Shown here: positions 1-12,720 of the stretch, piece by piece | Layout of the letters: the number at the start of each line of letters is the position of its first letter | Numbering within the stretch: the first letter of the stretch is position 1 | From: a virus | Lineage: Duplodnaviria > Heunggongvirae > Uroviricota > Caudoviricetes | Reading direction: 5' to 3' (one strand) | Length of the DNA stretch: 12,720 nucleotides | IMG/VR virus record: IMGVR_UViG_2690316152_000008 | Location: 1-12,720 of that record | Program-made: the position numbers and the translations under genes | Notes under the pieces: generated by a model | What the model was told of the DNA's origin: nothing | Seen by the model: the letters and a program-made list of their open reading frames with translations, nothing else | The model's database searches: none

Positions 1-40
1 GATTTACAGCGGCAAGTTTTACTTCAAATGAATGTTTCAT
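1..40 (-). CDS. 5' end of an unidentified CDS running off the window edge (N-terminus MKHSFEVKLAAVN...)
   Basis: ATG at 40..38 on minus strand, preceded by AAGGTG 6 nt upstream; open to position 1. Only 13 codons visible. Alternative reading: the 3' end of a plus-strand gene stopping at 40-42 (TAA). Cannot be resolved from this window. Confidence 0.25.
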   Translation of the reverse strand, partial: MKHSFEVKLAAVN

Positions 41-92
41 AAACTGCACCTTCAGATGTCAGATTATGTCCAACATTTGGGGTGCAGTTCAA

Positions 93-157
93 TCAGCGTC
101 GCATCAGGCATCCTGCTCAAATGCCGGATGCGGCGTAAACGCCTTATCCTGCCTACA
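93..157. repeat. REP (repetitive extragenic palindromic) element pair downstream of cpxA
   Basis: GCCGGATGCGGCGTAAACGCCTTATCCTGCCTACA at 123-157 matches the enterobacterial REP consensus; an inverted partial copy (GCGTCGCATCAGGCATCCTGC) lies at 96-116. A further hairpin GCGGAGTTTAACTCCGC at 160-176 overlaps the cpxA stop codon. Confidence 0.7.
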
Positions 158-166
158 ATGCGGAGT

Positions 167-1540
167 TTAACTCCGCTTATACAGCGGCAACCAAATCACC
201 AGCCGTAAACCGCCCAGCGGGCTGTCTTCTGCTTTAACCCAGCCGCGATGCTGCTGAATGGCGGTTTCAACAATCGCCAGCCCCAAACCTGTACCGCCAG
301 ATTCACGATCGCGTGCTTCATCGGTACGATAGAACGGACGGAAAATCTGTTCGCGATCTTCCGGGCTAACGCCAGGACCATCGTCGTCCACCGTAATGGT
401 GATACCGTCTTTATCTACCGCAAAGCCCACTTCAATCTTCGTATGGGAATAACGCAGAGCATTACGAACAATGTTTTCCAGCGCACTTTCCAGGGCGTTC
501 GGATTGCCGTACAGCGGCCACGGCCCAGGAGGGAAGTTAACTGTCAACGACTTGCCCATTTGCTCGGCTTCGAACGCCGCGTTATCCAGCACTTCACTCC
601 ACAACTGATTGGCTTTGATGGTCTCGCTAACCAGCGCGTTTTTTTGCTGATTACGTGACATCACCAACAGGTCGTTAATCATGCTGTCCAGACGTTGCGC
701 TTCGGTTTCAATACGCTCCAGTTCCTTGCTTTCACCGCTACGACGGCGCAGTAACGCCGTACCCAGTTGTAGACGCGTCAGCGGGGTGCGCAGCTCGTGA
801 GAGATATCAGAAAGCAGACGCTGCTGAGAGGTCATCATGCGCTCCAGCGCGGTGACCATCTGGTTAAAACTGGCACCAGCGGCAAGGAATTCCTGTGGCC
901 CCGCTTCAAGTTCCGGGTGCTGGCGTAAGTTTCCCTGGGCAACTTCATCGGCAGCGTTTTTCAGCTTACGCGCCGGTTTTGCCAGACTCCAGGCCAACCA
1001 CAACAGCAGCGGCGTACTGACCAACATGGTGACAATCAGCAGTAATAGCGGGCGGTCAAACAGTAAGTTAATGAAATCGGATTGAGAACTGCTGGCCGGA
1101 CGAATCAGATAAAGTTGGTAATTATCTTCGCCATCACGCACGGAGAACGGACCGACCAGTTCCACGCGGCCATACTTTTTCTTCTGCGGATGATCGGCGT
1201 TATCGGCCTGACCAATAAAGTTACGAATGATCTGCATTTCGCTGCGTTCAGCGCCGATCACGCGGCCTTCGGTGGTCACCAATAACAAACGCTGTCCTGG
1301 CGGTGCCCACTTATCAATCGCCCGGAACAGACGCCGCCACCACATTAAATCGTTGGGCGGATCGTTCGCCAGCTCCGCTTCGACATGCTGCTCAATCATC
1401 AGACCCTGACGCTGTTCGCTATCCAGAAGCTCGGTCATCTGGCGTGAATCGAGCTTGGGTAACATCAAAACCAACATCAACACCAGCGCCAGCGTCAGCC
1501 AGAAGATGGCGAAGATGCGCGCGGTTAAGCTGCCTATCAT
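167..1540 (-). CDS. cpxA: Two-component sensor histidine kinase CpxA (457 aa)
   Basis: ORF translation has two N-terminal TM segments, an H-box (SHELRTPLTRL) and G-box (GGTGLGLAIV); length and sequence recognised as enterobacterial CpxA; 4-bp ATGA overlap with the upstream response regulator gene. Confidence 0.97.
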   Translation of the reverse strand: MIGSLTARIFAIFWLTLALVLMLVLMLPKLDSRQMTELLDSEQRQGLMIEQHVEAELANDPPNDLMWWRRLFRAIDKWAPPGQRLLLVTTEGRVIGAERSEMQIIRNFIGQADNADHPQKKKYGRVELVGPFSVRDGEDNYQLYLIRPASSSQSDFINLLFDRPLLLLIVTMLVSTPLLLWLAWSLAKPARKLKNAADEVAQGNLRQHPELEAGPQEFLAAGASFNQMVTALERMMTSQQRLLSDISHELRTPLTRLQLGTALLRRRSGESKELERIETEAQRLDSMINDLLVMSRNQQKNALVSETIKANQLWSEVLDNAAFEAEQMGKSLTVNFPPGPWPLYGNPNALESALENIVRNALRYSHTKIEVGFAVDKDGITITVDDDGPGVSPEDREQIFRPFYRTDEARDRESGGTGLGLAIVETAIQQHRGWVKAEDSPLGGLRLVIWLPLYKRS

Positions 1541-2235
1541 GAAGCAGAAACCATCAGATAGCCGCGACCACGCAAGGTTTTAAACCATGGGTGACCATCT
1601 TTACGATCCGGCAGTTTACGACGCAGGTTGGAAATGTGCATATCGATAGCGCGGTCGAAGGGCGTCAGGCGTTTGCCCAGCACTTCCTGGCTTAAATGTT
1701 CACGGGAAACCACCTGACCCAGATGCTGTGCCAGCAAATAGAGCAGGGTAAACTCAGTGCCGGTTAACTCCAGCGTTTGCCCGTCGAAGCTGGCTTCCTG
1801 ACGGCCTGGATTCAGCACTAAGGCATCAACTTCAAGCGTCGGTGAACCGTTGTCGTTGTTTTGCTGTTGCTCGCTCCAGTGCGAACGGCGCAGGATCGCG
1901 CGAATACGTGCCACCAGCTCACGATCATTAAACGGTTTCGGGAGATAGTCATCTGCGCCCAGCTCAAGGCCGAGAACGCGATCAAGTTCACTGCCGCGCG
2001 CCGTCAACATAATGACAGGCGTCTGGTGTGTCTGGCGAAGTGCTTTTAATGTGTCGATACCATTTTTCTTCGGCATCATTACATCAAGCAAAAGTAAATC
2101 AATGCTGTCGTCCAGAAGATCAAGCGCCTGTTCCCCATCGTGGGCAACAATCACGTTGAAGCCTTCCATCTCGAGCAGCTCCTTTAATAGGGAAGTCAGC
2201 TCTCGGTCATCATCAACTAACAGGATTTTATTCAT
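1537..2235 (-). CDS. cpxR: OmpR-family response regulator CpxR (232 aa)
   Basis: Receiver domain (LLVDDD...LLLLDVMMP...K) plus winged-helix C-terminus; recognised as CpxR; GGAGG SD upstream of the ATG at 2235; operon partner of cpxA. Confidence 0.97.
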   Translation of the reverse strand: MNKILLVDDDRELTSLLKELLEMEGFNVIVAHDGEQALDLLDDSIDLLLLDVMMPKKNGIDTLKALRQTHQTPVIMLTARGSELDRVLGLELGADDYLPKPFNDRELVARIRAILRRSHWSEQQQNNDNGSPTLEVDALVLNPGRQEASFDGQTLELTGTEFTLLYLLAQHLGQVVSREHLSQEVLGKRLTPFDRAIDMHISNLRRKLPDRKDGHPWFKTLRGRGYLMVSAS

Positions 2236-2384
2236 TGTTTAAATACCTCCGAGGCAGAAATTACGTCATCAGACGTCGCTAATCCATGACTTTACGTTGT
2301 TTTACACCCCCTGACGCATGTTTGCAGCCTGAATCGTAAACTCTCTATCGTTGAATCGCGACAGAAAGATTTTGGGAGCAAATG
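2236..2384. promoter_or_regulatory. Divergent cpxRA / cpxP promoter region with a CpxR box
   Basis: Minus-strand GTAAA-ACAAC-GTAAA (plus 2291-2305, TTTACGTTGTTTTAC) matches the CpxR consensus GTAAA-N5-GTAAA; a second half-site GTAAA lies at 2336-2340; sits between divergent cpxR and cpxP starts. Confidence 0.75.
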
Positions 2385-2885
2385 ATGCGCATAGTTACCG
2401 CTGCCGTCATGGCCTCAACGCTGGCAGTCAGTTCATTAAGCCACGCTGCTGAAGTCGGTTCAGGCGATAACTGGCATCCGGGTGAAGAACTTACGCAGCG
2501 CAGTACGCAGAGCCATATGTTCGACGGCATAAGTTTAACCGAACATCAGCGTCAGCAGATGCGAGATCTTATGCAACAGGCCCGGCACGAACAGCCTCCT
2601 GTTAATGTTAGCGAACTGGAGACAATGCATCGCCTTGTCACCGCAGAAAATTTTGATGAAAACGCTGTGCGCGCACAGGCAGAAAAAATGGCGAACGAGC
2701 AAATAGCTCGTCAGGTTGAGATGGCAAAAGTCCGCAACCAAATGTATCGCCTGTTAACGCCGGAGCAGCAAGCGGTTTTAAACGAGAAACATCAACAACG
2801 AATGGAGCAGTTGCGCGACGTGACGCAATGGCAAAAAAGTTCATCGTTGAAGCTATTGAGTAGTAGCAACTCACGTTCCCAGTAG
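2385..2885 (+). CDS. cpxP: Periplasmic Cpx-pathway protein CpxP (166 aa)
   Basis: Signal peptide ([21 protein letters not shown]) and LTxxQ-type repeats ([18 protein letters not shown]). The track ORF starts at tandem ATG 2382; the second ATG (2385) has better spacing from GGGAG (2374-2378) and gives a 166-aa product. Confidence 0.93.
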
Positions 2886-2925
2886 TAAACCCTGTTTTCC
2901 TTGCCATAGACACCATCCCTGTCTT

Positions 2926-2952
2926 CCCCCACATGATGTGGGGGTTTTTTTT
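2926..2952 (+). terminator. Rho-independent terminator of cpxP
   Basis: Perfect inverted repeat CCCCCACAT-g-ATGTGGGGG (2926-2944) followed by T8 (2945-2952). Confidence 0.8.
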
Positions 2953-3037
2953 ATCAATTACTTACATGCAATCAAAAGTAAAAACAGGTACTTATCGAAA
3001 GCTGTAAGGGGTTGGAGCGGTTTCAAAATTTCTTGAG

Positions 3038-3058
3038 TGTGGACACTATGTGGACACT
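3038..3058. repeat. Tandem direct repeat TGTGGACACT x2 beside the integrase 3' end; candidate arm-type Int binding sites of the attachment region
   Basis: TGTGGACACT at 3038-3047 and 3049-3058 (11-bp register), 14 bp from the int stop codon. Interpretation as arm sites is by analogy to lambdoid/P2 att architecture. Confidence 0.4.
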
Positions 3059-3071
3059 CAGAGGGGGAAAT

Positions 3072-4052
3072 TTATAACGTCACTCCGCCTTTTAGTGGAT
3101 TCAGAGCGACGGCATTTTGCAGATAGTCAGGCGCAAGGTGCGCATAGGCCATCGTCTGCTGAATGCTCGCATGTCCCAGAATCTGTTGCAGTGCGATTAT
3201 ATTGCCCCCATTCATCATGAAATGGCTTGCGAATGTATGCCGCAGGATGTGGGTTGCCTGATTGGGTGGTATATCAGGTTTCACTCTGCGTAAAATCCCG
3301 CAAAATTTCTCATAATCAACTTTGAATAATTTGGCGCTGGCCTCCTCTTTAACTTTTTTCTCCAGTTCCTCAGAAATCGGCACGGTTCGCTTTTTACCGT
3401 TTTTGGTTTTCAGGAAGGTAACCCTGCAATTTGTAATCTGTGCTGGTTTTAGCGTGGCAACTTCCGTCTATCTTCCTCCAGTGCTCAGACATAAAAGCGC
3501 GACAAGTAAGTCATCACCAGCCAAAACATTTAACAGTTTTTCGATTTCTGCTTTTTCCAGGAACGTCATTTCAGGGTTGGCCTCCGCCAGTGGCGGCAGT
3601 CCGTGAATTGGGTGTTGCCCAGAAAATTCATCCAATTGAATTAATTTTGTGAACATGCCGGATAATCGGTACATGTCACGGTTTATCGTTGCGGCACTGA
3701 TACCATCACGTAGTCGCATGGAACGATAATCCATCAAAGCCCTTTTGCTCATCCTGCTCACTGGTATATCACCTATGCCGCTGATGGTTTTGAGTAGATG
3801 ATTAAACTCTTTTGTTCCATGCTCGTGGTTTTGCCCGTGATATTTCCACCAGATGTCCAGCAACTCACTCAAAGTCCGGCGGTCTGCTCGCTGGCCTCCC
3901 CATTCTTTCTGACTGGCATTGGCGATTGTGTATCGCTCAAATGCTAGTGCTTCAGCTTTTCTTTCGAATTTCCTGCGGATGCGTTTTCCGTCGCGACCGC
4001 GAGGTCTAATGTCCACTTCATAGCGACCATCATCGAGCTTCTTAATTGCCAT
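3072..4052 (-). pseudogene. int: P2-type tyrosine integrase interrupted by one in-frame amber codon (TAG at 3470..3468)
   Basis: Track ORFs 3468..4082 and 3072..3383 are in the same frame. Read-through translation gives ...LCLSTGGR*TEVATLK...KTKNGKKRTVPISEEL...HILRHTFASHFMMNGG...LGHASIQQTMAYAH, i.e. box I Arg, HxxR and catalytic Tyr of a tyrosine recombinase. The stop sits where Trp is usual (STGxRW); plus-strand 3468-3470 is CTA. Likely true start is ATG 4052 (GGAGG 8 nt upstream, N-terminus MAIKKLDDGRYEV). Confidence 0.8.
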
Positions 4053-4121
4053 AAGAAAGCCCTCCGGCGCTGTATTCACCATCTTGGTAGCAAATGGTGA
4101 AAATGTAATCTTTATATAGAG

Positions 4122-4415
4122 TTAGCCAATCCTTTTTGCGGAGTGGTTGGACTCTGTTGACTCTGGCCCAATGTGCGCGAGAGCCGGTGCGATTTGTCCT
4201 GCGTCCGGCGCGGTTTTATCTGTCATAAGCCATAGAGCATATTTTTGGAATGTGGGATGCATAGTGATTTTTAGCAAAGCTGTGCCACCGGGTTCAAAGT
4301 TTCCTCCTTCATATTTTTTAAGTGTGCTTAGCGGTAACTCTATGATTTCACAGAATTTTGATTGGCTTAGCCCTTCAGCCTCACGCAAGGCCTTAATCTT
4401 TTCGCTTAATTTCAT
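4122..4415 (-). CDS. C: Prophage immunity repressor, P2 C-like (97 aa)
   Basis: Small protein with an N-terminal helix-turn-helix-like segment (LSQSKFCEIIELPLSTLKKYE), immediately upstream of and co-directional with int, divergent from cox, as in P2 C-int. Symbol assigned by synteny and size, not by search. Confidence 0.75.
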   Translation of the reverse strand: MKLSEKIKALREAEGLSQSKFCEIIELPLSTLKKYEGGNFEPGGTALLKITMHPTFQKYALWLMTDKTAPDAGQIAPALAHIGPESTESNHSAKRIG

Positions 4416-4536
4416 TTGACATGGTGCCTATATAGGGACTAAATTCCCTCAAAACTGGAACCTATATAGGTTCCATTGATTTGAGAATAAACCAGCGTCT
4501 AAACGGTTTTGAGTGGTTTAGAAAGGGCTGGATCCT
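4416..4536. promoter_or_regulatory. Lysis-lysogeny switch region with candidate early promoter and operator palindromes
   Basis: TTGACA at 4416-4421 with TAAATT at 4440-4445 (18-bp spacer) on the plus strand; 10-bp palindrome CCTATATAGG at 4427-4436 and again at 4461-4470 (extended to an 18-bp perfect palindrome GGAACCTATATAGGTTCC, 4457-4474); related CCATATATGG at 4546-4555. Confidence 0.5.
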
Positions 4537-4824
4537 ATGAGGGTACCATATATGGACGCTGAAAATTATGTGATTCAGTATCCGCTTGATGCGGTTCATG
4601 TGGATAAATTTGCTGATTTATTAGGGAAGCCAAAGACAGCCGTCAGTGAAATGGTGAAGGCAAATAAATTACCAATTATTGAATTGCGTGATCCTTGCAA
4701 ACCGAAGGCTCGTGCCGGTGAAAAATGGGTTTTCATTCCTGAGTTTAATCGCGCTGTACGTGAGGCGTTTTATAACCGACCGGTTGAACAGCGTGATGCA
4801 TGGCTTTTGTGGATGGGGTTGTGA
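4537..4824 (+). CDS. cox: Cox-like excisionase / switch regulator (95 aa; 90 aa if started at ATG 4552)
   Basis: First gene of the rightward early operon, divergent from the repressor; small basic protein ending ...RDAWLLWMGL. Start ambiguous: ATG 4537 or ATG 4552 (GAGGG 9 nt upstream). Confidence 0.7.
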   Translation: MRVPYMDAENYVIQYPLDAVHVDKFADLLGKPKTAVSEMVKANKLPIIELRDPCKPKARAGEKWVFIPEFNRAVREAFYNRPVEQRDAWLLWMGL

Positions 4825-4826
4825 TT

Positions 4827-4997
4827 ATGAATGAGCCGCGTTGTATTGCTCAGTTACTGCGTAACGAAAGCCCCAGGGCGATTGACTTCACCATCACCCA
4901 CGGGAAGGGTCGCAAGGGAATCATTATCCGCACCAAAAAACAGAGTCCGTTAAAAAAGGCTCTGACCTTTCTGAAAAGCCGGAGGGTCTGGAAATGA
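4827..4997 (+). CDS. Small early-operon protein (56 aa), in the position of P2 orf78
   Basis: ATG at 4827 lies 3 nt after the cox stop; the track's longer version starts at 4800 inside cox; stop overlaps the next gene's start (ATGA at 4994-4997). Confidence 0.45.
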   Translation: MNEPRCIAQLLRNESPRAIDFTITHGKGRKGIIIRTKKQSPLKKALTFLKSRRVWK

Positions 4998-5494
4998 CAG
5001 TGATGACGCTCAATCTCGTTGAAAAACAGCCAGCAGCTATGCGCCGGATAATTGGTAAGCATCTGGCCGTCCCTCGCTGGCAGGAAACATGCGATTATTA
5101 TAATCAGATGATGGAACGCGAACGGCTAACGGTTTGCTTCCATGCGCAGTTAAAACAGCGTCACGCAACGATGCGTTTTGAAGAAATGAACGACGTCGAA
5201 CGTGAACGGCTGGTTTGTGCAATTGATGAACTGCGTGGGGCATTCTCAAAACGCCGTCAGGTCGGTGCAAGTGAGTATGCATATATTAGCTTTTTAACTG
5301 TCAGTCAGCGCCGTACTTTATTTATGCATGCGGGATTGACTGAAAAAGAATTCAACCAGCCATACTGGCGAATTAATGAAGAGTCATGTTACTGGCGTGA
5401 TGCTTTATTTCGTGCGTTACGTGAATTATTCAGTCTGTTTGAGTATGCGCCGACAATTCTGACGTCGGTAAAACCAGAGCAATATCTGCATTAA
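4994..5494 (+). CDS. Early replication protein, P2 gpB-like by position and length (166 aa)
   Basis: GGAGGG SD at 4981-4986, 7 nt before the ATG; same length as P2 B and same place in the early operon. Assignment by synteny only. Confidence 0.7.
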   Translation: MTVMTLNLVEKQPAAMRRIIGKHLAVPRWQETCDYYNQMMERERLTVCFHAQLKQRHATMRFEEMNDVERERLVCAIDELRGAFSKRRQVGASEYAYISFLTVSQRRTLFMHAGLTEKEFNQPYWRINEESCYWRDALFRALRELFSLFEYAPTILTSVKPEQYLH

Positions 5495-5557
5495 GTAATT
5501 AACCAGAGTTTTTAACGCACTTAATCGTGCGGGGCTTCTTTTTGCCTGGAGAAAGTC

Positions 5558-5782
5558 ATGCATACAGTTTCTGAAAATCAGTGCGGTATATACGCATTAC
5601 TGCTGCAACAGGCCAGAACTGAAGCACAGGCCGACGCTGCGACGCGCTTTTCTTCTCATCTTGACGCCATGATTCGCCACATCACAAAGGCGGAGTTATC
5701 CCGCGTGGAGATAGTCGAGCTGCTCAGTCAGGAGTCGGAAAAATTTCACAATATCGGATTGTCTCGCGGGGAGGTGCTTTGA
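5558..5782 (+). CDS. Hypothetical early protein (74 aa)
   Basis: ATG with GGAGAAAG upstream; stop TGA overlaps the next start by 1 nt (TGATG). Confidence 0.6.
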
Positions 5783-6084
5783 TGTCCTGTTCTCGTTCAG
5801 TTGTATTACTGAATAACGCCTTAAAAATCGCCGTTATGGAGAATGGCGATTTGTCTCTTATTCAACTTAGGTTTGATAAAGAAAAACGCGAAATAACTGA
5901 ATCTGTTTTCGCGATTTATCAGAACGAATTAAATCTCCTGTCTGATGTGGTCAATTTACTTGTTAAACGCGCTGTATTTCATAAGCAAATTTCATCCGTG
6001 GATGAACTGACAAAATTAACGACAGAAATCGCCAGCTATTGCGCTGATGAATTTAAGAAGCTGAACGACAAAAGGAGCTGGTAA
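5782..6084 (+). CDS. Hypothetical early protein (100 aa from ATG 5782)
   Basis: GGGAGGTG at 5768-5775, 6 nt before ATG 5782; the track start at 5779 is a TTG one codon upstream; stop TAA overlaps the next ATG (TAATG at 6082-6086). Confidence 0.6.
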   Translation: MSCSRSVVLLNNALKIAVMENGDLSLIQLRFDKEKREITESVFAIYQNELNLLSDVVNLLVKRAVFHKQISSVDELTKLTTEIASYCADEFKKLNDKRSW

Positions 6085-6308
6085 TGCCGGACAACGTAGA
6101 TTTTATTCAGGAACAACAGGCTGAATTACTGGAGCGCCAGATTAATGCGGCAAGGGTAAAACATTGCGGTGCTTCTGCGCTGGTTTGCGAAGAGTGTGAC
6201 GCGCCAATACCTGCTGCCCGTCGTGCGGCTTATCCGTCAGCCACGCGTTGTGTTTCCTGTCAGTCAGTCTTTGAAGCAAAAAACAAACATTACCGGAGAA
6301 CGGCATGA
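6084..6308 (+). CDS. TraR/DksA-family C4 zinc-finger protein (74 aa)
   Basis: CEEC-x17-CVSC spacing in the translation (C-x2-C-x17-C-x2-C) is typical of the phage/plasmid TraR-DksA zinc finger; AAGGAG 6 nt upstream; ATGA overlap with the next gene. Confidence 0.75.
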   Translation: MPDNVDFIQEQQAELLERQINAARVKHCGASALVCEECDAPIPAARRAAYPSATRCVSCQSVFEAKNKHYRRTA

Positions 6309-6580
6309 GTATTCGTATTGAAATTGGCGAACGTTATGTCGTTACCAGTGACAGCTTTCAGTTTATTCTCCACGAGAAAAAGAGAGCTGAAAGCGGTAAA
6401 AACGCCGGTCAGGAATGGCTGGCGGTGGTTGGTTATTACCCGAAATTAAGCCAGCTCGTTTCCGGCCTGATGCATCACGATATTCTGACCGGAAGCGCAA
6501 AGTCTTTTGCTGATTTAAACGCGCAGGTTGAGCAACTCAGCAAGCGTTGTTCAGAGGCTTTTGGCTCATATGGCCGTTAA
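6305..6580 (+). CDS. Hypothetical early protein (91 aa)
   Basis: GGAG 6 nt upstream of ATG 6305; stop TAA 6578-6580 overlaps the start region of gene A. Confidence 0.6.
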   Translation: MSIRIEIGERYVVTSDSFQFILHEKKRAESGKNAGQEWLAVVGYYPKLSQLVSGLMHHDILTGSAKSFADLNAQVEQLSKRCSEAFGSYGR

Positions 6581-8846
6581 AGCCTCCGGGCGTTTTGTCC
6601 CTCCGTCAGCATTTGCCGCAGGCACCGGTGAGACGTTTACCGGTGCTTATGCATGGAACGCGCCACGCGAGGCCGTCGGGCGAGAAAGACCTCTTACACG
6701 TGACGAGATGCGTCAGGTGCAAGGTGTTTTATCCACGATTAACCGCCTGCCTTACTTTTTGCGCTCGCTGTTTACTTCACGCTATGACTACATCCGGAGC
6801 AATAAAAGTCCGGTACACGGGTTTTATTTCCTCACATCCACTTTTCAGCGTCGTTTATGGCCGCGTATTGAGCGTGTGAATCAGCGCCATGAAATGAACA
6901 CCGACGCGTCGTTGCTGTTTCTGGCAGAGCGTGACCACTATGCGCGCCTGCCAGGAATGAATGACAAGGAGCTGAAAAAGTTTGCCGCCCGTATCTCATC
7001 GCAGCTTTTCATGATGTATGAGGAACTCTGCGATGCCTGGGTGGATGCGCATGGCGAAAAAGAATCGCTGTTTACGGATGAGGCGCAGGCTCACCTGTAT
7101 GGTCATGTTGCTGGCGCTGCACGTGCTTTCAATATTTCCCCTCTCTACTGGAAAAAATACCGTAAAGGACAGATGACCACGAGGCAGGCATATTCTGCCA
7201 TTGCCCGCCTGTTTAACGATGAGTGGTGGATTAGTCAGCTTAAAGGCCAGCGTATGCGCTGGCATGAGGCGTTACTGATTGCTGTCGGGGAGGTCAATAA
7301 AGACCGTTCACCTTATGCCAGTAAACATGCCATTCGTGATGTGCGTGCGCGCCGCCAGGCAAATCTGGAATTTCTTAAATCGTGTGACCTTGAAAACAGG
7401 GAAACCGGCGAGCGCATCGACCTTATCAGTAAGGTGATGGGCAGTATTTCTAATCCTGAAATTCGCCGGATGGAGCTGATGAACACCATTGCCGGTATTG
7501 AGCGTTACGCCGCATCAGAGGGTGATGTGGGGATGTTTATCACGCTTACCGCGCCGTCAAAGTATCACCCGACACGTCAGGTTGGAAAAGGCGAAAATAA
7601 AACCGTCCAGCTTAATCACGGCTGGAATGATGAGGCATTTAATCCAAAGGATGCGCAGCGTTATCTCTGTCGTATCTGGAGCCTGATGCGCACGGCATTC
7701 AAGGATAATGATTTACAGGTCTACGGTTTGCGAGTCGTCGAGCCACACCACGACGGAACGCCGCACTGGCATATGATGCTTTTTTGTAATCTACGCCAGC
7801 GTAACCAGATTATCGAAATCATGCGTCGCTATGCGCTCAAAGAGGATGGCGACGAAAGAGGAGCCGCGCGAAACCGTTTTCAGGCAAAACACCTTAACCG
7901 GGGCGGTGCTGCGGGATATATCGCGAAATACATTTCAAAAAATATCGACGGCTATGCACTGGATGGTCAGCTCGATAACGATACCGGCAGACCGCTGAAA
8001 GATACTGCGGCGGCTGTTACCGCATGGGCGTCAACGTGGCGCATCCCGCAATTTAAAACGGTTGGCCTGCCGACAATGGGAGCTTACCGTGAGCTACGTA
8101 AATTGCCTCGCGGCGTCAGCATTGCTGATGAATTTGACGAACGCGTGGAGGCTGCACGCGCCGCCGCAGACAGTGGCGATTTTGCGCTGTATATCAGCGC
8201 GCAGGGCGGGGCAAATGTCCCGCGCGATTGTCAGACTGTCAGGGTCGCTCGTAGCCCGTCGGATGACGTTAACGAATACGAGGAAGAAGTCGAGAGAGTG
8301 GTCGGCATTTACGCGCCGCATCTCGGCGCGCGTCATATTCATATCACCAGAACGACGGACTGGCGCATTGTGCCGAAAGTTCCGGTCGTTGAGCCTTTGA
8401 CTTTAAAAAGCGGCATCGCCGCGCCTCGGAGTCCTGTCAATAACTGTGGAAAGCTCACCGGCGGTAATACTTCGTTACCGGCTCCCTCGCCTTCTGAGCA
8501 CGCCGCAGCAGTGCTTAATCTGGTTGATGACGGTGTTATCGAATGGAATGACCCGGAGGTCGTGAGGACGCTCAGGGGTGCATTAAAGCACGGCCTGAAA
8601 ATACCAAATCGTCAGCAAAGAAACGGAAGCCCGTTAAAACCACATGAAATAGCACCGTCGGCCAGGCTGACCCGGTCGGAACGATTGCAAATTACCCGTA
8701 TCCGCGTTGATCTCGCTCAGAACGGTATCAGGCCGCAACGATGGGAGCTTGAGGCGCTGGCGCGTGGCGCGACCGTAAATTATGACGGGAAACCTTTCAC
8801 TTATCAGGTCGCTGATGATTGGCCGGGATTTTTGTTACCCATTTGA
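6570..8846 (+). CDS. A: Rolling-circle replication initiator endonuclease, P2 gpA family (758 aa from ATG 6570)
   Basis: Translation contains an HUH-type motif (TPHWHMMLF) and paired tyrosines spaced by 3 residues (GYIAKYISK), the hallmarks of RCR initiators of the P2 A type; large size; last gene of the early operon. The track start at 6528 is a TTG; in-frame ATG 6570 gives a P2-A-like length. Confidence 0.9.
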   Translation: MAVKASGRFVPPSAFAAGTGETFTGAYAWNAPREAVGRERPLTRDEMRQVQGVLSTINRLPYFLRSLFTSRYDYIRSNKSPVHGFYFLTSTFQRRLWPRIERVNQRHEMNTDASLLFLAERDHYARLPGMNDKELKKFAARISSQLFMMYEELCDAWVDAHGEKESLFTDEAQAHLYGHVAGAARAFNISPLYWKKYRKGQMTTRQAYSAIARLFNDEWWISQLKGQRMRWHEALLIAVGEVNKDRSPYASKHAIRDVRARRQANLEFLKSCDLENRETGERIDLISKVMGSISNPEIRRMELMNTIAGIERYAASEGDVGMFITLTAPSKYHPTRQVGKGENKTVQLNHGWNDEAFNPKDAQRYLCRIWSLMRTAFKDNDLQVYGLRVVEPHHDGTPHWHMMLFCNLRQRNQIIEIMRRYALKEDGDERGAARNRFQAKHLNRGGAAGYIAKYISKNIDGYALDGQLDNDTGRPLKDTAAAVTAWASTWRIPQFKTVGLPTMGAYRELRKLPRGVSIADEFDERVEAARAAADSGDFALYISAQGGANVPRDCQTVRVARSPSDDVNEYEEEVERVVGIYAPHLGARHIHITRTTDWRIVPKVPVVEPLTLKSGIAAPRSPVNNCGKLTGGNTSLPAPSPSEHAAAVLNLVDDGVIEWNDPEVVRTLRGALKHGLKIPNRQQRNGSPLKPHEIAPSARLTRSERLQITRIRVDLAQNGIRPQRWELEALARGATVNYDGKPFTYQVADDWPGFLLPI

Positions 8847-9106
8847 GTAAAAATACAGCGTGATTTTATATGTCTTTGAATGGATTATGCGAAGCACCTC
8901 TAAGGTAGATGAGGAGCAATAGCGTGTTGAATCAGAAGGCTAAATTGTATTGAATCGTTAGCATGTAATTGAAGGCAGCTATTTGATTCGAGTCATAAAA
9001 GAGCATCTATTTCGGTTAATAAAACCATTGCGAGTGACTTTATGTCGAAGCATAATTCATCTCGAGCGAAGTCTTGCTAGTCTTTCATCGGATTGATGAC
9101 GGGCGC

Positions 9107-9136
9107 AAAAAAACCACCCTGGCAGGTGGTTTTTTT
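9107..9136. terminator. Bidirectional rho-independent terminator
   Basis: A7 (9107-9113), stem ACCACC / GGTGGT (9113-9118 / 9125-9130) with loop CTGGCA, then T7 (9130-9136). Works for the plus-strand early transcript and for the minus-strand small ORF. Confidence 0.7.
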
Positions 9137-9148
9137 GTTTGAAGCATA

Positions 9149-9262
9149 CTAAAGAAAAATACTTACATGGATATTACTGACGTTTACTGACAAACCACTC
9201 GGACTACCATATGGATAGCCAAAGAGGGCCAGAACGAGAATGCAGTAATAGCACTTCTTCAT
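9149..9262 (-). CDS. Small hydrophobic protein, 37 aa (MKKCYYCILVLALFGYPYGSPSGLSVNVSNIHVSIFL); candidate small membrane peptide
   Basis: Not in the ORF track (<60 aa). Perfect AGGAGG (plus 9267-9272) 4 nt upstream of ATG 9262..9260; stop TAG at 9151..9149; the bidirectional terminator follows 13 nt downstream. No homology claimed. Confidence 0.3.
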   Translation of the reverse strand: MKKCYYCILVLALFGYPYGSPSGLSVNVSNIHVSIFL

Positions 9263-9918
9263 ATCGCCTCCTGTAAGCAGAGGGCAATTTCCGCCGATAT
9301 ATGCGCTTCTAAGGCGGAGTGACTATTGAGCGAAGTCTTGCCCTGAAATAATGCTCTGTTTAAACGCAAAGTGATCTGGCATATCACCGAACAGAGGACC
9401 TGAACAACACAATATATAGTATGTCGTTGTTTCTGGTTGCATTTTATGTTGTGTAATACTGGTTTTGCATCAAGGATGTTTGAGCTTTTTTTGATATAGC
9501 TCAAAGTAAAAAGCAGAGACTACGGATGATAAGGTCTTGAAAGCAATGTAAATTTTTTAAAGTTGTGAGTGGCTAGAAATGCACAGTTTCAATATGGCGG
9601 ATTTAAACAAGTAATTAAAAATAGCGCCATAAATTCCAATAAAATCATTATGTTGCGTTTTCTGTGGAAGCTGCGGTGACTCTGAAATTTTCTTTTAGTG
9701 TCGCTGAGGTTTAACAACTCGCTGCGCAAGTAGTTAGTGTTTTTTTAACTCAATGTTCTGATTTATAAGGTTTTTTATAAATCGTGGGCTGATTGCGCGT
9801 ATTCATCTCGTGTTATCAGCAAAGATAAGCGCTATATGCAGAACTGAATGCATATATGATGTCGAAAATGTTATGGGAAAACGTGGATTAGTGTTATAGT
9901 AATGGCTGAAAAACAGCC

Positions 9919-9947
9919 TTGACATAAAATAACAACTGTGATATGGC
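9919..9947 (+). promoter_or_regulatory. Candidate sigma-70 promoter for the ImmA-like gene
   Basis: Perfect -35 TTGACA at 9919-9924; weak -10 candidates ATATGG / TATGGC at 9941-9947 (16-17 bp spacer); 37-45 nt upstream of the ATG. Confidence 0.4.
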
Positions 9948-9983
9948 TGTGCATACTTAACTTTTTTAACGTAGGAGGCAACC

Positions 9984-10469
9984 ATGAGCTATGCAGCTAA
10001 AAAACTGCTTGACCGCTATTGGGATCGCCGACTACCTGTCGATCCGTTTAAGCTTGCTAAAGCGTGGGGTGCTCGTGTTGAAGCACTTGAGGAATCGGCT
10101 TATAACAACGATGGGTTAAGCGGTCTGGCTGTCATCAAAAAGGGTGTCCATAGGATTTATTTTGATTCTAGTGAACATTCTAATCGTCAACGTTTTACTG
10201 TTGCACACGAGTTAGGTCATCATGTGCTGGGGCATACCCAGGACGGAGAGTACCATCGGGATAATGTCGGGAATTATTCAACAGGTGCTCGTGATTACCG
10301 TGAGGTTGAAGCAAACAAGTTTGCTGCTGAGTTGTTAATGCCTGAGTCTGCTATACGTCAATTGGTATCCAGAGAAGGTATTGATAGCACTTTGAGATTA
10401 GCAAGCATCTTTAATGTATCAGAAGCCGCTATGCATTGGCGCTTAAAGAGCTTAGGAATGGCTTATTAA
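9984..10469 (+). CDS. ImmA/IrrE-family (peptidase M78 / COG2856-like) zinc metallopeptidase, 161 aa
   Basis: HEXXH motif in TVAHELGHHVLGH with a downstream Glu-rich segment (EVEANKFAAELLMPE), typical of ImmA/IrrE-type proteases; AGGAGG at 9973-9978, 5 nt before the ATG. No adjacent HTH partner gene. Confidence 0.85.
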   Translation: MSYAAKKLLDRYWDRRLPVDPFKLAKAWGARVEALEESAYNNDGLSGLAVIKKGVHRIYFDSSEHSNRQRFTVAHELGHHVLGHTQDGEYHRDNVGNYSTGARDYREVEANKFAAELLMPESAIRQLVSREGIDSTLRLASIFNVSEAAMHWRLKSLGMAY

Positions 10470-10497
10470 TTAGCCTTTAACTTTTAACCTGTTTAAA

Positions 10498-10535
10498 ATC
10501 ACCTTTACGTTTGTACATGTAAGGGTGATTTTTTT
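10498..10535 (+). terminator. Strong hairpin plus T-run between the peptidase and membrane-protein genes; terminator/attenuator that also sequesters the downstream SD
   Basis: Stem ATCACCTTTA (10498-10507) pairs with TAAGGGTGAT (10520-10529), 10 bp with one G.U, 12-nt loop, then T6 (10530-10535) directly abutting ATG 10536. The right arm TAAGGGTGAT is itself the SD-like sequence of the next gene. Confidence 0.55.
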
Positions 10536-11135
10536 ATGGCTGATATTGATTTATCTGGACAGTCCCCAGAGCAAGGAACCACTCCTAAGGGCGATTTAGA
10601 TCCTGATATCCTTATAAGGCGAGATAGACGGGATGGTATAGAGCGTAGAAGTATGCGATTAGTGCTCTCTGCCGTTGTGCTTTGTTTTGCTTGTACATTT
10701 CTATGGCAGGGGCTTAACTTTGCTTTGGCTGTTGGAAATGGCTTGCTGGAAGCGAAAAGCAGTATTGCCACAGCGATAACACAAAAAGTAGATGCACAAA
10801 CTTGTGTTTCAGCAGAAAAATGTTCTGCTTTATCTGCGGATCCGAAGATGGCTGATGAGAGGATAACACCATCTTCAGACACTAATAAAGTTAGAAAATC
10901 TATTTCTGGTTTATCCACCGATTGGTTATCGGCCAGTTCTCTAATAGCTATTGTTGCATTCATCCTTGGTGTGGGTTTAACTTTGCTTTTGACTCTTCTT
11001 AAATCAGCATTTCAACACCCGACAGATAAAGACTTTAGAACAAAGTCGACATCTAATACTATTGAGTTGGCCACGCCAATCAGTGAATTAATAATTGGTG
11101 TTCTGAATATAATTAAAGACAAACTATCTAAGTAA
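10536..11135 (+). CDS. Two-transmembrane-segment membrane protein of unknown function (199 aa)
   Basis: Charged N-terminus (RRDRRDGIERR) followed by hydrophobic helices LVLSAVVLCFACTFLWQGLNFALAV and LIAIVAFILGVGLTLLLTLL; ends at a convergent terminator. Overlapping minus-strand ORF 10505..10963 judged spurious. Confidence 0.7.
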   Translation: MADIDLSGQSPEQGTTPKGDLDPDILIRRDRRDGIERRSMRLVLSAVVLCFACTFLWQGLNFALAVGNGLLEAKSSIATAITQKVDAQTCVSAEKCSALSADPKMADERITPSSDTNKVRKSISGLSTDWLSASSLIAIVAFILGVGLTLLLTLLKSAFQHPTDKDFRTKSTSNTIELATPISELIIGVLNIIKDKLSK

Positions 11136-11176
11136 AGCATTAGTTGTGATTTTTTATTGGTTTTAGTGATAATACA

Positions 11177-11210
11177 TCTCCAGTACTTATTGTTACTGGA
11201 GAGTATTTTT
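11177..11210. terminator. Convergent terminator hairpin between the membrane-protein gene and the 313-aa gene
   Basis: 9-bp stem TCTCCAGTA / TACTGGAGA (11177-11185 / 11194-11202), 8-nt loop, followed by GTATTTTT on the plus strand; 16 nt from the minus-strand gene stop. Confidence 0.55.
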
Positions 11211-11217
11211 AGTCGTT

Positions 11218-12159
11218 TTATATTTTTAATGTTAGTGAATGATATTCACGAGAGTTCACGTTCGATGTGATGTAATCGGGGGCGTTAACACCAAGAATCG
11301 CAACGAGCAATCGGCAAATTAAAGCCTGCATTTGTTGTAATATGTCATCTCCATATTGATAATTGTTAATAGTGGTAAAGCCAAGTGGTTGACCATGAAA
11401 CATAGCTTCATGAAAGTTTTCATTGCGGATGTTTGTAATGTTTTTTTTGCCTGTAACCCATGATGGTCGTGGTATGCCATAAGTTTTGCAGATCCACTTC
11501 AAGCGCCTGGAGTGATTTAGAGTCTTTTCTGTACACTTGTTCTTTTCTGCCCATGTTAAAGCAAAGCAACTATCCAGTGCCATATAAAGATACTGGAATT
11601 TTTCGAAGCTAAGGTATTGTGGGTTTTGGGATAAAAATAGTGCATGCACTATTGCTGCGATATTTATTGGTGCGTGTTTGGTTTTTTTCTCGCTAGACAT
11701 GTATTTGAGTGCTAATTCTATAACCTCTTTTTCAGAGCACTTGACCAGAATAAAGTCAGTTAATTTGCTGGGTTTTATTGGGGTTGCGTCTAAAAAACCG
11801 GCATCAGTAGTTGTTAATCTTATCCCTTTGAAAAAAGACAGACACCACACAGCAAAATTGAGAGTTTCTAGTGAAGATGTATTTTTTAATTTTAGTGAGT
11901 GTGTTTTGGGTAAGCCAAATACTCGTTGGCTAAAAGGCATTGTGGATATGCCTCCATTGAGGTTATATACTTCTTGGTTTCCTGGGTATATCCAACCGTT
12001 AATAACATTTCTGTGATTGTTTATAAGATTTGTTTTTTCCGCTAGACCGGGTAAAGTAAGTAAAGAAAAATCATCAGTTTCAACGTTAACGTCTACTGGA
12101 TAGTATCCAAACTCAGCTTCAATATCATTGGATTGCTGTTCGTCAACTTTACCTTGCAT
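11218..12159 (-). CDS. 313-aa protein of unknown function with a C-terminal R-N-x3-H (HEPN-like) motif; candidate abortive-infection effector
   Basis: Long AT-rich ORF; GGAG 6 nt upstream of ATG 12159..12157; motif IRNENFHEAMFHG near the C-terminus matches the HEPN R-[NHQ]-x3-H signature. Family not recognised. Confidence 0.8.
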   Translation of the reverse strand: MQGKVDEQQSNDIEAEFGYYPVDVNVETDDFSLLTLPGLAEKTNLINNHRNVINGWIYPGNQEVYNLNGGISTMPFSQRVFGLPKTHSLKLKNTSSLETLNFAVWCLSFFKGIRLTTTDAGFLDATPIKPSKLTDFILVKCSEKEVIELALKYMSSEKKTKHAPINIAAIVHALFLSQNPQYLSFEKFQYLYMALDSCFALTWAEKNKCTEKTLNHSRRLKWICKTYGIPRPSWVTGKKNITNIRNENFHEAMFHGQPLGFTTINNYQYGDDILQQMQALICRLLVAILGVNAPDYITSNVNSREYHSLTLKI

Positions 12160-12186
12160 ACATTGCTCCGGTCAAAAATAGGCTAG

Positions 12187-12216
12187 ATAATTCTCGTAAG
12201 CCTATCATGTTCGCAA
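12187..12216 (-). promoter_or_regulatory. Candidate promoter for the 313-aa gene
   Basis: Minus-strand TTGCGA (plus 12216..12211) and AATTAT (plus 12192..12187) with 18-bp spacer, about 30 nt upstream of the start codon; weak match. Confidence 0.3.
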
Positions 12217-12396
12217 AGTATCCATACCTGTGGATTTTGTAAATTTAAGTTGATTTGTCATTAAATAAGCCGTGCATGCAACAAGTGAATGTTTTTGCAT
12301 GCGTCGGGGATGCCCGTTCCGGCTGCTTGCGGTCAGAGCTGGTGCGGATCCATAGTATCTAAGCAACTGCATTAAAACCGCCCTATGAAGCGGGCG

Positions 12397-12415
12397 GGCG
12401 AGGCGGGGAAAGCAC
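12397..12415. other. P2/186/P4-type cos site (19-nt cohesive-end sequence GGCGAGGCGGGGAAAGCAC)
   Basis: Exact 19-mer at 12397-12415, embedded in a GC-rich region with GGTGCGG-type repeats, between the accessory island and the portal-like gene. Confidence 0.8.
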
Positions 12416-12556
12416 TGCGCGCTGGCGGTGGTGCGGATTTTATTTTTTCAGCGTCTGAGCGCGTCGTGACGGCGTTTAGTCTGCCCGTTGGGGGTTGGTG
12501 TGTCTGCGGGATGTTTTGTGCGGTGGTGAGCGTGTGAGGGCGTGATGACGGGGTGT

Positions 12557-12578
12557 AAAAAAGCCGCCCGCAGGCGGC
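12557..12578 (-). terminator. Rho-independent terminator of the portal-like gene
   Basis: On the minus strand GCCGCC-TGCG-GGCGGC followed by T6 (plus A6 at 12557-12562), 5 nt after the stop codon. Confidence 0.7.
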
Positions 12579-12583
12579 GATGT

Positions 12584-12720
12584 TCAGCCGTTGTCTGTGT
12601 CCAGTGAGTAGTTTTTAAAGCGGATAACCTCCTGACCGAGCCAGCCGTTTATTTCCCGAATCCTGTCCTGTAACGGGATAAGCTCATTGCGGACAAAGAC
12701 CTTTGCCACTTTCTCAATAT
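12584..12720 (-). CDS. 3' end of a capsid portal-like gene (P2 Q position), continuing beyond the window
   Basis: Open frame from the window edge to stop TGA (plus 12584-12586), C-terminus ...RIREINGWLGQEVIRFKNYSLDTDNG; its 3' end faces cos as P2 Q does. Assignment by synteny only. Confidence 0.55.
   Translation of the reverse strand, partial: IEKVAKVFVRNELIPLQDRIREINGWLGQEVIRFKNYSLDTDNG

Follow-up and report, generated by a model that had tools for sequence, protein, structure and literature searches.

A module of about 550 bp (about 9015-9565) in an E. coli prophage is probably a new type I toxin-antitoxin-like family with a par(pAD1)-like architecture. The module lies in a stretch of 12,720 nucleotides (the window), which belongs to a P2-like prophage adjoining cpxP. 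Comparison across the family shows that every element of the module is conserved, that the two copies of a repeat inside it covary, that its open reading frame (ORF) is under purifying selection and that one of its promoters is homologous to the nrdDG promoter. The original prediction of a small, type I toxin-antitoxin-like membrane toxin is the best-supported reading, owing to the purifying selection on the ORF and a strongly indicated antisense partner; toxicity is assumed by analogy. The elements of the module, in window coordinates, are:

9028-9056, plus strand: small-RNA promoter, with -35 TTGCGA (9028-9033), a 17-bp spacer and -10 CATAAT (9051-9056)
9063-9136, plus strand: predicted antisense (antitoxin-like) small RNA of about 74 nt, with a single-stranded 5' seed, a middle hairpin (9080-9104) and the terminator hairpin
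9064-9077, plus strand: repeat copy 1, the seed at the 5' end of the predicted small RNA; pairing reaches 9078 through a G·U pair
9107-9136, both strands: bidirectional intrinsic terminator, common to both predicted transcripts
9107-9433, minus strand: predicted mRNA of about 327 nt, made up of a 171-nt leader, the ORF and the terminator
9149-9262 (stop codon included), minus strand: gene for a small protein of 37 aa, MKKCYYCILVLALFGYPYGSPSGLSVNVSNIHVSIFL, with the Shine-Dalgarno sequence (SD) AGGAGG at 9272-9267, 4 nt before the ATG
9328-9341, minus strand: repeat copy 2, whose complement in the mRNA, GCAAGACUUCGCUC, is the predicted target of the small RNA, 65 nt upstream of the AUG
9354-9396, minus strand: structured leader element, an outer helix CUCUGUU/AACAGAG around a hairpin GGUGAU/AUCACU
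9407-9422, minus strand: NrdR-box-like sequence ATACTATATATTGTGT, at about +12 to +27 (tentative assignment)
9441-9565, minus strand: nrdDG-type promoter, with -10 TAAAAT (9446-9441) and an upstream block conserved to about 9565
9473-9460, minus strand: FNR site-1, TTGATgcaaAACCA, centred at -33.5
9504-9491, minus strand: FNR site-2, TTGAGctatATCAA, centred at -64.5

The module sits directly past gene A, at the beginning of the gpA-gpQ variable hotspot. P2 backbone homology ends at window position 8830, which is the end of gene A, and RefSeq leaves a 1.1-kb gap without annotation from gene A to the ImmA/IrrE gene. About 3% of complete E. coli genomes carry the cassette. In gut enterobacteria it recurs, at 60-99% identity, on four kinds of mobile elements, whose neighbouring genes are unrelated between kinds: P2-like prophages, an N15-like telomere phage (between repA and the protelomerase gene), filamentous prophages of the Zot/secretin type and more than 400 IncF plasmids (426-477 plasmids in all, mostly Klebsiella IncF). 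The unit is best explained as a compact and self-contained cargo at the start of the P2 gpA-gpQ hotspot. The cassette is invisible to present annotation, yet it is found on hundreds of clinically important Klebsiella IncF plasmids. The P2 hotspot would hold RNA-based cargo, which protein-centred hotspot surveys would miss.

Six elements are kept in all family members: the small-RNA promoter with repeat copy 1, the terminator, the ORF, repeat copy 2, the leader helix and the nrdDG-like promoter. The conserved islands are exactly the predicted elements (-35, -10, seed, terminator, start codon and SD, target, leader helix, mRNA -10 and both FNR boxes), and the sequence between these islands diverges across the family. 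Pattern searches with the leader hairpin gave only chance matches from unrelated phyla among genome contigs and no new loci in IMG/VR.

The 37-aa ORF and its perfect AGGAGG were found where the original prediction had placed them, and the ORF is conserved in relatives. More than 20 distinct intact variants exist, all between 37 and 39 aa long and free of frameshifts. Even where DNA identity is down to 60-70%, the ORF retains its length, frame, start codon and SD. Between diverged pairs dN/dS ranges from 0.16 to 0.41, with substitutions gathering at third codon positions, and purifying selection reaches the C-terminal amphipathic part of the peptide. One E. coli genome (P0001) carries a variant that has lost the stop codon and is 68 aa long.

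By inspection, the peptide has a hydrophobic N-terminal segment. This stretch is short, about 13 residues, and resembles a signal anchor more than a classical pore-forming helix. The C-terminus is uncharged, with alternating polar and hydrophobic residues. Searches of the peptide and 12 relatives against Pfam, NCBIfam and PHROG produced no matches, and none of the 12 members matched Pfam at E <= 10. Two protein databases (5.8 billion and 1.84 billion sequences) hold a handful of unnamed or "hypothetical" entries. Gene callers rarely predict the ORF, which appears in only three clusters among the 5.8 billion proteins. Neither the peptide nor the seed string turned up in a full-text search of the literature, nor did any FNR-linked type I toxin. 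Type I toxin-antitoxin systems are marked by a conserved ORF for a small (<60 aa) hydrophobic or membrane-targeted protein, and the module has one.

They are also marked by an adjacent antisense RNA gene. Judged from its sequence, the presence of such a gene beside the ORF is strongly indicated. Its predicted promoter is the only sigma-70-like site between 8800 and 10000. TTGCG and GCATAATT do not vary among 12 representatives below 93% identity, whereas the spacer has diverged in sequence. Both hexamers are also conserved on plasmids and other phages that have no gene A upstream. The position of the -10 places the start of the small RNA near 9063. The predicted fold of this RNA has a minimum free energy (MFE) of -27.0 kcal/mol (z = -3.3). 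In the consensus fold of 11 variants the seed is unpaired, and six pairs of the middle hairpin show compensatory changes. The architecture of the small RNA is conserved but its sequence is not. A search against all Rfam families at E <= 1 returned weak, terminator-driven matches only (RNAI, P9, Phe leader), with neither ryfA nor sok among them.

The bidirectional terminator of the original prediction was confirmed by folding, although a simple terminator scan did not list the hairpin at 9107-9136. The hairpin, AAAAAAACCACC-CUGGCA-GGUGGUUUUUUU, forms a stem of 12 bp, with runs on either side. No member departs from its sequence (100% invariance); some members were gathered with the terminator as the search key, and those derived from BLAST or peptide searches have the same terminator. 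Because the terminator is shared, the two transcripts are fully complementary over 30 nt at their 3' ends.

A second region of complementarity comes from the repeats. GAGCGAAGTCTTGC occurs exactly twice on the plus strand of the window, at 9064-9077 and 9328-9341, as originally predicted. Chance does not easily account for the pair: none of 200 dinucleotide shuffles contained two matches, simple arithmetic gives an expectation of about 0.02 for such 14-mers, and the pair is one of only two families of direct repeats of at least 13 nt within 400 bp in the 12.7-kb window. Since the two predicted transcripts read the copies in opposite senses, the seed of the small RNA is complementary to the leader of the mRNA. 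The predicted energy of the seed duplex is -28.9 kcal/mol. The distance from target to AUG is nearly constant, 64-67 nt in all variants.

The two copies change together. In the intermolecular helix of 17 pairs, 95.5% of cells are paired, compared to 27-45% when the partner is slid by one to three columns. The covariation score between copy 1 and copy 2 is 0.220, against 0.141 +/- 0.017 in shuffles, and none of 500 shuffles reached it. Four pairs are altered on both sides (G:C to A:U, U:A to C:G, G:C to A:U and C:G to U:A), but three of these four changes split just two clades, type A and type B, and hence the number of independent covariation events is small. One-sided changes in the helix core all produce G·U pairs and never C·A if the plus strand is read as the small RNA and the minus strand as the mRNA. 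With the strands swapped, each of these changes would be a mismatch.

The original prediction saw the repeats as the flanks of a cassette that could be an inserted module. This does not hold, because homology in unrelated replicons continues about 45 bp to the left of copy 1 and about 230 bp to the right of copy 2, and both copies lie inside the module. The repeats are therefore internal functional elements, and the idea of a target-site duplication was dropped. Both copies are kept in every family member. Copy 1 is the seed of the predicted small RNA and copy 2 its target in the leader; neither is an insertion scar.

The predicted mRNA would start at 9433, a position taken from the homology to the mapped nrdDG promoter, which centres FNR site-1 at -33.5. 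Its predicted fold has an MFE of -93.6 kcal/mol (z = -3.0). In the leader element, RNAalifold finds compensatory changes in 6 of 13 pairs among 11 variants, and the element recurs in the MFE fold of the window mRNA. The predicted partner of the SD varies: the consensus fold pairs the SD with an upstream CUCC (CUCCG:CGGAG), whereas folds of single sequences pair it with a 3' segment or place it in a local hairpin. Among the variants, the SD is unpaired with a probability of 0.18-0.56.

Upstream of the mRNA lies a close copy of a host promoter. The segment 9464-9518 is identical to the treC-nrdD intergenic region at 54 of 55 positions, and all 5,426 E. coli genomes have a match. The region also matches a published 54-mer with both FNR sites. 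By sequence it has what defines an nrdDG-type promoter, namely two FNR boxes at -64.5 and -33.5 together with the nrdDG -10; these three elements are conserved throughout the family. The likeness to the nrdDG promoter of E. coli thus covers both FNR boxes, the -10 and the spacing from box to -10. The NrdR boxes are less constant: E. coli nrdDG has two, whereas the candidate boxes of several variants of the module have shifted or degenerated. CTATATATTGTGT matches exactly the box of the E. coli nrdHIEF probe (PMC12176259). Other variants have ACTATATATAGA or CACTATATGTAG at the position of nrdDG box 1. FNR and NrdR may act on the promoter of the module. In E. coli the nrdDG promoter drives the anaerobic ribonucleotide reductase, whereas the copy in the module would drive a gene for a 37-aa peptide on a prophage. 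An FNR-dependent toxin promoter is unusual for post-segregational killing.

To explain how these elements could work together, we propose the following mechanism. The constitutive-looking sigma-70 promoter (9028-9056) would drive a plus-strand RNA of about 74 nt, whose first 15-17 nt correspond to copy 1 and which would end at the bidirectional terminator. From the other side, the convergent nrdDG-like promoter would drive a minus-strand mRNA of about 327 nt, which ends at the same terminator and encodes the membrane-targeted peptide. If both RNAs are made, as we infer, then the 5' seed of the small RNA could pair with the mRNA leader 65 nt upstream of the AUG, and the two terminator hairpins, which are complementary to each other, could pair as well. 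Pairing would keep the peptide unmade. The small RNA would probably repress either by blocking an unstructured entry or standby region beside the structured, SD-sequestering leader, by creating a substrate for RNase III, or by both. The peptide, presumably toxic as are the peptides of similar systems, would appear only when the mRNA outruns the small RNA: during anaerobiosis, during nucleotide stress or upon loss of the element.

This layout is close to that of par(pAD1), the Fst/RNA I-RNA II system of Enterococcus plasmids (Fst/Ldr family), with its convergent promoters, bidirectional terminator, direct repeats read in opposite directions and SD-sequestering structure (PMC7472228). The module likewise has convergent promoters around one shared bidirectional terminator, which gives complementary 3' stem-loops. 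As in par(pAD1), direct repeats read in opposite senses add another stretch over which the RNAs are complementary. Both systems also have a structured leader in which the SD is hidden, encode a small hydrophobic peptide and travel on mobile elements. However, the two systems differ in detail. Par(pAD1) has two repeats (DRa and DRb), which overlap the translation initiation region, whereas the module has one, 64-67 nt upstream of the AUG. Fst has a PXXXG motif and a charged C-terminal tail; the peptide of the module has neither and matches no family. Furthermore, the module resides in Enterobacteriaceae and its toxin promoter is nrdDG-like, in contrast to the Enterococcus plasmids that carry par(pAD1). 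If the module is a true toxin-antitoxin pair, then it adds a new toxin family and extends to Gram-negative bacteria the convergent par/Fst-style architecture, which has so far been a Gram-positive hallmark.

Other explanations fit the data less well. Hardly credible is a hok/mok/sok-type system, in which translation of the ORF is coupled to an overlapping upstream frame that is the real target of the antisense RNA. The original prediction compared the locus to mok/hok, since the ATG of the ORF overlaps the stop of a longer frame (ATGA at 9262-9259). The overlap with this 81-aa frame (9259-9504, TTG start) is indeed present in the window. But in 6 of 11 variants the upstream frame is closed by stops after 5-20 codons, and the interrupted copies include Klebsiella, Salmonella and even 86%-identical P2 variants. 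The TGA overlap merely follows from a codon 2 that reads AAR or AAC, and type B variants (ATGG) lack it. With its TTG start at 9504, the frame begins upstream of 9433, where transcription is predicted to start, and no Hok_Gef domain is found in 12 members (Pfam, E <= 10). Although hok-mok-sok shares with the module a small membrane peptide, enterobacterial plasmids and prophages as carriers and control by an antisense RNA, its antisense RNA overlaps the 5' end of the mRNA, whereas that of the module converges on the 3' end. A mok-like frame that is not conserved was therefore rejected, and the comparative data already contradict this type of system. Highly improbable, too, is that the repeats act as DNA, as two sites for one protein or as scars of recombination or insertion, with the ORF and terminator as bystanders. 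The copies, 264 bp apart, have the same sequence and the same orientation, and two sites of one protein would also be expected to covary. Yet homology across unrelated replicons passes both copies, so they are not at the borders of the unit. The one-sided differences are all transitions that yield G·U, a bias that a DNA-binding site does not predict. Moreover, copy 1 occupies +1 to +15 of a conserved promoter, upstream of a terminator, and no gene for a DNA-binding protein accompanies the module.

It is also very unlikely that the ORF is incidental, and that the minus strand makes a non-coding RNA or an nrdDG-like regulated leader while the plus-strand element is the 3' UTR and terminator of gene A. 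The empty RefSeq annotation between gene A and the ImmA/IrrE gene and the few gene callers that predict the ORF are in keeping with such a reading. But the conservation of the ORF, with a dN/dS well below 1, speaks against it, as does the conservation of the small-RNA promoter hexamers where no gene A lies upstream. A less remote alternative, though still an unlikely one, keeps the two-RNA cassette but takes the peptide for a non-toxin: a small accessory membrane protein, made in anaerobiosis or when dNTPs are low, that might for instance modulate a transporter, envelope stress or superinfection. In that case its level would simply be tuned by the small RNA, and the unit would be an sRNA-regulated moron instead of an addiction or abortive-infection module. 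The N-terminus resembles a signal anchor, like that of TimP, which does not inhibit growth when endogenously expressed (PMC7667032). The regulated nrdDG-type promoter suggests use under specific conditions, and purifying selection includes the C-terminal amphipathic part. Against this, a compact, autonomous unit that is promiscuous on four kinds of mobile elements, in cargo and maintenance regions, and that has a dedicated antisense RNA bears the hallmark of type I toxin-antitoxin systems. Furthermore, no partner gene or operon context hints at a specific cellular target.

The type I toxin-antitoxin-like reading can be taken one step further, to a tentative proposal that may well be wrong. The module could be an undescribed family on four classes of enterobacterial mobile elements that has adopted the nrdDG promoter of its host and serves as an abortive-infection or addiction device triggered by nucleotide status, with the invariant terminator loops as the entry to a kissing complex as in par(pAD1). 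Through the adopted promoter, FNR and NrdR would make transcription of the toxin depend on anoxia and on the dATP/ATP status of the cell. A collapse of nucleotide pools in the gut, as might come with a competing phage or with replication stress, would then set the module off. As far as we could find, this would be the first type I toxin with a promoter that copies an FNR/NrdR-controlled promoter of the host. A toxin-antitoxin pair of this kind would connect anaerobiosis or dNTP status with the maintenance of plasmids or prophages or with phage defence, in a way that is directly testable.

Among Gram-negative systems, timP-timR (ryfA/STnc2070) of Salmonella and E. coli has a similar outline: an mRNA of about 300 nt, a peptide of about 38 aa with a Sec signal-anchor-like N-terminus and a small RNA that blocks translation by pairing with the 5' UTR (PMC7667032). 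Homology to TimP was considered because of a shared M..C.CI.VL start; the first 11 residues are similar, MKIRCFCIVLI against M.R.C.CILVL. It was rejected as unsupported. NF040796, the TimP model of NCBIfam, has no match in five members at E <= 10 (K-12 TimP scores 86.8 bits), and hhalign gives a probability of 11% over 11 residues. The ryfA family of Rfam (RF00126) does not match the module at E <= 1. In addition, timR is divergent and upstream, whereas the small RNA of the module is convergent and shares a terminator. The timP gene belongs to the chromosomal core, whereas the module family is mobile-element cargo.

The regulatory logic of the module also resembles that of tisB-istR-1, zorO-orzO, shoB-ohsC and dinQ-agrB. 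In these systems, too, the antitoxin has a limited complementarity (15-20 nt) to a part of the toxin 5' UTR that lies far ahead of the SD, and the structured leader is inert in translation. For tisB, control follows a standby-site logic. However, in these four systems the small-RNA gene is either divergent or located upstream, and it has no terminator in common with the toxin gene. Their toxins are unrelated to the peptide of the module, and their known control is by LexA, not by FNR or NrdR.

The repeats GAGCGAAGTCTTGC lie where the original prediction placed them, at 9064-9077 and 9328-9341, with no further copy in the window. Two matches arose in 0/200 shuffles, and GAGCGAAGTCTTGC is one of two direct-repeat families of at least 13 nt within 400 bp in the whole window. 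The bidirectional terminator is also there, as an A7-CCACC-CUGGCA-GGUGG-U7 hairpin, and so is the 37-aa ORF with its AGGAGG and ATGA overlap. The elements are, in order:

9028-9056, plus strand: TTGCGA-17-CATAAT, the sole sigma-70-like site in 8800-10000
9064-9077, read on the plus strand: copy 1 of the repeat, the seed
9107-9136, both strands: terminator hairpin
9262-9149, minus strand: 37-aa ORF
9328-9341, read on the minus strand: copy 2 of the repeat, the target
9433-9107, minus strand: predicted mRNA, ~327 nt, fold z-score -3.0
9446-9441, minus strand: mRNA -10, TAAAAT
9473-9460, minus strand: FNR site-1, TTGATgcaaAACCA
9504-9491, minus strand: FNR site-2, TTGAGctatATCAA

The position of the plus-strand promoter predicts a small-RNA start at ~9063-9065, which is the first base of copy 1, and a length of ~74 nt from there to the terminator. 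Its hexamers are invariant across the family; the spacer sequence has diverged. In its fold (MFE -27.0 kcal/mol, z = -3.3), the predicted small RNA has an open 5' end followed by a middle hairpin and the terminator. Across 11 variants the seed is unpaired in the consensus fold, and the middle hairpin keeps its shape with variable sequence, including compensatory changes in six pairs.

The two promoters converge. Hence copy 1 is read on the plus strand and copy 2 on the minus strand, and the 5' end of the small RNA is complementary to the mRNA leader. On comparative grounds, the repeats are a predicted RNA-RNA interaction site. The 17-bp seed/target helix is 95.5% paired across 13 distinct combinations; sliding the partner by 1-3 columns lowers this to 27-45%. 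Four pairs of the helix have changed on both sides, three of them defining a single split between two module clades, and the covariation score is 0.220 compared to 0.141 +/- 0.017 in shuffles (reached by 0/500). Type-A modules carry GAGCGAAGTCTTGCC at both copies, type-B modules GAGCAAAGCCTTACC at both. Differences between the copies give G·U in the predicted duplex every time and C·A never: at position 9 in two loci with module variants (L017, L062), at position 13 in L098, at position 14 in the 86% P2 group, L017 and L083, and at position 15 in the window. Apart from these, the copies differ only in one P2 subgroup, by a terminal G-to-T. With the opposite transcriptional orientation, all these G·U sites would become mismatches.

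The predicted energy of the seed duplex is -28.9 kcal/mol for the window and -29 to -33 kcal/mol for other cognate pairs. Duplex prediction over the whole leader chooses the target site in 6/6 variants (z = -3.7 to -5.7 compared to shuffled seeds). Predicted energies also suggest an asymmetry in cross-talk between the seed classes. A type-A small RNA would pair with a type-B target through G·U (-23 to -28 kcal/mol), and a type-B small RNA would pair poorly with a type-A target (-14 to -17 kcal/mol).

Relatives were gathered by a terminator-keyed IMG/VR scan, BLAST searches of plasmids and phages, peptide searches, and a metagenome scan with the small-RNA -10 plus the terminator as its key. Part of the family was ascertained via the terminator, and the 30-nt terminator block, by which the predicted small RNA and mRNA overlap, is 100% invariant, also in members found without this search key. 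The conserved module extends over ~550 bp (~9015-9565), more than the interval between the copies, which argues against the repeats as borders of an inserted cassette. In an alignment of 12 representatives with pairwise identity < 93%, the invariant islands are TTGC(G) and GCATAATT, copy 1, a 37-nt terminator block, the start codon and SD, copy 2, the leader hairpin, the -10 hexamer and two FNR-type boxes. Thus both copies, conserved across all 12, are internal elements of a larger unit.

The module occurs in four mobile-element settings. P2-like prophages carry it at 86-99% identity. In an N15/phiKO2-like telomere phage (71% identity) it sits between repA and the protelomerase gene, and in filamentous prophages it adjoins Zot and secretin genes. 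The fourth setting is 426-477 large IncF plasmids, mostly conjugative, of Klebsiella, Salmonella, Citrobacter, Leclercia and others. On plasmids its neighbours differ from case to case. Carriers are ~150 of 5,426 complete E. coli genomes and only 3 of 72 P2-like phage records. One metagenome contig (L083) has two modules 2.9 kb apart (3354-3433, 6276-6353) with slightly different seeds. A prophage remnant on Logan contig ERR1623625 (L005, 152-715) has a deletion that joins the nrdDG-like promoter, the leader and small-ORF codons 1-16 to the region immediately upstream of the P2 C repressor and integrase genes, producing a 71-aa chimeric ORF (P0003).

The ORF is conserved in relatives, in more than 20 distinct intact versions of 37-39 aa, each with an SD and no frameshift, among them MKRLSYCIILLTLLGYPLGSQSGWSVDISNISVSIVM (N15-like phage), MNRVCLCILVLTLFGYPVGSQSGWSIYVSHINVNISL (Klebsiella plasmids) and MDRRDCMCLFILTLISHLITGQESWMVYLNHISLTVQFY (a Salmonella plasmid). 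Diverged pairs have dN/dS of 0.16-0.41, with an excess of differences at third codon positions. Judged by this conservation, the small ORF is a gene. Its peptide begins with 1-3 charged residues, then has a ~13-residue hydrophobic stretch with an invariant Cys, and a C-terminal half alternating between polar and hydrophobic. It has no match in Pfam, NCBIfam or PHROGs, and our literature search found no paper with the peptide or seed strings. One genome carries a stop-loss allele. The peptide may be a non-toxic accessory protein; the toxin role, like the expression of both RNAs, is a prediction.

The module is arranged like par(pAD1), in which the promoters converge, complementary loops of one shared bidirectional terminator initiate the interaction, oppositely read direct repeats offer a second site of pairing, and the leader conceals the SD (PMC7472228). 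Like tisB/istR-1 and zorO/orzO, the module has its pairing site far upstream of the SD. The mok/hok-type coupling originally proposed does not hold, nor does membership of hok/mok/sok: there is no Hok domain, and most relatives lack an intact upstream frame. The ATGA overlap is a by-product of a second codon that is Lys or Asn. Fst/Ldr membership is rejected because the defining motifs are absent from the peptide. TimP is similar in peptide size, signal-anchor-like N-terminus, mRNA length and 5' UTR targeting. Homology is unsupported: the TimP HMM gives no match, and profile comparison yields 11% probability over 11 residues. Given these negative comparisons and the literature search, we file the module as a putative new family, its design a variant of the type I TA theme.

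Window 9464-9518 is identical at 54/55 positions to a site found in 5,426/5,426 E. coli genomes, located between treC and nrdD in K-12. It agrees with the 54-mer published for the nrdDG promoter, in which FNR site-2 is centred at -64.5 and site-1 at -33.5 (PMC10245656), and the matching site overlaps the NrdR-box probe of PMC12176259. Alignment to this promoter places the predicted mRNA +1 at 9433. All family members keep both FNR boxes, their 31-bp spacing and the -10; plasmid boxes are nearer the FNR consensus (TTGTTctgaATCAA and TTGATgcaaATCAC). NrdR-like boxes exist in several variants (9407-9422 in the window, ACTATATATAGA in L100) and are weak or displaced in others, hence NrdR control is only tentative. 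The window promoter (9464-9570) is nearer to host nrdDG (K-12 treC-nrdD, L002 1501-1610; 54/55) than to the promoters of other family members, a sign that the prophage module and the host promoter may recently have undergone recombination or gene conversion.

With such a promoter, the mRNA would be made mainly in the absence of oxygen, possibly also upon NrdR release when dATP is low. Its leader contains a helix CUCUGUU/AACAGAG enclosing GGUGAU/AUCACU, with compensatory changes. In the consensus fold the SD pairs with CUCCG (9319-9315); single-sequence folds give different partners. The target ends 64-67 nt from the AUG in every variant. Being so far upstream of the SD, it would be expected to let the small RNA block the ribosome entry or standby region beside the structured leader, trigger RNase III cleavage, or both. 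The entire evidence base is comparative and computational.

The window runs from E. coli cpxA, cpxR and cpxP into a P2-like prophage with integrase, C, cox, B and replication gene A (end at 8846). A REP/naRNA4-like element lies 3' of cpxA (67-153, minus strand; Rfam RF02564, 40 bits, below gathering score). The cpxP 3' end and terminator (2886-2952) resemble CpxQ sRNA on the plus strand; on the minus strand Hrs1 (RF02628) matches at 44.5 bits, short of its gathering score (56.4). The integrase gene (3072-4052) follows directly, thus the attachment junction falls at ~2950-3070, at the cpxP/CpxQ transcript end.

The alignment of P2, Wphi, L-413C and other P2-like phages ends at ~8830. Hence everything past gene A is cargo of the variable gpA-gpQ hotspot, which in P2 is the site of tin and old (PMC9122126). 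A 1.1-kb stretch 3' of gene A, without RefSeq annotation, contains the module, followed by an ImmA/IrrE peptidase gene and two genes of unassigned function. These three (9984-12159) are a candidate uncharacterised defence cassette: the metallopeptidase has capP as top PADLOC match (1e-30), and the 199-aa (phrog_8096) and convergent 313-aa (phrog_5937) proteins match nothing in Pfam or PADLOC. The window's only other direct repeat of this class, GGGCTTAACTTTGCTTT (10710-10726 and 10973-10989, 16/17 positions matching), has both copies within the 199-aa ORF. Its spacing of 263 bp, compared to 264 bp for GAGCGAAGTCTTGC, may be coincidence or reflect an internal protein repeat.

Follow-up and report, generated by a model that had tools for sequence, protein, structure and literature searches.

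The interval between gene A and cos in this P2-like phage is an AT-rich stretch of three cargo genes and several smaller elements (8847-12396; Table 1). The window is the whole 12,720-nt stretch of DNA that was analysed. Its gene A, a 772-aa replication endonuclease ORF, has its stop at 8846, and the last base of the linear phage record OQ383618 is exactly window position 12415. The initial annotation had described the segment as more AT-rich than the flanking backbone, and both GC windows and GC3 bear this out. GC is 0.390 in the interval but reaches 0.496 over positions 1-8846, 0.530 within gene A and 0.559 over 12397-12720. Of all 3550-nt windows in the sequence, the one beginning at 8751 has the lowest GC. 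GC3 of the three cargo genes (0.36, 0.29 and 0.33) is below that of gene A (0.54) and of one backbone ORF (0.61). As was also claimed, these genes are unrelated to replication or morphogenesis: they encode an M78 peptidase, a two-transmembrane-helix (2TM) protein and a HEPN-like protein. No frameshifts or stop codons were found in the three in the carrier copies examined.

Table 1. Features between the gene A stop and the cohesive end (window positions).
Feature	Position	Strand	Details
Fast-diverging AT-rich spacer after the gene A stop	8847-9040		75-88% identity between copies (adjacent core 9041-9565, 90-100%); without notable ORF
Candidate small RNA unit	9028-9137	+	Promoter-like TTGCGA-17-CATAAT at 9028-9056; ~75-nt transcript
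Bidirectional Rho-independent terminator, A7-CCACC-loop-GGTGG-T7	9104-9135		Sequence and fold; near-invariant across copies
37-aa hydrophobic small ORF (ORF37), MKKCYYCILVLALFGYP...	9149-9262	-	GGAGG ribosome-binding site at 9267-9271
Putative ORF37 5' leader	9263-9345	-	Second 14-mer copy at 9328-9341; predicted hairpin pairs GGAGG
AT-rich filler, left edge of insert	9608-9864		GC 0.36; without coding potential
M78-2TM operon promoter/leader	9865-9983	+	-35 TTGACA 9919-9924; TG 9939-9940; -10 TATGGC 9942-9947; AGGAGG 9973-9978
161-aa ImmA/IrrE-type M78 zinc metallopeptidase	9984-10469	+	Peptidase domain only
14-bp hairpin then T-run (attenuator / translation lock)	10495-10532	+	Inverted repeat; ends 3 nt before 2TM start codon
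199-aa 2TM protein	10536-11135	+	phrog_8096 only; alignment; hydropathy
Bidirectional terminator hairpin between convergent 2TM and ORF313 genes	11177-11202		Terminator-like on both strands
313-aa protein, ORF313 of P2-EC67	11218-12159	-	Beta-rich N-terminal and HEPN-like helical C-terminal domain
ORF313 upstream region	12160-12260	-	GGAG 8 nt before ATG; promoter-like ATGACA-16-CAAAAT at 12261-12234
Conserved cos-proximal backbone, not cargo	12261-12396		GC 0.52, back to backbone value; 91-97% identity in P2-like prophages without genes here or with other cargo
cos, 19-nt P2-type cohesive end GGCGAGGCGGGGAAAGCAC	12397-12415		Sequence and OQ383618 record end

The exchanged part is smaller than the interval. 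P2-like prophages with no annotated gene at the site also contain the first 760-840 nt and the last ~140 nt of the interval, with reproducible breakpoints at 9607|12261 and 9689|12245. The variable insert proper therefore runs from about 9608/9690 to 12244/12260. Alignment with P2-like prophages thus yielded the conserved flanks and cargo turnover that had been anticipated, but it also revised the left edge: judged from these alignments, 8847-9607 is a conserved unit and not freely exchanged cargo. AT-rich foreign cassettes would be swapped by recombination at a fixed point, flanked on the left by this ~760-nt unit and on the right by the cos-proximal backbone of ~136 nt.

Within the left unit, a conserved segment of ~520 nt contains ORF37 and a bidirectional terminator, which probably ends the early (A) transcript on the plus strand and the small-ORF transcript on the minus strand. 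ORF37 is annotated as a CDS in OQ383618 and is intact in 23/23 full-length copies, with three variable residues. Against the most diverged class we counted four synonymous and five non-synonymous differences (rough dN/dS 0.4). Profile searches returned no family match for ORF37, and no minus-strand promoter was identified for it; the frame upstream is open in some copies and closed in others. The candidate small RNA would start with the 14-mer GAGCGAAGTCTTGC (9064-9077), which is exactly repeated in direct orientation at 9328-9341, and would end at the terminator. Its predicted fold has an energy of -31.6 kcal/mol (z = -4.7 versus shuffles), the -10 hexamer of its promoter is invariant in 23 copies, and no Rfam family reached threshold. 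The putative leader hairpin of ORF37 varies among only four real haplotypes, one change being compensatory (G-C to A-U) and another disruptive.

Unit 1 (8847-9607) would carry an early-operon terminator and the gene for a hydrophobic peptide. In some type I toxin-antitoxin loci, such as tisB/istR-1, zorO/orzO and shoB/ohsC, the small RNA pairs in trans. Like these, unit 1 has a short ORF that encodes a hydrophobic peptide behind a strong ribosome-binding site, and a candidate ~75-nt terminator-ended RNA whose 5' end is complementary over 13-15 nt to the ORF37 leader, at a site ~66 nt upstream of the start codon. Unlike them, it encodes a peptide with no homology to known toxin families. By analogy, and speculatively, unit 1 may be type-I-toxin-like.

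Homology to M78 cassettes from other contexts begins at ~9865, the start of unit 2 (9865-11210), which would be a two-gene operon. Its promoter (17-nt spacer with TG) and AGGAGG are kept in 12 aligned cassettes from differing genomic contexts, with a further ~55 nt conserved upstream of the -35. The first gene product, named 'ImmA/IrrE family metallo-endopeptidase' by PGAP, is cysteine-free and has an intact HExxH (HELGH, residues 75-79). It matches Pfam PF06114 (3.8e-21), phrog_87, PADLOC capP (1.1e-30, profile positions 8-153 of 242) and CapP in the PDB (7t5t, 7.6e-7); its domain also matches an NCBIfam 'repressor/antitoxin' family weakly. As in ImmA/ImmR, IrrE/DdrO and CapP/CapH, an M78 zinc-peptidase domain with HExxH belongs to a pair located on a mobile element or beside immune genes. 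In those pairs the protease acts on the product of the neighbouring gene, and this may hold here as well. However, their partner is an XRE/HTH repressor, whereas here it is a 2TM membrane protein; no HTH gene lies beside the M78 gene on either strand. The order of the genes also differs, with the protease first, and the protein is without the GAF and HTH domains and the cysteine switch of CapP-type pairs. The known substrates of this protease family are HTH repressors rather than membrane proteins, which counts against the membrane-effector reading of unit 2 given below.

The 2TM protein has a disordered N-tail, TM1 (~residues 38-64), a loop, a highly conserved TM2 (DWLSASSLIAIVAFILGVGLTL) and a C-terminal amphipathic helix. 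The predicted periplasmic loop is the least conserved part; it has two invariant cysteines in the enterobacterial subfamily, and these are missing in the Aeromonas, Vibrio and Klebsiella versions. An AF2 model of low confidence (pLDDT 62) places helices at 25-87, 116-159 and 180-197. The family is tiny (54 clusters among 1.84 billion representatives), and an M78 gene lies directly upstream of every relative whose context was inspected: in P2-like prophages, at a Pectobacterium prophage end, on an Enterobacter plasmid, in a recombinase-flanked Vibrio element and in another phage. Furthermore, 3/3 inspected distant M78 homologues (45-51% identity) have a 2TM-type gene downstream; one is from a Mu-like phage of Aeromonas, one from Klebsiella and one from a prophage of P. 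aeruginosa, where it adjoins an S24 repressor.

The two genes are separated by a conserved RNA hairpin, with a Shine-Dalgarno-like GGTGA inside its 3' arm. It folds in at least 12 cassettes and recurs in Vibrio, Aeromonas and Klebsiella with different stem sequences. Across the alignment, 93.8% of cells are paired and 5 of the 14 pairs have changed on both sides, a covariation score reached by 0/500 shuffles; slid controls collapse. The hairpin could merely be the terminator of the M78 gene.

The third unit (11218-12260, minus strand) would be a solitary HEPN-type RNase with a sensor-like N-terminal domain. The motif R245-N-x3-H250 of ORF313 is encoded at 11410-11427, and 40 homologues, down to 44% identity, all keep R245, N246 and H250. 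ORF313 was previously noted in P2-EC67, and its upstream region accompanies it in P2-EC67-type prophages. It gave no match to PADLOC and Pfam HEPN_Apea models. Homologues stand alone in Pseudomonas, in an island with an OLD-family gene, and in Aeromonas. The closest known systems are HEPN RNases that act in abortive infection as single genes, such as ApeA, AbiV and HepT-type toxins. ApeA has ~580 aa in three mostly helical domains and forms decamers or dodecamers, whereas ORF313 has 313 aa and a beta-rich N-domain. Most likely, it is a single-gene abortive-infection nuclease that would cleave RNA once activated.

The three units would each have their own expression signals and be active in the lysogen. 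The claim that every gene has a promoter and terminator of its own held in part: the M78 promoter is conserved, and the two bidirectional terminator hairpins both separate convergent units, but generic consensus scans gave 13 promoter-like sites (9.0 +/- 2.9 expected) and 7 terminator-like sites (3.3 +/- 1.7 expected), neither clearly in excess of chance.

Cargo turnover at the site is extensive. A similar gene A 3' end is found in 1714/5426 complete E. coli genomes, and only 46 of these 1714 have the complete cargo, so the same genes are not shared by most P2-like phages and the view of them as non-core stands. At this site, other P2-like prophages either lack annotated genes or carry an AAA ATPase, DUF2158 with ORF226, or ASCH. 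OU784750 has 8847-10567 in common and is missing ORF313, which in turn is the only part in common with P2-EC67-type prophages. From this pattern, we conclude that the three units assort independently of one another and that the island is a mosaic of them. The island is at least 99% identical in 45 genomes of unrelated sources.

We consider it very probable that this interval is the accessory-gene hotspot already known from P2-like phages, carrying a three-unit mosaic. P2 has tin and old at this gpA-cos/gpQ locus (Odegrip 2006; Rousset 2022, PMC9122126; Vassallo 2022), and the segment lies exactly there, in agreement with both the initial annotation and the published position. Published work treats the locus as a hotspot of defence systems and genetic diversity, counting 1,650 gene arrangements among 18,150 loci (Rousset 2022, PMC9122126), and it has been named 'P2 defence hotspot #1' (Vassallo 2022, PMC9519451). 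This interpretation is established knowledge, not new; our analysis adds the approximate limits of the insert, the three-unit mosaic, the M78-2TM cassette with its covarying hairpin, the ORF313 motif and the rarity of the cargo. The arrangement WP_001517496 + WP_024165494 + WP_000119270 is catalogued in Table S5 of Rousset 2022 (PMC9122126); M78-2TM matches are confined to such locus catalogues and absent from Table S2, which covers experimentally evaluated systems. Like the tin/old locus of P2, the island sits just left of cos and is AT-rich and highly variable, with cargo of several systems; unlike it, it has no tin, old or any validated system. In PADLOC v2, no cargo gene matched a validated defence-system model. 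The matches were limited to the M78 domain against capP/RmrA-type regulators. We infer a role in defence from position. The hotspot also holds non-defence cargo, such as partition systems and a cytolethal distending toxin (Rousset 2022, PMC9122126), and position is thus insufficient proof of defence.

For unit 2, we favor a protease-gated membrane effector. The minimal ImmA-like zinc protease would be freely made, and 2TM output kept low by a terminator-like hairpin that also buries the ribosome-binding site. On a phage-derived cue, the protease would either cut the 2TM protein in its disordered cytoplasmic tail or cease degrading it; the protein would then damage the membrane and abort infection. 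A purely functional analogy is offered by RexAB of lambda and by pore formers that proteases activate, for instance bacterial gasdermin systems. By this analogy, all would be two-gene prophage cassettes in which a small membrane effector, one that must stay off until infection, is paired with a sensor or enzyme in the cytoplasm, and activation of 2TM by cleavage would be the predicted counterpart.

Other readings of the cargo were weighed. The cassettes could be addiction or toxin-antitoxin modules that stabilise a prophage or plasmid, with no primary anti-phage role, the toxin being the 2TM protein or the small peptide and the antidote the M78 protease or the small RNA. Occurrence on a plasmid and several kinds of mobile element, the predicted tight lock on membrane protein expression, the weak 'repressor/antitoxin' match and the resemblance of the small ORF and repeat to type I layouts point this way, as does the M78-containing component of PD-lambda-2B, a toxin-antitoxin-like system (Vassallo 2022, PMC9519451). 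We nevertheless regard it as unlikely, given the defence-enriched position; moreover, toxin-antitoxin and abortive-infection roles are compatible, and many toxin-antitoxin systems are anti-phage (PMC9519451). Distinctly less probable is a role for the 2TM protein in superinfection exclusion or lysogenic conversion, in which it would keep the DNA of other phages from entering and would be matured or turned over by the protease. Such a role would suit an inner-membrane protein expressed from a prophage, with its conserved TM2, the enterobacterial cysteine pair and a sigma-70-type promoter suggestive of lysogen expression, yet constitutive synthesis would then be expected, and the conserved hairpin would lock translation; the variable loop and the patchy cysteine pair also count against exclusion.

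Very improbable is an ImmA-like anti-repressor that cuts the phage repressor after DNA damage to induce its own prophage, with the 2TM protein incidental. This would match the characterised uses of M78 proteases (ImmA/ImmR, IrrE/DdrO, CapP/CapH), CapP as the best PADLOC and PDB match, and the S24 CI-type repressor adjoining the P. aeruginosa homologue. However, the conserved partner is 2TM in all contexts inspected, including non-P2 phages and the plasmid, with no adjacent HTH gene and no CapP-like GAF domain or cysteine switch. The rarity of the island (46 of 1714 E. coli genomes with a similar gene A) and the empty sites in some P2-like prophages mean that the cassette cannot belong to core lysogeny control. 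Least credible of all is that the interval is decaying, horizontally acquired DNA that is currently functionless. Its AT-richness, the long ORF-less stretches (8847-9148 and 9263-9983) and the inconstant frame upstream of ORF37 would suit decay, but the three large ORFs are all intact, the cargo families keep invariant catalytic-type residues across genera, the regulatory hairpin covaries, and the island is nearly identical among 45 carriers from unrelated sources.

The initial annotation placed a variable accessory island at 8847-12396, and these coordinates are exact: they run from the first base after the stop codon of A to the last base before cos. Gene A is a long plus-strand open reading frame ending at 8846, and E. 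coli and phage records of identical sequence name it as a P2-type replication endonuclease. The cos site is read from the sequence as the 19-nt P2 cohesive end GGCGAGGCGGGGAAAGCAC at 12397-12415, and the linear record deposited for Salmonella phage MET_P1_103_31 terminates exactly at window position 12415. In E. coli, the identical locus continues with minus-strand portal and terminase genes. By position, between endonuclease gene A and cos/portal gene Q, the interval belongs to the gpA-cos accessory hotspot of P2-like phages, which is the published P2 hotspot (PMC9122126; PMC9519451). Recognition of the island as this hotspot is therefore correct and already known. Because this is a published fact on P2-like phages, it is of limited weight alone, and its main use is to direct attention to candidate cargo for study.

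The island is as AT-rich as had been claimed, with a GC content of 0.390 against 0.496 at 1-8846, 0.530 in A, and 0.559 past cos; the 3550-nt window with the lowest GC in the entire sequence starts at 8751. Codon usage agrees, as third-position GC is 0.29 to 0.36 in the three cargo genes versus 0.54 in A and 0.61 in a backbone open reading frame. The interval contains three sizeable genes, which encode an M78 peptidase, a protein with two transmembrane helices (2TM), and a 313-amino acid protein (ORF313), and one small gene (ORF37). No tRNA-like or Rfam families were detected in the interval at threshold, and permissive E-values gave chance-level matches (for example, RNAI, which scored 27.8 bits where its threshold is 47). 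The proposed assignment of a separate promoter and terminator to every gene survives in part: particular signals are backed by conservation, whereas consensus scans of the interval were near chance (13 promoter-like sites versus 9.0 ± 2.9 expected, and 7 terminator-like sites versus 3.3 ± 1.7 expected).

Principal features of the accessory interval (window coordinates)
Feature	Position	Strand	Remarks
Promoter-like site	9028-9056		
Strong bidirectional terminator	9104-9135		
ORF37, hydrophobic, 37 aa	9149-9262	-	GGAGG ribosome-binding site; annotated in one phage record
M78 (ImmA/IrrE-type) zinc peptidase, 161 aa	9984-10469	+	Pfam PF06114, 3.8e-21; HELGH at residues 75-79
14-bp hairpin with T-run	10495-10532	+	3 nt before 2TM start codon; Shine-Dalgarno-like GGTGA in 3′ arm
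2TM protein, 199 aa, two hydrophobic helices	10536-11135	+	Sole match phrog_8096, which carries no function
ORF313, 313 aa	11218-12159	-	Only match phrog_5937

Variability was likewise upheld, as this cargo is not present in most P2-like phages. The full island occurs in 46 genomes, compared with 1714 of 5426 complete E. coli genomes that have an A-gene 3′ end similar to that of the window; any part of the island occurs in 187 genomes and in only 8 of 50,697 phage records. Pairwise mapping found different cargo or none at the same junctions in other P2-like phages, and the cargo is thus not core. Two gene-less junction classes are reproducible. The first, in which window 8847-9607 is joined straight to 12261-cos, recurs in many P2-like prophages and IMG/VR contigs; in the second, 8847-9689 is joined to 12245-cos. 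For these prophages, RefSeq annotates nothing from the end of A to the portal gene. Because they break at 9607/9689 and 12261/12245, the insert proper extends from about 9608/9690 to 12244/12260, and GC is back at 0.52 from 12261. TTAAA is present on both sides of the 9607|12261 junction, which suggests exchange at a short AT-rich microhomology.

The cargo is modular. Elsewhere the site just right of the left unit (8847-9607) is filled by other genes, such as an AAA ATPase in E. coli W. OU784750 has 8847-10567 in common with the window, including the protease gene, followed by a diverged 2TM gene and no ORF313. ORF313 is the sole common part in P2-EC67-type prophages, where it sits beside DUF2158 and ORF226, and in NZ_CP135244 the protease-2TM pair is placed after an ASCH gene.

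In every context inspected, the M78 and 2TM genes occur as a pair. All 2TM relatives with inspected context have a 154- to 170-aa M78 peptidase gene directly upstream. These contexts comprise P2-like phages, a terminase-adjacent site at the end of a Pectobacterium prophage, an Enterobacter plasmid-type contig, a Vibrio element between serine recombinases, and another phage. The same upstream gene is found in two distant phage contigs, where 2TM identity is only 28 to 30%. In the reverse search from the protease, three homologues (45 to 51% identity) were inspected, from a Mu-like Aeromonas phage, Klebsiella, and a P. aeruginosa prophage; all three have a protein of the same two-helix layout downstream, with TM2 and the C-terminal motifs recognizable. 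Note that the cassette in the P. aeruginosa prophage (locus L073, 2501-3434 of that locus) is compact, with a 170-aa M78 and a 135-aa 2TM protein separated by a 13-nt gap without a hairpin; it is placed in the immunity region, with a Peptidase_S24 CI-type repressor gene immediately before it.

The 2TM family is very small: a search of 1.84 billion representatives gave 54 clusters at E ≤ 1e-3. In its alignment (A3), a variable low-complexity N-terminal tail is followed by a conserved ERRxMR motif before TM1. The loop is variable, with two invariant cysteines confined to the enterobacterial branch, and TM2 is nearly invariant (DWLSASSLIAIVAFILGVGLTL); an HPTD motif and a conserved C-terminal amphipathic helix are also present. 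The AlphaFold (AF2) model (pLDDT 62) has three helices only and is too weak for a fold search.

Regulatory signals of the operon are also conserved. The promoter 5′ of the protease gene consists of a perfect TTGACA (9919-9924), a 17-nt spacer with TG, and TATGGC/TAAGGC, and is followed by an AGGAGG ribosome-binding site; both are kept across contexts, together with about 55 more nucleotides upstream. This segment 5′ of the −35 element (9865-9918, ATGTTATGG..GGATTAGTGTTATAGTAATGGCTG) is kept among cassettes in unrelated contexts. It may be an operator or activator site, and no LexA-box-like sequence is evident in it. A candidate intrinsic terminator/attenuator lies before the 2TM gene, with a stem kept via compensatory changes and a U-run after it. 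Across 11 diverse cassettes, 93.8% of cells are paired and 5 of the 14 pairs show both-sided change. None of 500 shuffles reached this covariation score, and pairing collapses when the partner is slid by 1 to 3 columns. The hairpin layout recurs in Vibrio, Aeromonas, and Klebsiella with unrelated stem sequences.

The protease itself belongs to a family known from other two-gene systems. The HExxH M78 peptidase domain of the CapP/CapH and ImmA/ImmR pairs is present in the 161-aa protein, which matches PADLOC capP (1.1e-30, with the match confined to profile positions 8-153 of 242) and the CapP structure 7t5t in PDB (7.6e-7). The characterized M78 proteases ImmA, IrrE, and CapP cut an adjacent helix-turn-helix (HTH) repressor on sensing DNA damage or ssDNA, and CapP has a C-terminal GAF domain and a cysteine-switch loop (PMC13228613). 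Unlike CapP, the protease described here has neither a C-terminal GAF domain nor a cysteine switch, and it contains no cysteine at all. No HTH open reading frame was found within 1 kb on either strand, and the partner in all contexts inspected is the 2TM protein rather than an HTH repressor. Given that the HTH gene, the GAF domain, and the cysteine switch are all missing, the cassette is not a member of the CapP/CapH or ImmA/ImmR systems. A retron, CBASS, or CapH-type partner beside the protease was considered and rejected, as none is there. PADLOC v2 found no recognized anti-phage system in the island: the M78 domain matched capP, RmrA, and PDC-M69B only, and the 2TM protein and ORF313 had no match. 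A recognized defense system is not required for hotspot membership, as the P2 hotspot also houses non-defense genes (PMC9122126). Table S5 of Rousset et al. lists both 'hypothetical + hypothetical + Peptidase_M78' (WP_001517496 + WP_024165494 + WP_000119270) and a two-gene form, 'Peptidase_M78 + hypothetical'; the M78-2TM cassette was not found in their table of evaluated systems.

With this arrangement, the protease would be freely made and the 2TM membrane protein would be held very low, both transcriptionally and translationally. A free protease combined with a tightly held membrane protein is the signature of a dangerous effector. We consider it slightly favored that the cassette has some anti-phage or toxin-antitoxin-like function. 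In the mechanism that we prefer, the protease would control the 2TM protein, whose disordered cytoplasmic tail it would cut or whose turnover it would carry out, and release of the effector would collapse the membrane and abort infection; we rate this specific mechanism as somewhat less likely than not. It is rather unlikely that every element of the broadest reading holds, namely, that the two genes of M78-2TM form a widely mobile cassette, not described before, for immunity or abortive infection, in which an ImmA-like protease gates a membrane-damaging effector whose synthesis is also locked by a Shine-Dalgarno-occluding hairpin. If true, it would extend the ImmA/IrrE/CapP family from repressor cutting to the control of a membrane effector. 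The cassette is rare, yet it is found in P2-like, Mu-like, and further prophages as well as on a plasmid, with a cleanly conserved regulatory hairpin. Being compact and simple to clone, it is a candidate source of a new membrane effector under protease control.

ORF313 was previously deposited from P2-EC67. Its homologues number 603 and come from Enterobacterales, Aeromonas, Pseudomonas, Acinetobacter, and other groups. In an alignment of 40 sequences (44 to 79% identity to the window protein), R245, N246, H250, and E251 are invariant and form an R-N-x3-H motif; the R-x4-6-H motif of the HEPN superfamily is thus present. None of the 40 homologues has a Pfam domain, HEPN included, and a Foldseek search of the ORF313 model against PDB returned no match. 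One UniRef cluster name labels a homologue 'Apea-like HEPN'. ApeA, however, is a mostly helical protein of about 580 aa with three domains that forms decamers or dodecamers (bioRxiv 10.64898/2026.01.26.701840), whereas ORF313 has 313 aa, a beta-rich N-domain, and no PADLOC or Pfam HEPN_Apea match; we reject ApeA membership on size, architecture, and the missing model matches. Against PDB sequences, the sole match of the family profile was a borderline one (E = 0.011) to the N-terminal 45 residues of the E. coli ribonucleotide reductase NrdB, and a relationship to NrdB was set aside as probably due to chance. The matched stretch spans ORF313 residues ~240-284 (…NDQLKEPMFFGQPV… versus …NENFHEAMFHGQPL…) and covers the R-x4-H motif.

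Judged from its sequence, ORF313 is most likely a putative single-gene, HEPN-type, activation-dependent RNase. We regard its being a HEPN RNase as an even call, and a role in defense as somewhat less probable than that. No conserved neighbor gene of ORF313 was found. In P. aeruginosa (loci L045-L048), the homologue (4001-4960 of the locus) shares a mobile island with genes for DUF932, ParB_N, and an ATPase-TOPRIM protein of the OLD family, which is a defense-island-like neighborhood; the Aeromonas homologue is chromosomal. It thus offers a HEPN candidate that is compact, encoded by one gene, and represented by hundreds of homologues in Gammaproteobacteria.

The left unit is not universal, occurring in 150 of 5426 E. 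coli genomes versus 1714 with a similar A. Within it, about 520 nt (9041-9565) are 90 to 100% identical between copies, compared with only 74 to 88% for the flanks (8847-9040 and 9566-9607). This segment lacks RefSeq annotation and is kept by P2-like prophages with a gene-less hotspot. ORF37 is intact in all 23 full-length copies, with nine substitutions only (four synonymous and five non-synonymous; rough dN/dS 0.4). An exact 14-nt direct repeat, GAGCGAAGTCTTGC, occurs at 9064-9077 and 9328-9341. Copy 1 lies at the predicted 5′ end of a terminator-ended plus-strand RNA, and copy 2 lies 66 nt upstream of ORF37, which is on the opposite strand. Through this repeat, the 5′ end of the candidate ~75-nt RNA (9063-9137; fold −31.6 kcal/mol, z = −4.7) would be complementary to the ORF37 mRNA leader. 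The repeat (13 to 15 nt) is found in all copies; its 13-nt core is invariant at both sites and its boundaries shift between lineages, with no compensatory change. In RNAduplex comparisons of the small RNA with the leader, 54 of 500 shuffles did as well as the native pair, as long spurious duplexes dominate. Four haplotypes of the leader showed one compensatory and one disruptive change in its predicted hairpin. No convincing minus-strand sigma-70 promoter for ORF37 was found by eye or by scan.

The candidate RNA and ORF37 are arranged much as in type I toxin-antitoxin loci whose small RNA pairs in trans. If the analogy held, the supposedly 'empty' P2 hotspot would encode a small peptide of type-I-toxin-like character and a candidate small RNA pairing with its mRNA in trans. 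For the left unit, conservation could in part reflect no more than the terminator, as the end of the early operon. Gene-less hotspots still have a conserved small-peptide unit, which qualifies the counting of 'empty' hotspot states.

Two scans of GTDB species representatives returned no more diverged copies of the small-ORF unit, and a degenerate coding pattern run on IMG/VR recovered only the same narrow set. The minus-strand codon at 9320-9322 is a TAG stop in the window and AAG in the commonest diverged class, which fuses an upstream 39-aa frame to ORF37 in an 88- to 97-aa open reading frame. The 39-aa frame is probably non-coding (8 to 13 non-synonymous versus 4 to 5 synonymous changes, with stop codons that come and go). 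An 8-bp inverted repeat (TTTGAGCT-N11-AGCTCAAA) lies inside the conserved unit at 9480-9505, with no T-run after it on either strand. In E. coli NMBU-W12E19 (locus L005), a degraded P2-like remnant has integrase and repressor genes beside a 5′-truncated A pseudogene; next in order come the conserved unit (8847-9689), cos, and an insertion of ISKpn26. In this remnant the small-ORF unit has thus outlasted prophage decay.

What the first reader, a model, noticed from the sequence alone, without database searches (positions are those of the whole stretch)
9919..11210. Orphan ImmA-type metallopeptidase plus membrane protein: candidate two-gene defence module
The HEXXH peptidase (9984-10469) has its own promoter and a perfect SD but no adjacent HTH repressor, which is the usual partner in ImmR/ImmA or CapH/CapP-type pairs. 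It is followed by a 2-TM membrane protein (10536-11135) with a highly charged N-terminus. The pairing and its location in a prophage accessory island suggest a protease-controlled membrane effector. I do not recognise the pair as a named system.
Basis: partly seen in the sequence, partly recalled or inferred. Interest (0 to 1): 0.8.

Follow-up and report, generated by a model that had tools for sequence, protein, structure and literature searches.

The report
Minimal peptidase plus membrane protein cassette
A small zinc peptidase gene and the two-pass membrane protein gene behind it form a cassette that always travels together between phages, plasmids and genomic islands; here it sits in the known defence hotspot of a P2-like prophage, and it most resembles RosmerTA-type toxin-antitoxin defence systems, but nobody has tested it.

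Summary
Window 9984-10469 encodes a 161-aa M78 (ImmA/IrrE) peptidase with an intact HEXXH...E site. Window 10536-11135 encodes a 199-aa two-helix inner-membrane protein with a charged N-terminus. No HTH partner lies next to them.

The window is E. coli cpxARP followed by a P2-like prophage. The pair lies between the replication gene A and the portal gene, which is the published P2 defence hotspot.

In about 25 distinct genetic contexts (some 50 loci) that carry the membrane gene, the peptidase is directly upstream on the same strand. These include P2, P1-like and Mu-like prophages, plasmids, integrase islands and 11 metagenome contigs. More distant short M78 peptidases across several phyla also have a small membrane-protein neighbour.

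A conserved terminator-like hairpin with compensatory changes abuts the membrane gene's ATG and buries its ribosome-binding site. A short N-terminal D-L-S-G motif recurs even in partners that cannot otherwise be aligned.

The pair is listed but untested in Rousset 2022 Table S5. The closest known kind is RosmerTA. The peptidase lacks the RmrA HTH and the CapP sensor domain, and the membrane protein matches no known toxin.

Best reading: a protease-controlled toxic membrane effector acting in defence or element maintenance. This is inferred, not shown. ORF313 next door is a separate, probable HEPN gene.

The parts
9919..9947 (+). Candidate promoter of the cassette: TTGACA at 9919-9924, then TGTGATATGGC with a TG-extended weak -10.
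   Evidence: Read from the sequence. The TTGACA and the TGTGATA(T/A)GGCT element are conserved in L001, L004 and L055. The consensus scan did not list it. Function is not shown.
9973..9978 (+). Shine-Dalgarno AGGAGG of the peptidase gene.
   Evidence: It lies 5 nt upstream of the ATG at 9984. ACGTAGGAGGCAACCATG is conserved across unrelated contexts.
9984..10469 (+). 161-aa stand-alone M78 (ImmA/IrrE) zinc peptidase. It is cytoplasmic and has no HTH, GAF or cysteine-switch domain.
   Evidence: PF06114, E 3.8e-21. PADLOC capP 1.1e-30, covering profile positions 8-153 of 242; the best RmrA model (E 6.1e-17) is matched only over its peptidase part, profile positions 146-267 of 363. phrog_87 metallo-protease. 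Best solved relative is CapP 7T5T, E 2.2e-14, over residues 24-174 of 291. HEXXH, E107 and D93 are invariant. Highest 19-residue hydropathy is 0.65, so no membrane segment.
10495..10535 (+). Terminator-like hairpin: 16-bp stem 10495-10510 / 10517-10532, loop 10511-10516, then a T-run that reaches the ATG. The 3' arm contains the only SD-like sequence of the membrane gene (AAGGGTGAT, 10521-10529).
   Evidence: The fold of the 95-nt stretch 10466-10560 that contains the hairpin gives -25.1 kcal/mol, z -4.65, with 0 of 200 shuffles as stable. A hairpin plus T-run is present in 12 of 13 diverse loci. 99.2% of cells are paired and 3 pairs change on both sides. Vibrio, Aeromonas and Klebsiella grimontii loci carry hairpins of different sequence at the same position.
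10536..11135 (+). 199-aa two-helix inner-membrane protein (phrog_8096). Predicted layout: cytoplasmic N-tail with a DIDLSGQSP motif, variable linker, RR-rich juxtamembrane stretch, TM1 about 42-66, variable loop with C-x6-C, highly conserved TM2 about 131-155, C-terminal amphipathic helix.
   Evidence: ORF. No Pfam, PADLOC or PDB match. phrog_8096, E 1.4e-123. 51 clusters in the word-indexed search and 58 representatives among 1.84 billion proteins. Alignment A1. Hydropathy, charge and per-region conservation. AlphaFold model with mean pLDDT 64.9 and helices 23-89, 116-159 and 180-198.
10542..10568 (+). Codons for the conserved N-terminal short motif (residues 3-11, DIDLSGQSP). Candidate recognition or cleavage site for the peptidase.
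   Evidence: D5 is invariant in A1. D[LFY]S lies within the first ~20 residues of most full-length members, and in 4 of 7 non-alignable two-TM partners of distant short M78 peptidases (4 of 20000 shuffles reach this; the motif was defined post hoc). The link to the peptidase is inference.
11177..11202 (.). Bidirectional terminator-like hairpin between the membrane gene and the convergent ORF313. It marks the 3' end of the cassette.
   Evidence: The scan lists it on both strands: 9-bp stem, 8-nt loop.
11218..12159 (-). ORF313, a neighbouring but separate hotspot gene. Probable HEPN-domain protein.

Best explanation
This is a self-contained two-gene mobile cassette of the 'ImmA-protease plus toxic partner' kind, RosmerTA-like.

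The second gene makes a small inner-membrane protein, with both ends predicted in the cytoplasm, that is harmful when it accumulates. Its very conserved second transmembrane helix probably oligomerises and depolarises or permeabilises the membrane.

The first gene makes a minimal, catalytically active cytoplasmic M78 zinc peptidase. It acts on the membrane protein's cytoplasmic tail, most likely at the conserved N-terminal D-L-S-G motif held on a flexible linker, and keeps the protein harmless.

Expression is biased towards the peptidase. It has a consensus Shine-Dalgarno, whereas the membrane gene sits behind a terminator-like hairpin that also buries its ribosome-binding site.

When an infecting phage, or loss of the element, disturbs this balance, intact membrane protein accumulates and the cell stops growing or dies. 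That aborts the infection or stabilises the carrier element.

Shown here: the genes, the intact active site, strict co-occurrence and mobility, the conserved hairpin, the conserved N-terminal motif, and the hotspot location.

Inferred: toxicity, cleavage of the tail, the direction of control (neutralising rather than activating), and the anti-phage role.
For: 1. Obligate pairing across unrelated carriers: the P2 hotspot, a Serratia island, Enterobacter plasmids, Vibrio integrase islands, P1-like and Mu-like prophages, a CP4-type island, and 11 of 11 metagenome loci.
2. 15 or 16 of 18 short M78 homologues from other phyla also have an adjacent small membrane-protein gene on the same strand, in either gene order.
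3. The catalytic residues are invariant, so proteolysis itself is under selection.
4. A conserved hairpin plus T-run abuts the ATG and occludes the SD. It shows compensatory changes, and hairpins of different sequence occupy the same position in distant members. This fits tight limitation of a dangerous product.
5. An N-terminal short motif is retained even in non-alignable partners.
6. Location: the pair lies in the published P2 defence hotspot. In Serratia it lies about 1.8 kb from a canonical RosmerTA (RmrT 8.5e-59, RmrA 2.7e-145). In P. aeruginosa prophages a related pair sits directly behind cI.
7. Precedent: RosmerTA uses an ImmA-domain antitoxin with diverse toxins, deletion of rmrA could not be obtained, and the Gordonia phage Kita toxin RmrT-D5 depolarises membranes and defends against phages.
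Against: - There are no experimental data for this pair. It was not among the systems tested in Rousset 2022, Vassallo 2022 or the other screens checked.
- The membrane protein has no detectable similarity to any known toxin or effector.
- The peptidase lacks the HTH and C-terminal parts of RmrA, so the neutralisation mechanism of RosmerTA, itself unknown, may not carry over.
- Gene order varies in the wider family, which weakens the 'antitoxin first' argument.
- Some ImmA-domain proteins are themselves toxic, for example PD-lambda-2B.
- A complex model to test tail docking could not be run.
- The motif statistic is post hoc.
Confidence: 0.45

Rival explanations
1. Protease-activated pore (zymogen logic). 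The membrane protein is made as an inactive pro-form whose N-terminal tail is inhibitory. A phage cue switches on the peptidase, or exposes the tail, and clipping at the D-L-S-G motif triggers pore formation and abortive infection. This is analogous to protease-activated gasdermins and other proteolytically activated defence effectors.
For: The active site is invariant. A conserved N-terminal motif sits on a flexible linker. CapP, the closest solved relative, is a signal-activated peptidase. Proteolytic activation of defence effectors is an established theme.
Against: The 161-aa peptidase has no sensor domain. It lacks the GAF domain and cysteine-switch loop that make CapP signal-dependent. 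Known activating proteases are fused to sensors. The double lock on expression of the membrane gene is easier to explain if the intact product is dangerous.
Confidence: 0.2
2. Pure addiction or stabilisation module. It has the same toxin-neutraliser biochemistry as the main explanation, but its selected role is post-segregational killing that keeps the prophage, plasmid or island in the lineage. It has no anti-phage effect.
For: The pair is found on plasmids and integrative islands as well as in prophages. The architecture is TA-like. Many TA modules have no demonstrated defence role.
Against: In P2-like phages it occupies the position from which many validated defence systems come. It sits next to RosmerTA in Serratia and behind cI in Pseudomonas prophages. 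These sites are typical of lysogen-expressed defence genes.
Confidence: 0.12
3. Superinfection-exclusion or other envelope function. The membrane protein's variable periplasmic loop interferes with DNA entry by incoming phages, or with another envelope process. The peptidase only matures or turns over the membrane protein and no cell death is involved.
For: The loop between the helices is the most variable part in length and sequence and carries a conserved cysteine pair, whereas TM2 is nearly invariant. Prophage-encoded inner-membrane exclusion proteins are common (established knowledge).
Against: This reading gives no reason for an obligately linked, catalytically conserved cytoplasmic peptidase, nor for the strong attenuation of the membrane gene. 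Short relatives such as the 135-aa Pseudomonas protein have almost no loop.
Confidence: 0.1
4. Trans-acting anti-repressor. The orphan ImmA-type peptidase cleaves an XRE-type repressor encoded elsewhere, either the prophage's own C repressor at 4122-4415 or the repressor of a competing element. The membrane gene would be an unrelated passenger.
For: ImmA, IrrE and CapP all cleave HTH repressors. The prophage C protein is an HTH_3 protein.
Against: The pair is found in carriers with no P2-type repressor. The membrane gene is never separated from the peptidase in about 50 loci (and others). The cassette lies in the variable cargo region 5.5 kb from C, not in the immunity region.
Confidence: 0.05

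Closest known systems
RosmerTA (RmrT/RmrA; Millman et al. 2022; Ernits et al. 2023, NetFlax node D25)
   Same: It is a two-gene module with an ImmA/M78 zinc-peptidase-domain partner next to a toxin of otherwise unknown family. It is carried by phages and islands. One validated member (Gordonia phage Kita) has a membrane-depolarising toxin, and gene order is variable. The PADLOC RmrA models hit this peptidase (best E 6.1e-17).
   Different: RmrA proteins are about 360-400 aa with an N-terminal Xre HTH and a C-terminal region. This peptidase is 161 aa and matches only profile positions 146-267 of 363 of the best RmrA model. The membrane protein matches no RmrT model. A canonical RosmerTA sits beside the pair in Serratia as a distinct system.
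CapP/CapH regulator of CBASS and other immune operons (Lau et al. 2022; Calloji et al. 2026)
   Same: CapP is the best sequence match for the peptidase domain (PADLOC capP 1.1e-30; PDB 7T5T 2.2e-14).
   Different: There is no GAF domain or cysteine-switch loop, which are the elements that bind ssDNA and gate CapP. There is no adjacent CapH HTH substrate and no downstream immune operon. The partner is a membrane protein.
ImmR/ImmA and IrrE/DdrO repressor-cleaving pairs
   Same: Same M78 peptidase fold family (PF06114; IrrE 3DTE 2.7e-13).
   Different: There is no adjacent HTH repressor in any context, and the pair is not in an immunity or excision control region. More distant Firmicutes homologues in the locus set do have a neighbour of about 145-160 aa in the upstream position, the ImmR/ImmA-like layout, though those neighbours were not domain-scanned. 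This shows the present arrangement is a different branch.
Lambda RexAB and other prophage abortive-infection systems with membrane effectors
   Same: It is a two-gene lysogen-carried cassette with a small inner-membrane effector. The Pseudomonas relatives sit directly behind cI, as rexAB does. The comparison with RexAB is from established knowledge.
   Different: There is no sequence relationship, and the soluble partner here is a zinc peptidase.

Membership tests
RosmerTA | The partner protein carries an ImmA/M78 zinc-peptidase domain | tested here: met
   PF06114 E 3.8e-21. 15 RmrA models hit, best E 6.1e-17.
RosmerTA | Full-length RmrA architecture: N-terminal Xre-type HTH, peptidase, C-terminal region, about 360-400 aa | tested here: not met
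   The protein is 161 aa. Only the peptidase part of the RmrA models is matched (positions 146-267 of 363 for the best model). No HTH family is hit. A true RmrA in L006 matches end to end (2.7e-145).
RosmerTA | The partner matches a known RmrT toxin family | tested here: not met
   The membrane protein has no PADLOC hit at E <= 1. RmrT of L006 scores 8.5e-59 in the same library.
RosmerTA | The toxin is toxic, is neutralised by the peptidase protein, and the system protects against phage | not testable with these tools
   This needs toxicity-rescue and plaque assays.
CapP/CapH | CapP-type peptidase domain | tested here: met
   PADLOC capP 1.1e-30. 7T5T 2.2e-14.
CapP/CapH | C-terminal GAF domain and cysteine-switch loop that sense ssDNA | tested here: not met
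   The match covers capP profile positions 8-153 of 242 and 7T5T residues 24-174 of 291. The protein ends at residue 161.
CapP/CapH | Adjacent CapH-type HTH repressor and a regulated immune operon | tested here: not met
   There is no HTH ORF beside the peptidase in the window or in the other contexts.
ImmR/ImmA | Adjacent ImmR-type repressor in the immunity or excision control region of a mobile element | tested here: not met
   Same evidence as above. The prophage C repressor lies 5.5 kb away, and the pair occurs in carriers without it.
P2 defence hotspot cargo (tin/old position) | Located between the replication endonuclease gene A and the portal gene Q of a P2-like prophage | tested here: met
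   gpA is at 6528-8846 (PF05840 1.6e-122). In the near-identical ZH177 prophage the portal follows ORF313. The hotspot is defined, and the locus is listed in Rousset Table S5.
Validated anti-phage defence system | Experimentally shown reduction of phage plating | not testable with these tools
   No report was found.

The most novel reading that the evidence does not exclude
The cassette is the enterobacterial face of a large, unnamed, cross-phylum class of about 350-residue two-gene systems. In these, a bare M78 peptidase reads a short N-terminal D-[LF]-S motif on a small two-helix membrane protein and acts as the switch: clipping the tail turns the protein into a membrane pore. That would be gasdermin-like proteolytic activation reduced to its minimum, with infection sensed by the peptidase or through exposure of the tail.
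Probability: 0.2. Interest if true: 0.8.

Novelty: new variant of a known kind. Interest (0 to 1): 0.55.

Why it matters
If the cassette is a working defence or addiction module, it adds a compact protease-plus-membrane-effector design to the systems carried in the P2 hotspot.

It would also point to a much wider, unstudied class. Short stand-alone M78 peptidases sit next to small membrane proteins in Proteobacteria, Bacteroidota, Planctomycetota, Spirochaetes and candidate phyla.

It offers a tractable system of 161 + 199 residues for asking how ImmA-type peptidases control toxic partners. That question is still open for RosmerTA.

The conserved hairpin, which both terminates transcription and hides the ribosome-binding site, is a clear and testable regulatory element.

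Tried and rejected
Docking of the tail into the active site is therefore untested.
- Collection scans: genome contigs with the membrane alignment confirmed no locus. Viral-contig scans with three divergent members found nothing. The afdb50 fold library was unavailable.
- RNA families: Rfam found nothing above gathering score in 8700-12720. The weak RNAI and Phe-leader-like hits at 9049-9215 are taken as chance.
- Membrane protein: no match in Pfam, PADLOC or PDB by sequence. Its AlphaFold model (mean pLDDT 64.9) was judged too weak for fold search.
- ORF313 as a third component: rejected, because it occurs without the pair and the pair occurs without it.
- CapP/CapH and ImmR/ImmA membership: rejected on missing domains and missing partner.
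- Peptidase acting on the P2 C repressor: rejected on distribution.
- Antisense ORF 10505-10963: taken as spurious, because the plus-strand frame is conserved in homologues at 25-60% identity.
- Literature: no test of this pair was found in Rousset 2022, Vassallo 2022, Evans 2025 or the 2025 metagenomic selection paper. Accession searches found no paper.
- dN/dS on the loop: not attempted, because synonymous sites are saturated at these divergences.
Full report
**Setting.** The window carries E. coli cpxA, cpxR and cpxP (167-2885). A P2-like prophage follows:
- an integrase at 3072-4082;
- an HTH_3 C-type repressor at 4122-4415;
- cox, a TraR-like zinc finger and DUF5405 genes;
- the replication endonuclease gpA at 6528-8846 (PF05840, E 1.6e-122).

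In the near-identical prophage of strain ZH177, gpA is followed by the same three cargo genes and then by the portal and terminase genes. The finding therefore lies in the gpA-portal interval, the tin/old position of P2. Two papers describe this interval as a hotspot of anti-phage systems (Vassallo 2022; Rousset 2022).

**The observation.**
- Both ORFs are present at the stated coordinates.
- The first is a 161-aa PF06114 peptidase (E 3.8e-21). It has HEXXH at residues 75-79 and the downstream E107 in the EANKFAAELLMP block. These residues, plus D93, are invariant in 13 pair-associated homologues that fall to 32% identity.
- Its AGGAGG lies 5 nt before the ATG, and the block ACGTAGGAGGCAACCATG is conserved across unrelated carriers.
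- The proposed promoter has a perfect -35 and a conserved downstream element but a weak -10. The consensus scan did not list it.
- The second ORF is a 199-aa protein with two hydrophobic segments, about 42-66 and 131-155. Its first 41 residues carry 8 basic and 9 acidic residues. The AlphaFold model shows helices over both segments.
- Arginines before TM1 and lysines after TM2 predict that both termini are cytoplasmic. The loop carries a conserved cysteine pair.
- No HTH gene is adjacent.

**Is it a module?** Yes.
- Within E. coli, 47 complete genomes carry a near-identical pair. Three carry a version at about 74% nucleotide identity, in a P2 hotspot with different neighbours and without ORF313.
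- A P2-like phage, P2DC1, has the peptidase followed by the same membrane gene. Its annotation simply starts at an internal ATG.
- The membrane family is small: 51 clusters in the 5.8-billion-protein search and 58 representatives in 1.84 billion.
- Every member whose surroundings I could read has a 158-166-aa M78 peptidase 30-74 nt upstream on the same strand. The carriers were:
  - a Serratia chromosomal island;
  - Enterobacter plasmid islands;
  - Vibrio recombinase and integrase islands;
  - a phage contig carrying SSB and tape-measure genes;
  - the end of a Pectobacterium prophage;
  - a P1-like element;
  - a CP4-type island with CbtA/CbeA;
  - the end of a Klebsiella grimontii prophage;
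  - an Aeromonas Mu-like prophage;
  - nine viral contigs;
  - 11 of 11 metagenome contigs.
- ORF313 is not part of the module. It occurs in P2-EC67 with other partners, and the pair occurs without it.

**A wider pattern.** Short M78 peptidases at 36-47% identity, from Comamonas, Desulfovibrionaceae, Parasutterella, Hymenobacter, a Nomurabacteria genome and others, also have a small membrane-protein gene next to them on the same strand.
- In a crude ORF and hydropathy survey, 15 or 16 of 18 short homologues had such a neighbour, downstream in about half and upstream in the rest.
- Those partners cannot be aligned with the E. coli protein.
- Even so, 4 of 7 of them carry D-[LFY]-S within the first 35 residues. 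This is the motif that heads the E. coli family (M-A-D-I-D-L-S-G-Q-S-P). Only 4 of 20000 composition-preserving shuffles reach that count. I defined the motif after seeing the data.
- In P. aeruginosa prophages, a 170-aa peptidase and a 135-aa two-helix protein lie directly behind cI.

**Regulatory anatomy.**
- The 66-nt spacer ends in a 16-bp hairpin (10495-10532), followed by Ts that run into the ATG at 10536.
- The only SD-like sequence of the membrane gene (AAGGGTGAT) lies in the 3' arm.
- The 95-nt stretch 10466-10560 that contains the hairpin folds far better than shuffles (z -4.65).
- Twelve of 13 diverse loci have a hairpin plus T-run at this position.
- In ten enterobacterial loci, 99.2% of cells pair, and three pairs change on both sides. 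Slid controls drop to 27-74% pairing.
- Vibrio, Aeromonas and Klebsiella grimontii loci have hairpins of unrelated sequence in the same place.
- A palindromic protein-binding site could mimic such covariation. However, the cassette encodes no DNA-binding protein, and the T-run fits a terminator.
- The design predicts plentiful peptidase and scarce, doubly restrained membrane protein.

**Comparison with known systems.**
- The peptidase's best matches are CapP (PADLOC 1.1e-30; PDB 7T5T 2.2e-14), IrrE, and the peptidase part of RmrA (best E 6.1e-17).
- It stops where the peptidase domain stops. It has no GAF domain or cysteine-switch loop, which make CapP respond to ssDNA. It has no HTH, unlike RmrA.
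- The membrane protein matches nothing in Pfam, PADLOC or the PDB. In PHROGs it matches only an unannotated family.
- RosmerTA is the closest described kind. It pairs a zinc-peptidase antitoxin with diverse toxins, and a strain deleted for rmrA could not be obtained.
- The ImmA node of the NetFlax network shows variable gene order. The Gordonia phage Kita member has a membrane-depolarising toxin and protects against two BASEL phages.
- In Serratia, a canonical RosmerTA (RmrT 8.5e-59, RmrA 2.7e-145) lies about 1.8 kb from the pair. The two are therefore distinct systems that share a neighbourhood.

**Prior record.** Rousset 2022 Table S5 lists 'hypothetical + hypothetical + Peptidase_M78' with WP_001517496 + WP_024165494 + WP_000119270. 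It also lists the two-gene form and the diverged form. None appears in their tables of tested or validated systems. I found no mention in Vassallo 2022, whose only M78 protein is the HTH-fused PD-lambda-2B. I found none in Evans 2025, none in the 2025 metagenomic selection paper, and none by accession search.

**Mechanism.** I favour a RosmerTA-like arrangement, at about 0.45 confidence.
- The membrane protein is a toxic effector.
- The peptidase holds it in check through proteolysis of a cytoplasmic tail.
- Infection or loss of the element upsets the balance.

The support is the invariant active site, the obligate pairing, the restraint on the membrane gene, the conserved N-terminal motif on a variable linker, and the precedent.

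The main rival reverses the sign: the peptidase activates a pro-form (0.2). The lack of any sensor domain and the double lock on expression argue against this rival, but neither point is decisive.

Other rivals are a pure addiction role (0.12), an exclusion or envelope role (0.1) and trans-cleavage of a repressor (0.05). Toxicity, cleavage and defence are all untested.

**Verdict.** The module is real, mobile and strictly linked, and it sits in a recognised defence hotspot. It is a new variant of a known kind rather than something categorically new, and it is a good, cheap experimental target. Interest 0.55.

Noticed in passing
[not shown]
   Followed up: partly
window 3072-4082 (- strand): The prophage integrase is split by a single premature stop codon (…STGGR*TEV…). 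The otherwise identical gene in strain ZH177 is intact at 326 aa, with 1 mismatch in 1045 nt. This copy of the prophage may be unable to excise.
   Followed up: partly
window 8847-~9689: About 0.8 kb directly after gpA has no ORF of note and no annotation. Yet it is conserved at 86-94% in roughly 100 other E. coli P2-like prophages that carry different hotspot cargo. The variable cargo begins only at about 9690. Rfam gives only sub-threshold hits here.
   Followed up: partly
L006 8463-10246 (Serratia nevei contig): A canonical RosmerTA pair (RmrT 223 aa, RmrA 371 aa with HTH plus M78) lies about 1.8 kb downstream of the short-peptidase/membrane pair, between the phn operon and nrdD. This is a small defence-island-like cluster.
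   Followed up: yes
L062-L064 4001-4934 (P. aeruginosa prophages): A 170-aa M78 peptidase and a 135-aa two-helix protein sit immediately downstream of the S24-type cI repressor, in the position that rexAB occupies in lambda. The small protein is only weakly related to the E. coli membrane protein (E 4e-5 against the family profile in a nine-sequence test set) and has no intergenic hairpin.
   Followed up: partly
L020, L021, L025, L026, L028-L030 (diverse genomes): In several distant short M78 homologues the small membrane-protein gene lies upstream of the peptidase rather than downstream. This mirrors the variable gene order reported for RosmerTA-type pairs.
   Followed up: no
window 10505-10963 (- strand): A 152-aa antisense ORF overlaps the membrane gene. 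It is taken as spurious because the plus-strand frame is the conserved one.
   Followed up: no

Follow-up and report, generated by a model that had tools for sequence, protein, structure and literature searches.

The gene-silencing hairpin is a regulatory element of a known kind, and what is new here is its occurrence in a cassette made of an ImmA gene and a membrane-protein gene. Davis, Simons and Kleckner are said to have described, in 1985, a 'fold-back inhibition' that protects the IS10/Tn10 transposase from outside transcription, and the mRNAs of type I toxins (hok, tisB, dinQ, zorO) are translationally inert until they are processed. In phage T4, a very stable hairpin buries the consensus Shine-Dalgarno (SD) sequence of I-TevI, I-TevII, I-TevIII, segB, mobE, e, and soc, about 8 nt before the AUG, and as a result the read-through transcripts from upstream promoters are untranslated (PMC2988022). 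In the Gifsy-1 prophage, the mRNA formed by reading through the IsrK terminator is translationally inactive and activation needs a specific RNA event (PMC4825925). The plasmid HicAB operon has an internal intrinsic terminator that sets the ratio of the gene products (PMC11878559). Finally, CapP together with CapH regulates immune operons (PMC13228613).

The window, which is the whole stretch of 12,720 nucleotides analysed, carries the E. coli genes cpxA-cpxR-cpxP and, after them, a P2-like prophage. In the prophage, the interval from replication gene A to the portal gene has been called the defence hotspot of P2 (preprint 10.1101/2022.05.12.491691), and it is here that the hairpin is found, within a two-gene cassette composed of the gene for an ImmA/IrrE metalloprotease and the gene for a 199-aa two-helix membrane protein. 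The features are as follows.

9919..9924, + strand: candidate -35 hexamer of the immA promoter (TTGACA), proposed from the sequence
9973..9978, + strand: strong SD of immA (AGGAGG), from the alignment; duplex with the 16S tail, -10.2 kcal/mol
9984..10469, + strand: immA, 161-aa stand-alone ImmA/IrrE (Peptidase_M78) metalloprotease with an HExxH motif (Pfam, PADLOC, and RefSeq annotation)
10470..10494, + strand: unstructured spacer, A/U- and pyrimidine-rich, between the immA stop and the hairpin, without consensus structure
10494..10499, + strand: candidate -10-like hexamer (TAAAAT), which agrees with TATAAT at five of six positions and shares five of its bases with the hairpin
10495..10510, + strand: 5' arm of the hairpin (AAAATCACCTTTACGT), from RNAfold, the inverted repeat, conservation, and covariation
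10511..10516, + strand: loop (TTGTAC), from RNAfold
10517..10532, + strand: 3' arm of the hairpin (ACATGTAAGGGTGATTTT), from RNAfold and covariation
10521..10529, + strand: SD of the membrane-protein gene (AAGGGTGAT), wholly within the 3' arm; duplex with the 16S tail, -10.2 kcal/mol
10529..10535, + strand: T7 run, at once the U-tract of the terminator-like element and the SD-AUG spacer
10536..11135, + strand: gene for the 199-aa membrane protein (phrog_8096), hydrophobic at about residues 43-65 and 130-155, with a disordered N-terminus
11177..11202, no single strand: second hairpin, terminator-like on both strands, both of which the scan lists

As in T4, a stable hairpin buries the SD in the cassette and the read-through RNA is predicted to be occluded. 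However, the release is known in T4, where it comes from a late promoter within the hairpin or adjacent to it, whereas in the cassette a promoter at the hairpin foot is suggested with p ~0.01 in a confounded comparison, and the T4 hairpins, unlike this one, are not also terminators abutting the AUG. The likeness to IS10 is that transcripts started upstream would be silenced by a segment complementary to the translation start, a segment that transcripts from an own promoter would lack; the IS10 element is said to lie at the edge of the mobile element, whereas the hairpin in the cassette lies between its two genes and has a U-tract. The HicAB operon also has a hairpin and a U-tract between the genes of a two-gene module, but its terminator is not described in the abstract as carrying the downstream SD, and the gene order and the proteins are unrelated. 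With the IsrK locus, where the inactive mRNA is that of a toxic product, the cassette shares a prophage setting and a terminator whose read-through would give an inactive mRNA, but the short terminated IsrK RNA has an upstream ORF as its target in trans and no such RNA is evident for the cassette. The resemblance to type I toxins is that of a membrane-protein mRNA with a locked SD whose translation would need removal of an inhibitory 5' segment; the differences are that the protein has 199 aa against 20-50 and that a local terminator hairpin stands in place of long-range pairing, and no antisense RNA as in type I toxin systems was found at the cassette. Like CapP/CapH and ImmA/ImmR, the cassette has a stand-alone ImmA/IrrE-type metalloprotease that matches PADLOC capP, but it lacks an XRE/CapH-type partner and the conserved partner is instead the two-helix membrane protein.

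The immA product was identified by Pfam (PF06114, E = 3.8e-21) and by the PADLOC capP model (E = 1.1e-30), and its HELGHH motif is kept among the aligned homologues. At the immA start TAGGAGGC(A/T)ACCATG is near-invariant among 14 of the 15 aligned sequences, with Vibrio L024 as the divergent one. In the closer homologous loci the TTGACA hexamer keeps a constant spacing to the immA start, and the scan of the window did not call it. PADLOC matched no described defence-system model; ImmA matched only the capP and RmrA models, and the membrane protein and the 313-aa protein encoded beside it had no match. The membrane protein is without a family in Pfam, NCBIfam, and PADLOC, a literature search by the two RefSeq protein accessions gave no match, and its AlphaFold model, which has three helices, is of low confidence (pLDDT 63, pTM 0.40). 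The AFILGVGLTL motif of its second transmembrane segment is near-invariant, which indicates strong purifying selection on the protein. Its true start is the ATG at 10536 because the N-terminal motif MAD-x-DLSG is kept in homologues to about 45% identity; public records start the gene wrongly, some at an internal Met and others too far upstream, at an ATG that the hairpin contains. The paper on Pseudoalteromonas phage ACA1 states homology to Tum of phage 186 (PMC10612066). Since tblastn at E <= 1e-5 failed to recover a match to phage 186 Tum, we have not adopted the label 'antirepressor'.

When the + strand from 10470 to 10560 was folded with RNAfold, a 16-bp helix was obtained in which 10495-10510 pairs with 10517-10532 around a 6-nt loop. 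The minimum free energy of this 91-nt stretch is -23.6 kcal/mol (z = -3.69), and one of 200 dinucleotide-shuffled sequences folded equally well. For the hairpin and short flanks alone (51 nt) the value is -18.4 kcal/mol, and for its 13-bp core without the A/U extension it is -15.2 kcal/mol. With arms of 14 nt that are 93% complementary, it is the third-longest short-range inverted repeat of the 12.7-kb window. The initial annotation had described a hairpin with a 10-bp stem here, and this folding confirmed that a stable hairpin exists, but the stem is longer because inner C-G, G.U, and U-A pairs and an outer A4/U4 extension are added to the 10-bp core. The distance of 29 nt from the peptidase stop was correctly given, with the immA stop at 10467-10469 and the core starting at 10499. 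The end of the element was placed 1 nt before the ATG, which is essentially right except, trivially, that the T7 run directly adjoins the ATG with zero gap; the sequence from 10480 to 10539 reads ...ctgtttAAAATCACCTTTACgtttgtacatGTAAGGGTGATTTTtttATGg. There is one U.G wobble in the stem (10505/10524), and 4 of the 16 pairs of the full helix are G-C, making it AU-rich for the class of intrinsic terminators. The 5' arm resembles the 16S anti-SD sequence.

The SD of the membrane-protein gene is fully paired from 10521 to 10529 inside this stable helix, as in an SD-sequestering hairpin. The claim that the 3' arm carries the only SD of this gene was borne out, since AAGGGTGAT is the sole SD-like element within 22 nt upstream of ATG 10536. 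If free, it would match the AGGAGG of immA in pairing with 16S rRNA, both at -10.2 kcal/mol. However, opening the region from -15 to +5 costs 17.7 kcal/mol on the read-through RNA against 7.8 kcal/mol for immA. The same opening on RNA that starts at 10506-10509 costs 4.6 kcal/mol.

The hairpin was found at the same place in all 17 non-redundant enterobacterial homologous loci, in which the membrane protein is 44-63% identical, with dG from -12.8 to -20.1 kcal/mol. The spacer and loop sequences diverge among these loci, the loop from 5 to 13 nt in length, and the intergenic length from immA to the membrane-protein gene is 66-72 nt with a spacer sequence that differs by subgroup. The pairing has been maintained in evolution: 95.4% of the cells are paired, against 27-73% when the 3' partners were slid, and two-sided changes occur at three pairs, namely, C-G versus U-A (9 and 8 sequences), A-U to U.G, and U-A to C-G. 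None of 500 shuffles reached the covariation score. Within the enterobacterial group covariation is limited to these three pairs because the lower 9 bp (AAATCACC/GGTGATTT) are invariant. RNAalifold predicted this hairpin as the sole helix in 130 nt. G.U wobbles are present in the window, L013, and L140, and the minus-strand fold is mismatched at the wobble positions; such pairs are legal only in + strand RNA, which points to the + strand. The T run is 6-8 long in 16 of the 17 homologues, and L021 retains the hairpin with a degenerate U-tract (UUUUAAUG). A metagenome scan added mostly near-duplicates, a further scan of viral sequences gave no new loci, and genome contigs scanned with the membrane-protein alignment gave no confirmed relative; with the ImmA alignment the contigs gave only distant ImmA homologues of <=48% identity.

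Five deeper relatives have stems of unrelated sequence in the same layout, which is a G-rich SD-like 3' arm followed by a U-run and an AUG within 0-4 nt. The stem and tail are AAGCCCUCA/UGAGGGCUU and UUUAAUG in L024, a Vibrio contig, AGCCCUU/AAGGGCU and UUUUUAUG in ACA1, AAAGCCACC/GGUGGCUUU and UUUAUG in L119, GGCCAC/GUGGCU and UUUUUUAUG in L140, and GCCAC/GUGGC and UUAUUAUG in L120, where the U-tract is degenerate and the hairpin is retained. In some relatives the AUG is buried in the stem along with the SD. Altogether six further stem sequences occur at this place in relatives, making seven stem sequences in all. Since the design of a terminator shape combined with an occluded SD is kept in 17 loci and re-created with unrelated stems in five, the comparison argues strongly for selection on a hairpin that has the shape of a terminator and also occludes the site of ribosome binding. 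The occlusion is more deeply conserved than the terminator form because L021 and L120 keep the hairpin with a degenerate U-tract. L025, which is a true family member, has a 30-nt AT-rich gap that by eye has no obvious hairpin. At distant ImmA loci a small ORF with two transmembrane segments overlaps the immA stop, there is no hairpin, and the overlaps in these more distant relatives (ATGA, TAATG) presumably couple the two genes translationally.

An intrinsic terminator has a stable stem that is typically G+C-rich, a loop of 3-8 nt, and a U run directly 3' of it. Here the core stem of 13 bp (16 bp with the A/U extension) has a stability of -15.2 kcal/mol and a 6-nt loop, and the T7 run is at 10529-10535. 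Thus, the A-tract, stem, and U7 bear out, as a matter of form, the terminator shape that had been noted before. The terminator scan of the window did not list the hairpin at 10495-10532, presumably because maximal extension of the stem uses up four of the T's; the homologous hairpin of ACA1 was called terminator-like by the scan. A d'Aubenton-Carafa-type score is a marginal +12, whereas the cpxP terminator of the window scores +52, and the score is also positive for L009, L017, L024, and L119. The distal U's, for which the hairpin has no partner, hardly vary, and the run is pure U in 21 of the 23 sequences examined.

The structure of this hairpin, its conservation, its covariation, and the energetics of the occlusion are established. 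As to its role, we think it probable, with moderate confidence, that the + strand stem-loop separating immA from the membrane-protein gene serves as an insulator of the latter on two levels. At the first, the terminator-like anatomy would most likely end a large share of the transcripts from the immA promoter, because an A-tract, a 13-16-bp stem, and U7 are the anatomy of a Rho-independent terminator, and the hairpin would also be a protective 3' end for the immA mRNA. At the second, on read-through RNA the same stem would bury the strong SD (AAGGGUGAU) and ribosomes could therefore not start. The expected outcome is that synthesis of the membrane protein is uncoupled from that of ImmA and far lower, a protein ratio that we infer, and productive translation would require RNA in which the 5' arm is absent, cut, or displaced. 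According to the initial annotation, synthesis of the membrane protein would require both read-through and an opened hairpin. The analysis does not establish this, since no mechanism of opening is visible, with RNAalifold giving no alternative structure, and since promoter-like elements whose -10 sits at the hairpin's 5' foot may provide another route, from a transcription start inside the 5' arm. The toxic effector that the initial annotation saw in the membrane protein is likewise only a conjecture, this protein having no known family. A lock of ~15-18 kcal/mol with no visible release would leave the gene essentially silent, which is hard to square with purifying selection on the protein. 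Release by an internal promoter at the hairpin foot is tentative; processing or another trans-acting opener acting on read-through RNA is likewise possible but short of likely; mere leaky low-level expression is doubtful.

A related explanation, which may be considered possible and which we hold only tentatively, is that the hairpin filters transcripts by their origin, a weak sigma-70 promoter in the spacer having its -10 at or overlapping the 5' foot. The membrane protein would then not come from read-through, which refines the dual role and contradicts the read-through route proposed earlier: transcripts from the immA promoter would be both terminated and translationally dead, whereas internal transcripts starting at ~10505-10508 would neither terminate nor hide the SD because a start inside the 5' arm prevents the hairpin. 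A -10-like hexamer does lie within -3 to +5 nt of the first base of the hairpin in every sequence class (TAAAAT, TATAAA, TATCCT, TACAAT, TAATAT/TATAAA, TATAAT, and TAGAAT), but that of the window is almost wholly explained by the A-tract of the hairpin (p = 0.4-0.5 alone) and TATAAA lacks the conserved final T. Shuffle tests of the foot hexamers gave a combined p of ~0.01-0.02, in a test designed after the pattern was seen and confounded by pairing. Sigma-70-like sites ending at the foot were called in L119 (ATGGCA-18-TACAAT, 936-965, one of two sites called in the region) and L140 (CTGACT-17-TAGAAT, 604-632, one of three), and among the nine loci of subgroup 2 the 'TAT' ahead of the A-tract is invariant in all nine with variable neighbours and TTCCC(A/T) stands 17 nt upstream of it in six. 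However, -35 matches are weak throughout, the best in the window is 3/6, and no promoter-like site was called in 10300-10536. Moreover, the A/U-rich foot can pair with the U-run and the AUG as an outer helix in L024, L120, L136, and L140, which would explain the conservation of the foot without any promoter. In favour of an internal start are the opening cost of 4.6 against 17.7 kcal/mol for RNA starting at 10506-10509, the strong SD retained beneath a strong lock, which suggests a switch and not a throttle, and the precedent of the T4 late promoters whose transcripts lack the inhibitory arm (PMC2988022).

It could also be that the stem is a translational lock only, setting a very low ratio of membrane protein to ImmA on one bicistronic mRNA; the U-run would then be no more than an A/U-rich stretch that spaces the SD from the AUG and also pairs with the A-tract, and no useful termination would take place. 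This we consider unlikely. The AU-rich stem with its marginal score and its absence from the terminator scan agree with it, as does the SD-bearing hairpin retained despite the degenerate U-tract in L021 and L120, but the distal three to four U's are unpaired and yet 21 of the 23 sequences have an uninterrupted U run. In the deeper classes, moreover, U5-U7 stands behind GC-rich stems of the textbook kind, and the scan called one of these a terminator; low expression could also be had more simply from a weaker SD. That the element is an ordinary immA terminator whose overlap with the SD is incidental to tight packing and without regulatory meaning is quite improbable. It has the form of a terminator and any terminator abutting a start codon must hold the SD in its G-rich 3' arm, but the U-run adjoins the AUG, at a distance of 0-2 nt, in seven sequence-distinct classes despite 25-45 nt of free, non-conserved spacer upstream; space is thus not limiting and the overlap itself looks selected. 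The enterobacterial SD is moreover strong (-10.2 kcal/mol in the window and -9.4 kcal/mol in L017). Finally, the invariance of the lower 9 bp of both arms in the enterobacterial loci would fit a DNA palindrome that functions as the operator of a dimeric regulator or as a cruciform, and not an RNA structure. This is very improbable because G.U wobbles are mismatches in a symmetric DNA site, the arm sequences are entirely different in the deeper relatives, and no DNA-binding protein was found in the cassette by domain searches, including Pfam.

Several other candidates were rejected. An operator with fixed half-site spacing does not agree with arms that are 5-13 nt apart, a distance unfit for a fixed dimer footprint. 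A riboswitch or attenuator was dismissed because there is no alternative structure, RNAalifold giving one helix in 130 nt, and Rfam gave no match at E <= 1 near the hairpin (8800-12720 searched). RNA thermometers of the fourU/ROSE type are weak mismatch-containing helices over the SD that melt at 37-42 C, and 16 pairs with a single wobble at ~-18 kcal/mol at 37 C are too stable. No upstream ORF crosses the 5' arm, the immA frame past its stop meeting a stop at 10485-10487, and the terminating immA ribosome, with its stop 25 nt from the stem foot, is too far for coupling as estimated from the usual ribosome footprint. A minus-strand terminator would have mismatches at the wobble positions and only four T's, and the hairpin goes with the junction of immA and the membrane-protein gene regardless of downstream content. 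A mimic of a T4 late promoter in subgroup 2 (TATAAATA) is not common to the other classes.

The hairpin would show that the genes of the cassette are deliberately uncoupled in gamma-proteobacteria, in contrast to the overlapping genes of distant relatives, and this contrast of coupled and uncoupled genes is a handle on the function of the cassette. We regard as a long shot the idea that the hairpin is the trigger of an abortive-infection or exclusion cassette of ImmA and the membrane protein, in which the effector could not be translated before some event linked to infection had removed the 5' arm or bypassed it. Possible events are cleavage of the RNA in its A/U-rich loop, termination failing globally, and a transcription start at the promoter-like element of the foot; the RNA structure itself may thus link a phage cue to production of the effector, with ImmA acting on protein. 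Should the membrane protein prove to be a lethal effector, the hairpin would be a safety catch, and its mutation would be toxic or would alter phage resistance. Gene callers and annotators overlook such elements. With seven independent stems, this is a natural example of a single hairpin that would serve as terminator and ribosome-site lock, and it may be of use in the prediction of terminators and ribosome binding sites and in the design of synthetic insulators. The cassette, which is rare and mobile, occurs in the P2 defence hotspot, in RepL-encoding replicons, one of which is a Vibrio plasmid, and in a ParA/SopB-encoding contig. The locus is present in 50 E. coli genomes, the prophage for example in strain JNE112863 (NZ_AP045072), and the family comprises 53 clusters. 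In the window, the second hairpin at 11177..11202 separates the convergent membrane-protein gene and the gene for the 313-aa protein.

The window starts with E. coli chromosome and runs into a P2-like (Peduovirus) prophage in which integrase, C, Cox and the replication endonuclease gpA are present. Across about 8850 to about 12580 the G+C content drops from about 0.53 to 0.36-0.44, and the next annotated phage gene beyond this low-G+C region is the portal gene. With the replication endonuclease on one side and the portal on the other, the region is in the P2 'tin/old' position, which is described as a hotspot of anti-phage systems (Vassallo et al., preprint 10.1101/2022.05.12.491691). RefSeq annotates only three genes in this region, the last three of those listed here.

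Genes of the window
167-1540, - strand, cpxA
1537-2235, - strand, cpxR
2382-2885, + strand, cpxP
6528-8846, replication endonuclease gpA
9984-10469, + strand, ImmA/IrrE metallo-endopeptidase (immA; RefSeq)
10536-11135, + strand, hypothetical 199-aa protein, the membrane protein (RefSeq)
11218-12159, - strand, hypothetical 313-aa protein, convergent (RefSeq)

A comparison with complete E. coli genomes (5,426) found the stretch 9700-11300 in 50, and it is at least 99% identical in 47 of these 50.

Between immA and the membrane-protein gene lies a hairpin (10495-10532, +) whose sequence matches its description in the initial annotation, including the 29 nt from the immA stop to the 10-bp core. 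RNAfold of 10470-10560 bore out the fold and extended it to a 16-bp helix in which 10495-10510 is paired with 10517-10532 around a 6-nt loop (z = -3.69; one of 200 dinucleotide-preserving shuffles folds equally well). The free energy is -18.4 kcal/mol with short flanks and -15.2 kcal/mol for the core without the A4/U4 extension. Among the short-range inverted repeats in the 12.7 kb it ranks third by length, with only the P2 immunity-region palindromes above it and the terminator after gpA just below. The T-run (10529-10535) directly adjoins the ATG at 10536, and the 3' arm contains the SD, AAGGGTGAT, which, as had been claimed, is the single SD-like sequence 5' of that ATG. When free, this SD would form a duplex with the 3' end of 16S rRNA at a computed -10.2 kcal/mol, the same as the AGGAGG of immA.

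ATG 10536 is, judged by homologue alignment, the true start of the membrane-protein gene because the N-terminal M-A-D-x-DLSG and the D..ERR.MR motifs are kept even where homologues are only about 45% identical. Some public entries begin the protein at the internal Met40, and two carry a 'MVIFFM...' extension from an ATG within the hairpin 3' arm, where the T-run has 8 T's; examples of such mis-started entries are 3198-3677 of L139 (OU784750.1 'Peduovirus P2') and proteins P0004, P0021 and P0017-P0019. Both kinds of start are gene-calling artefacts.

The hairpin was found in all 17 non-redundant enterobacterial loci at a constant distance to the ATG, with free energies of -12.8 to -20.1 kcal/mol. 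The loops, of 5-13 nt, also vary in sequence, and the spacer 5' of the hairpin cannot be aligned between the two enterobacterial subgroups. In the hairpin alignment 95.4% of cells are paired, as against 27-73% when the partners are slid, and in three pairs both partners have changed: one is C-G in 9 sequences and U-A in 8, one has gone from A-U to U.G in the window, and one from U-A to C-G. None of 500 shuffles reached the covariation score, and the helix is the sole prediction of RNAalifold over 130 nt. The G.U wobbles in the window and in the homologous loci L013 and L140 are allowed in the + strand RNA only, and the minus-strand fold is mismatched there.

The strongest evidence is from deeper relatives, whose membrane proteins match the family profile with E = 1e-21 to 1e-43 and whose stems are unrelated in sequence and unchanged in layout. 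In all five loci listed here the 3' arm has a G-rich SD-like run and the stem ends 0-4 nt from the AUG; the hairpin of ACA1 was also scored terminator-like by the terminator scan.

Stem sequences and following nucleotides in deeper relatives
L024, Vibrio contig: AAGCCCUCA/UGAGGGCUU-UUUAAUG
L119: AAAGCCACC/GGUGGCUUU-UUUAUG
L120: GCCAC/GUGGC-UUAUUAUG
Pseudoalteromonas P2-like phage ACA1: AGCCCUU/AAGGGCU-UUUUUAUG
L140: GGCCAC/GUGGCU-UUUUUUAUG

Next to more distant stand-alone ImmA genes, a small two-TM ORF overlaps the immA stop (ATGA or TAATG; gap -17 to +1), and no hairpin was found in these loci, including that of the Burkholderia P2-like phage Carl1.

Distant loci with overlapping genes
422-1449 of L138 (Carl1); L030, L031, L035, L039, L044, L045, L070, L078, L102

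These ORFs have weak profile similarity to the membrane protein of the window and the same architecture, namely, an N-terminal DLSG-like motif and a TM2 ending in ALLK/R-F-x-F. The ImmA and two-TM module thus seems, from these comparisons, to be ancient and widespread. Since the distant loci have the overlap without the hairpin, the hairpin spacer is derived, within a gamma-proteobacterial branch, and is the opposite of the presumed translational coupling that it replaced.

The hairpin has the anatomy of a terminator (A-tract, stem, 6-nt loop and U7 tract), and its distal U's are unpaired yet nearly invariant. Its d'Aubenton-Carafa-type score is a modest +12, where the cpxP terminator reaches +52 and the one after gpA +20, these scores being rough. 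We infer that the hairpin would end part to much of the transcription from the immA promoter, a candidate for which has a TTGACA conserved in closer loci. On read-through RNA, opening of -15 to +5 is computed to cost 17.7 kcal/mol, as against 7.8 kcal/mol for immA, and by the relation between ribosome-binding-site hairpin stability and translation reportedly established by de Smit and van Duin the membrane gene would be near-silent on such RNA. Terminator shape and SD lock would thereby jointly insulate the membrane gene against the expression of immA. Two loci, L021 and L120, have a decayed U-tract and retain the hairpin, which makes occlusion the half with the deeper conservation. The initial observation is thus confirmed, and the comparative data support its structural interpretation well.

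The mechanism is already known in kind, and what is new is its instance within an uncharacterised mobile cassette. IS10 has an internal-start arrangement like that of T4, and as a read-through silencer the hairpin would work alike. The SD lock is also like the T4 read-through silencers of I-TevI, segB and mobE, in which a late promoter is within or beside the hairpin (PMC2988022); here a promoter at the foot, the 5' base of the hairpin, is a candidate. The hairpin would likewise work as does the IsrK terminator, read-through of which gives an mRNA that is inactive in translation (PMC4825925), and as does the internal terminator of the HicAB operon, which sets the product ratio (PMC11878559). 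The defining features of a riboswitch (which has an alternative fold), an RNA thermometer and an operator were tested and are absent from the hairpin.

Since the protein is under purifying selection and its SD is strong, a mechanism that releases the lock should exist. No alternative fold was found by RNAalifold over the 130 nt, no Rfam family matched at the hairpin, and the 5' arm is not traversed by any ORF from upstream. Melting by the terminating immA ribosome was rejected because the stop codon is too distant upstream. An internal promoter at the foot, with a start inside the 5' arm that frees the SD, is a tentative proposal. In every sequence class the 5' foot carries a -10-like hexamer (TAAAAT, TATAAA, TATCCT, TACAAT, TAATAT, TATAAT or TAGAAT), from which a start 7 nt further 3' would be within the 5' arm; in L119 and L140 complete sigma-70-like sites ending exactly at the foot were called independently by the scan, and RNA from 10506-10509 would cost just 4.6 kcal/mol to open. 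However, shuffle tests of the hexamers gave a combined p of only about 0.01-0.02, and that of the window is not significant because it is mostly the hairpin's own A-tract. Moreover, in several classes the A/U-rich foot can form an outer helix with the U-run and AUG, so that its sequence is explicable without a promoter. We consider processing or trans-activation of the read-through RNA about as likely as the internal promoter, neither being probable, and simple leak expression somewhat less likely.

The membrane-protein family is small (53 clusters at the 50% identity level in a set of 1.84 billion representatives) and the protein is assigned to phrog_8096, which has no function attached. Its AlphaFold model (pLDDT 63) shows no more than a pair of long helices and, at the C-terminus, an amphipathic one. 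Sequence comparison shows clear purifying selection, for example on the TM2 motif AFILGVGLTL(L/I)LTLLK. At every locus fetched a stand-alone ImmA gene of 161-164 aa is directly 5' of the membrane gene, and the flanks differ: P2-like prophages, a prophage by terminase genes, a locus by tail-fibre genes of the phage P1 type, replicons that encode RepL (a Vibrio plasmid among them), a contig that encodes ParA/SopB, an antirestriction-gene island, Serratia chromosomes and a Vibrio contig. Constant within differing flanks, the pair is thus a cassette of two genes that is mobile. Its ImmA is similar to CapP, but a CapH/XRE partner is absent, and the pair matched no described defence system in PADLOC. 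The role of toxic effector initially assigned to the membrane protein is a guess, and it is improbable that the cassette is a new abortive-infection system with the hairpin as a safety catch that infection releases.

In the ACA1 record (L136, 277-1520) the authors call the ImmA homologue 'antirepressor', homologous to Tum of phage 186, whose SOS operon is at the same genome position as the cassette and may be linked to it. A tblastn search of the phage collection with the window ImmA (E <= 1e-5) gave no match to phage 186.

The 313-aa gene (11218-12159, -; phrog_5937) is in the same hotspot, convergent to the cassette and outside it. Its product had no match in Pfam, NCBIfam or PADLOC, in other genomes it is unlinked to the ImmA-membrane pair, and it is probably a separate cargo gene of the hotspot.

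RefSeq has no annotated gene in the 1.1 kb between gpA and immA (8850-9980). A 37-aa hydrophobic ORF at 9149-9262 (-) (MKKCYYCILVLALFGYPYGSPSGLSVNVSNIHVSIFL), with a GGAGG SD upstream, adjoins a perfect bidirectional terminator at 9106-9137 (A7CCACC...GGTGGT7) and perhaps encodes a small membrane peptide or represents a type I toxin-like gene; 9105-9215 (-) has a weak RNAI-like Rfam match (27.8 bits, where 47 is the gathering score). Directly 5' of the immA -35 (TTGACA) is a palindrome, GGCTGAAAAACAGCC (9903-9918), which is kept in closer relatives with variable arm spacing and was rejected as a LexA box. The integrase gene (3072-4052, -) has a nonsense mutation at 3469 (T versus C in NZ_AP045072; Trp to stop) that breaks the ORF into 204-aa and 103-aa pieces, and prophage excision may have been lost through it.
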